A stretch of DNA of 64,000 nucleotides, from the NCBI GenBank assembly GCA_032718475.1, contig JAUCBJ010009097.1:83821-147820 (forward strand), given 5' to 3'. The notes under the pieces were generated by a model. That model saw nothing but the letters and a program-made list of their open reading frames with translations. It was not told where the DNA came from and searched no databases. Both the position numbers and the translations under genes were made by a program. Below, one piece after another: positions 1 to 64,000 of the stretch (its first letter is position 1; each line of letters opens with the position of its first letter). This stretch comes from Nemertoderma westbladi (lineage: Eukaryota; Animalia; Xenacoelomorpha).

Positions 1-713
1 GATGGTTGGTTCTATAAAAGTTTGACTGGCCCATTTGTTTCAAAATTGATTTATTAAATTAAATGAACGGGAAAAGGGCCACCTTACTATCATAAAGAAT
101 GAGATGATTGACATTAGGGCCACAAATACATCATTTACAGTGGCCCATTTGCATCCAAATTGATCTTACAAATAAACTGAACTGTAAGAATGAAGAGAAA
201 TAAGATGGGGCCATTGAGTTATATAGGTACACTATACCTACATATCTCACTATATATAGATATATAAGTTGGCCCTTTCGCTCGTTTTTTCAACTTTATG
301 TATGTATATTAAAATGGTATATGTAGGAACATATATACACAAGATATGTAGATATACTAATGGCCCTTTTTACTTCCATTCTGTGTTATATACTGTAGGT
401 ACATAATACCCTTCATTTCAAAGATACATATCTATGGCCCTTTAGGCCGAACGTACATATATATATATTACATTTATAAAATTTGCTTTTCAAGACACAC
501 TAATTATATCTTTAAAAATAATATTTGATTATTTGATATTTGACTAAAATAACATAATGAACTACAAGTAAAAAAATACCTTTCACCTTATGCCCATCCA
601 AATGACGGAGGAGCTGTAAGTTGTCTACAAGAGTAAACTTATAACAAAAACGAAGTTAATTATTACAGTTTTCTAAGTTTTTAACATATTGCCAAAGTAC
701 ATCAACGGTGGCT

Positions 714-1445
714 CTAACACCTAGATCGGGAGGTATTGAGATTCTGTCTGAACATTCTCCGTATAATGTAGACCTGGACCGATCCAGTGATTACCATCAT
801 CACGCATTGCATTGTAGACCACAAATTGATGTATTTATTTTTCGACAGTCCCACGAAATAATCCCGGGTGATGACGTCATAATCCCTAGTGCATAACTGT
901 TTGATCAAGAGGATTTCCTCTTGTATGTTAAGTAATCTATTGGTGACATCGTCGATAGCAATCATTGTTTCCTTTGTATCAGAATCCACCATTTTTTGTA
1001 ACTGTTTCCTCGACCTGTTTTTATCATAAATGTTTATGAAAGTCGACACTCGAATATTACTGACACGTATTCTAGTGCTAGCGAAACAAACTTTATATTC
1101 TGCAAACTCCAAAATATTCATGTTAATTTCGCCCCGGGGTTCCAACCTCCGGAGATGGTAGGGCTGATGAAATGGAGTTTGTTTTATAAAAAATGTAAGA
1201 TCTCCCCCAGTTAGTTCTTGGTAAGTGACGTAAAGTACACTCCCAGCTCGCAGTTTTTCGATAAAACAAATATCACTTCTTGGTTCTATAACTACAGTTA
1301 GTCTTTGGGATACATACCCCGGCATAATCTCTCCGAACATATTGTGATCCTCATCATCACTGGAGTTGATTGGATTTACTGCCGTTTCTTCACCGTTTAT
1401 GATGTTTATAAAATAGATATAAAATGAAATTATTATTACATTCAT
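714..1445 (-). CDS. p24/emp24/gp25L (TMED) family cargo receptor, gamma-like (TMED1/5-type), paralog A
   Basis: 243-aa intact intronless ORF: hydrophobic N-terminal signal peptide, the two GOLD cysteines (DICFIE, YKVCF), a coiled-coil stalk, TM segment INLWSTMQCVMMVITGSVQVYIIRRMF typical of p24 proteins, and a short basic tail. Confidence 0.9.
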   Translation of the reverse strand: MNVIIISFYIYFINIINGEETAVNPINSSDDEDHNMFGEIMPGYVSQRLTVVIEPRSDICFIEKLRAGSVLYVTYQELTGGDLTFFIKQTPFHQPYHLRRLEPRGEINMNILEFAEYKVCFASTRIRVSNIRVSTFINIYDKNRSRKQLQKMVDSDTKETMIAIDDVTNRLLNIQEEILLIKQLCTRDYDVITRDYFVGLSKNKYINLWSTMQCVMMVITGSVQVYIIRRMFRQNLNTSRSRC

Positions 1446-2303
1446 CCTGAATATCTATTATAATTGTATAACAAGATAATTGTATACAATATAAATTATA
1501 ACTTGACTCAGAGCGGGTTGGTTAGGTTTATATAATACTATATAATAAAATAATTTCAATGGTGATCCATGGCTTCTTCAACCATGGTACAATAGTTATT
1601 GCCTGATTGCAGCATCGATGATACAATTTTCTGAGTTTTGAAATATGCTTTTTGGAAGATAAAAAATTACTCGGTCGTTAAGCAAGCCCATTGCCCAGCC
1701 AGGTATCTTATTCGAATTTCCGAAGTCTTTAATTTGATATGGTGTTATTAAAATGTATTTATGTTTCATGTAAATTTTATATATTATATATTAGGGCGGT
1801 GCATTTTTTACTTTTTTTCGATTTCATTGTTCTACTGGTGCGCAAAAGTTGCCAAATGGTAAAAAATTAAGGCAAGAAAAATTTCTCTAAATTTCATCGA
1901 TATCTTGACGGATCCCAAGAGGGTTGAAATTTTGAGCCATCGCGATGCACCACAATTAAAATTATAACAATATAACACATTAATGAAAGATCAATGCCTC
2001 AAGAAAGAACTTCCTGCATGCATCAAATGTCATCAAATGGGTCCAAACTTAGTTAGATACCAAAATTTTAATTTTTGGATCAAGGGAACTAGTGCCACAG
2101 GCACATAGACAGAACCTACCATTTGGCGCAAGTGGTGATAATTCTCAATTTTCGCGATAGCCAACTTTGAGTTCTCCTACTGCATTAATATTATGCTCAT
2201 TAGAACCGAAATTTAGTGGGGGTAGACATCTTCAAAACAAACATAGAGCGAATAGTTCGTGAAATATCGCTGAATATCGCTGAAAATGTGAAGTCCGGCA
2301 CAA

Positions 2304-2643
2304 GTCTTCATTACCGCCTTGATGCGATATTGACAAATCCTCAAAAAATTTTATTTTGAATTATCTCAAGGAATCAAGAATAGACACATCACAGAAATGA
2401 TCGATGTAGTGGGTGGTATAGACACCTTCAAAATAAGAGTAGAGTCATTAGTTCTTGAGTTATTTTACAAAATGTCAAGACTATATCTACCAATTAATAC
2501 TTGATATTGAGTTGAATTTTGAAGGTGTCTGTATACACTAAATCAATTTTTTGCAGCGATGTGTCTATTCTTGATTCCTTGAGATAATTCAAAATATTTT
2601 TTTTGAGGATTTGACCATATCGCATCAAGGCGGTAGTGTAGAC
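2304..2643. mobile_element. Foldback/MITE-like inverted repeat
   Basis: 2304-2433 is an imperfect reverse complement of 2516-2643 (ttaccgccttgatgcgatat...gaatcaagaatagacacatc versus gatgtgtctattcttgattc...atatcgcatcaaggcggta). Confidence 0.75.
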
Positions 2644-2658
2644 CGATCAGTAGGGGAT

Positions 2659-5600
2659 CAGTAGATGCAGTGGATGGTGTGACTACATCGGAGACCAGTA
2701 GATGTAGTGGATGGTGTGACTCCATCGGAGACCAGTAGATGTAGTGGATGGTGTGACTCCATCGGAGACCAGTAGAGTAGATGTAGTGGATGGTGTGACT
2801 CCATCGGAGACCAGTAGAGTAGATGTAGTGGATGGTGTGACTCCATCGGAGACCAGTTGAGTAGATGTAGTGGATTGTGTGACTCCATCGGAGACCAGTA
2901 GATGTAGTGGATGGTGTGACTCCATCGGAGACCAGTAGATGTAGTGGATGGTGTGACTCCATCGGAGACCAGTAGATGTAGTGGATGGTGTGACTCCATC
3001 GGAGACCAGTAGATGTAGTGGATGGTGTGACTCCATCGGAGACCAGTTGATGTAGTGGATGGTGTGACTCCATCGGAGACCAGTAGATGTAGTGGATGGT
3101 GTGACTTCATCGGAGGCCAATACATGTAGTGGATGGTGTGACTTCATCGGAGGCCAATAGATGTAGTGGATAGTGTGACTCCATCGGAGACCAGTAGATG
3201 TAGTGGATGGTGTGACTCCATCGGAGACCAGTAGATGTAGTGGATGGTGTGACTCCATCGGAGACCAGTAGATGTAGTGGATGGTGTGACTCCATCGGAG
3301 ACCAGTAGATGTAGTGGATGGTGTGACTCCATCGGAGACCAGTAGATGTAGTGGATGGTGTGACTTCATCGGAGGCCAATACATGTAGTGGATGGTGTGA
3401 CTTCATCGGAGGCCAATAGATGTAGTGGATGGTGTGACTCCATCGGAGACCAGTAGATGTAGTGGATGGTGTGACTTCATCGGAGGCCAATACATGTAGT
3501 GGATGGTGTGACTTCATCGGAGGCCAATAGATGTAGTGGATAGTGTGACTCCATCGGAGACCAGTAGATGTAGTGGATGGTGTGACTCCATCGGAGACCA
3601 GTAGATGTAGTGGATGGTGTGACTCCATCGGAGACCAGTAGATGTAGTGGATGGTGTGACTCCATCGGAGACCAGTAGAGTAGATGTAGTGGATTGTGTG
3701 ACTACATCGGAGACCAGTAGATGTAGTGGATGGTGTGACTCCATCGGAGACCAGTAGATATAGTGGATGGTGTGACTCCATCGGAGACCAGTAGATGTAG
3801 TGGATGGTGTCACTCCATCAGAGACCAGTAGATTTAGTGGATGGTGTGACTCCATCGGAGACCAGTAGATGTAGTGGATGGTGTGACTCCATCGGAGGCC
3901 AATAGATGTAGTGGATGGTGTGACTCCATCGGAGACCAGTAGATGTAGTGGATGGTGTGACTCCATCGGAGGCCAATAGATGTAGTGGATGGTTTCACTC
4001 CATCGGAGACCAGTAGATGTAGTGGATGGTGTGACTCCATCGGAGACCAGTAGATGTAGTGGATGGTGTGACTCCATCGGAGACCAGTAGATGTAGTAAA
4101 TGGTGTGACTCCATCGGAGACCAGTAAATGTAGTGGATGGTGTGACTCCATCGGAGACCAGTAGATGTAGTGGATGGTGTGACTCCATCGGAGACCAGTA
4201 GATGTAGTGGAAGGTGTGACTCCATCGGAGACCAGTAGAGTAGACATAGTGGATTGTGTGACTCCATCGGAGACCAGGAGATATAGTGGATGGTTTCACT
4301 CCATCGGAGACCAGTAGATGTAGTGGATGGTGTGACTCCATCGGAGACCAGTAGATGTTTGTGGATGGTGTGACTCCATCGGAGACCAGTAGATGTAGTG
4401 GATGGTGTGACTCCATCGGAGAACAGTAGAGTAGATGCAGTGGATGGTGTGACTCCATCGGAGACCAGTAGAGTAGATGTAGTGGATGGTGTGACTCCAT
4501 CGGAGACCAGTAGATGTAGTGGATGGTGTGACTCTATCGGAGACCAGTAGATGTAGTGGATGGTGTGACTCCATCGGAGACCAGTTGATGTAGTGGATGG
4601 TGTGACTCCATCGGAGACCAGTAGATGTTTGTGGATGGTGTGACTCCATCGGAGACCAGTAGATGTAGTGGATGGTGTGACTCCATCGGAGAACAGTAGA
4701 GTAGATGCAGTGGATGGTTTCACTCCATCGGAGACCAGTAGATGTAGTGGATGGTGTGACTCCATCGGAGACCAGTAGATGTTTGTGGATGGTGTGACTC
4801 CATCGGAGACCAGTAGATGTAGTGGATGGTGTGACTCCATCGGAGAACAGTAGAGTAGATGCAGTGGATGGTGTGACTCCATCGGAGACCAGTAGAGTAG
4901 ATGTAGTGGATGGTGTGACTCCATCGGAGACCAGTAGATGTAGTGGATGGTGTGACTCTATCGGAGACCAGTAGATGTAGTGGATGGTGTGACTCCATCG
5001 GAGACCAGTAGATGTAGTGGATGGTGTGACTCCATCAGAGACCAGTAGATGTAGTGGATGGTGTGACTCCATCGGAGGCCAATAGATGTAGTGGATGGTG
5101 TGACTCCATCGGAGACCAGTAGATGTAGTGGATGGTGTGACTCCATCGGAGACCAGTAGATGTAGTGGATGGTGTGACTCCATCGGAGACCAGTAGATGT
5201 AGTGGATGGTGTGACTCCATCGGAGACCAGTAGATGTAGTGGATGGTGTGACTCTATCGGAGACCAGTAGATGTAGTGGATGGTGTGACTCCATCGGAGA
5301 CCAGTAGATTTAGTGGATGGTGTGACTCTATCGGAGACCAGTAGATGTAGTGGATGGTGTGACTCTATCGGAGACCAGTAGATGTAGTGGATGGTGTGAC
5401 TCCATCGGAGACCAGTAGATGTAGTGGAAGGTGTGACTCCATCGGAGAACAGTAGAGTAGATGTAGTGGATGGTGTGACTCCATCGGAGAACAGTAGAGT
5501 AGATGTAGTGGATTGTGTGACTCTATCGGAGACCAGTAGATGTAGTGGATGGTGTGACTCCATCGGAGACCAGTAGATGTAGTGGATGGTGTGACTCTAT

Positions 5601-6143
5601 CGGAGACCAGTAGATGTAGTGGATGGTGTGACTCCATCGGAGACCAGTAGATGTAGTGGATGGTGTGACTCCATCGGAGACCAGTAGATGTAGTGGATGG
5701 TGTGACTCCATCGGAGACCAGTAGATGTAGTGGATGGTGTGACTCCATCGGAGACCAGTAGATGTAGTGGATGGTGTGACTCCATCGGAGACCAGTAGAT
5801 GTAGTGGATGGTGTGACTCCATCGGAGACCAGTAGATGTAGTGGATGGTGTGACTCCATCGGAGACCAGTAGATGTTTGTGGATGGTGTGACTCCATCGG
5901 AGACCAGTAGATATAGTGGATGGTGTGACTCCATCGGAGACCAGTAGATGTAGTGGATGGTGTGACTCCATCGGAGACCAGTAGATGTAGTGGATGGTGT
6001 GACTCCATCGGAGACCAGTAGATGTAGTGGATGGTGTGACTCCATCGGAGACCAGTAGATGTAGTGGATGGTGTGACTCCATCGGAGGCCAGTAGATGTA
6101 GTGGATGGTGTGACTCCATCGGAGACCAGTAGATGTAGTGGAT
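2659..6143. repeat. 37-bp tandem minisatellite, about 90-95 copies
   Basis: Consensus ccagtagatgtagtggatggtgtgactccatcggaga repeated head to tail with no spacers; 42-bp (+agagt) and 38-bp (gatgtttgtgg) variants recur. Confidence 0.98.
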
Positions 6144-6974
6144 TTAGTGATGTAGTAGATTTTGTCCCACGTTATAAAATAGAGCCACGTTAAATACAAA
6201 CTGTACCCCTTACCTGTCCTTTTTGTGCCATTTATTGCATTTGCTAAATAAATAATAGACAAAAATTCTAATCCTATAAATTGCTATACACAAAATAATT
6301 AGGTAGTTTATATATATTCTATATATTATATATATATATTACTTTAAAAAAATTACAGAAAATGTGTTGAGAGGATGCTATATAATTATATACTCTCACT
6401 CGGGAATCCAATGTAAATGTTATATATTATTGTTAACTACACAATAATAGGTTGCATATTAGACCGATCAATGATTCCTTTATGGCTTGCAATGTGTTGC
6501 TTAGTCAATGGGTTTTTCCAACCAGTTCCAAACTAAGTCTTGTATTACGTGATGTACATATCATACGTACTACATGATAGGAGTATAGACATACTGTTCA
6601 GAGAGTATAGAGGCTGCAAATCGTTTTCTATGCTGAAGCAAATGTTCAAGAGGATTTATATTCACAGAGAGTTGCAATGTAGAGCTGTACGTACATAGTT
6701 ATAAAATACCAGATATTAGTAATATCTCGGATTCAATTTAATTCGAATTCAATATTGATAATTGTATATCTCATAAAGACAACACTGCCTCATTTTACAA
6801 TTTCTGGACATATTTCTGGAGATTATCATCTTCTACTCTCATTAAATACAGGCCATCCCTCCATCAAAAAGCAGACACTGAATACCGTTATTCTTTGAGG
6901 CAGGTTGCCATTTCTGGTGGGGCACGGGAATAACGTTGTACTTTACATTGAGTGACTGTCAAAGACCAAAATAT

Positions 6975-7065
6975 GATAGTAGCTCAGTTGTCTTAGGACA
7001 CACACCCGGCTGATGATAACCGGAAGTTTGAAACCTAGGTACCGGGTTCGAGACACAATAGGGAC
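6975..7065 (+). mobile_element. tRNA-derived SINE head or tRNA pseudogene (second copy at ~13672-13762)
   Basis: A-box-like tagctcagttg (6980) and B-box-like gggttcgagac (7044); no convincing cloverleaf. Confidence 0.45.
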
Positions 7066-7469
7066 GGTTGATATGTTTCGCTAACATTATCATAATGTAC
7101 TATAACATAAAAAACATAATTTGTAATGAGACATTCTTAATGAGTTCATTACAAATAAATAATACAATCAGATATAAAGAATGTAAGACGGATATTCACA
7201 TTCGAATATACTGACCAGGAATTTATAGCCATAACTACTTATCATATAAATTACAATAATATAATTAATTAATAATAACAAAACCGAGAGAAAGCCGCCC
7301 CAATATTAGATTATAACAACAACGTTTCCATTGGGTAAGGAAGTGGAGGAGAGCCAGCCTGACGTTTAATTTAGTTTATATTACGCGATAAATTTTCACT
7401 ACACTTTTCACACTAAGACCGAATTCAACTTTTAATGTTAATGAAACTTGACAACCATTGATAAAAATC

Positions 7470-7690
7470 AACTAAGGAAGGTTGACGACTTCATTACCTT
7501 GGATCATGGATAGATAGAGAGTAGCAAAAAACGCATAGAAGTTAGTAAAGCGAAGGCATGGGTAGCTCTATCAAAAATGAATACCATCTGGAAATCAAAT
7601 CTCTCCAGGCACCTGAAGACTAAGTTCTTTCGAGCCACAGTGGAAAGTGTACTTTTATACGGGGGTGAGACCTGGACACTTACGAAATCA
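7470..7690 (+). mobile_element. RTE-like non-LTR retrotransposon fragment (post-RT region; second copy at ~14168-14388)
   Basis: Translates KAKAWVALSKMNTIWKSNLSRHLKTKFFRATVESVLLYGGETWTLT, matching the characteristic RTE-clade K....F...V.S.LLYG.ETW motif. Confidence 0.8.
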
Positions 7691-8572
7691 TTTTAAATTT
7701 TTTTGTCATTTTTTAATGTCATTTTTTTTACACGATCATTCGGTAGCTATGATTGTATGACAGCTACAACGATGAAACAAACGCCAAAAGTTCGATATTT
7801 AAAAGTTCTACAAGTCTGTAGAAAATAAATCTTCTGAACGTTGAAAAGTGTTCGAGTTATTCGAGATCCCGCAATAGGAGTCTGGAAATACGAAATTATG
7901 CTTTTGGCACCAATTTATTTAAAAACGTATCGAGCCCAAAACCAACGTTAAAATCGAATTCAGCGTAGCATTATTGACCGTAAGGCGTATTTTTTTTATC
8001 AATAAGAGTGAAATATAAAACAGTTTTTATATAAAAATCAATTATATTTCCTGCCATTTTTGACCCCTATAGGACATATATTTTTTGTACATTCGATACG
8101 AATACAGTGCCGGTGGTCATTTACACGTTTCAAGAAGTAATGGGTCGATTGGAATTAGCATTGTCTAATTTTAAATTCAATTAATTTTTTATTATTAATT
8201 AAAAAAAAACGGACAAAATTTGGGCCCTATATTCGACCAGATATATAAATAATTCGCTTACCCCCCCCCCCCCCCCACCCCCATTCGATACGATGTTAGA
8301 TCCACTCTTCCTTTCCCCAAACGCTGTGGTTCGGTGCCTTTACAATAAGTAGTAGCGGAGCAATAAAGGATAGTGTAACGTCATTTTGTGACATCACAAT
8401 TGGCTGAATAAAACTTCACTGTTGTCAATTTTACAAGTTATTTATGAAAAAAATACACGTGCTTAAACTTTCTGAAATTTTTCTTGTTATACTAAAATAA
8501 TTCACATATCAGTAACATTATATTAACCCATCAACAATCAGTATGCCACCAATATTGCACCATAGTAACAAT

Positions 8573-9304
8573 CTAACACCTAGGTCTGGAGGTATCCAGG
8601 TGCTGTCTGAACATTCTCCTTATAATGTAGACCTGGACCGATCCAGTGATTATCATCATCAGACATTGCATTGCGGACCACCAATTTATGTAATTGTTTT
8701 TCGACAGTCCCAAATAAAAATCCCGCATGATCTGATCGTGGTCCCTGGTGCAGAACTGCTTGATCACAAGGATTCTCTCCTGTATTGTAAGTAAGCTATT
8801 GACGACAACAGCGACAGCAACCATTGATTCCTTTGTATCAGAATCCATTGTGTTTTGCAACTGTCTCCTCGCCCTTTCTTTATCATAAATGTTTATGAAA
8901 GTCGCAACGCGAATATCACTGAATCCAATTCGAGTTCTAGAGAAACATACTTTGTATTCCGCATCCTCCAAGATATTCATGTTAATTTGGCCCTGGGATA
9001 CGTCCCTGTGGACATCCAGAGGCTGTGGGATAGCAGTTTGCTTTATGTAAATGGTAAGTTCTTGTCCTCCAGATAGTTCTTGGTAAGTGACGTACAAAAC
9101 ACTCCCAGCGCGAAGATTTTCGAAAAAACAAATATCACTTCTCGGTTCGATAATTAGAGTGAGACGTTGAGATATATATCCCGGCATAAACTCTCCGAAT
9201 ATATCACCATCATCGCTGTAAATCAGGGGATTTTCTGCAGATTGTTCCCCGTTTACGATGTTTATAAAATAAATATAAAATACTATCATTATTATTGCAT
9301 TCAT
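8573..9304 (-). CDS. p24/TMED family protein, paralog B1
   Basis: 243-aa intact intronless ORF with the same architecture as 714-1445 (DICFFE, YKVCF, WWSAMQCLMMIITGSVQVYIIRRMF) but clearly diverged from it. Confidence 0.9.
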   Translation of the reverse strand: MNAIIMIVFYIYFINIVNGEQSAENPLIYSDDGDIFGEFMPGYISQRLTLIIEPRSDICFFENLRAGSVLYVTYQELSGGQELTIYIKQTAIPQPLDVHRDVSQGQINMNILEDAEYKVCFSRTRIGFSDIRVATFINIYDKERARRQLQNTMDSDTKESMVAVAVVVNSLLTIQERILVIKQFCTRDHDQIMRDFYLGLSKNNYINWWSAMQCLMMIITGSVQVYIIRRMFRQHLDTSRPRC

Positions 9305-10409
9305 AATGAATTATTTATTATAATTGTAATTCTAAGTGATTTAATTATATTATATAAATTTTACTTTAGAAGTATTGGAGACATAATGTAGACTAGACGA
9401 GTAAGGTTCCAATGAAACTGATTGAATTGTGAAGTGAACTGATTTATCAATCAGTTAAAGTGTGCAACCCATAACGCATTCCAGAGAATGTATGATACAA
9501 TAATGTTAGCCAAGAGGTGGTTTAACAACCCACCTCAGGGTATATGGGCTAACATAAGCCCAAGGGCATAGGGAGGATTGTGAGGACAGGATAAGCCGAC
9601 CACCAATGGGAGGGCCACAGATTGCAATTATTAGTATATGTGTATCGTTTAGTTGCCCAACCATCCGTGTTGAGGTGTAATGTAATTTCCCTATTTCCAT
9701 ATTGATATCATACCAACTCAGTTAGCTATTTTATTACAGTATTAATGTAGGAGGATGTCACACAGTTTTACACCGTCGTCCGTAACATTATACTGATTGT
9801 GCTGTGATTCATCTACCGATAAATATTGCAAGCTAATAACATCAAGTAATAACATCAAACTCTTTATTTACCCAGCATTCGGCCCTTCAGTATTTCTCAA
9901 CAGCTTAACGCAGCGACGAGTAGTGAACTGCAACATCGATTCATCTGGTCGGGATCCTTTAGCCAACCAGGATCATATCACAATTCGTTAACTTCGAGGA
10001 TGGAATTCAAATTAGAAACGACGTTTCATTCCGCGACTTTTCGTAAATAATTAGCTAACATAATCCAGTACACTTTCCAAGCTCCCTTAAAATTTGGTGG
10101 GTGGGTGGGGGTAGTGATTCGACCCAGAACTGATTTCTTAAATTAATTTCTTAAATCTTAAATTTTTTAAAAAAATTCGCTGAAATTTGTTAACAATATA
10201 TCTAGTGGTATATTTTAACACATTCTTGAAAAAAAAATCGATTTCAAATCGAATCGAATCCATTTTTTTGGAAGATTAAATAAGAAAAATAGTGGTTTTG
10301 TGCAATGGAAATATTTAATTGCGAATATTGTGACATATGTACAAGATTTTCAAGTGTTACGTGTATATTGGTGTTGGCATATTCAATGGTAATGAAATTG
10401 AGTTGATAC

Positions 10410-11923
10410 AAGCTGGAGTATTCCATTGGAATCCTCCCCCTCATCCACCACCTCCATAAACCTCCTCTACTTCAAAACTGGTTTGTGGACAATTCGGCTG
10501 TGGTGGGTAAACTCGATCTAGTACTCGAGTGGTTCCTCGAACTCAAGAGTTACGGCCCAACCCTCGGCTACTATCCCAAACCCACAAAGAGGTGCCTCAT
10601 AGTTGCCCCCGATTTTGTGGAGGAGGCACGGAATGTTTTCAGGGGCCAGGATATCAACATCGTCTCTGGCCATCAATTCCTCAGCAGTTTCCTTGGGGGA
10701 CCCACATAGAGGACAACTACATCTGGTCCAAAGTCGCAGTGTGGGTGAAGTCGGTAGATCATTTAGCCGAGATGGTGGAGGCCCAACTCCAAGCCGCATT
10801 CGCAGCTATGGTATGCTCCCTCCAGCGGGAGTGGGCATACCTACAGAGAGTAACTCGGGACTGTGGTGAGGAGTACAAGGTGCTGGAGGAAGCGATAGAG
10901 GAGCAGTTTCTACCCTCAGTCATTGGTGGGGAAATATCCCCAGCAGAGCGCAGTTTATTTGCGCTTTCCCACGCAATGCAGGTTTAGGAAATCCAGTATC
11001 GGAGGCTGGCTTTTCATACTCGTATTGCGGGCAGGAACGAGGTCTCTAACTGAGTCTATCCCGGGAGATCGTGTGTTCTCCCTAACAGAACACCTTGACA
11101 GTATACAGCGTGTGCGGAAAGTGTGATGGGAGCAGAAGCTGGGAAGGGAGAAGGACAGTTTGGATGCGGTGCTGGAGTATCTGTCGCCAGATTTCCAATG
11201 GGTAGTAAAACGCGCCACCAATTTCCACACATATCCTCACTCTTCTGGCCGACCACCAACTTGATCTTTCCCCACTGGAGTTTAGAGATGCACTCGTGAT
11301 CCACTATGGCCGCCTCTTTGTGGGGCTGCCTTTGATTTAAATCACGGTTTAAATTGTAAAAAAAGGCTGCCTCGTTAGTGACACAACGATCTTCGGGAAG
11401 TTGTTGGTGACCTCGAAGCACAGCCTTCGGGCCGCGTAACGTCATCTGCGAATTCGGGAGAGCCATGGGGTAGATGGGGCTGCAGGTCTTCGGTGCGAAA
11501 TTGGTATTCAGGGTGCATTAAACCCACAGACTCAGGCATTGTTAGATATTAGGGTTGTAAACCTTGATGCGGAGTCATATATGGGTCGCACCACTATGTT
11601 TGTACTTGAGTCAGCTGAAGATGAGCAAAAAGCGCCAAATAGCATCCCGCCGTGGATGCTATCTAGGCTCGGTGTGGGGATTTTTCTCCATTCATGGCTT
11701 CCTGTGACGGAGTCCTCGCCCCACAGGCGAACTGGTGGTTGCAGACCAACTGCTCAGGTCGTGGCGATGTCTTTTCAGCGTGACGATGGGCTGGGTCCGT
11801 ACAAGGATTCAGTTCGCGATAATCCGCGGGGCCTCCCACTGCCTTCGTGGCTCCTGGGTTAAGTGGAGAAGCGGCCAAGTCTTTGAGGATGGTGCAGGGT
11901 TGGCAGGTAGTTGGGTGCCGTAA
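10410..11923 (+). mobile_element. Decayed, 5'-truncated CRE-clade non-LTR retrotransposon (end of RT plus restriction-like endonuclease)
   Basis: Frameshifted pieces: WFVDNSAVVG...EWFLELKSYGPTLGYYPKPTK (RT C-terminus), LDIRVVNLDAESY...LESAE (RLE) and MGWVRTRIQFAIIRGASHCLRGSWVKWRSG..FEDGAGL (typical C-terminus of metazoan CRE). Confidence 0.75.
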
Positions 11924-12175
11924 CAGATTAGCCGCCCCGACACGTTGTGTCAGTGTGTTGGCCTACCAACTACTTTAGTTTTTTAAATTTCCCATTGTTT
12001 AAAATTTTCAGATATACACTCCATTACTAAGTAACATAATAAATAGTCTTCTGGTGGTGGGATAATGGTTGGTGCAGACTAAAATGTTGTTCTTTAAAGT
12101 TGTTCTTTCGGTGAACCATTTAACGTTGAATAGTATATGAATATATATATTAATGTATGTTATAAGTTGATACAA

Positions 12176-12583
12176 GTAATGCAACTACCATTTTTCGTGC
12201 GGGCACCAAAAGTGGGTGCAGCACGAAATTTTCAAAATTATTTGTTTTGAAATATTCATTTTATGTAAATTCTAATATAGCAATTACTAGAAATGGGGGG
12301 GGGGGGGGGGGGACGAGGTGGGGGGGACTGAATGAACGCCAATGAAATAATTGCTGATGCTGACTAATACAAATAGTGTTGTTGATAATTTGGTAAAGGA
12401 TTTCTTGTCTGCATGATAGATTATTGATGGAGCTGCAATTTAGAAGTGGACAACTTCTAAATTGATTTTTTACCTGTCACATTACAGTATATATACATTG
12501 ATATGCAAACACAGTGTTTGTCTGTGTCGAGCAGCAGATGCACCCACTTTTGGTGCACGCGCGAATAATGGTAATTGCATTAC
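12176..12583. mobile_element. MITE-like element with ~45-bp inverted repeats
   Basis: gtaatgcaactaccatttttcgtgcgggcaccaaaagtgggtgca (12176) versus tgcacccacttttggtgcacgcgcgaataatggtaattgcattac (12539); a third partial copy lies at ~12721-12750. Confidence 0.6.
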
Positions 12584-15270
12584 ACCTATGAACTTAAAAC
12601 TAAAAAAAACTAAAAATTCCAAAACCATTGAATTCGCAAACACAGAAAACCTATAAATTGCGGGAATATAGGTCAAATAATGATAATTTCGAAACAATAT
12701 ATGTTGAAAATTTCATGAATCACCCAATTTTGGTGCCCCCACGAAAAATACCTGTTAGGCCTCTGAACTAAACATTAGACATATTGTACTCAACTCCACA
12801 TCCAAAAAAGCGATATAGAATAGGATTTGTATGGTTTTGGGCAACTTTATAATTTACTCTATAGTTTTTTATTTTTAATTTTCCAAAATCCTGACGTGGG
12901 TGCGAGGAAGGTTCTGTATGAAAAAAACAGGCGAGGTTAGAGACACGGTTTTTTTAATTTGAAAGATGAATAAATTTGAGGAAAAGTCAAGAAGTTTCAG
13001 GGGCATACCTCTGATCCGTTAGAAATTCCAGCGGCTTTTATAATGGTCTGGGCGGATTCCCCCCCCCCCCCCCCCAGGGTAGATAAGGTTAAAGGACACC
13101 GGTCTTGGATAGGGAGTTGTGGCACGCAAATTTGTCGACAAGCCTGCACAGCATTCTTAATAATATATATGATATTTATAATGCAGCTGCAATGCAGCAT
13201 GCCGATAGTAGTAGTAGTAGCATTGGAAATTTTGTTTTGTGATATGTAGTTATTAGTATAAGGTTTTTTTTATTAATGATGAAAACACTTGAGTTCGTGA
13301 AAGGTCTAAAAAGCAAAAAGAATAATTAAAAGTAAATAAAAATAAAATAAAAAGGCTCTATAGATCTGTTGTGGGAGTCAGAGAGAGAACCCCTTAGGGA
13401 CCTTCAGACAGAGCAGGGTCCATGGTTCCAAGGATGGAAGCCGTGTTGCCGATGAGAATGGCTATTAGACTGATGGGATCGTGGCTCCTGTGTGGCGGTC
13501 TGGAGACAAATTCCAATCTCCTTAATTAATGCCGCCATCTCAGGGCCAGGACGACCGAGAGTCTGGAAGGCAACAGGGTAGAAGGAGTACCATCAGTCAA
13601 TCAGTTCCTGTTACTTCCGAGTCTATAGTGATTCTGACACCTCAACGACACAGCCGACACAGCCAAAATATGATAGTAGCTCAGTTGTCTTAGGACACAC
13701 ACCCGGCTGATGATAACCGGAAGTTTGAAACCTAGGTACCGGGTTCGAGACACAATAGGGACGGTTGATATGTTTCGCTAACATTATCATAATGTACTAT
13801 AACATAAAAAACATAATTTGTAATGAGACATTCTTAATGAGTTCATTACAAATAAATAATACAATCAGATATAAAGAATGTAAGACGGATATTCACATTC
13901 GAATATACTGACCAGGAATTTATAGCCATAACTACTTATCATATAAATTACAATAATATAATTAATTAATAATAACAAAACCGAGAGAAAGCCGCCCCAA
14001 TATTAGATTATAACAACAACGTTTCCATTGGGTAAGGAAGTGGAGGAGAGCCAGCCTGACGTTTAATTTAGTTTATATTACGCGATAAATTTTCACTACA
14101 CTTTTCACACTAAGACCGAATTCAACTTTTAATGTTAATGAAACTTGACAACCATTGATAAAAATCAACTAAGGAAGGTTGACGACTTCATTACCTTGGA
14201 TCATGGATAGATAGAGAGTAGCAAAAAACGCATAGAAGTTAGTAAAGCGAAGGCATGGGTAGCTCTATCAAAAATGAATACCATCTGGAAATCAAATCTC
14301 TCCAGGCACCTGAAGACTAAGTTCTTTCGAGCCACAGTGGAAAGTGTACTTTTATACGGGGGTGAGACCTGGACACTTACGAAATCATTTTAAATTTTTT
14401 TGTCATTTTTTAATGTCATTTTTTTTACACGATCATTCGGTAGCTATGATTGTATGACAGCTACAACGATGAAACAAACGCCAAAAGTTCGATATTTAAA
14501 AGTTCTACAAGTCTGTAGAAAATAAATCTTCTGAACGTTGAAAAGTGTTCGAGTTATTCGAGATCCCGCAATAGGAGTCTGGAAATACGAAATTATGCTT
14601 TTGGCACCAATTTATTTAAAAACGTATCGAGCCCAAAACCAACGTTAAAATCGAATTCAGCGTAGCATTATTGACCGTAAGGCGTATTTTTTTATCAATA
14701 AGAGTGAAATATAAAACAGTTTTTATATAAAAATCAATTATATTTCCTGCCATTTTTGACCCCTATAGGACATATATTTTTTGTACATTCGATACGAATA
14801 CAGTGCCGGTGGTCATTTACACGTTTCAAGAAGTAATGGGTCGATTGGAATTAGCATTGTCTAATTTTAAATTCAATTAATTTTTTATTATTAATTAAAA
14901 AAAAACGGACAAAATTTGGGCCCTATATTCGACCAGATATATAAATAATTCGCTTACCCCCCCCCCCCCCCCCCACCCCCATTCGATACGATGTTAGATC
15001 CACTCTTCCTTTCCCCAAACGCTGTGGTTCGGTGCCTTTACAATAAGTAGTAGCGGAGCAATAAAGGATAGTGTAACGTCATTTTGTGACATCACAATTG
15101 GCTGAATAAAACTTCACTGTTGTCAATTTTACAAGTTATTTATGAAAAAAATACACGTGCTTAAACTTTCTGAAATTTTTCTTGTTATACTAAAATAATT
15201 CACATATCAGTAACATTATATTAACCCATCAACAATCAGTATGCCACCAATATTGCACCATAGTAACAAT

Positions 15271-16002
15271 CTAACACCTAGGTCTGGAGGTATCCAGGTG
15301 TTGTCTGAACATTCTCCTTATAATGTAGACCTGGACCGATCCAGTGATTATCATCATCAGACATTGCATTGCGGACCACCAATTTATGTAATTGTTTTTC
15401 GACAGTCCCAAATAAAAATCCCGCATGATCTGATCGTGGTCCCTGGTGCAGAACTGCTTGATCACAAGGATTCTCTCCTGTATTGTAAGTAAGCTATTGA
15501 CGACAACAGCGACAGCAACCATTGATTCCTTTGTATCAGAATCCATTGTGTTTTGCAACTGTCTCCTCGCCCTTTCTTTATCATAAATGTTTATGAAAGT
15601 CGCAACGCGAATATCACTGAATCCAATTCGAGTTCTAGAGAAACATACTTTGTATTCCGCATCCTCCAAGATATTCATGTTAATTTGGCCCTGGGATACG
15701 TCCCTGTGGACATCCAGAGGCTGTGGGATAGCAGTTTGCTTTATGTAAATGATAAGTTCTTGTCCTCCAGATAGTTCTTGGTAAGTGACGTACAAAACAC
15801 TCCCAGCGCGAAGATTTTCGAAAAAACAAATATCACTTCTCGGTTCGATAATTAGAGTGAGACGTTGAGATATATATCCCGGCATAAACTCTCCGAATAT
15901 ATCACCATCATCGCTGTAAATCAGGGGATTTTCTGCAGATTGTTCCCCGTTTACGATGTTTATAAAATAAATATAAAATACTATCATTATTATTGCATTC
16001 AT
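15271..16002 (-). CDS. p24/TMED family protein, copy B2
   Basis: Differs from 8573-9304 by one amino acid (ELTIY versus ELIIY) and one synonymous change (cag/caa). Confidence 0.85.
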   Translation of the reverse strand: MNAIIMIVFYIYFINIVNGEQSAENPLIYSDDGDIFGEFMPGYISQRLTLIIEPRSDICFFENLRAGSVLYVTYQELSGGQELIIYIKQTAIPQPLDVHRDVSQGQINMNILEDAEYKVCFSRTRIGFSDIRVATFINIYDKERARRQLQNTMDSDTKESMVAVAVVVNSLLTIQERILVIKQFCTRDHDQIMRDFYLGLSKNNYINWWSAMQCLMMIITGSVQVYIIRRMFRQHLDTSRPRC

Positions 16003-17107
16003 AATGAATTATTTATTATAATTGTAATTCTAAGTGATTTAATTATATTATATAAATTTTACTTTAGAAGTATTGGAGACATAATGTAGACTAGACGAGT
16101 AAGGTTCCAATGAAACTGATTGAATTGTGAAGTGAACTGATTTATCAATCAGTTAAAGTGTGCAACCCATAACGCATTCCAGAGAATGTATGATACAATA
16201 ATGTTAGCCAAGAGGTGGTTTAACAACCCACCTCAGGGTATATGGGCTAACATAAGCCCAAGGGCATAGGGAGGATTGTGAGGACAGGATAAGCCGACCA
16301 CCAATGGGAGGGCCACAGATTGCAATTATTAGTATATGTGTATCGTTTAGTTGCCCAACCATCCGTGTTGAGGTGTAATGTAATTTCCCTATTTCCATAT
16401 TGATATCATACCAACTCAGTTAGCTATTTTATTACAGTATTAATGTAGGAGGATGTCACACAGTTTTACACCGTCGTCCGTAACATTATACTGATTGTGC
16501 TGTGATTCATCTACCGATAAATATTGCAAGCTAATAACATCAAGTAATAACATCAAACTCTTTATTTACCCAGCATTCGGCCCTTCAGTATTTCTCAACA
16601 GCTTAACGCAGCGACGAGTAGTGAACTGCAACATCGATTCATCTGGTCGGGATCCTTTAGCCAACCAGGATCATATCACAATTCGTTAACTTCGAGGATG
16701 GAATTCAAATTAGAAACGACGTTTCATTCCGCGACTTTTCGTAAATAATTAGCTAACATAATCCAGTACACTTTCCAAGCTCCCTTAAAATTTGGTGGGT
16801 GGGTGGGGGTAGTGATTCGACCCAGAACTGATTTCTTAAATTAATTTCTTAAATCTTAAATTTTTTAAAAAAATTCGCTGAAATTTGTTAACAATATATC
16901 TAGTGGTATATTTTAACACATTCTTGAAAAAAAAATCGATTTCAAATCGAATCGAATCCATTTTTTTGGAAGATTAAATAAGAAAAATAGTGGTTTTGTG
17001 CAATGGAAATATTTAATTGCGAATATTGTGACATATGTACAAGATTTTCAAGTGTTACGTGTATATTGGTGTTGGCATATTCAATGGTAATGAAATTGAG
17101 TTGATAC

Positions 17108-18017
17108 AAGCTGGAGTATTCCATTGGAATCCTCCCCCTCATCCACCACCTCCATAAACCTCCTCTACTTCAAAACTGGTTTGTGGACAATTCGGCTGTG
17201 GTGGGTAAACTCGATCTAGTACTCGAGTGGTTCCTCGAACTCAAGAGTTACGGCCCAACCCTCGGCTACTATCCCAAACCCACAAAGAGGTGCCTCATAG
17301 TTGCCCCCGATTTTGTGGAGGAGGCACGGAATGTTTTCAGGGGCCAGGATATCAACATCGTCTCTGGCCATCAATTCCTCAGCAGTTTCCTTGGGGGACC
17401 CACATAGAGGACAACTACATCTGGTCCAAAGTCGCAGTGTGGGTGAAGTCGGTAGATCATTTAGCCGAGATGGTGGAGGCCCAACTCCAAGCCGCATTCG
17501 CAGCTATGGTATGCTCCCTCCAGCGGGAGTGGGCATACCTACAGAGAGTAACTCGGGACTGTGGTGAGGAGTACAAGGTGCTGGAGGAAGCGATAGAGGA
17601 GCAGTTTCTACCCTCAGTCATTGGTGGGGAAATATCCCCAGCAGAGCGCAGTTTATTTGCGCTTTCCCACGCAATGCAGGTTTAGGAAATCCAGTATCGG
17701 AGGCTGGCTTTTCATACTCGTATTGCGGGCAGGAACGAGGTCTCTAACTGAGTCTATCCCGGGAGATCGTGTGTTCTCCCTAACAGAACACCTTGACAGT
17801 ATACAGCGTGTGCGGAAAGTGTGATGGGAGCAGAAGCTGGGAAGGGAGAAGGACAGTTTGGATGCGGTGCTGGAGTATCTGTCGCCAGATTTCCAATGGG
17901 TAGTAAAACGCGCCACCAATTTCCACACATATCCTCACTCTTCTGGCCGACCACCAACTTGATCTTTCCCCACTGGAGTTTAGAGATGCACTCGTGATCC
18001 ACTATGGCCGCCTCTTT
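17108..18017 (+). mobile_element. Duplicate of the decayed CRE-like fragment
   Basis: Same ORF set as 10485-11319 shifted by 6698 bp. Confidence 0.75.
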
Positions 18018-18117
18018 NNNNNNNNNNNNNNNNNNNNNNNNNNNNNNNNNNNNNNNNNNNNNNNNNNNNNNNNNNNNNNNNNNNNNNNNNNNNNNNNNNN
18101 NNNNNNNNNNNNNNNNN
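18018..18117. other. Assembly gap (100 N)
   Basis: Run of exactly 100 N, the usual placeholder for a gap of unknown size. Confidence 0.99.
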
Positions 18118-18420
18118 CTCCAGCCAACGCAGTCTGGGCCAGGTGGCCAGGCGGGAGCGGGTCCACGATGCGATGCTTGCGTCACAGACCAGCGTGAGTC
18201 CACGGCTCCACGGGACAAGCATTACTCCGTCAATGCGCTTCCCGTCTCCCCGGCTTATCCCTGGTGGTTCGAGTGCGGCGAGGACCCCACAGCTGGTGAG
18301 CGACAGGCGCACGATGTCATTACCATCAAGTGACGTGGATGGCGGCTGGCACTCCTCATGCAAGGCATGCCGTGAAGCCCATCTGCTGAGACGTCCTTAA
18401 AACAGCATGCGCAGCTGTGG
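18118..18420 (-). mobile_element. Fragment of a second CRE-like (RLE) non-LTR family
   Basis: NDIVRLSL...LEPPGISRGDGKRIDGVMLVPWSRGLTLVCD matches the EP.G..R.DGKRPDG....PW..G..L.WD signature of the restriction-like endonuclease. Confidence 0.75.
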
Positions 18421-18494
18421 GGCTCAGTAACCTTACAGTCAAGGTTAACCTTACTCAGTTAACCTTACAATTTGTACCCATAATTTTTTAATGA

Positions 18495-19056
18495 TGGCTA
18501 CGAATTGACTGGGTACAAATTGTCCGCATATGAATTGTCCCGATTCAGACAATGTAGGTTTTTTTCTAGAACAAATACTTGACCTAACAGGTGGTATTTT
18601 TTTCCAAAAAATATTCTAGAAAAAAATGTGTTCTAGAACAAAAATATTTATAAAAATTGATAACTAGCCTGCGTTCTATAACATTTATAAAAAAGTAGAA
18701 AAAACTAGCTTGTATAAAAAATTTAAAATGTGTTCTAGAACATAAAAATGTGTTCTGGAAAAAAATATTCATCAAAATTGATAGCTAACACTTGTTCTAT
18801 AACATTTATAAAAAATTAGCAAAAACTAGCTAGTATAAAAAATCAATATAGCGTACTTTCACTAGTCAGTATACGGACAATTTGTACCTGGACAATTAGT
18901 TAGTACCCGTCAAAAAAAATGTTGGGTTCGAAATATCCGGGTACGAATTATCTGTGTACGAATTGTCTGTCACGAATTTTCTGGGTACGAATTGTCTGTT
19001 ACGAATTATCTGTGTACGAATTGTCTGTTACGAATTGTCTGGGTACGAATTGTCCA
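18495..19056. repeat. Short subterminal-type repeats of a non-autonomous DNA element
   Basis: A ~14-15-bp motif (gg)gtacgaattgtct is tandem at 18940-19056, with direct and inverted copies at 18495-18540 and 18870-18910; 18607-18720 is repeated at 18727-18840. Confidence 0.55.
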
Positions 19057-19059
19057 GAG

Positions 19060-21180
19060 TCCAATCGTCGAAGGTGATCCAGAACGTAAGAAGAATTCAA
19101 TACACGCCCCTGACATTGTCGTTGCAACCACTGATATTGATGCAAGCAGGTTGCTCCCATCAGCGATTGACTGTTCATCTGTAAAAGTCGTAGACATACA
19201 GAGAATCCCAAACCCAGCCACTCTCAACTTACGCCTTATTAAAGTCCAACTAGAATCTCCTAGTGAGAGCCGGAAACATCATCTGGCTCAATCTCCCGAG
19301 TTCCGCTCTACTTATTTGCATCATTGTGTGAGTACGGATGCTTTTCATCATCATAACGTTTTGCGACAACACTCACAAATTCTTAATGGCAGTAAGAGAA
19401 GTGAAGACGCATCACGAGTTCTTGTTGTTTTTGACAACAGATCAGATTCTTATGTATGAAGGAAGAATTAACTGGAGATCCCATGTTTCTATGAGCTACA
19501 CTATAAAACTACACCATGTCCAGTCGGGAAAGATCTCCTTCTGCAGGCCTCCCTTCCACGCCTCTCTTACTCGCCTTGGTTAACAGCCCACATCAGGTGC
19601 CAATGGTGATCCTTCGGGAAATGCTCAGTAGGAGGCGCCTCAACTCGTTTAACTTGTAATATTAAATGTTATTGTGCCAATGCTAGGTCTATACGTATCC
19701 TACACAAATATGGTGACCTGCAATCGCGTATCGGAACCTTTAATTTCGATTTGGTGTCTCTGACTGAAAGACATCATAGACTAGACGATGAGGATTCTCT
19801 GATATTAGGTAGTTACGTAGAGGAATTTCAATTGTTTCGGTGTGAACACAAGGATCGTTCATGTGGCAGTGTCACCATAATCTGCAGAAATAAGCTACAA
19901 CCGATGCAGGTTACAGTGGGGTAGAATGCGTAGCCTGATCTGAACTCCATTGAAAATGATGTATTGTCTGCTTCTATCGGTCACCCTATACTTGTTATAA
20001 AATTTTTGAAGAATATGCAATATATGCATAAATATTTATCTAAACTTAATAGTTTAATGATAGAACTTAGTGATGTACTGCAACCTCATTTTTCATGGGG
20101 AATTTTAATTTTGGATTGATAAATTGGTCAAATCTAAATATTAGGCCTAATACCCAAATTGATGAGTTTATTGATGTAACTTGTGCCAGTTGAGTTTCCA
20201 ACCCTTATGACTCTATTCAAGACCTTCTTTTGTGTAACGACCCTCGTTTAATTGGTGACCGTAACTGTGAACCAAAACTTGGTAACTGTGCTGCAAATTC
20301 AGAAACACAGGAACCGAGTGATCATCTAGGGTTCTCGCTTTCTATTATTAATACTAAATATATTGATTGCAATAATAGGCCTGGCATGCATAAACTTTTT
20401 GAAGAATATGTTCCTAAGTACAAACCTAATTGGAATAGAAACAGACCGCCATTACATATTCTTAAATTACAGGCCGCCAAACGTTTCTTGTGGCGCTATA
20501 TAAAAAATGCTGTTGTTGATTTACATGCATACAGACATGCTTGTTTTCGGTAAAACAAACGTTCTCACTGGGAACAGCAATAAGGCGTTCTATAAGTACG
20601 CCAAGAATCGGATAACTAGACAGTCATCCGTAGCTCATATGAAAATGTTAGATAATGAAAAAAGCGAATGCCCCATAGAGCAATTTTCTTACTTTGGTGT
20701 TAATAATGATAATATTGAACCACCGTTTACCCCTGTAACGCCACAACTTTTTGATGTGCCTTGTATTTCTGAGCAAAACAAGCGAGACAGGGGTGGAAAC
20801 TCGACGCAAAACCCGCCTTGGCGAAATAATATCCCGCCTCAATGTTAAATTCTCAATTTAGGGAAAGGAGCAGGTTACAGTGGCACGTTATTTTTAACCA
20901 AAACAATAAACTAAACACAGTAGAACAGGTTACAGTTTCATTTGTTAGAGTAATCAGCTGTTATTTGCGTCGAATTTCCCCTGGAGAGGGATGAATTTTT
21001 ATTGCGTCCAGTTTCCCCCCCTATCTGAAACAAGCATGAAATACACAGGCACACCAGACAGTGTTACAGTGTCTGTTCTGAAACTTCTAAGGTATGAACT
21101 TTGTGCACCTTTATGTAAAATTGTTTAATACATCATTGTTAACAGGCAAATTACCAATGAGTTGGAAATGTGCAGCCACT
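19060..21180 (+). mobile_element. Heavily decayed CR1/Jockey-group non-LTR retrotransposon (ORF1 remnant, APE, start of RT)
   Basis: Scattered motifs: CYCANARSI (APE N-terminus), DLVSLTE, NSNKAFYKYAKNR and LFNTSLLTGKLPMSWKCA (RT domain 0), with many stops and frameshifts. Confidence 0.7.
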
Positions 21181-22190
21181 AGGTCCGGTACTGCTAACAG
21201 CCATTCTGTAGGATCTGAGGATGTGACAGGTCTATCCATTATCACCAAATCCAGTATTCATATAAAACTGTACAGTCAGATAGTACAAGCCTACTGTGTT
21301 ACCGTGTACAAGTGCCGGTACCGGTACTGTAAAGAGGGAATATTGTGTGAGCTAGCGGTAGAGTAAGCTAAAATCGGTGAAAAAAAGACTTATACTCATT
21401 TTCAGCTAAATTAGTTAAAAAAGGCTTTTTAACTAATTTTCTGGAAATTAGTGAAAAAAAGTTAGATTACTTAACTCAATTTTAAAAATATTAGTGAGAA
21501 AGAGCCTTTTTCAAATAAAATATCTTATCTTATCTTACACGTTTTACAAGTGTTAAGCAGTCTGGATTAAGATTAAGGATTTGGACGACGGGCGTATATT
21601 TTTTATGGGATGCACAACCAAAAGTTGTAGTAGTGTATCAATATAATGAAGTGACTGACGCCAATGTTAAAAAAAATATTATCTGAAACTTAATTAGAAT
21701 TAAATAAACCAGAGACATATCGGACATTATGTAACACATTATTGTATTATATAACAATACCTTTTTTAGTAGGAACTCTACATTTATATATTAAACAATT
21801 CCATACTGTAATCTTTAAACGCATTATGAAGATAATGAATTAAACCACACTACGATGATATTATAGTTATATATCCTCGCTACCAACCTCATACAACGAT
21901 ACTTACTGTTGACCAACCTCCTACAAACGATTATTACTGTCTATGTAATGCGGTTCTGCGTACTACTAATCAATGTTTATCCACCATGAACTAAATTAAT
22001 TGATTTGGTTTTGCATGCAATTACTACTACTCTTGTGATCCATGTTATTATTTTCAGAATTTGTTTTGTATTGTATACACTATAGAGTAGGTACTATGAT
22101 ATACATATATACTTAATATGTGTACACTGTACAGTGTACATATGTAGGCCTCCTACAGTCTATAGGTAGCTTCAACTCGTGTTCTGCAGA

Positions 22191-22839
22191 TGTAAGCGGA
22201 TTCAATTCCACTTCATTACCCACCAGAAAATGGGACTAGTGGCATTTTAGCAATATGTTGGAGATACGAGATTACCAATATCAATCTCGTATCATAACCA
22301 ACATTGGGGGGGGGGGGGCGACACAAGCCCCAAAGCCACATAGAAAGGTTAGAGGTCAAACCACCTCGGAGGGAAGGCAGCTAGTAGATGCTAGCAGCGG
22401 AGGGGAAACACTCCCAGAGAGTGCCAAGGTGACAAGTAGTATATTAGCCAATAGAGGGGAGAGATGCACGTGATAGGGAACAGGAAAGCATCCATTTGGT
22501 AGAGGGCCAAAGTAGAGTAAGAAGGTGAACCAATATTCAATGTATTAATCATATATTATCCTACAATACTGGTTTACCGGTCAGTTGTGTTATTCAGTTA
22601 TTTAGTGCAGACCGGTCATAGTAAATGACCACCACCGTCATACCGGTAACAATTTATCTGTATTTCTGCTTATCTCACATTACTGATTGTGCGATTATTG
22701 TCCATATTTACTAATATCAAAAGACAACAGGAACTTTACTGTTTTCTCAGTCGGCCTCGGCCAAAGCTAACAGCACGATCCCCAGCAGAATGGTGACGCG
22801 TACTTTACCAATCCGGTCGGGATCTCTGATCCTGTCTCA
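22191..22839 (+). repeat. 5' LTR of element 1 (649 bp)
   Basis: tgtaagcgga...gatcctgtctca; about 18 substitutions (counted by eye) plus a G-run length difference versus the 3' LTR. Confidence 0.95.
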
Positions 22840-22903
22840 GTCATTTACTGCACCAACTGTCAACTAAAACTGTGACTGCAGAAGATAAAAGAAAGAACAA
22901 AAG

Positions 22904-25900
22904 ATGAGCGATAGAGAGCCCGATTATCTGAGGGAGAGAGGACGCCACCGCGGACCCAGGACGATACCAACCAAACGATCTGTGAGGCCGCGACGAGACG
23001 GTATCGGCCTGCCACGCTGGATTAGCCAACGAGGGACGATCCGGCTGCCCAAGCAGAGGGCGGCCGTCAACCACGAGCGGGAGACGAGTCGACGCACAAC
23101 GGCGGTCGGAGTACCGAAGTCGCCGGCAGCCACAGGCCGAGGGCAATGGACGGCCCACCGGAACGGCAATGGTGGAGTTACTCAAGGAGGCCAGAGAAGG
23201 GAGAAAGGTAGACCAGCCTAAATTACATCAAAGGCTAGGTCAGTCGAATAAACACTTTCGATATTTAGTCCTTTATGGACAGGGAGAACTGGCGAGTGAG
23301 AGAGCGAGGGGGGTTGCCACGGAACTCTTTGAATTGTGGCGATCCGGGGTAATGGAGACTGAAGTAGTGTACGTAGGGCCTTACTTAGTGGATGCTAGGG
23401 GAATTAAGTTAGTGGGTTGGGCGGATCTGCACGAGGGCGAACCCGAGGTTAACCCAGAGGATTCAGTCTCGTCGGTTAGCGAGAACCCCAGAAAGCGGGG
23501 GAAAGTTAGTAGGACAGAGAGGCGACGACAGGGAGTCCGTCGCGACCGATAAGTCCGCTACATCCTCCGCGAAAGCAAGGAGGGTGTTAGAGATAGATCT
23601 GGCATGTCAACTAGACATGGTGGCGCTGGACCAGAAGGAGTTAGAGAGGCAGCTGGATGAGGGAACTGCGTTATTAGAGAAAGAGAGAGAGTTAGCGAGG
23701 GAATGTAGAGAGAGGGCCGGGAGGGTGGCGAGGAACTGTAGAGAGCAAGAAGAGAGAGAGAGAAACGAGCGTAAAGAGTGGGAGGCAAGAGTATAGAACG
23801 AACGTAGAGAGCGGGAGGTGGGCGAGATAGAATTAACGAACCAAAGTTTGCGAGAGGATAGACGATGCGGTTAAGGGGGCTTATGCAATACCAGGCAAAG
23901 CAAAAGCGCCGATTAGAACTGGTGCAGTTGGGATTATCTGAGAGTGAGGCTGGCTCGGGTAGCATTTACGAGGAGCCAGAGGTAATGGAAACGTTTGTTA
24001 ATACCCCACTTACAGGCACCGGACGACAGACCCAGGACTGGTGTAACCGTACTGGGTGGGGGGGGGGGGGGGGTGTAATAATAATACGTTAGAAGGAATT
24101 AATATTAATGGGACCGTAGTAGACAACCCTAATCAAACTTTTATTGCAGGAAATAATCTTTTACCCGGTAATAATAATCCTAATTTAAATATACAAAATA
24201 ATCCGAATAATTCTAATTTAAATATACGAAATAATCCGAATAATTCTAATTTAAATATACAAAATAATCCGAATAATTCTAATTTAAATATACAAAATAA
24301 TCCGAATAATTCTAATTTGAATATACAAAATAATCCAAATAATAACCCTGATTCCGAACAAAATAATTTAAATAATTTAAATAACCTAGAAAATAACAAT
24401 ATTATTGATAACGGTGCTATTAATACGAACGTAGGAGACATAGGTGGGCCAACCAGCGAGAGCCTGCAAGGCCACATAGTTACGCAGGGAGTAGCGGGGG
24501 TGAGTCACCCCGATGGGAGCCTGCAAGGCCACGTAGTTAGGCAGGGAGCAGCGGGGGTGAGTCAACCCGATGGGAGCCTGCATCCAGAGGCGGGGGTGAG
24601 TAGACCCAGCTGCAGTAGAGACGATGCGTCGACTAGAGAGGGGCGTAGAAGCAAAGTGGGATGTAGTGAAGTAAGAGGTGGCGACCGGGGGGGGGGGGGG
24701 GGGCTACGGGCACCCCACCACGAGAGATTAGTGGCGAGAGGAAGGGGGCAGAGAATGCCCCACGACCATCGGCGAATAATGCGCGGGGTGAGTTAGGTGA
24801 ACCACGGCACCCAACGACGGAGAATAGTAGGGGGATTGCGAATATCCCCAGGAGCGTCCAACCTGGTAGAGAGACAGAGGTTGGCGTCGTGAGCGGGCGA
24901 GCGACGAGACGTCGAGCCCAGTCAGAAGACGGAAGAAGAACAGTGGAGTTTAACCGGGAGGCCTGAAGAGAGATCTCATGAGCGGGAGCGCTACACTGAA
25001 GAGAGAAGAAGTGAAGAGAATAGAAGAAGGGCATTGCTACGAGCAACCGGAGAGCGAGGACAGACAGCGAACCGTCGGTAGTAGAAGTGGAGTTGGAAAG
25101 TCAGTGGGGTCGGACTCCAGGAGATTGCCGTCGCCCCAGAGAGACACAGCCTGGCGAGATATACCATACGCCGGGAGAACGGTACAGGATGTACCGGCTC
25201 GAGGACGAGGACAGGAGAGGGGATCGAAGAGAAACTTCCCGACGAGATGTAGCTGCCAATCGAGAGTACGGTGGTCGTGGGGAGGACTTTTTGGAATATT
25301 CGAGAAGATTAAACTTCGGTCCGGAGGGACACAGGCAGATTGCAGGACATACTGTAGGCCTTACTGCACATACTATAGGCCATGCTGGAAGAGATAGTGT
25401 AGGCGATAGGGTAGCGCGAACAACGGGATTAGATCCGGAAGTCGCGGCGTACATACCGGTAGGTAGGCAAGAAGTGGATAGGCCTATACCGGTACCTGCA
25501 CACCAGTATGACTATAATATGCAGGGATATAACATATACCCAGGGGAGGGGGGAGTTATTGCCGATAGGTGTGTGGGCCCCAATATATTAACATCAACCC
25601 CAGTACCAAACACAACACCGGTGGGGGGGGGGGGCAGGGTGACATTCCCCCATTACAATATCAGCAATACACTCAACCGAGAATAATAACATCGAACCCC
25701 CTGGACCAGAACAGATCGTGCGATACGGAGATATGGAGGGGGCCGTTACCCCCAATGATATATCCGACACAGAAAAAATCAACAGGCCCGACGGGCGACC
25801 CGCACCCAACAGGAGAGTCTGTACAGCATCCCTCGAACCCATTGGAAGCACAGGCGATGGGAATGGCAACACTTATCGATGCGCTCAAGACCAGGATCGA

Positions 25901-26940
25901 GCTACCACCAGTTGAGCCATTTAAATTCGACGGAAGCAGACCAGAAGAATACCTGCAATTCCGACGCATGTACAGCAATGAAATACTAACTAAAAACCTG
26001 ACGCAGGCGGAGTGCCTAAAATATTTACAAGTGTACACAGGGGGCCCAGCGTACGATATCGTGAGGCAGTATCAGGGCATCGAGGGTGGCTTCACGACTG
26101 CATGGCGGGCCCTAGACAGGGAATACGGACACCCTGCCAAGATCATCCGGCAGACCTTGAGGGGAATAACATCGGGTGGCCTACAGGATAACCCTGTTAG
26201 TATAAAGACTTTCGCGAACAAGGTCGAGAAGGCGCTAATCGTGCTAAAGACCTTGGATGCGCCATACGAGCTCAACGCATCGAATAACATCACCACGATA
26301 GCGCAGGCACTGCCGATCTGGCTACGGAACAAATGGAGGAAGATCGCCTTCTCCACCCGGGAGAAGAAAGGTGCGGAACCGGGCCTAGAGGAAATGTCGA
26401 ACTTCCTCAATTATGAAGCAGAGTTGATCACGGACCCAGTCTACAGCGAGGATAGTCTGGGGAGGGCGCCAAAGACCGAATATAACAGGCCGAAACCAGA
26501 ACATAATGCGGCAAATGCATTACCAAAGCTTAGACAATCGCTGCCATACGCGGCGACGCAGGGGACTGCTAGTCCACATGATAGCCGGGGGTAGGGCCAC
26601 ACCATGGCATGGACAGGGACAAAATAACAACACAAATAAATACAACCCCAACACGCCCAGTAGGCCAAACCCAAACAATAAGAACAGTAGAGAACTAAGT
26701 ATGAACGTAGGTGCGATACGCAGCGCACTGTATAGGGATGGCTATAATCCGAGAAACAAATGCCAATTACATTCAACGCACTTCATCAGACCATGAACTG
26801 CAGCATACTGGCAAGCGTTACCCAAACAAGATCAGATAGAATACGCGAGAAAAGTGGAATCTGTCATCGATGTGTGGCGGGCGGACACAAGGCTGAAGCA
26901 ATGCAAAGAGACACCAATTAAGATTCGGTCAAGGCAAAGG
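22904..26940 (+). pseudogene. BEL/Pao gag, disrupted, with a long N-terminal extension
   Basis: DUF1759-type capsid region PFKFDGSRPEEYLQFRRMY...LKYLQVYTGGPA...AWRALDREYG in ORF 25569-26594; upstream coiled-coil and Asn-rich pieces; broken zinc knuckles near 26760-26910. The true start is uncertain. Confidence 0.8.
24170..24345 (+). repeat. 33-bp coding tandem repeat (NNPNNSNLNIQ, about 5 copies)
   Basis: aataatccgaataattctaatttaaatatacaa repeated in frame within ORF 24056-24796. Confidence 0.9.
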
Positions 26941-26947
26941 CCAGACG

Positions 26948-29900
26948 ATGGCGACAAGCACCATAGGAGCGAAGAAAAGGGGAACGGTACTACTCGGGGT
27001 GGTACCGGTGAGGGTAATAGGAGAGGGCGGTCGATCAGTTACTACGTTGATGCTGGTCGACAGCGGAGCAGCCTTCACATTGGTGGAGAATTGGGTGGCC
27101 GAGAGGATAGGGTTACAGACGAGGCCAAGCAGGATGGCGGTAACTACTATCTCCAGCAAGGATGAGGTCCTGGAGATGAGGACGGGAAGGTGCGAGATAT
27201 CAGCAATAGCACCGGGATGTGACTATGGGGCGACCATCGACCCCATCCAGGTAATAGAATCGATCAACATAAACGCCAGGCGACCAACTAACATCGAGGT
27301 CGAGCAATACAGATTCCTGGACGAAATCGATTTCTCGATACCGGAAGTGGACGTCCGGAAGGTATCCATTATAGTGGGGATGGACTGTCCGACGGCCCAC
27401 GAGAGAATACAAACCATCTTCGGAGAGGACAGACAGCGTGATCCAATGGCAGTTCTCACACCATTCGGATGGACGCTTAGCGGCCCAATCAAAACCAAGA
27501 TTCCATTTAGGATGTCGGAGACATCGGGGTGCATGTTCGCGGGGACCATGAGAGAGATGGAGGATGAAGGAGCGGAAGAGCAGCTTAAGAGGCTGTTAAG
27601 ACAGGACTTCGAAGGATTAAAGGAGGCCGGGGTCGGAACCTCGGTAGAGGATAAACAAGCAATAGAGAGTGTGAAGAGTCGATGAAGTGCGACGAGGGGC
27701 GGTACACCATAGGCATGGTGTGGAAACAACCAAAATTACCGTTACCCGACAATAAAGGGATGGTACTCATGAGGCTTCGCAAACTGAAGCAAACACTCAA
27801 ACGGAGCCCCGAGAAGGATGAGTACATCCATAGGACGATAAAGAAGTACGTCGAGAAGGGATGGGCCGTGGAGTTGCCGGTCGACGAACTGAACACTGGA
27901 CAGGACCTACTACCTGCCACTTCATGTGGCTCTAGTACCCAAAGAAGGGTAAACTGCGGATGGTGGTTGACGCATCGGCCAAAACGAATGGCAAGAGCCT
28001 AAACGACTATCTGCTGGAGGGCCCCAATATCTACAACTCGGGGATAGAGGTCTTGTTGAGATTTAGGAATGGGAGGCACGCCTTCACGTGCGACATCGAA
28101 GGCATGTTCAACCAAGTCCGTGTGACGGAGGAGGACAGCGACAGCCAGCGCTTCCTATGGTACAACGGCGACGAGGAACCGTCGGCAATACCGATGTACA
28201 AAATGGTGGTGCAGAACATGGGGGCCAAGTCGTCCTCATTTACGACAACTATGGCTGTAAGAGATACGGTAGAGGGGAAAGAGGGAAAGTATAGTGCCAA
28301 AGCGATCGACATGATTCTGACGCGGATTCTATGTAGACGATGGGATGGAATCTGGGAATACGGTTGAAGAAATACTGGAGACAGGGCGCGAGGTTCGCGA
28401 CATCCTGAAAGGATCCGGATTCAACCTGACTAAGTTCCAGTCCAGCTCAGAGGAGTTCATGAGAGCCATAGAAGACAGGCGGCCAGAGTCGACCATGGAC
28501 AACCCCACAACAGCCAAGGGACAGGACATGGCGAACAAGAGAGTGGAGTCTCAGCAGAAGGCGCTGGGGATCGTGTGGAACTGGGAGACGGATGAGTTCG
28601 AGTATCAACTAAGCCAGGAGGGCGCAGAGATCCACACAAAGCGAGGCTATGTATCGTACATAGCAAGGATATACGATCCCTTAGGCCTAGCATCCCCATT
28701 GTTAGTCACGGGGAAGCAGATACTAAAGAAAGTATACAAGTTGAAGGACGAGTGGGATACGGAGGTCCCGGAAGAAATAAGCAAACAGTGGAGTAAGTGG
28801 ACGGGGAGTTTAGAACAGATGGGGACATACAGCATGCCATCGCGTGTATTTCCCGGACGGGGACATGACGGACCTGGACCTACACATGTTCTCCGATGCA
28901 TCTTTGGAAGCATACGGAGCGGCACTTTATCTGGTACAGCGAAAGGGGGCTCACAAGCCCAGACTTGCATTTAGTAAAGCGAAGTCGACGCCACCAGATT
29001 CAGCGTCAGTCCCGAAACTCGAGTTGACAGCTGCGAGGTTAGGAGTAAGAGCCACAGCCTACTTGATGGACACTATACCCAATATAGTGGAGACACACTA
29101 CTGGACGGACTCCATGGTAGTGCTGGGGTGGCTGCATAACGAGAAGACGAGATACCCTATATTCGTCCGAACAGGGTAGACGAAATAAGGGCGACGACCG
29201 AGCTAGACAGGTGGCATTACTGCCCTACCGACGACAACCCTGCAGATTTGTTATCAAGGGGCGTGGCACGCCACACTTTCTCAAAGAAGGAAGGGTTGTG
29301 GCAACACGGGCCACACTTCCTGAACGATAGATCAGCCTGGCCACCAATGAGGAAGGTGGACCCGGGCTCAGAGGAAGTAGCACCAGAAGAAGAGGGGGAA
29401 GATTCAGAAGGGGAAGAGATATATAGTCAGATGGTGAGGGAGATCAAGGAGGTGCCACCGAAATCAGAAGAGCCATGCGACAACCCGACGGATAGGTTAC
29501 TCAGTTACAGCTCCAGCTGGTATAAGACCAAGAAGTTGGTAGCGTATTGGAGGGCCTACGGGGATTTCCTTAAGGGAGTTGGCAAGGATGCCAAAAGGAA
29601 ACCAAACATCGATCTGGAGGGAGCGGCCAAGGCCGTAATACGGTACGAGCAGAGAAAGAACTACGCCGACGAAGTGGATAGAGTTAGCAAGCAACAACAT
29701 CTTCGTCGAGACAGCGAGCTCAACACGCTGTCCCCACAGCTAAACGATGACGGGATTCTGGTGATGAACTCCAGAGTGCTGAACAACAACAGCCTAGTCA
29801 TCCCACCAAAACCCATAATCATCCCTAACAAATCACCGATAGTCCACCAGATCATTTGGGACGCCCATAAGTCGATATTACATGGAGGCACCAACCAGAC

Positions 29901-30860
29901 TCTCACAGAGATACGGAGCACATTCTGGATCACACAGTTAAGGAAGAAGGTGAAGGCGGTAGTGGGGCAGTGCCAGACCTGCCGACGGACGAGAAAGGAG
30001 AGGGCCGTACAGGAGATGGCGCCATTACCGGCCAATAGAGTGAGACAACACGACCCGCCATTCACGCACTGTGGTGTAGACATGTTCGGGCCGATTAAGA
30101 TTAAGGTGATGCGACACACGGAGAAACGCTACGGCATTATCTTCGTATGCAACAACACGAGGGCAGTAGGAATAGAACTCGCCCAGGACGCTACGGCATC
30201 GGCATTCATTAATGCCTTAGAGAGATTTAGAGACCGCAAAGGGGGAACAATCGCGGTGATTTATTCAGACAATGGGACCAACTTCGTGGGAGCGGAGAAC
30301 GAGTTGGCAGAGGCCTTCGACATCCTAGAGGGAGACGATGTCAGGGCGGCTATGAGGAGGCGGCAAGTGAAGTGGGAAAGGAGGACGCCGTATGCGCCAC
30401 ATACCTTAGGATGTGTCGAGAGACTTGTGGGAAGTTCTAAGCGTCTAATGACGAAGTTGATGAACACCCACATGGTCACAGAGGACATACTAAGAACGGT
30501 GCTAGCTAAGTGCGAGGGAATCATTAATAGCAGACCGCTATATCCGGAGAATGACGACCCAGAATCACTGGACGTGCTAACACCGGGACACTTTCTGATG
30601 GAGAGGCCGGCGACCTCATCGACATGCGGGGTGTAGACCCAGATGACATACATTCCCGATCAGAGTTGGAAAGTCGCCAAGGCGATAAGCGCCGAGTATT
30701 GGAGGAGATGGGTAGAGGAATATCTCCCCACATTACACAGGAGGAGTAAGTGGAGAAACACCACTAGGGAGTTGAAGAAAGAGATGACTATATAAATGAA
30801 ATAAAAGTAAATACTAATTATGGAATCACAAAATAAATAAAAATATATAAATTATCAATA
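26948..30860 (+). pseudogene. BEL/Pao pol (protease, RT, RNase H, integrase), frameshifted
   Basis: Protease LVDSGA; RT RMVVDAS, DIEGMFNQV, FYVDD (~28327); Pao RNase H YDPLG, FSDAS, PKLEL, WTDS, NPADLLSRG; integrase HHCC, GVDMFGP, SDNGTNFVG, ERLVG; DUF5641-like W.RW..EYLPTL. Confidence 0.95.
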
Positions 30861-31189
30861 ACCAGTGGAGGCTAGCGAGAGTGGTAGACACTTACCCCGA
30901 CGAGGACGGAAGAGTCCGGTCGGTGGAAGTGCGGATAGGAGGCAAGATAGGAGCAAAGGACAGGAAGACCTACAGGAGGGCTGTAGGAAAGTGCTGCCTT
31001 CTAGAAGGGGCACCTTAGAGTTTAGTCGTCCAAATGTAGGACTGAGGGGGGTGGGATTGAGGGCGAGACGCCCTTCCCACACAAAATATAAAATAAAAAT
31101 AAAAAGATAATAAAATTAAAAGGTGAGATAAAATAGAAAGTTAGAAAGTAATAGTAGGTAGTACGTAGTACTAAGTAAGGAGGCAGATA

Positions 31190-31503
31190 GAAGTATAGGG
31201 AATGTGGTATATAAACATACCACGGGAGTAGGAGGGTATATAGTACCGTTAGAGTTAGAAGCATAGGGAGTGTGGTATATAAACATACCACGGGAGTAGG
31301 AGGGTACATAGTACCGTTAGAGTTAGAAGTATAGAGAGTGTGGTATATAAACATACCAGGGGAGTAGGAGGGTATATAGTACCGCTAGAGTTAGTGGAGT
31401 TAGTAGAGTTAGTAGACTTAGTAGAGTTAGTGGAGTTTGTAGAGTTAGTAGAGTTAGTGGAGTTAGTAGAGTTAGTGGAGTTAGTAGAGTTAGTAGAGTT
31501 AGC
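31190..31503 (+). repeat. Three 68-bp tandem units followed by a 9-bp microsatellite (gagttagtr)
   Basis: gtggtatataaacatacca starts at 31204, 31272 and 31340; about 13 copies of the 9-mer span 31388-31503. Confidence 0.9.
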
Positions 31504-32100
31504 AGTAAGAGAGCAGAGAGTATGATATAAACATATCATGAGAATAGTAGTAGTAGGGTACGTAGTACCATAGAGGTTGTGGACATAGAGAGCGCCACGA
31601 AAGAGAGAGGGGGGCACGTGGGTATAGCAGGATAGACCGTGTAGGCCGCACGAGACAGACTACTGTACTGCACAGCCCATAGAATAAGTTAGGATGTTTG
31701 ATACAGGGCCAGGAGGCTACCTGGTACAGACTAGAAAAGTAGAGAATAGCTAGTCTACCCTGTATACAAACTATAGGGGTTATCTAAGTAAAATAACCCA
31801 CTATAAGCGGTAATAGCATATTAATAAAAATTAAAATAGTATTAGAGAAAACAATTCCAACAAATTATGGTAACAGTAGGTGGAAAATTCTAGAACATAA
31901 TAAAGGTAACTGACAAATTTAGGGAATTTAGGAAAATTGGCACTTTGGGGGGCGTATAGGTAAAAATATAACACAGAACTAGCATTTTGAGAGAGATAGG
32001 CCATTACTGAACCAGTACAGACCATCGTACTGAACGTCACTCATCTACTTGAACCTTGGCAAGGCACCACCAAGCGGGTGAGCGAGCGAGAGAGTTCGTA

Positions 32101-34650
32101 ATGGCAGAGAGACTAGTCAAGAAGAGAAAGACAGAGAGGAGTGGAAAGGAGATACTAGTAGACTTCACGCAAAGGCATCCGGAAGAGAAAACGAGGGGAT
32201 ACTACGAGCCATTAGCAAAGGGTCACAAAGCGCGGGCGCTGCAGGACCACTTCAGGGAGATGCACGAGAGGCGACTGGTCAGGACCTACGGGACACCGTC
32301 GCTGGACAACGCGATCCTCGAGCATTTTCGCTACGTGGTGAAGGGAGATGAAGCGAAGTTTAGGATACCAAAGTATCCGAGAGAACCACTGAGAAAGGAC
32401 TGGAGGAGGTTTGTAGAGTCCGTAAACAGGGGAGGAAACATGGTCCTAGACGACGAGGGGACTGTGGAGGACGAAGAGGGTTCGAGAAGAGGGTCGGCGG
32501 GGTCGGCCAGAACCATACTACTGCATTTGGCTACACCAAATCGAGACATATTCCTATTCGATCTAGGAACGTACAGCAAGAAGAGCGGGCCGAAGTTAAA
32601 CTGGTTGCCAAGGGCGGTGCAAGACCTAGTAAGGGAGAAGACAATGGTGAAGGTGGGATTGGCGATCCACAACGATGCGGAGAGGATCGTCGGACCGGAG
32701 ACCCCCAACCTCCTGGACATGCAAGCGGTCTATATGGCCATGACAGGGTCAGACGGGTTGGGATTGGTAGAGAAGACAGGACATTGCGGAGCAGTGGTGA
32801 TGGGCCATCTCATGGGACTCGTCTGCCACAAGCCAATGGACTGGGGTAAGTTCCGGGAGGAGTACGGAGCGGAGCTGGCGAACTCGCTGAAATGGGGAGC
32901 GAGGCCAGGGAAACAGGAGGTGTATCAATTCCGGAGAGGAGCAATAAAGATATATCAGAAGAGATATATCCTACAGGAGGATTGGATAATGATAGGTTTA
33001 CTAAACCTATTCATGGCCGTGGTTATCGGAAGAGAGCCAATGGCGTTTCTGCTATCAGGATCACCCCTGAACTACAGAAGAGCCTTCATGGTGGCCTTCG
33101 AAGGTCTGGTAGACCACCCGGGGCTGAAGGGCGAGTCGGTGTACTACAACAGCCGGCATCAAGTAGACAGGGAGGTGGATACACCATATCAGAGGTGGGA
33201 GAAGCTGGAAGCAGATAGAGTTGAGAAGAAGCGACTGGAAGAAGTCGCCAGACGAGAAAGGAGGGAGGCAGACGAAAGAGAGGCGGAGGCTAGGTGAGAG
33301 GATTACGGGTTCGAGGCCTAAAACTTGGACGAGCTGAGGTGGGGATCAGGGAGCTCGGGCGAGTTTCTGGGGGAGGAGCTAGGATGGACGGAAGAATCGC
33401 CGAAACAGTCGACATCAGGATTGCAAGCGATGCCCATGCCAGCGGGCTCTAAGGGCGATTTTGTGAGAAAGGGACCGAGAGAACAGGAAGGATGGAAAAT
33501 TACGGGTAGGAGCCATGGCGGAAAGGGACAAAGTGGGTCTGCCGGGATACCGGGTCTGGCTCCACTCCCAGCGGGGGAAGAGGATGACGATGAGCTCGGG
33601 GAGATGCCGCCCATTGAGAGGATCGGCCACTCAGACATGGACTGGGTTGGCGGGAGAGTGGTGACAGCCAGTGGGGCGAGGGCCTTCTGGGATAAACCCG
33701 GCAAGCGGACCTGGGTGCACGAGGAGCCGGCGATGGATTTCGCGGGGAGCATCATCAGGTTGGGTGAGCAACCGGGAACGGCACCACGGCTAGTATTTGG
33801 AGAGACGATGCCAAGGCAGGAGGAGGACGTAGACATGGATAGGGACGTTAACGTCCAGAAGTTTGCTTACCAACGGCTCCACAGAGCTAGGAGACCGCTC
33901 GGGGCAAAAGATGACTTGGGGCGGGATGCGTTGATACACGGCTGTGATTACTGCGGGAGGCTGACTCACCAGGAAAAGAGCTGTTTGTATCGATTCCAGA
34001 AGGGGACGAGGTGCCTCTACTGCCGCGAGTCGAGCCATCGGATGGGAGTGTGTCCGAGGTTGTACAACCGCTGCTCAAGGTGTAACTTCCGAGGGCACTA
34101 TGGGCGCCAGTGAGACTGGATGGATGACGAGGAGAAGTTTAAGATCTTCGAGGAGTGGGCCGACGTCGGCGTTATTACACGACAGAGAATGAAGGCCCGG
34201 GAGTTCCGGTGGGGTTTCTTCAACATCAATCAGGAAGTCCATCTGGAGATTATTAAGAGGAGACTTCCATTTACATACCAAGAGGTAGCGACAGCGGCGT
34301 CGTATGGAGGAGTCATCAACACGCAGAGGTATTTGGATAGATGGACACCGGAGAACAGAGGAGAGTTTAGAGATTTTCTGGCGGAGCACGTGCCGCAAAC
34401 CATGAAAATGATCTTGTGGGACGCTACCAGGGGGAAGCAGGAGGGGCATTCGGAAGGGCCACCTGCAAAGCGTTACCGGGAGCTAATAACACCAGCGCCC
34501 AAAGAATCGACCATGGGAATTAGCAAGGCGGTAACGGCAAGAATGAGGAGTCTCAGAGAGGAGAAGCCAGAGGGAAGGAAGCGACCCAGACAGGACGATG
34601 ATAGAGGGAAAGAACTAAGATGGTTCCCGAGGACGGGAGGAGCGAACTAG
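32101..34650 (+). pseudogene. Accessory ORF of element 1: DEDDy-like 3'-5' exonuclease plus three CCHC zinc knuckles, interrupted by three in-frame stops
   Basis: Track ORFs 32056-33297, 33325-34113 and 34120-34650 share one frame (stops at 33295, 33319, 34111; first ATG 32101). Exonuclease motifs: VLDDEG, LLHLAT...IFLFDL, LPRAVQDLV...KVGLAIHNDA, LLDMQ, QKRYILQED. Knuckles: CDYCGRLTHQEKSC, CLYCRESSHRMGVC, CSRCNFRGHYGRQ*. Confidence 0.78.
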
Positions 34651-35340
34651 GACTCAGAGGGGGAGATGTGGGCGTGCCTGGAAGGCACCACATGTGAAGT
34701 AATACGAACTCCTAAGTGCAAAATTAATTAAGTGCAATTAGGATGTACGTATGTAATAATCAATATAATTAGAATATAATTATAATGAATATAATCAAAG
34801 TAATTACTATAGTCATATATAACCTTTTTCCAACTAACTACTGGGACTGGGGACCAATTGACTATGACAGGAGGACGGGAGACTAGACGAATCACATTTC
34901 TTGAGTGCGACGGCACAAAAGGGGAGGGTGAGGCTCGTCAGGAGTGAGTGGAGTGAAACGTGGGTTGAGTATAGGAGTATGAGGGAAGTATGGAGAGGAG
35001 GTGTTGACGTCTGTAGAAGCTAGAGGGGTGCAATTCAAATGTGGGGAGCGAGCAGTAAGAGAGAGAGTAAGGGACAATAGGGTCCATAAGAGATAGAGTA
35101 GAGTGACGTTAGAGTGAGTTCAGAGCGAAGTCGTATAAAATTGTGTGAAAAGGAGTCCACAAATTGTCTTGAACAGAGACGTCAGATATCTTGGTGCAAC
35201 ATAGTTCGCGATTGCACCAAGGAGGGGTAGCAATATCATACCCAGGGGGGCGGCCTGGAAAGCCGACCCCAAGAAAAGAACTCCACCCCACACCCGATAT
35301 TAGATTGGGTCCCAGCGGTCCCAGCGGCACTTGAGGTTGG

Positions 35341-35377
35341 TGCTATCTTCTCACCGGGAAGATAGCATGGGGGGGAG
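35341..35377 (+). promoter_or_regulatory. Stem-loop and polypurine tract of element 1
   Basis: Perfect 10-bp stem tgctatcttc/gaagatagca (35341-35367), then gggggggag immediately before the 3' LTR. Confidence 0.85.
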
Positions 35378-36032
35378 TGTAAGCGGATTCAATTCCACTT
35401 CATTACCCACCAGAAAATGGGACTAGTGGCATTTTAGCAATATGTTGGAGATACGAGATTACCAATATCAATCTCGTATCATAACCAACATTGGGGGGGG
35501 GGGGGGGGGTGGGACACAAGCCCCAAAGCCACATACAAAGGTTAGAGGTCAAACCACCTCGGAGGGAAGGCAGCTAGTAGAGGCTAGCAGCAGAGGGGAA
35601 ATACTCCCAGAGAGTGCCAAGATGACAAGTAGTATATTAGCCAATAGAGGGGAGGGAAGCACATGATAGGGAACAGGAAAGCATCTATTGGGTAGAGGGC
35701 CAAAGTAGAGTAAGAAGGTGAACCAATATTCAATGTATTAATCATATATTATCCTACAATACTGGTTTACCGGTCAGTCGTGTTATTCAGTTATTTAGTG
35801 CAGACCGGTCATAGTAAATGACCGCCACCGTCATACCGGTAGCAATTTATCTGTATTTCTGCTTATCTCACATTACTGATTGTGCTATTATTGCCCATAT
35901 TTACTAATATCAAAAGACAACAGGAACTTTACTGTTTTCTCAGTCGGCCTCGGCCAAAGCTAACAGCACGATCCCCAGCAGAACGGTGACGCGTACTTTA
36001 CCAATCCGGTCGGGATCTCTGATCCCGTCACA
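35378..36032 (+). repeat. 3' LTR of element 1 (655 bp)
   Basis: tgtaagcgga...gatcccgtcaca followed by TSD gcaga. Confidence 0.95.
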
Positions 36033-36689
36033 GCAGATGATGGCTGCTTTTGCGCAGTCTAGCTGCACTTACGTTGTGTTAAATCCTCTTTTTATTCCAC
36101 CTGTCATAATAATTATGCAGTAAAGTAATTTTATTATTTAATAATAATATAATGTCAGATTGTTTGAGAAATGTATGTGTTTATACTTTATATATGAACG
36201 AGAAAGAAATCCATAATGCCAGCCTGCTCCCCTGGCCTGTGCGTGCAGCCAGACACGAACATATTGTTCGGCTAGAAGCTAGAAGCTCTAGCCAGGTAAT
36301 CTCTGATTAAATGTAGTGCCAAATGACACCCATAATGTAATTGTAAATCTTTTGAATATACGACGTCTGAGTTCTTTATAACACCATGTATATGAATGTC
36401 ACTAGTACTTACGTTATATTCTTACGGAATATTATTCGCAGTAGGTTTCTAGTTCGAAATCGCGAGAGTAGTACTCTAGGGTACAACCATACAGCGTTGT
36501 CGTGGCTTTTATATGAGTTATTGAATAGTAAATAGAATAAAAAAACCCGCCATTAATTGAGTTTGGTAAATTGAGGAATTATAAATTATGTAATTATATT
36601 CTTTAATCCAACATATGGAATTAATAATTTATAAAATAGCTAAAATAATTAATTATAAAATGTATATCTACTAATAATTAAAAATGCAG

Positions 36690-37532
36690 TTAAACGAGTT
36701 CGAGGAGGCGAGCTTATATGTTAATAGCTCAGGTGTCGGTCGGGGGTTCTATACTCATGAGGTACAGGGCGCACCTTAATACTGATAAGTTGGTTGGAAT
36801 TCCAGGGCATTGTGAATAATGTGCGGCCGAGGTAGCGTTACTGTTACATAACCAACAAACACAGTTATCCATGGTCCTCCAGCAGTTGTGCTTCTTACAC
36901 AATCGATGATGGCAGCCATTGGCGATTAGCTGGGCTGCGGCTCTGGGGCTTTGCGGCGGAACACAGTTAGGGACACGAGATTTATTTCTGCACCATCGCA
37001 GTTATCGATTGCGTTTAGTACTGCAGTTGAGGATGAGTACTTACTAATGCCGCACCATAGTTTGTAATAGAAGGCTCTTACGCGATGTACATGTTCTAGT
37101 TGCGGTATGTTTTCCAGTGAGGTAAAAACGGTGCATCCATATGTTGCTGAGGGGTAGACTACTGAGGTCCATAGCCGCTTTGTTGAGTCTAGCGATATAT
37201 GTTACATATTTGCTTTAGTTGCAATACAGATGGAGCTGGCCACACCCTTTTTGTATAAGTGCTGATAGTGCGCGGATGGTCCATTTTTTGTGGAGAGAAT
37301 GACGCCTAGGTAGTGAAAAGTGGTTTTGAATTCAAGTTTGGAGCCATTGTAATATAATATGTCCCTTTGAGCTAACCGTCCACCTTTGCGAAATTTTACA
37401 ACTTTTGATTTTGATAGGTTGACCGTGAGGTCGTTGACCCGGCAGTAATTAGATAACCTGTCTAGAGCGTCCTGAGTGGTCTCAATTGAATCCCCAACTA
37501 TGACAAGATCATCTGCATACATAATAACAAGG
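36690..37532 (-). mobile_element. 5'-truncated non-LTR retrotransposon (L2/CR1-group-like), RT C-terminal half
   Basis: VIMYADDLVIVG...QDALDRLSNYCRVNDLTVNLSKSKVVKF...FHYLGVILS. Confidence 0.85.
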
Positions 37533-37672
37533 CAGAGGGCTCCCAGAGGGCTCCCAGAGGGCTCCCATGAGACAGAGGGCTCCCAGAGGGCTCCCAGAGG
37601 GCTCCCATGAGACAGAGGGCTCCCAGAGGGCTCCCAGAGGGCTCCCAGAGGGCTCCCAGAGGGCTCCCATGA
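37533..37672. repeat. 11-bp GC-rich minisatellite (cagagggctcc) at the LINE truncation point
   Basis: About 10 copies punctuated by catgaga, starting directly at the 5' truncation of the YADD-containing fragment. Confidence 0.9.
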
Positions 37673-38022
37673 GAATGGATGGAACATTATATTATAGGAA
37701 TTATAGGAACATCATTTGTGTATTGAAACATAATAAATTGAAATATATCGCATGTTAATTATACATTAAATTACGTGGGTGATACTTATTTTTATGTTCA
37801 CCAATATATTATCAATAAGTTTAGTTACAATAAAATTAAACATAATAATCTATACAATACACTGTTTAAAACACTTGGACTTAATTTACGGTATATTTCA
37901 TTATATACGGTTAAAAAATGTAAATGATAATAATATTAATTTATTACATTAAACAGTTCGAAAGTTGATAATGTGAGATAATCAAAAACTTTATATGTGA
38001 TTGGTTGATAATACATGACAAT

Positions 38023-38202
38023 CTAAGAGTTTTCAATTACTATTGGTTCTGGTAGTTGTCCAGGTAAGTTATTTTGGTTGTCAACATTTTTTCCAATTAA
38101 ATAATAGGTCATAAGTTCACCCTTTCCTTTCACCATTACTTTTCCACGTTGCTCGAAAATAAAACCGTAAATCTCCAACAAATTCTTGGTTTTCTCCACA
38201 AC
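38023..38202 (-). CDS. Terminal coding exon of a transmembrane adenylyl cyclase (ADCY3-like); upstream exons not recognised in the window
   Basis: After a splice acceptor (tttatcttatag) the frame reads VVEKTKNLLEIYGFIFEQRGKVMVKGKGELMTYYLIGKNVDNQNNLPGQLPEPIVIENS*. It contains the class III cyclase C2a motif RG...VKGKG.(L/M).T(Y/F) and resembles vertebrate ADCY3 [35 protein letters not shown] (recalled from memory). Confidence 0.88.
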   Translation of the reverse strand, partial: VVEKTKNLLEIYGFIFEQRGKVMVKGKGELMTYYLIGKNVDNQNNLPGQLPEPIVIENS

Positions 38203-39365
38203 CTATAAGATAAACAATATTGAATTCGCAAGAAATATTTGATGATTTAAAATAAGCAATGAAATATTTAATGTGGATCATATTTAATACATCTACCAAC
38301 TCAATATTTGACACAGTGATAATTGTTGTAATAGGGATTACAAACTGCATATTTCGATATGAAAACTTTAATTATCGTGGCGTGACGCCGCTCTTAAATT
38401 CGCACAGGAGATAGTAGTAGTAACCGTATTTTAAGCCCGCTTACTTTCGTGGATCGCCCCACAAGTAGTACCTGTACCAGTACATAATTTACATATGTAG
38501 TACTAATCACACAATCATCCACTTCCACTCCTTTGCTGACTTTTCCTGAGTCTAACTACTCTACTATATCCTAATGCAGTCCCCAGCTAATATATCCTAA
38601 TGATAGCCCAAAAAATTTAGAAATTCAACACACCTATTAAATAATGAAAAAATGTGTACAAAATGGCATGATCAATATCACTATGCTTTAATTTTAATGG
38701 AACTAGATCCACAGCTAGTAGTGCGAACTTTAGAATTATGATATGGAGGCGCCAGCAGGTTGAACAATTATAGAAAATGGTATTAGTAATAAATAGTGAG
38801 TAGTTTTAAAATTTTCAACTGCTCATGTAAAAAAAAAAGCGAATTTTACGCATATGCCCAACCCAGATGCCTGTATGCCCTTGGTGAATGCGTATTTTTG
38901 TGGTCAAACTGGGCTATTCTGTGGTCGTTTTCGGCCAAATTATTCCTCAACTGGCAGGAAACTGTATTACTGTATTACATCAGTTGCACCATCAGACTCA
39001 GTCTGTTCAAACTGACACTTAGGTTTGGAAGGACATTGACCAGTCTGCGTTTCTCCAGTCTGCTGCTAGAGGGCGAAATGATACTTTGTAGTTATCTACG
39101 ACAGCATAGTTTGTATCTGTACGGAGTCGCAGTGTCGACTGCAGTTCGCCGCTAGATGGCAAAATATCTGAAAGTGAACATCTTCTCCAACTATGATATT
39201 TACAATCCATTTAGACTGAAAATTGCTATCATCTACTACAGCATAGGTGGTATCTTTACAGAAATGCAGCGCCGTGTGCATTACACCAATATGCAGGTAG
39301 AGTGTGAAATTTCTGAAAGTTAACATTTTCTCGAACTTTTGTTATTTACTTACAATTGCTGTTAA

Positions 39366-40571
39366 TGTAAAGGCTTTTGCGGATATAACCAGTCATTTTT
39401 CTCCGCAATGAACTGTTTAGTTGCTTTAGCGGACATAACAAGCCATTTTTCCCGCAAAGTACTGTGTAGGTGTTTTAGCGGACATAAAAAGCCATTTTTT
39501 CTGTATGTGTACTTTAGCGGACATAACAAGCCATTTTATGCCGCAATACGCCAAATACTCTTAACACAGTGTAATTCAGATGACGAAATCTATCAGCTGA
39601 TTTAATGTCGATGTGGAGCTTTCTTAACTCTCTTTGTTCGGCTCACTCGACCAATCAGAGCGATTTTCATTTTATTTGCACAGAAGCCTACGGGAAATCA
39701 CGCAATGCATGACGGTCTTTGTTTACCTTTTCCTGAGCCCCAGAACATCGGCTTTGGAATTATTCTGAGTTTCAGACTTTAGCCAAACATTCGACGGCTT
39801 TGATTATAGGAACGTATAACTGTTATCAAACCAAGTCACGCAGTGTCAGACTCAAATCACCATACATACCTGTCCTACCGCATTATTTTACTTCTGTTTA
39901 CTGTCGGTTATTAATTGTTAGAAGTTGATGGATATGTTGTTATATTTGGAGAATATCGATAAATAATCATAAAACCCCAATCTTCTTGATATACTGAAGG
40001 TTAGAGAGACCGGTTACCTGTAGCAATTGCGACTTACATTATAGTAGTTTTGGAGTGAATTGAATGCTATTTCATAATCCCTACATGTGTCAGTTACTAT
40101 TCTCCTTATATATGATCAAATTTAGTGAAGGTCGGCAGATCAGTGTGCAGCAGTGTGCGGTAGTGTGCATGAGTGTGACAGATAACGAAGCATTTCCTAA
40201 AGAATGCGCTTTATACGAAAATCATTAGCCATCCCGTTGTGTTTAGTGTAAGTCATAACTCTGTTTACATACTTAGAGCGCCACGTCCTAAAGGAACTGT
40301 TAATATTTCCCGAAAGTAAATAATATTTGTCAGAGATTATATATTAACGATCAATCAAATAGTACAGTAAGTCTACACCGCAATAAGGTCAGAGCCTCCG
40401 TATCCAGTCTCCCTTAACTGTGGGTGAATGGTCGCTCATAGGCTGGCTTCGGCTAATGTAACTTTATATCTTATATGCAACAAATACTTGTTATAGGCTA
40501 AAGTCGATTTATAAACTAGAAGACACCTAAAATTAGCGGGTTAAACTGCTACAGGTCTAAAAGCGCGAACA
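39366..40571 (+). repeat. 5' LTR of element 2 (1206 bp)
   Basis: tgtaaaggcttttgcgg...aagcgcgaaca; it opens with four subrepeats of the type ttagcggacataacaagccatttt (39373-39545). Confidence 0.95.
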
Positions 40572-42400
40572 ATAACAGTTATTTTAGTTTCTTTATTGCA
40601 ACGTAGGCAATAAAGTCGAAAGTACCGGTCGACCGGTAACCTGTAGGCCTAACTACCTAAACACCCGAACCGGTACTTACAGCAGTACAGGTACAGCAGT
40701 ATTATTCGATTTTGGTAATATATACTGGTAGGTCTTGATATTTAATCAGGGACTGCAGCCCTGGTTTTTTATTGGGATTTTACTTATTTCTGTCAGTTTT
40801 ATTTATCTGTAAGTTAATATTGAGCAGAAGGCATGTAAGCCTGCTCAAATTGTACAAGTAATTTGTAGGCTGGATTGTTGTCTGGCTGTTGTCAGGTCCG
40901 AAGAGATTGCAGTGTGTGTAGAGTGTATGTCCGATAAAATACTAGTTAGGAAGGTGGGGGCATCCAGTGTTGTAAGGTAAATCCCCTCCGAAAGAATAAG
41001 TCGTACTACTCGGTTAGAACGCATACTAACTAACCATTTCGGAGTCTGCATATACTGTAGTTTATTTAGGCTTGATAGTAGTCTGTCAGCATTTGGTTTG
41101 TATTTTGTTTGTGTAGTCTGTATGGGTAGCGTAATATTTATTATTCAGAGTTTATGCGATTATTCGCAACATACACAACCCCAAGTTTATTCCTACAGTA
41201 ATTGTGCTTGTTATACATACCGTTATAGTTAAATTAACCCCGGTACTACATCAGGGCTGTTTGGCGTAGGTAAAGACTGGTGATTTTATGCTCTAGTCAC
41301 TCCAGCAGATACCATGGTTCTTTTAGCTGTACAAGTATTTTTAACTGCTGGTTATTTGTTCTATAAGTACTTGTACCTAATTTAGGGTTTAGTGTACAGT
41401 GCTTTCCGAAGGTAATTAGTGTGTTGGCAGTATATTTGTGTTGTAAAGTGGTTAATAGGCACGTTAGCTATGGTTGGCTGCGGTAATTAACTTCTAGATA
41501 GGGACATTCCGGGTACATAACGTAATACTTATAGAGCTGTAAAGCTAGAGACTATAAGTCGTCAGACGGTGGTAATTTCTTATCTAGACAACGCAATATA
41601 TTTACTACTGCTTTATTATTTTCAAATACCGTAGTTTCCTGTCCGTTTGTAAGAACCCGAAATTCTAACCCCTTGTTATGCTGGTTTGTAGATTTCCTGT
41701 AAAATTACCCCTAAAATTTGTACGTGTAACTTTTGTGTTTATTTAGAGATTGTAATCTCACACAGTAATTGTACGTAATTTGTAGTAATAAGTAACTTAG
41801 TAAATTATAATTATTTGTTTTAGTGTCCAATAAGTAGCACTCCACTGAGAGCGTTCAGCTTCTGTGAAGTGACTCCTTACCTAGAAATAATAACATTTAT
41901 TTCAAATATTGTAACAAAAACCCATTAAACGGGTATATATATATTATAAATCAACTCAAGCCGATTTATAAAATAGTAGGCCTGTCATCCATCAATTAGG
42001 TCTTAATATCAGTTGGACTACTGCTTAAATAACGGTAATAAAATAACGTAAAGTAACCCTAAAATTCAGAAATTTAGTTATTATAAAATAATTGACATAC
42101 CGGTATTTACGATAGGCTTATTATATTTATCTCTATAAATTTAAGCTGAAATTAGGCTTATTGTATTTATTTCTATAAATTTATGCTGAAATTATATACC
42201 AGTATTCTGTGATGAACCCTAGTCCGTAATAATACTTATATATACTATAAGTGTATACCGGTATTTTAATATATTGTATATATCACGTTACACTGAGTAA
42301 CGATATCGGTAATTAATTACTAGGCTTATAGTTGATACTTAATTACTAGACTTGCTTTAACTGTAGTTCTAGCAGTAGGCATTCAACTGTACAAACAAAC

Positions 42401-45400
42401 ATGGCTGACACAAAGCAAAACCTGTCAGACAGTCTCCTAGATACAACAATCTGTGATCCAGATAGGAGTGCAGAACGTTTGAGACCGAAGTTCAACTCCC
42501 CTCCTACTGTAAGAAAGGTCATCCCTCCAGTAGTAGTATCAGACCCTAGGCTAGTAAAGTACCTTAGGTCTATCATAGGCACTCGGGCTCAAGTCAAGCG
42601 GGACCAAGAGGCAGCTGTTAAACAACAGCAACACCCGAGCCGAGAACTTATTTCTCAGCGGCCCGATAGCTCCAGTAGTTCAGATACTGTAGAGTTATGA
42701 CACCCGAGCGCGGAGCAAAGATGGCAGATGCAGTTTATTCGGATCCACTTTTCATTCTTCCTGAAGCCGTACTCACTAGAGTATTGATTGCGGTGGAGGA
42801 ACATCAAATTGATTGGGCGAGAAGTAAGCGATCGACCAAGGACAGTTATGCGGGATACACGAAGGAGGAACTGAAGTCTATTGTTGAGTCGCAATGGAAC
42901 TTCCCCGGACCCGGACTCCCGTTTAACTTATTGGAAGCTGCCTGGGAGGACTTATACAGGATGGGAGTGGTAAGGGACACTAGAGATCCAGCTGTGTGGA
43001 AGAGGTCAGCAGCAGGATATGTACAGGGATTCTTCAGCTCTTTGGAGCGATTAGAGGAACAACTGTTTCAACAACCCCAAGGACCTCAAGAGCAGGGAGA
43101 GCTGCTTTATCAAGTTCGAGAAAGAATTCTAAGAATCAGACTAATCCTATTGGCCTTTGAGGAAGCTTCGAAAAGAAGCCAAGACACGTCGTTGCAAGTT
43201 GCCATAAAGACTTGGTTCCAGCGGGTGGGTCTCAAAGTTCAAGGAACGGCCCAGTGGAAAATTCAGCTGGCTGAGCGCTCAACCCACGGAGAATCAACAG
43301 ACGCTACCTTTTCTCAAGTGGAAAGCGAAGCGACAGCAGAGAAACCTCAGAAGAAGGACGCTATTGACATCTATCTGTCGGACTATCAACGATTTCTAGG
43401 TGATGAAGAGTTGAGGAGACGGCTGGCTGGACTTCGTCCTAATAGTGAAGGAGCCAAGTTTGTGTTGGACGCAATAGATGCGGAAATGTTAGCTGCGAAC
43501 CAAGCTAAATTTGATGAAAGCATCCGCATCGCTAGGGTCCAAGAAGAACATGTAAAAAAAAACGTATAGAAGACAGAAAGACAGCAGCAGCGGCAGCGGC
43601 AGAAGTTGAAAGAAAAGCGGCAGTGGCAGCGGCAGAGGCAGAGGCTGAAAGAAAAGCGGCAGAAGCGGAAAGAAAAGCGGCAGAAGTGGAAAGGAAAGCG
43701 GCAATGGCAGCGGCAGAAGCGGAAAGAAAAGCGGCAGAAGTGGAAAGGAAAGCGGCAATGGCAGCGGCAGAAGCAGAAAGAAAAGAGGCAGAATTGGAAA
43801 GAAAGGTAGCAGCGGCAGAAGCGGAAAGAAAAGCGGCAGAGGCAGTGGCAGAAGCAGAACGGAGGGCGTCTGAAGAGACCACCCAACTAGAGTTGGAAAA
43901 TCTTCAAGAGAAGCAAGACTACATAGATAAACAGAGAACAGCTAGTCAGTGGCAGATGATAAGTCGATCTACTCCCAAGAGACAGGGATTTACATCATCT
44001 GATGAAGGCGATACAACAGATCCTGAAGGCGGAGGAAATAGATCTCGTCTCAGCAGGCGTAGAAGAACGCCCCACCGTCAGAAATTGCCTAATTTGCCCC
44101 CAGCTGTGAGAAGGCAACTAGCTAGCACAGACTTAGGTAGTACAGAACCCACAGACCAAATTATTAGAGTAAAAAGACTCCCTACTATAGTAGATGAGCC
44201 TGAAATAATTAGGCCTGTTCACGAAGCCACCCCCTCTGTGATAGAGACCCCTGTACTTCCAGAACCCAACTCTAAATTCCCTTTGCATAGCACTAAACTA
44301 CCTGTGCCCAGTAGAACAGTCCCTGAGACAATTCATGTCCTGGACGGCGAGCGAGACATCAACGCTTTATCGCCCGTCGTCCCTCGTCTACCCGCTACTA
44401 TGTTGGCGGCTCCCGCTTCGGCGGTCGAGTGGGTGGATGAGGGACGGCGGGGGATGGATCTCCTGCTCGGGCAGATGCAGGAGACAGTTCAAGGGAACAG
44501 TAAGGGAAAGTAGGTTAGAGTTGCAAGAAGTGCAGCAGAGTATCGCGTTAGAACGCGATAAATTAGTAAATACACAAAGGGGTATACCACCACCCCCTGT
44601 AACAATGTGTCAACCTGTTAGGTCTGAAGTATTTCATGCGCAAGGTGTGGAGCCTACACGCATCTATACTGCTAGTGAAGTAGAAACTCCTATAGTAAAC
44701 CCTATTAAGGGTAATTATAAACCTGTTGACAATGATATTCCATAAAGACCTGATAATAATCCGAGAAATTTATATACCAATAACTCGATATTAAATAACA
44801 CGATGGCCCAAGAAAGTTTTACGCGTCAAATGGCTAGAACCGAAGCCCGTCAAGCGGTAAAAGTGGGAGAGATCGTCAAGTTCAATGGAGATGAGATGAA
44901 ATGGTTACCTTTTAATGAATATTACAAAGATAACATACAGAACTCTGTACTATCTAACGGAGAGAAACTTAGATTCCTCATCGAGTGTTTGGAAGGACCT
45001 CCCAAGTTAATGGCGTTAAAGTTTATTGGACATCCAGATGGATTAAGACAAGTTTGGGATACACTAAACATCAGGTATGGTAATAGGACAAACATAGCTA
45101 GGTATTTGTATGCAAAATTAGTAGCGCCCCGAAAGTTCCTTAGCAGCGGGATTATAGAGTTTTCCGATGAGATTCAGGAGATCTGTAGACAACTAGATTG
45201 GTTAGGTAAGTCTCATGAATATCAGAGTTCCATGGTTATTGGAGCCGTAGCCTCTACTTTGCCCAAGGGTGGAGTAGGTACTCGCTGGGACAAGAAAGTG
45301 CTCTATATGATGGACCAGCAACAAAGAGACCCTACCATGGCTGATCTCATGTCATTCTTAAATGGAGAGGTAAGATTACAGCTCCTAAAGCAGTCCCGAG

Positions 45401-46023
45401 AGAAGACACCGGAAAATAAGGTAATTGTAAAACCCGTTTCTAGGAGAAAGGTCACCCCAGTGTGTTATACAGATGACGGCGAAAGCCAAACCTCTCAAGA
45501 AGAGAACAGCGGGAAAGACACCGAAAGATCTTACTATGTCAACAAGGCACCCAAGGATGTAAGAAAATGTAAGTCTCGAACCAGTGACAGGAGAGAACAG
45601 ACAACAAAAACTCCTCCCACGTCTCCTAAGAGAATTCAGGGAAGAAAGCCCGAGGAGAGAACAAGTGTGCACAACACTACACAAGGTAAAGTAAGTAACA
45701 TCAAACCAAAATGTGCGTTGTGCGACAGGCCCCACCGTTTAAGTGTGTGTGATGAATTCTTAAAGAAATCCCTAAAAGATAGACGCGAAGTCATGTAGGA
45801 TAAGCGGTTGTGTTATAATTGTCTCAGACAAGGACACCAACGGCGAACCTGTTACTCCGACGCAAGGTGTGCTAAGTGCGGCGCGAAACATCATATCTTA
45901 TTGCACACCGAATTCGAAAGAAACAGCCCGAGTCAGGTAAGTGAGTCCGAACTACATGTCCAATTCAGTGATGTGAACGACACTGACCACAGTTCTGAGA
46001 TGGAAGGATTTTACACAGACTAA
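42401..46023 (+). pseudogene. BEL/Pao gag of element 2, disrupted
   Basis: DUF1759-like KFNGDEMKWLPF...EKLRFLIECLEGPP...VWDTLNIRYG; three BEL knuckles CALCDRPHRLSVC, CYNCLRQGHQRRTC, CAKCGAKHHILLH; AEAERKA coiled-coil repeat at 43580-43870. Confidence 0.88.
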
Positions 46024-46065
46024 TTCTCCGATGAAAACGAATCCTGTTATCAAATAAACACCGCA

Positions 46066-49000
46066 GTGTATCGAGCACTTACATATGAGACTGAAACCGA
46101 TAGTGAGCTCCCCCTAACTATTCCTGACCGACAACCATCTTGGAAAGCGCCAACTTCCAACGTAGGAATCCGAGAATTTCCCGTAGTGCAATTGAGAGTC
46201 CACGGGTTAAAAAAGAGCTATATAGTGAACGCCCTCCTTGACTCCGGCAGCACAGGAACATTCATCGACAAAGAACTAGCCGAAGACATCTTTGCTGGAC
46301 AACCCAAGTTCCGAACTAAGTTGAACCTTTCAGGAATTATGCAGGTTTGGAAATCTACAGTAGCTACAGACTACTATGTAGGCGCGTTGTCCACCCCCCA
46401 GGATGAACTAGGAGAACACAGTATAAGGTCAGTAAAAACGGTGGCGATAAATAACTTCGCTACCAGCCAAGTGGAACCTTATAACTGGGATGAAGATGAT
46501 TTCACCCAGCAGCATGAGATACCTAGATTCAACACCGACTACCCAGGGGTACAAATACTCATCGGCCAAAATGCGCATGAGGCGCTTGAGACATTAGAGA
46601 AACGGCCTGCTCAACCGCAACCACTGCAAACCTATGTGGGAAGAACTAGAGTAGGTTGGTACTTTACTGGACCTTCCCGTAGAACTCTCATGGAAAGGCT
46701 ACCTAAAGAACAAGTCTACCAGGTGAGTGAATGGGAAGAGGAAATCAGTGAGGGAGACGACACACCTGAGGGAACACCATACTCCTCAGATAATGACGAT
46801 ATTCATCAACTATTCGATGAGGAGAATACCATCGACCTCCTTACGGAAAATGAAACTTGGCAAAACCAAGTGAACCTGTGTCACCTCATCCATCCAGCGG
46901 GACAAGTCGATTACAACGACGAACTGAATGAAGTGATAGATCGTTACAATGTGAAGACTCGCGATGAACACGCCGTACGATTCTTTACTCAAGAGGCTGT
47001 AGAGCCCAATTCCTACGATAAGGCCCTATCGGTAGAAGAGGAAAGAGCCAAGCAGATACCGGAAACGACTACGGATTTGTCTAAGTATCCTGAGCACTTA
47101 TTTCGATCCATTGGGATTTATTAGCCCAGTTATATTGATTGCTGGGAGTTTAGTACAACAAATGTGGCTTGAAAACCACTCGTGGGACGATCCACTTAAG
47201 GGAGAACTATTAAAGAAGTGGATGAAATGGGAAGATTCTCTACCATCCATCGAGAATTTTACAATTTCCCGTTCTTATTTTTGGTCACGTTCTCCCCACG
47301 TATTCCTATCAACTCCATGTGTTTGGAGACGCCAGCGACATGGGAATAGGTATAGTAGCCTACCTGAGGGTTGAAACTCCGGATGGAATTAAGGTCGCCT
47401 TGGTTACCTCTAAGGCCTTGATAAACAACAAGTTGAAAGTTCCTCGAGCGGAGTTAAAAGCAGCTCTATACGCTACAGCCATCGGCCGGAATGTAACAGA
47501 ACAGATCGACTATCCTCTGGAGAAAACTGTCTATTGGACCGATGCTTTACTCGTGTTAGAGTATATAACCAATGAAGTCTGTCAGTTCAGCGTCTTCGTT
47601 ACCAACAGAGTAGCCATTATACTTAGTCGCACGAAGATAGATCAATGGAGACATTGCCCTGGGACGATTAATCCAGCCGACATCGCCTCCAGGGGAGCAA
47701 CTCCACAAGAACTGATAGATACTCCAGACTGGTTAGGTGGACCCGACTTCCTAAGCAAGGAAGAGGATGAATGGCCTCCTCATCTTACCACGGCGGAGAT
47801 TAGACAAGCCAAGGGAGCGGAGAAAGTCAAACCTAAAACCCGGGCGAGTAAATCGAAGTTATTTAAACCCATGATAGATCTGTCTGTACTACACATTTCC
47901 GGAGACGACACTTTGGATCCAAAATCCCCCGCCACAAATAAGTCTGTTGTGGAAATCAGAGAGAGAGATTGGAAATCTGGAACACCAGACGTCTCGCAGG
48001 GACTCTCACCCCTCCTGCAGAGAGCGATACATCACTAAAGCTCCTGGAATCGGCTTTGTAAGGCCGTTGCTTATTTAAAGCGATGTTTTCATCATCACCA
48101 CTCCAGGATGAAGATCGCTAGTGATACCGCTCCACTGATATCTGCGCAGGTCTATGTTGTTAAAGATCTTTCCAAATACAAGATATCAGACAGATTTCTG
48201 AAGGAGAGGATCAGTTACCAGGAGCATGAAGAAACCAATAAGCAGATACTGAGACTCCTGCAATGCTATGAGGATTCCGATAAGTATTTCCTGTTGTTGA
48301 GAAATCCACAGATGCGCTTAAGGGATCGTTTCTCTAGCACAATGATAGATGGGTTAATACGCGTTGGAGGAAGACTAACTAATGCTCCATTATCCTTTGA
48401 CACTAAGTTTCCCATACTCATTATAAATCTTGAAATACAAATCAAGATGATTGTAGATGTTCACAGTAAGCTTTACCATGCTGGTAGAGAACGAGTTCTT
48501 AGCGAAATTCGAACTCGCTATTATTTTCATAAACCCCATAGAGCTCTGAACCAAGTTCTTGGGAACTGTATACCCTGTAGGAAAGCATTCAGTAGGCCTT
48601 TAACACAGCGAGAGGCAGAATTACCTAGGGAACGAGTAAGCTTCTATGAACCACCCTTTACTAATACCGGTGTGGATTTATTTGGCCCTATTGAAGTATA
48701 TCGTGCCAGGACTATAGTCAAGCGATGGTGTGTCATCTTTGTCTGTATGACTTGTAGAGCGATCCATTTAGATAACGATCTATCTACCGACAGTTTATAC
48801 TGAGTCTACACCGACAGATCACTCGCTTTGGAACTAGCAACACGATGAGATCTGATAAGGGAACGAACTTCATTGGCGCCAACAATGAAATCAAGGCTTA
48901 CGTCAAAGATTGGAACCAAAGACAGGTGGACGATCAGCTAAGGGTAACAGCGTCTAGCTGGACATTCAACGCCGCCGACGCCCCTTGGTGGGGAGGAAGT

Positions 49001-49666
49001 TGGGAGAGATTAATGAGGAGCGTGAAGACCGCATTTCACTTTATAGTGCCATGCTGCGCGTATCTCACCGACGAACTTTTGCAGACGTTAATGGAGGAAA
49101 TCTCCGCCTATCTCAACAAGAGACCGCTTATGCCAGTCTCATCGAGTCCCGATTCCCTGGAAGTGCTAATACCCGCGCACTTCTTACTGAAGAAACCTGT
49201 AGCCATGCTCCCACGATCGGAAATTACGGACGGAGACAAATACTGCCGACAAACTTGGCAACTTATGCAGTTGTTATCCCGTCGTTTCGCTGACCATTTC
49301 GAAAAACATTACCTGCCTACGCTATAACTTCGAACTAAGTGGTTTGCGCAGCAAGAAAACGTCAGCGCCGGAGACATGGTCCTTATTGTGGAATCAGATC
49401 TTCCACGTAAGCGGTGGCAGACAGGTCGTATCATCGAGACTCATATCTCAGATGATGCTTTGGTGCGATCGGTAGAACTCGTCGTCATGCGACGTAACTT
49501 TAAGAAACCCGGAATTGTGTTCGAAACACAACAACTCAATCGCCCAGTTGGTCGTTTATGTTTACTAGAAAGAGACAGAGAACTCTCCGGAAACTATGGA
49601 AGGCAAGATACTCTTCGCACGACCACCTCCCTAATCCAACCAACATCCAGGGACTCCCCAACGTAA
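46066..49666 (+). pseudogene. BEL/Pao pol of element 2: protease, RNase H and integrase; RT core absent
   Basis: Protease ALLDSGSTGTFI; FDPLGFISP, FGDAS, PRAEL, WTDA, NPADIASRG; integrase HHCC, TGVDLFGP, SDKGTNFIG, WERLMRSVK; DUF5641-like tail. No YVDD-type motif. Confidence 0.92.
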
Positions 49667-50215
49667 CAGCGTCTGGAGTGGGTGTGTGACTATATTATTT
49701 TATATATTTTTATCATTTTATATTTATGTATGTGTTATTATGTACTTTTATTATAATCGTTTTCTTTAATTTTATTTAGTGGAATGTTATTTTAGCGATT
49801 ATCTAGTAGATTAGTGCAATAGAATAGTCTTATTACTTAATTACTTATATTATATATATTTAGTGCGACGGCGAGAAATAATTCTTTTTCTCTTTCCTTA
49901 CTGTCCGTATCATATTATAAATACATGACTACAGTAAGATGAAATGTCTGTACATATTAAAGTACAATAAAGCTCCTACTATACTCAAGTATTATTGGTA
50001 AGTAGAATATTAGGAATGCAAAGTTCAGATCCTCGTGTCTCGGCTAAGCCAAGCTCTGGGTAGACCTTGGAAACGACTTGCCTCTTCTCACTGACATTGC
50101 TTCTTGCAATATTGCTCTCATACCGTATATTAAATAATACATATAGTAGCGTGATGTCCCTTTAACAGTAGCGTACGACGCAAAATAAATCTGTTAAACC
50201 CTTTGACCATCTCTC

Positions 50216-50545
50216 ATTCTAGTCGATTAAGATATCGCAGCACCCACCGATATACTTGAAAGACAAAATTCTAGAATCAGTGGTTAACGTCCCCAGACAA
50301 GTTCTGGAATAAACCGGTGCCCATCTTAAATGTTAACTATTAATATTTATAAAATCTGTCAAACAAATACAATAGAGTAAATACTTACAAGTTAACTCTA
50401 GAAAATATATAAATTAAAATCTGTTAAAATTTAGATCCTTTAAAATTCTAGTCGATTAAGATATCGTAGCACTTACCGATACTCTTAAAAGGACAAATTC
50501 CCTAGAATCAAGGATCCCAGTCCCCAGACATGCTCTGGAATAAAA
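50216..50545 (+). repeat. Diverged ~100-bp direct repeat with hairpin potential in the 3' non-coding region of element 2
   Basis: attctagtcgattaagatatcg...ctagaatca...gtccccagaca...ctggaataaa occurs at ~50216-50313 and ~50445-50544. Confidence 0.8.
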
Positions 50546-51365
50546 TTGTGCTTATTCCAACATTAAATAATAAAATTTACGGGAATAAATTTAAATTCAT
50601 CTCTTTTAATGAATTTGATAAATTGTCATTTTTATACAATTTATAACATTCCCAAAATTCCATTAATTAATAGATCATGGGAGCGGAGATTCACCCTATT
50701 AAGTATATTAGTGAGCGAGAATCTCCAATATATAGTCAATAGCCGATAAAATTCATAAAATCATGTATAAAGAGGAATATTGACAATTAAAGAATTACTA
50801 TTAAATAGCATCCCAGATCTGTATGCATGAGAATTACCCTAATTCTACTGCTAGCTTTCCATAATGTCACCATGGCAACAACCACGCTAGAATTAGAAGT
50901 GAGTTAAAAGAACAATAAAGCTTGCCCCATTGAATAGCATAAGGAATAAATAGCACACTGCTAGTATCCAAGGATACATAATAATAACGTGGCATTCTGG
51001 AAGGCACTTGACTAAAGGACAAATGGCCCGAATGTGTGCGGTTTGTGATAGTTGTGTGGAATTTGTGCGTTTATAGGTGAATGTTACTACTAAAGTGTGT
51101 TTACAGTAGCGAGTCGCAGTTGTGAAAGTAGCTCTACCTCTGCAGTAAGAACCTGAAGTAAATCTAAGCCCTTGGGATGGACAGTGGAGTGACTCGCGCT
51201 GGTTGTTGTTGTCGTTGTGCAGCTACTATGTTGGCGATAGGCACAGCGGCGACAGTACATCAGCGCTGAGGATCTTGCGCTGTCTGGGGGCCGTGAGGGG
51301 TAGGCAGCGACGCCCGCTAGCCTAATTATAACTAATTATAATATTGATAAACTCATATAGCAGCT

Positions 51366-52915
51366 ATGACTGAGTTGATAGAAGATGATCTTGGTATCAG
51401 GGAGCGATATACTCTACCGTTGCAAGCGTTTGTTGATAGCTTAATACGCGGCGACGCTAGTCCCTCTACTACGGAGGATGATGGTCGTTATATCGAACCG
51501 CCAATGTCCCAGGAGCAACTCACTCGTGAATTGGACTATCGAAAATTCACTGCTCGCTATACGCATCGTAATGGTACGCATATGGACTTCTTAACTACTG
51601 GTCATCCTATCGATTTACACGATACGGACTATGTCGACACCGAAATGGAAATGGTCCTATTTAAATATCATACCCAGCGGAGTCGGAACGATAAACTGAG
51701 AATCGAATGTGAAAATTCTATTCGAACTCGACTTGAAAGAGAAGACGTTAAGGAACCGGATAAACGCAGTGACTCCAACGTATATTTGGAATTCTTGAGA
51801 GAAACATTGTAAAACTGAAGAAAGATCACCAGCGTTTCCCCTACAAGACGTGCGTCTTTGGTATTATTGCGATGAATGCCCAAGACCCAACCAACAAACG
51901 GAAAGACATAAACATCCGCGGAGACGTTGCTCTAAACACAGTTTTACTCGCTATATTTACGGGAGTTTCGAGCGAAACTTGTTCAATGTATCACCTACGC
52001 TCGCTCAACTCAAACGATCCTTAAATAAACCTATGATCAGAGTTCCGGAATACTTGGTCAGACCTCCTCACTCCCTAGTGAGACCTCAGACTCTTGATCC
52101 TAATAGTATCACGGATCCTCCCGAACTGTACTCACTGTTCAAAGATCTAGTGTTACCCGAACAATTAGTCGGTGGCACTCCGGTTGTGGGCTCCCTAAAT
52201 ATTCGCCCATCTTACCTAGCCGGATTGGGACGCGGATATCTAATATCGCCATTCAACCGTATCATCGTCCCGGTTTAACCCGATACAACCTGTCACCGAG
52301 GTGGAGGAGAGAGTTGTACGAAACGCGTTGGACACTATTCGTCAAAAGGTCGGAGAAGGAACCTACAATTGTTTAGGAAAACGTAAATTGCAGCAGCAAG
52401 TCCAAGCGGTAAACGAATTAGCTTTATCTCAGTTCGATCAGGAAATCCAGAATCTCTAAGAAGATATCGAACTTGGATGACTCTACTTTCTGCAAGAGTT
52501 TTGGACGAATGCTTTCAACAACAAGCGGAGGAAAATCAGCTAGAGGAGAAGCATATCGATTCCGATAGAGCCCGAGAACGCGAGTTGGAAAGAATCATCA
52601 AACTGAGGAAATTTCTCACTACACACGGTCCACCTACCGCTCTCGTGCAAACGACCCGTCAGGGACCAGTAGAGCTGCTGTCTTAAAACGCGCTCTCAAG
52701 GTTGTTCGACCTCGTTCCACTGAGGTTGATACCGATCTACGGGTACCTCGACCGGCGGATACACCGACCGTAATCCTAAACCTTCCGATGCAATTGTATT
52801 GCACCCTTCACCTAGGAGTTATAGCCCTCCTAGTAAAGTGGCTCGCCCCAAAGAGAAAAGGACTCTTGCTAGCCTCAAAAAACTGCGTAAACGCCGTCCG
52901 CGCAAGAAAGACTAA
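51366..52915 (+). pseudogene. Orphan accessory ORF of element 2 (frameshifts and stops), unknown function
   Basis: GC-richer coding-like block between integrase and the PPT. Pieces 51366-51812, 51850-52278 and 52477-52686 can be joined by frameshifts; it contains YYCDECP...HKHPRRRCSKH and ends KRTLASLKKLRKRRPRKKD*. Confidence 0.55.
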
Positions 52916-52993
52916 CTGTTTAGAGTATTTTTATATTTTAGAAACTGTGATTTTTTATATTTTATAGAATTAAATCCTATTTTCTGGGAGCGG

Positions 52994-54213
52994 TGTAAAG
53001 GCTTTTGCGGATATAACCAGTCATTTTTCTCCGCAATGAACTGTTAATTTGCTTTAGCGGACATAACAAGCCATTTTTCCCGCAAAGTACTGTGTAGGTG
53101 TTTTAGCAAACATAAAAAGCCATTTTTTCTGTATGTGTACTTTAGCGGACATAACAAGCCATTTTATGCCGCAATACGCCAAATACTCTTAACACAGTGT
53201 AATTCAGATGACGAAATCTATCAGCTGATTTAATGTCGATGTGGGGCTTTCTTAACTCTCTTTGTTCGGCTCACTCGACCAATCGGAGCGATTTTCATTT
53301 TATTTGCACAGAAGCCTACGGGAAATCGCGCAATGCATGACGGTCTTCGTTTACCTTTTCCTGAGCCCCAGAACATCGGCTTTGGAATTATTCTGAGTTT
53401 CAGACTTTAGCCAAACATTCGACGGCTTTGATTATAGGAACGTATAACTGTTATCAAACCAAGTCACGCAGTGTCAGACTCAAATCACCATACATTATTT
53501 TCACCTTTATTATTATTCACCGCATTATTTTACTTCTGTTTACTGTCAGTTATTAATTGTTAGAAGTTGATGGATATGTTGTTATATTTGGAGAATATCG
53601 ATAAATAATCATAAAACCCCAATCTTCTTGATATACTGAAGGTTAGAGAGACCGGTTACCTGTAGCAATTGCGACTTACATTATAGTGGTTTTGGAGTGA
53701 ATTGAATGCTATTTCATAATCCCTACATGTGTCAGTTACTATTCTCCTTATATATGATCAAATTTAGTGAAGGTCGGCAGATCAGTGTGCAGCAGTGTGC
53801 GGTAGTGTGCATGAGTGTGACAGATAACAAAGCATTTCCTAAAGAATGCGCTTTATACGAAAATCATTAGCCATCCCGTTGTGTTTAGTGTAAGTCATAA
53901 CTCTGTTTACATACTTAGAGCGCCACGTCCTAAAGGAACTGTTAATATTTCCCGAAAGTAAATAATATTTGTCAGAGATTATATATTAACGATCAATCGA
54001 ATAGTACAGTAAGTCTACACCGCAATAAGGTCAGAGCCTCCGAATCCAGTCTCCCTTAACTGTGGGTGAATGGTCGCGCATAGGCTGGCTTCGGCTAATG
54101 TAACTTTATATCTTATATGCAACAAATACTTGTTATAGGCTAAAGTCGATTTATAAACTAGAAGACACCTAAAATTAGCGGGTTAAACTGCTAAAGGTCT
54201 AAAAGCGCGAACA
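52994..54213 (+). repeat. 3' LTR of element 2 (1220 bp)
   Basis: Preceded by a short purine-rich tract gggagcgg (52986-52993) and followed by TSD gttaa. Confidence 0.95.
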
Positions 54214-54299
54214 GTTAAGCTGCGAAACTTGACAGTTATCTCCTACGGGGGTGGGTGGGGTTTTATTTCATGATCTTATGAATTTGTTCCATATGCAGT

Positions 54300-54800
54300 T
54301 CTCCAATCTGCCACACATTTATCAACATATTTCACGTATCATCTGTAAATGGACTAGAAAGCTATTAGAAAGATTAGCCTTCGATATGGAAGATAAATGG
54401 TTTAAAGGATGCAATAACAACCATAAAACCATTGTACACAAAATTTTGTGGCTTTATGAAAAATACCACAAAATTAGGAAATCCACTACCCAATATAGAC
54501 AGAAAGAAGATCCCACAATATTGTTTAATTTAAACTATACTCAATAATGTGTTTGATATTTCTGTCTATATGATGATGATGCAGATATGATACTTTTCTA
54601 GTGAGGGCAAATAATGGGGAAGAAATTTATCTTCGAGATTTGGCATTCTTAGTAGGCCAGAAACCAAAGAGCGAAATTAAGATGGAGAGAAGCGACATGT
54701 TTAGTGCTCAAAGAGCTAAAGTAATTAAAGAAAATCTTTGGAGCAAGATGAAGTTCAAAGAGTTCTTGAAGAAAAACATGAGGAAGAAATAAAGAACCAG
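54300..54800 (+). pseudogene. Possible decayed DNA-transposon ORF fragment
   Basis: Coding-like pieces (KILWLYEKYHKIRKS, VFDIS, RDLAFLVGQK...KM) recall transposase N-terminal regions; the family cannot be assigned. Confidence 0.3.
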
Positions 54801-55483
54801 GAAGAACAAATCCAATATAAGGAACTATATGAAGTTATAAGTTAATAATAAGTTAGTAATGGCCATTGCGGCGATCACCAATGGTATATAAAATCAGATA
54901 TGGTATTTGACAAAAAGACATCCGATGAGGAGAAGTGCCAAGGCCCATTCCTATAATTTCCTGTGATAACAACCATTGTTGTATCAAGTGACATCACTTT
55001 GATTGTGTTGGTAGAAATATCAAACCTGATGGCAAATAGTATTGGCCCAATTGTCCTAAACTATCATCTGCTTGGTTCTGCATGTATAGTAATTAAGAAT
55101 TGATGAAATGATAGTCTTTGACTTTGTCTTGCCCTACAGAATTGTTACACTTAAGAAATAATGAAAATTATATATTAATGAATCGAAATAATGCAAGTTT
55201 AATAATAATAAGATTAATAAGCGATATATATACATATACATAAAAAATTATTCTCACAAAGACAGTATTATAATAACTGTCAATTGTTTAAAAATTATAA
55301 TTATTATTATTTTTATTTAGTCTGCATTATCCTGGAATCTAATCCTGAAGGAAAGTGGTATTGCAAACGGTTTCAAGGTGCGATTACTTTAGATCGTTAG
55401 GCAATGAAGATTGTAAAATGTGTAAATATGCAAATTTTCTATATTTGTTATTTCATTGCCCATGGTAGTTATTTGGTAACAAT

Positions 55484-55855
55484 CTTATACCATTCCACCC
55501 GGAATGGTCGATTTCTTGGGTGTAGATACCTTCAAAAAGTGAGAGTATAGTAATTACTTTTCGAGATATTCCTAAAAATGTATACACATCTCTTCTCAAA
55601 AAATTTGGCAGCGATCATGGAAGCCAATCCTCTACTCTGTTTTGAATGTTTTAATGAGCCCATTGTGGATAGTGTGCATTGTGCAGGAATTAAAACTAAT
55701 GCTTTTAGTGAAATGCATATCTCACATATATATGTTTATATGGGGTTGTGGTGACTGAAGACCTCTGTAGAATATCTCGAGAAATAATAACTCTACTTTC
55801 GTTTTGAAGGTGTCTACTGCGAATTTATCGATCATTGCGGTTCGAATGGTATAAG
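55484..55855. mobile_element. Foldback/MITE related to the element at 2304-2643
   Basis: Inverted arms cttataccatt...tagataccttcaaaa...tcgagatattc and gaatatctcga...ttttgaaggtgtcta...aatggtataag; shares the tagacaccttcaaaa motif with 2419-2433. Confidence 0.65.
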
Positions 55856-56879
55856 TTGCAATAGGAGTAGCAGAAGTTGGTAATAATCAATATTGTTAAT
55901 AAAGGTTAGTCATGACAAGTAGCACTTGAGTGCAAAAATGTTGGCATGCCTGTCATCATACACCTTTATCCATTATTTTCTAGCTGAGCTGAGTTGAATA
56001 TAGAAACAAATTGTTTTGGTCTTCTATTACTATATAATATAACAAAACTCAGGGTTCACTACATTCCCCAAAGATGCTAGAACTTTCATTATACAGAATA
56101 TAATATATACTAAAACAAAGAGCTGTATATCAGTATAGATTCCTGATGTTTAAGCTCAATAAATGTAGAGACCCTATAAATCCAACTAACCCATTCTCAA
56201 ATGGTCAGTGAGTCGGCTCTGTACAATGATGGCCTATATCTATGAATATAATTGGCCTCCCCTTAGAAAACTACAGTACTCATTTAGCTACCATTTACGG
56301 ATGCAAGGCAGAGATGCACCTTGGTTGGTCCCTGTGAATTCAGTGCAACCACTAAACCAAGGTGGGTCCTTGGTGTAGCTAGCGGTATTAAATCAGTTCT
56401 GTATTAAATCTTCTAAACTTGTAAATTACCAATCTGTGAGTATTCATTCTCTCCCGCTGTCTCTGCTCAGTCTGACTGATGTAATAGGCACACGGGTGAT
56501 TCTTTCAAGCAATAAAAATAATAAAATAAAATAATAATAATAATAAAATAATGTAATAATAAAATATAAAAAGAATATTACTGAATGAATATCCCAACAC
56601 CCCAATGACTCATTCCCCCAAATAGTTTACCACTTACTCCTATTCCCCCTTCCATTCCTTTACCATATTCCACATTCCCCGTAGCATTATCTTTTCTAAT
56701 GTCAACCTGTTCTAGTAATTATTCCTACAGATAAACCCCATTGCCCGTGGGCCCTTCTAAATCGCGCGAACACTTGCTTCATAACTATTTTCACCCATCC
56801 ATGGGAAGAAAGACAAGTTCAACTTAGTATATTTGAATGGGAGAATCTTTTAGGCTCGTTAAGCCAAGGAATGCCTGTT

Positions 56880-57093
56880 CAGCACCATGGGTGATCTTCC
56901 ACAGTAAACCCTTCCACTCTGTTTCCCAAGTTGCCCTGGTTCCCATTTATCGACCACTGAAGGATGAAAGCCAGGGATGGGCTAGGCTGCAGCATTTAAA
57001 GCAGGGTGCCCAAACAGTGCTGGTACATCTCGGGATTGAACCAGGGATTCCTAGTTGGAAGCCCAGGAATGTCACCACTAAACCAAGCTGCTG
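56880..57093 (-). mobile_element. tRNA(Gly)-derived SINE
   Basis: Minus strand reads ttggtttagtggt (A box), cttccaa (Gly-TCC-like loop), ggttcaatccc (B box), then gctttcatccttcagtggtcgataaatgggaacc, which resembles a conserved central domain of invertebrate SINEs. Confidence 0.65.
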
Positions 57094-58032
57094 CTTGGAT
57101 TGGACTTTGTACTCGAGATGGAATTTGCGTTAATTAAGTCTTGTCTCCAAAAGTTTAACATAAACGTTGGCTGTTTGCACAATTAGGTCACCAAAATTGC
57201 TTTTGGTTGGGAGCTGCAGGCCTATGTACAGGTTCAATAACGTCTGCCTTGGGATTTACAGAAGCGTCATCCCTGCCTTATAGTTAACAACCAAGAGAGA
57301 TGAGCCTTAGGGTTAATAACTCCGGTGTTCCACAGCTTTAGAGCAGAAGTTTTAGGTGGTAGTTGTAGGAAAGAGGGACCCTAAAACAGAATGCAATTAT
57401 TGTTGTTATGGTGATTTATCTCAGTTAGCTCACTCAGTCAAGCGCCAGGGTTTAGATGTGAAAGTAGGATCTTCGATCCCAGATGAGGTCTTTTTAGTTA
57501 ATCTTAAGTTTCGATTTAAAGTTTAGGCAGTTTTATTTATCTATACTGTAAACCCAAGCTTTTATAATATTTATAAATATTTTGAGCGAAATATAAATTA
57601 TAGATGCATTCCATATATTATTTGGTAGAAGAAGAAATTCCTTTTTTCTGACAATTCCAAAAAGTTGTTCCAGCTGGTGGAAATTTAAGACATTTTTTGG
57701 TTTTCTTCATATATTGGCTCAAAATAACTTCGTTAATGCAATGGTAACAGAACATACAGAACATACAGAACATACCAACAGGTATTTTTTACATGCGTGG
57801 CTTAAATTGTGTAATGGAATTACTTGGCAAGAAGGGAAGTAGAAAGAGTGGGATTACATTGTGTATGTGGTCATTTCTGTACCAAAGAATCTTATATACG
57901 CATACGGCTATCAAGTAAGGTAGGGTTGAGCACAGTGGCACCAGATTATGGTATTGACAGATATAGGAGGCCATGAGGAGGTAAATTGAGGACCTACATC
58001 AGGTAGTATTTCCAGGTCTACCCTTTACCTGA

Positions 58033-58105
58033 GCCGCTAGCTGAATGGTTAGAGCGTCAGACTTCCAACCCGGACGTCACCAGTTCGATCCCACCTGGGC
58101 GTCAT
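58033..58105 (+). mobile_element. tRNA-derived SINE head or tRNA pseudogene
   Basis: tagctgaatggttagagcg (A box), cttccaa loop and gttcgatccc (B box); the stems pair poorly. Confidence 0.55.
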
Positions 58106-58542
58106 TGCCGACTTCCAAAACTGTGCCCAACAAAAGGTTATAACAGAACCTTATGGTAAATAACCTTGTGGTAAATAGTCGAAGGTTACACATATGTCAA
58201 TTATATAAACAATAGAACTGTAGATAATGTGTCTGTCATCTTATATCAAACATAGAGGATAAATAAATTCATTAAATATATATTAATTATATACTGCCAT
58301 TTACTTTATTATATACTCTACGGACAATAGGATTACATCTATACGCTATACATAATAAGTCAAGCATATGATAGAGTATGGATAAGAAATCGAATTACAA
58401 GATTATTACGATAACTAATAATGGAGTCGAACGGATTTCTTAGAGCCAATACACGTCGATCAAAGTGAAGTGTGAAATTCGCTAGCAGATTCCCGTAATA
58501 CATTTGGTGCCAAAAGCGCCCGTGATACGTACTAATTAATAA

Positions 58543-60459
58543 ATGAATTCCTCGTCTAGCCCACCCACAACTCTGCCCCGATTGGCTAAGTCCAGCAGGA
58601 GGGCGAGTTCACTAAAGTATAATACAGCCCAGAGAGTGACGACGGGTCCAAATCTGCGTAAATTATTAGCTGGTCGCAGATATTCCCAGAGTCTAACTAT
58701 TCCGGTAGTTATATCCAAATCAGAAAGCGATTTACGGAATACATCGAACAGTTCTTCATCAACCACGATCGCCGTACCTGATGATTCGGAATCTCTCGAT
58801 GGGATCAACAGTCAGCCCCTCCCGCTCAACCAGGACTTCAGACACAGACGAGGAAACTCTGTAAGCAATCCGCTACGCAGTGCCCGAGCAGACCTCGTTA
58901 GAGGCAGCACAGAGTTTTTCCAAGTCCGCACAGAACTTCAGTCATCGAGTTTACAACTGCCGAATCCAGCGAGACAAACGAAGCCACGCAACATATCTCC
59001 AGAACAGAAAGAAAAACCTGTCGAAACAACTGCAGAAGTGGTACAGGATAATTCGGTTCAACTGCCGATAGAAAGGCAAGGAATATACAAAGATAAATAC
59101 GTCGAAGAACAAATAGAATTGTTGAGACGGAAATATTCTCACACTAGTGGTCCCAGGTTGTTCCAGGAAAGGACAATAATTGGATGTGTGTCTAATGAAC
59201 CATATTCAACTCGGGGTTTTATTAATCAAGAAGAGTTACAAACACCGAAACCAAAAGTGGAACACCGTAAAGTAAAACCTACCAAGGAAAATATTCACAA
59301 GGTTAAAAGATCGCCGTCTAATCCCGAGCATATTACTAATCCGTCTAAAGTTTTCTTACCTCACAGACTCGCAAATGACACTAAACCCGTACAATCAAAA
59401 TTAAAAGACTCAGAGGTTCAACCAGAAGTTATTATTACCTTGGTGGACTCCTCAAATTGTGACGGAAAAATGAGAAAAGGTTCTGCCATAGAAGATTCTA
59501 ATTTAAATATTCCGAGGTACAAACCCACTGAATCCACGGGTGCTACATCAAGCACGACAGACACATTGTCGCCGAATAGTCAAAGGAAGGTCGTGCGATT
59601 CGATGTAGAGCCGAGAAAATCACAACCGCCAGGTGGTAAAGGTACGAGTCTACCTCCTTTACGGTTGGGGGGAGAACGACCGGCTAGCGACAACGATGTC
59701 CCTCTAGATATCTCAGCGAATTTGCGATTAGAAGGAATAAAAGAGCTTCAGCAGTTACTAAACGAAGCAAAGGATTTGGCGAGAGACACAGAAAGTGATC
59801 TGCGTGAGTTTCGCAGTAAAAAGACATCAAAACAAGTTGAGAAACGCAATTATTCGAAGATTAATAGAGGAAAGACTGTAAATATAACTTTAAATAAAAA
59901 TATAAAACATAATGTAACTGAGAGCAAGTCTACAAAATATTATCCCGAACTAAATCATACCGTGGGCAATAGTGAAGGACGCGAATGCAATACTGAGTTG
60001 CGCGAAAACAATCCAAAACTAAGCGAATCTACTGGGAATAAAGTCATAGAAAACACCAAAGGAATGGCAGACGACGCAGAACACAAAATCCTTGACGTGG
60101 CTGAGTCGCCCAGCAGTCCAATAAACGATCAACTCGAAACTTCAACGATTTCATTGAAAAATGATATTAATCCTCCAATAATCGCAAATCACATAAAGCA
60201 AATATCAGTGCGGGAAAAAGTCTACCACTTTAGGCGCGATAGTGGTGAAGGGTATAGCGCGATGCCGCCCTCGGATGGCACAGCTGTGCCGGATATGGGC
60301 CACCACCATATCGCATTATTGGCAAATTTTAACTTACAACCAGATGTGGATGAGGACAACTGCCTCACTGATGTGCAAATGGAACGAATTACTGAGTGGC
60401 TAGCTGGCGTAGATAAAGCTGAAGACGGGATACCCGCATGTGTCGTAGAACCAAAGTAA
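58543..60459 (+). CDS. Uncharacterised intronless 638-aa Ser/Lys/Glu-rich, probably disordered protein
   Basis: 1.9-kb non-repetitive open frame from ATG to TAA within AT-rich flanks, with no transposon motifs; contains RKVVRF (RVxF-like), a short coiled coil (LEGIKELQQLLNEAKDL) and a C-terminal helix MERITEWLAGV. Confidence 0.75.
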   Translation: MNSSSSPPTTLPRLAKSSRRASSLKYNTAQRVTTGPNLRKLLAGRRYSQSLTIPVVISKSESDLRNTSNSSSSTTIAVPDDSESLDGINSQPLPLNQDFRHRRGNSVSNPLRSARADLVRGSTEFFQVRTELQSSSLQLPNPARQTKPRNISPEQKEKPVETTAEVVQDNSVQLPIERQGIYKDKYVEEQIELLRRKYSHTSGPRLFQERTIIGCVSNEPYSTRGFINQEELQTPKPKVEHRKVKPTKENIHKVKRSPSNPEHITNPSKVFLPHRLANDTKPVQSKLKDSEVQPEVIITLVDSSNCDGKMRKGSAIEDSNLNIPRYKPTESTGATSSTTDTLSPNSQRKVVRFDVEPRKSQPPGGKGTSLPPLRLGGERPASDNDVPLDISANLRLEGIKELQQLLNEAKDLARDTESDLREFRSKKTSKQVEKRNYSKINRGKTVNITLNKNIKHNVTESKSTKYYPELNHTVGNSEGRECNTELRENNPKLSESTGNKVIENTKGMADDAEHKILDVAESPSSPINDQLETSTISLKNDINPPIIANHIKQISVREKVYHFRRDSGEGYSAMPPSDGTAVPDMGHHHIALLANFNLQPDVDEDNCLTDVQMERITEWLAGVDKAEDGIPACVVEPK

Positions 60460-60530
60460 ATTTTTATTAAATTAATTAATTAATTGTATTGTATGTACAG
60501 TATAAAGTTGATGAAGCATGAAGAGTTATA

Positions 60531-61010
60531 CAGTATGTATTTTTAACTAAATTTTATGCATTATGAAAACTAATAGTTTCTTATCCTAAATTAATAAATG
60601 CTAATTTGTTATATCCTAAATTAATAAATGCTAATATGTCATATCCTAAATTAATAAATGCTAATATGTCATATCCTAAATTATTAAATGCTAATTTGTC
60701 ATATCCTAAATTAATAAATGCTATTTGTTATAACCTAAATTAATACATACTAATATGTCATATCCTAAATTAATAAATGCTACTATTTTATTATATAGTT
60801 ATTGTAACCTCCCCCTCCCCTAACACTAACACAAAAAATAGGGGAGGGGGAGGTTATTAATTTAGGATATGACAAATTAGCATTTAATAATTTAGGATAT
60901 GACATATTAGCATTTATTAATTTAGGATATAACAAATTAGCATTTATTAATTTAGGATAAGAAACTATTAGTTTTCATAATGCATAAAATTTAGTTAAAA
61001 ATACATACTG
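60531..61010. mobile_element. Foldback MITE, Tc1/mariner-like (CAGT...ACTG, TA flanks), with 30-bp subrepeats
   Basis: Long inverted arms; unit atcctaaattaataaatgctaatatgtcat about 7 times on the left and about 4 times inverted on the right; inner stem aacctccccctcccct/aggggagggggaggtt. Confidence 0.85.
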
Positions 61011-63463
61011 TATAATTAATTAATTTACATTAACTTTATATTATTTTATCACCATGACCCGGGATCTAGTGTCTTTATTCAGGTACCTGCTCCCCCCTCA
61101 ATTTTTTCTTCAAATCTTAAGGAGATTTCATGGAATTTGAATCAGAGATTGTTTCACCTCCCTCCTCCTTAGTGGATGAGTCAGAATTTTTATATTTACT
61201 TTCATTCTTTAGCTACAAGCGTGTAAAAAAAGTGTCTCCGTCGAAATTGTACCAGTTCTACCATAGTTTTTCTCCAATCTAAAAATGAATCGTTGACCCC
61301 CAATGGAAATCTGGCCAGGATTTCAAATTTATAAAATTTGAATTAAGTTGGGAAATGTGCAAACCTTTTCTACGTCGATGCTCTTTCCATATATGTAATA
61401 AAATTTCAGAAATTCCACCAAAATATAAAAAGTAAAATCAATGCAATCCTATGGGTTACTTTTTTACCGTAGCCGGGAAAAAAAAGTGAAACTTTTTTTC
61501 CCGGTTTTGGGGTATATTCGAGCGAAAAAGTAACAATTTAATAATAAAATACTTTTTACCCTCTTTTTTTAGTACGTGGATATTCATTCATAAAAAAGTG
61601 TTCTAGAACATGGTGGATAATATTAAATAGAATAAGTGGCCTGTATCGTAAGCTAATACATGCAACATTCGATTGCAAATAAGCTATTTCCCAACCAAAT
61701 TCATATATTTTTATATATTTGGATTCCTTGTATTGCCAGCTTTCTATTGGTACCAACTACATCACTGCAATCAAGTTGAAGAATAAATGCATTACACAAC
61801 TGGTGAAATATCGGTTGTACCTAAAAAAATTTTTTAAACAAAAATACAAATTCCGGCGCATGGTAGTACTGAATTCTGAACTTTATTCCGAGGGCATGCA
61901 TGGTGTATTGTGGTGAAAGGCAAAGTATGGTTTGTTGGCGAGAAATTAATTAATTGTCTAGAAACATTTGAATTAGGGAAACCACACAGCTCCTAATCGA
62001 GTGGCGTGGAATATTTTTTGTTTAAAATGCAGATGAATTACGATTTTTGAACGATTTTTGTTTTAAACTGAACGCGGGAAGCAAATTAAAAATCTTCTTC
62101 GTTGACTTTTAATAATAATAAACACAATAAAGTGCTTGCTGGGTATTGAACATTGAAGTTACTGATGTAAATGATGTAATTATTTTCGATGCATTCAATG
62201 TAGCATTATTTACTTCACTCATATACTGTATTTCAAACGTGTTCTATTTCATGCTAATTATGAAATTACAGAAACAAATATGAGCAGATTTTTCCTGCTC
62301 AATTTTACTGTCTTATCGCAGACTTGCAGCTCCCAACCAACATACTAGCAGGGATCGTACGGTAGTTACTTTTTGCTGTAGCGGTAGCGGTAGGTCTATG
62401 GCTTTCCGGTAGCGGTATATACCGCGGTAGCAAACATTGTAGCTGGTATTAATGAAGTTAGAGGCTCACTTTTCTGACGATTTTTTAAAAGTGTGGGGTT
62501 TATTTATAGTACTGTAAATTGATTTCTTGAATTAATAAATATTCATTTATTTTGTTTTATGTTCACAGAAAAAACTTACGAACCAATTTTTCATATATGA
62601 TATGTAACTGAACTGCTGTAATCATGGCTGAACGTTTTATCTTTCATATTTCAGTATATGGGTGGATTTTGAAGTATAAATAAAGGATAAAATATGATAT
62701 GAATGTAATTTTAAGAAAATGCGATATGATAGGAAAAAGTTTTGTATTTTTTTCGAATCATATTTATATCTAATACTGCATACAGTACTGCATACTAGCT
62801 ATACGTCTTGTACTGTACATACCGGTATTATATATTATGTGGTAGACGCAATGTAATAGCAGTAATGTATGTACTGTACTGTAGTAATGTTAAATGTTAG
62901 AAGCAGCTTTATTTTGTGATGTTAAATATTCTAAAGCCAATAGCGGTGGATTTTCAAAACTAACTTCCCGCGCGTAATGCCATGATTGTATTCGACTGTC
63001 TCTATCCAAATAATTTTCGCGCACCAACCAACCATATTAGGCCAAACTAAATCTCATTGTACAGCAATAGTAATAATCAATAGGATTATATTATTTAATT
63101 TATAATTATAATACTTAAAATTATTATCTACAATATGAATATTATTCTCAAAATGGACAATGATTATCAAATATTTGAATTATTATACAAATATGTGTTT
63201 ATTTCGTTTAAAATGTGGAATTAATTTCGCTCTACAATTCGAGCAGTGCAACATTGTCTCAAACTTTGAGTCAATGGCGCAATATGTCAGAATCTTGAAT
63301 ATTTCAAAATTTGAAGAGCCACGCCCTAATTTTTGTGCTCCAAAAATGACGTACCTCTACGCTTACATACTTGTATTGAGCAGTAGAGTACTCCGTATCA
63401 ATCTGAATTAATAAAAAAACGGCGGGCCTAGCTACTGTATGTAAATAATTGTTTAACGTGTAA

Positions 63464-63657
63464 GGCCGCGTTCATACTACCGAGTCAAAGTCAAAAGACA
63501 AAATGTAAATCACAAAACATTAATTTGATTTTTTCTAGAATCCCCTTATGTATTATATTAGGCCTATATAATGTATTATTATTTATTATTGCTAGCTAGC
63601 TATATTTACTGTATTTTATTTTGACTTTGACTTTGACTCGGTAGTGTGAACGCGGCC
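63464..63657. mobile_element. MITE, PIF/Harbinger-like (TAA/TTA flanks)
   Basis: TIRs ggccgcgttcatactaccgagtcaaagtcaaa and tttgactttgactcggtagtgtgaacgcggcc; the TSD could alternatively be read as TA. Confidence 0.8.
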
Positions 63658-64000
63658 TTAGACTGTATTAATTCCATACGTCCTATAGAAGACATTTTAG
63701 AGAAAATGCGCTAAGAAAATATGGCAACAGTGTTTAGTAAAACTGAACGGACACAGACTGCGACTCAGTATGCTTCAGTCGACGATGGATCGAAGATTTA
63801 TCACATGCACGCAGGAGATAACTACAATAAACATTAATTAGATATAAAAATGTATAATTAATACCTGTGTACCTGTTAATAAATTGCACTTATATTCGAA
63901 ATAGTACATGATTAAAATGTTTAAAAGAGTATCCATAAAATCCTTTCTTCACATACCGAACGCTAATAAGTTGACATAATATAACAAAATTACATACATC

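Follow-up and report, generated by a model that had tools for sequence, protein, structure and literature searches.

The 64,000-nucleotide stretch of DNA analysed here (the window, to which all coordinates refer) contains a decayed BEL/Pao retrotransposon whose third gene, ORF3, almost certainly belongs to a family of third genes that combine a DEDDy nuclease fold with zinc knuckles in one branch of BEL/Pao. Within this family ORF3 is under purifying selection and has been co-inherited with pol over deep divergence. The knuckle module is likely to be the indispensable part of the protein, with catalysis being optional. This BEL/Pao branch holds a conserved, non-env third gene unseen by Pfam, and its active, dead and nuclease-free versions offer a natural comparison through which the role of retrotransposon DEDDy genes becomes testable. 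A predicted signal for readthrough from pol into ORF3 provides a second testable feature and, if ORF3 were found to counter small-RNA silencing, it would mean that an animal LTR retrotransposon encodes a suppressor of its own.

The host element spans window positions 22191-36032 (13,842 bp; Table 1). As expected for BEL/Pao, it has TG...CA LTRs bounded by a target-site duplication, gag followed by protease, reverse transcriptase, RNase H and integrase, and a polypurine tract, and its Pfam domains (DUF1759, aspartyl protease, Peptidase_A17, H2C2 and rve) follow the order expected of these elements. The two LTRs are identical in 630 of 655 columns (96%; 19 substitutions and 6 gap columns), and the same 5-bp duplication, GCAGA, lies on both flanks, in agreement with the intact boundaries reported in the first-pass annotation of this DNA. 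The copy itself is dead, as pol carries at least five frame changes relative to intact relatives; gag is also broken in the window element outside the piece bearing DUF1759. No TGG-type primer-binding site was found behind the 5' LTR of this decayed copy; TGGCGCC(C/T) is present in 14 of the 16 relatives shown, and a variant in one. BEL/Pao elements, which are elements of animals, are given a size of 4.2-10 kb (PMC8742986), a range that the 13.8-kb window element exceeds; circularly assembled relatives measure about 9-10 kb.

Table 1. Features of the BEL/Pao element and of its third gene, in window coordinates
Feature	Position	Strand	Basis or remark
Left target-site duplication, GCAGA	22186..22190	+	sequence
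5' LTR, TG...CA	22191..22839	+	sequence
gag piece with DUF1759 (BEL/Pao capsid region)	25569..26594	+	Pfam, E 3e-11
pol: protease, reverse transcriptase, Peptidase_A17-type RNase H, integrase	26897..31018	+	Pfam; stop 31016-31018
Spacer from pol stop to ORF3, 1,082 bp	31019..32100	+	
ORF3, 849 codons, ATG 32101 to TAG 34650	32101..34650	+	in-frame stops 33295, 33319, 34111
DEDDy 3'-5' exonuclease-fold domain (predicted), residues 68-347	32302..33141	+	family profiles, predicted fold
ExoI, D117/E119	32449, 32455	+	family alignment columns
ExoII, D192	32674	+	family alignment columns
ExoIII, Y289/E293	32965, 32977	+	family alignment columns
Charged 36-residue helix, coiled-coil-like	33184..33291	+	AlphaFold
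Low-confidence linker after the charged helix	to about 33936	+	AlphaFold
Three CCHC zinc knuckles, best conserved part of the family	33943..34113	+	pattern, alignment
Helical C-terminal domain, conserved, F-E-x-x-A-D-x-G...T...WGFF	34126..34431	+	alignment, AlphaFold
Polypurine tract	35369..35377	+	precedes 3' LTR
3' LTR	35378..36032	+	
Right target-site duplication, GCAGA	36033..36037	+	sequence

Elsewhere in the window lies a second BEL element, 14.8 kb in length, with no detectable copy of ORF3; BEL replication is therefore likely to be independent of the gene. The spacer described previously behind pol is present, but with the pol stop at 31016 it is shorter than the 1.2 kb first given. 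In the window element it has no open frame continuing from pol, and it contains a 68-bp unit repeated three times, which holds TATATAAA, together with a 9-bp unit repeated 13 times. We regard it as a candidate internal promoter or splice region.

ORF3 is a single gene that has recently decayed. It was translated with X at its three in-frame stops, giving the one frame of about 850 codons that had been described, and it can be read as one gene because sister copies mostly lack the three stops. Sister sequences came from three publicly available DNA runs of organism A, representing at most two samples, in which tens of thousands of short contigs are spread over the whole element. At stops 33295 and 33319, all of the aligned depth in the three runs shows another letter, and at stop 34111 this holds for 94-96% of the aligned depth. 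Of the variable places listed in 33900-34330, 30 out of 39 fall at third codon positions (p 3e-8), with no indels among them. Neutral decay at half the LTR divergence would be expected to produce about 1.4 stops, and three are seen. These data bear out the earlier view that the stops reflect decay of one gene; the third of them does lie at the close of the third knuckle, as had been claimed.

The more N-terminal of two confidently modelled regions of the protein is a DEDDy (DnaQ-like) exonuclease fold, from which 3'-5' activity is predicted. D117, E119, D192, Y289 and E293 of the window protein align with the family's ExoI-III columns, placing the four acidic ligands and the tyrosine in register, and all of the DEDDy motifs proposed in the first-pass annotation were recovered where it had put them. 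The fourth acidic ligand is Glu rather than Asp in the window protein, as it is in 14 of 62 aligned rows. Searched alone against Pfam and PDB sequences, the window protein gave no nuclease match, and the match to PF01612 (DNA_pol_A_exo1) that had been proposed as a check failed to appear, the gathering cut-off being unreached. Across the family, 1 of 56 domains matches PF01612 at E<=0.1; P0019 scores 23.3 bits against a cut-off of 23.6. As single-protein searches gave no nuclease match for the window protein, its assignment as a nuclease is based on profiles of the family and on the predicted fold. The family profile matches EXD2 (E 2.9e-13), trypanosome RNase D (2.9e-8) and WRN (9e-5), while a profile of 56 nuclease domains matches EXD2 at 4e-13 and WRN at 0.76; a profile made without the window protein recovers that protein from the local set at E 8e-16 to 9e-20.

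Single-sequence fold prediction of the window protein was unusable (pLDDT 37). AlphaFold with 81 sequences (mean pLDDT 64) yielded two confident regions, at approximately residues 68-340 and 613-778, with a long helix and then a disordered stretch between them. The predicted nuclease matches Nibbler with a VIA Z score of 14.1 (rmsd 3.5, 202 aligned), followed by diDNase (13.3), WRN (12.9), TbRND (12.7), RNase D (12.5), EXD1 (12.2) and Egalitarian (12.0), and these matches at Z 12-14 cover 175-222 residues. Foldseek returned 38 matches at E<=0.001, and all of the matches listed have a DnaQ/RNase H-like fold, so that the DnaQ-like fold suggested for this region is found by both structural comparisons. 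The signals for a donor are split, with sequence leading to EXD2 and structure to Nibbler at close scores, and since the structural Z scores lie so near one another, no donor subfamily can be named. Nor can a preference for RNA or DNA be read from the fold, because enzymes acting on RNA score level with diDNase and DNA polymerase domains.

The three knuckles start at 33943, 34012 and 34072; within the knuckle module, 81 sequences agree without exception at six residues, and the window contains the triple-knuckle pattern once, where 0.00 occurrences would be expected. Profile comparison of the knuckle and C-terminal part with the PDB found no solved relative, the only matches being retroviral Gag/NC at E 0.27 and 0.45, and a search of viral contigs with the knuckle pattern gave 0 matches. 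That the knuckles derive from the Gag of the same element was considered and is not supported (E only 0.8-1). ORF3 has no env-type signal peptide or membrane anchor: the N-terminus is charged and hydropathy peaks at 1.65, consistent with the earlier remark that an env-like anchor is absent, and across the family hydropathy exceeds 1.9 in 2 of 60 rows. The NLS-like motifs pointed out earlier do occur as a pattern in the tail of the window protein, but were found in the tails of only 2 of 14 relatives and were rejected as a family feature, as was the coiled coil or long helix, which is not conserved.

We identified relatives of ORF3 by two routes. Scanning 1.84 billion representatives with HMMER yielded 47 proteins at E<=0.001, and the best match of every one lies in the knuckle and C-terminal region; many of them are 500-900 residues long and have a matching N-terminal domain. 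In metagenome assemblies, a degenerate knuckle pattern located at least 120 loci, and flanks were obtained for 80 of those listed. The knuckle profile matches 74 of these 80, the six that did not match were dropped, and the identical L009, L033 and L075 were entered once. The third genes of relatives share only 15-25% identity with the window ORF3.

As the first-pass annotation had suggested checking, homologues do flank BEL pol. Among the loci listed with at least 5 kb of upstream sequence, 28 of 30 are preceded by BEL pol in the same orientation, as are 35 of the 41 listed with at least 3 kb. The two exceptions at 5 kb are L023, where BEL gag and DUF5641 lie upstream with no pol match, and L013, where no BEL remnant was found over 10 kb; none was found over 3 kb upstream of L009/L033 and L054. 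Pfam finds Peptidase_A17 or DUF5641 in 25 of the 29 neighbouring ORFs scanned, and has no match in any of 40 ORF3 candidates. For the 25 loci shared between the ORF3 tree and the tree of the 3' part of pol, the two are strongly correlated (Mantel rho 0.875; 0 of 5000 permutations), and 9 of 13 starred pol splits recur in the ORF3 tree, with no conflicts among starred splits; both trees come from quick LG+G4 searches and have long branches. The window gene groups beside P0004, P0005 and P0008, with an SH-aLRT of only 94. Ratios of dN/dS are 0.09-0.55 for the nuclease (22 related, non-independent pairs) and 0.07-0.45 for the knuckle module (estimable in 21 of those 22 pairs). They lie well below the value near 1 that the first-pass annotation had named as a refuting outcome, and are likely to be upper values because codon bias compresses dS.

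The two parts of the protein have fared differently in the family. Of 81 alignment rows, 57 are complete and 24 lack one of the five catalytic columns; all four acidic ligands are retained in 33 of the 57 complete rows, and the state of the active site has changed at least seven times on the tree. Of the 42 BEL-linked loci, nine that are broken or cut were left out of this scoring. In the 33 unbroken BEL-linked genes listed, the active site is intact in 18 and degenerate in 13, and the nuclease is undetectable in two (L048 and L061), which are open genes with knuckles present. Twelve degenerate genes form a starred monophyletic clade with dN/dS values of 0.19-0.50 (10 pairs). As the knuckles are constant while the nuclease has been lost repeatedly, the core job of ORF3 is probably RNA binding.

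Codon usage suggests that ORF3 gives rise to an abundant protein from its own message, an observation equally compatible with a diffusible suppressor. When the nuclease region, gag and pol are compared at fourfold sites, GC is highest in the nuclease region in all 13 related, and hence non-independent, elements (medians 0.83, 0.64 and 0.63, respectively); the contrast is missing in the window element. In several relatives, an ATG in good context stands directly 5' of the nuclease. Long antisense frames over ORF3 in relatives were ascribed to codon bias and are not considered genes.

The pol stop of some relatives also fits a predicted type II readthrough into ORF3. At 13 of 33 loci, a set chosen after inspection, pol ends in UGA, with C as the next base in 12; the bases that follow are CGG in seven and CAA in three. 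Eleven of them come from the dead clade, in which 13 loci have a pol end; the other two are L030 and L080. The frame is open from the UGA to the nuclease in nine of the 13, over 354-738 nt, for which the chance by shuffling is 0-0.04 per locus, and the remaining four have one break each between pol stop and nuclease. Ten loci share TCGG at +19 or +20 after the pol stop, within which group a predicted, covarying stem begins 8-9 nt past the stop. On average 8.6 of 10 bases pair with their own partner, as compared to 5.9 across loci, with the arms 34% identical. The available text of PMC3542737 describes type II stop-codon readthrough as UGA-CGG with a stem-loop about 8 nt downstream. The signature is absent from the other 20 loci examined, and the window element has no readthrough path, its pol stop being TAG and its spacer closed.

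Our best reading, which we hold tentatively, is that the knuckles grip the element's own RNA and that an intact nuclease would trim its 3' ends. ORF3 would be read from its own message and ATG; in one subgroup, readthrough of the pol stop would likely also generate a Gag-Pol-ORF3 fusion that enters the particle. The knuckle module would bind single-stranded element RNA, this being the indispensable function, and where the nuclease is intact it would trim bound 3' ends such as added tails and primer or RNase H leftovers. Trimming of this kind would leave the RNA in a state suited to packaging and reverse transcription, and may be compared with the trypanosome RNase D, which has knuckles of its own.

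ORF3 could instead be a silencing suppressor that binds, trims or sequesters piRNAs, siRNAs or tRNA fragments, or that decoys Nibbler/EXD1-type factors, which we consider possible if rather unlikely. The piRNA factors Nibbler and EXD1 are among its nearest folds, a protein that loses catalysis yet retains binding fits sequestration, the high fourfold-site GC suggests abundant separate expression, and the family is multi-copy in organism A. However, we see no sign of an arms race: every dN/dS is well under 1, and nuclease dN is near integrase dN in the same pairs (for example, 0.07 versus 0.13, 0.30 versus 0.29 and 0.44 versus 0.31). Furthermore, the best sequence match is EXD2, which is no piRNA factor, the predicted fusion to Gag-Pol points to the particle, and strict vertical inheritance with pol would better fit a helper acting in cis. 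Counter-defence by a knuckle-guided nuclease or a dead decoy, directed against silencing RNAs and 3' tags and loaded into particles in one subgroup, is likewise an unlikely reading. An Egalitarian-like adaptor that delivers RNA of the element to the germline or to the nucleus, or an integrase-fused tether to nascent RNA, seems improbable. This would accord with the presence of Egl-BicD complexes at the top of the Foldseek list, which includes a structure with the I-factor RNA signal, with the statement in the portion of PMC13186709 available that the catalytic residues of Egl are dispensable for RNA binding, and with a readthrough signature that would place the protein at the integrase C-terminus and is concentrated in the dead-nuclease clade. 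Against it, Foldseek ranks differ only slightly, a LOTUS-like domain was not detected in ORF3, the long helix and NLS-like tail are not conserved, and the 33 of 57 rows in which the active site is intact would have to be accounted for in some other way.

We consider it very improbable that ORF3 is a proofreading or cDNA end-processing enzyme for an oversized genome, a role put forward in the first-pass annotation. Several members of the WRN/EXD2/Pol I-type fold act on DNA, fusion to Pol would bring the nuclease into the particle, and the window element does exceed the family size range. However, many intact relatives lack the active site or the whole domain (13 and 2 of 33, respectively, in elements with intact gag-pol), the 14.8-kb BEL neighbour manages without a detectable copy, and the circularly assembled relatives measure about 9-10 kb. 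Finally, although ORF3 sits at the env position and a few family loci are without BEL remnants, it is scarcely credible as a one-off capture of a host gene or as an env-like protein: across the clade it is linked to BEL pol, its tree agrees with that of pol and selection on it is purifying, and it has a charged N-terminus with no hydrophobic stretch of membrane grade.

Juno and Vesta of bdelloid rotifers are Ty3/gypsy-like elements. DEDDy ORF3s have been known in these LTR elements, and in Terminons, since they were described in 2017 (PMC5408684), and a DEDDy ORF in the Athena/Terminon elements of bdelloids is also noted in the available parts of PMC5408684 and PMC6431247, which propose roles in 3'-end processing and silencing for the rotifer ORFs. 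Like these, the BEL/Pao ORF3 is a DnaQ-like DEDDy protein encoded as a third ORF behind pol, with no membrane anchor. By contrast, Juno and Vesta bear a dUTPase and their ORF3s are described as recent acquisitions exchanged between element types, whereas the family described here belongs to BEL/Pao and is inherited with pol. Their active-site motif is DEED, as compared to D-E-D-E in the window and mostly D-E-D-D in its relatives. The available text on Juno and Vesta (PMC5408684) describes no triple-knuckle module; in this comparison, made by description, the BEL/Pao ORF3 differs in having three knuckles and a helical domain, with a nuclease that is often dead or absent. The first-pass annotation did not know this cargo as a standard BEL/Pao component, and no report of it in BEL/Pao was found in the literature searched; among LTR elements at large the cargo type has a precedent. 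For Belpaoviridae, the genes named in PMC8742986 are limited to gag, pol and env-like ones, and 'exonuclease' is not mentioned in the main text of PMC3118150 or in the available part of PMC13524379. A DEDDy third gene may therefore be new for BEL/Pao in the literature searched, which included few subscription papers, and may already be annotated in databases.

Env-like genes of BEL/Pao occupy the same slot between integrase and 3' LTR, examples being an F-type gene in roo and a Chuviridae-like glycoprotein in mosquitoes (PMC13524379, PMC8742986); unlike these, ORF3 lacks a signal peptide, a membrane anchor and a glycoprotein fold. EXD2, WRN, Nibbler/Mut-7, EXD1 and Egalitarian share the fold and motif order of the ORF3 nuclease at 10-20% identity, but their accessory domains were not detected in ORF3. 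The organization of ORF3 is mirrored by TbRND, the RNase D of Trypanosoma brucei (PDB 7c42/7c45), in which a DEDD exonuclease likewise precedes CCHC knuckles; according to the excerpted text of PMC7797062, this is a cellular guide-RNA trimmer whose knuckles raise RNA binding and cleavage. The likeness is seen in a profile match over both parts (E 2.9e-8), in the Z score of 12.7 and in Atlas features (0.86, a lead only). TbRND has four knuckles and a 28-residue linker in the same excerpt, whereas ORF3 has three, its linker runs to about 270 residues and a further domain follows at the C-terminus, and the resemblance is likely to be convergent. In addition, the predicted pol-ORF3 readthrough in relatives resembles the pol-env stop suppression of SIRE1, as described in the available text of PMC2829016.

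Several forms of ORF3, the third gene behind pol, occur among the related loci from metagenome assemblies (L handles). We detected no nuclease in the third gene of L048 and L061. In L006, L016, L044 and L053 the third frames are very long (1,328-1,592 codons, stop to stop), and their extra part gave no Pfam match. In the window element, contigs from all three public sequencing runs skip about 2.1 kb at 32864-34982, with a side of only 24-32 letters, and this shared skip suggests the existence of sister copies from which most of ORF3 has been deleted.

The gene also occurs at loci where we detected no full BEL element. L023:6428-10375 is apparently a derivative with pol deleted, which retains gag, DUF5641 and the third gene. 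No BEL remnant was identified in the examined flank of L009, L033, L075, L013, L054 or L004, which are possibly domesticated or relocated copies. The active site is degenerate in the L009 type. Inverted repeats lie nearby in L033 and L075.

Features of the window and of related loci
Feature	Locus	Position	Strand	Details
Knuckle module behind acidic region, third gene of BEL element	L048	3341-6529		
Same	L061	6880-9648		
507-codon frame	L009, L033, L075			
UGA at pol stop, followed by C in 12 of the 13	L002, L008, L030, L032, L034, L035, L038, L040, L064, L067, L071, L072, L080			
Second BEL/Pao element	window	39366-54213		1.2-kb LTRs, 97% identical; GTTAA duplication
Reverse-transcriptase fragment	window	37202-37711	-	outside both BEL elements
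Tandem duplication, near-identical	window	6966-11319, 13663-18017		99.9%; 6.7-kb spacing
Three open frames alike	window	714-1454, 8573-9310, 15271-16008	-	
Minisatellite	window	about 2616-6300		37-bp unit, about 90 copies
Open frame	window	58543-60459	+	638 codons; no significant Pfam match

In the second BEL/Pao element of the window, the coding region at about 51200-52970 is broken and differs from ORF3; we found no match for it in the ORF3 family, Pfam or the related loci. Elsewhere in the window, the one frame scanned of the three similar ones is a p24/emp24-family gene, and the 638-codon frame lies next to an inverted array of 30-bp repeats (60501-61040).

Finally, the 13 loci whose pol ends in UGA are also marked, as a group, by a bulged stem-loop with covariation after the pol stop (in the 10 loci compared) and by an in-frame path that is open from this stop into ORF3 (in 9 of the 13), a combination from which type II readthrough (UGA-CGG with a stem-loop about 8 nt downstream; PMC3542737) is predicted. 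At two other loci the ORF3 ATG overlaps the pol stop or lies 2 nt behind it (L044:1266-1272 and L007:6358-6365), an arrangement that, from sequence, would be as in stop-restart translation. The readthrough context is absent from the window element, whose predicted bulged hairpin (31044-31076), about 30 nt past the pol stop, bears a loose likeness to the stems of these relatives.
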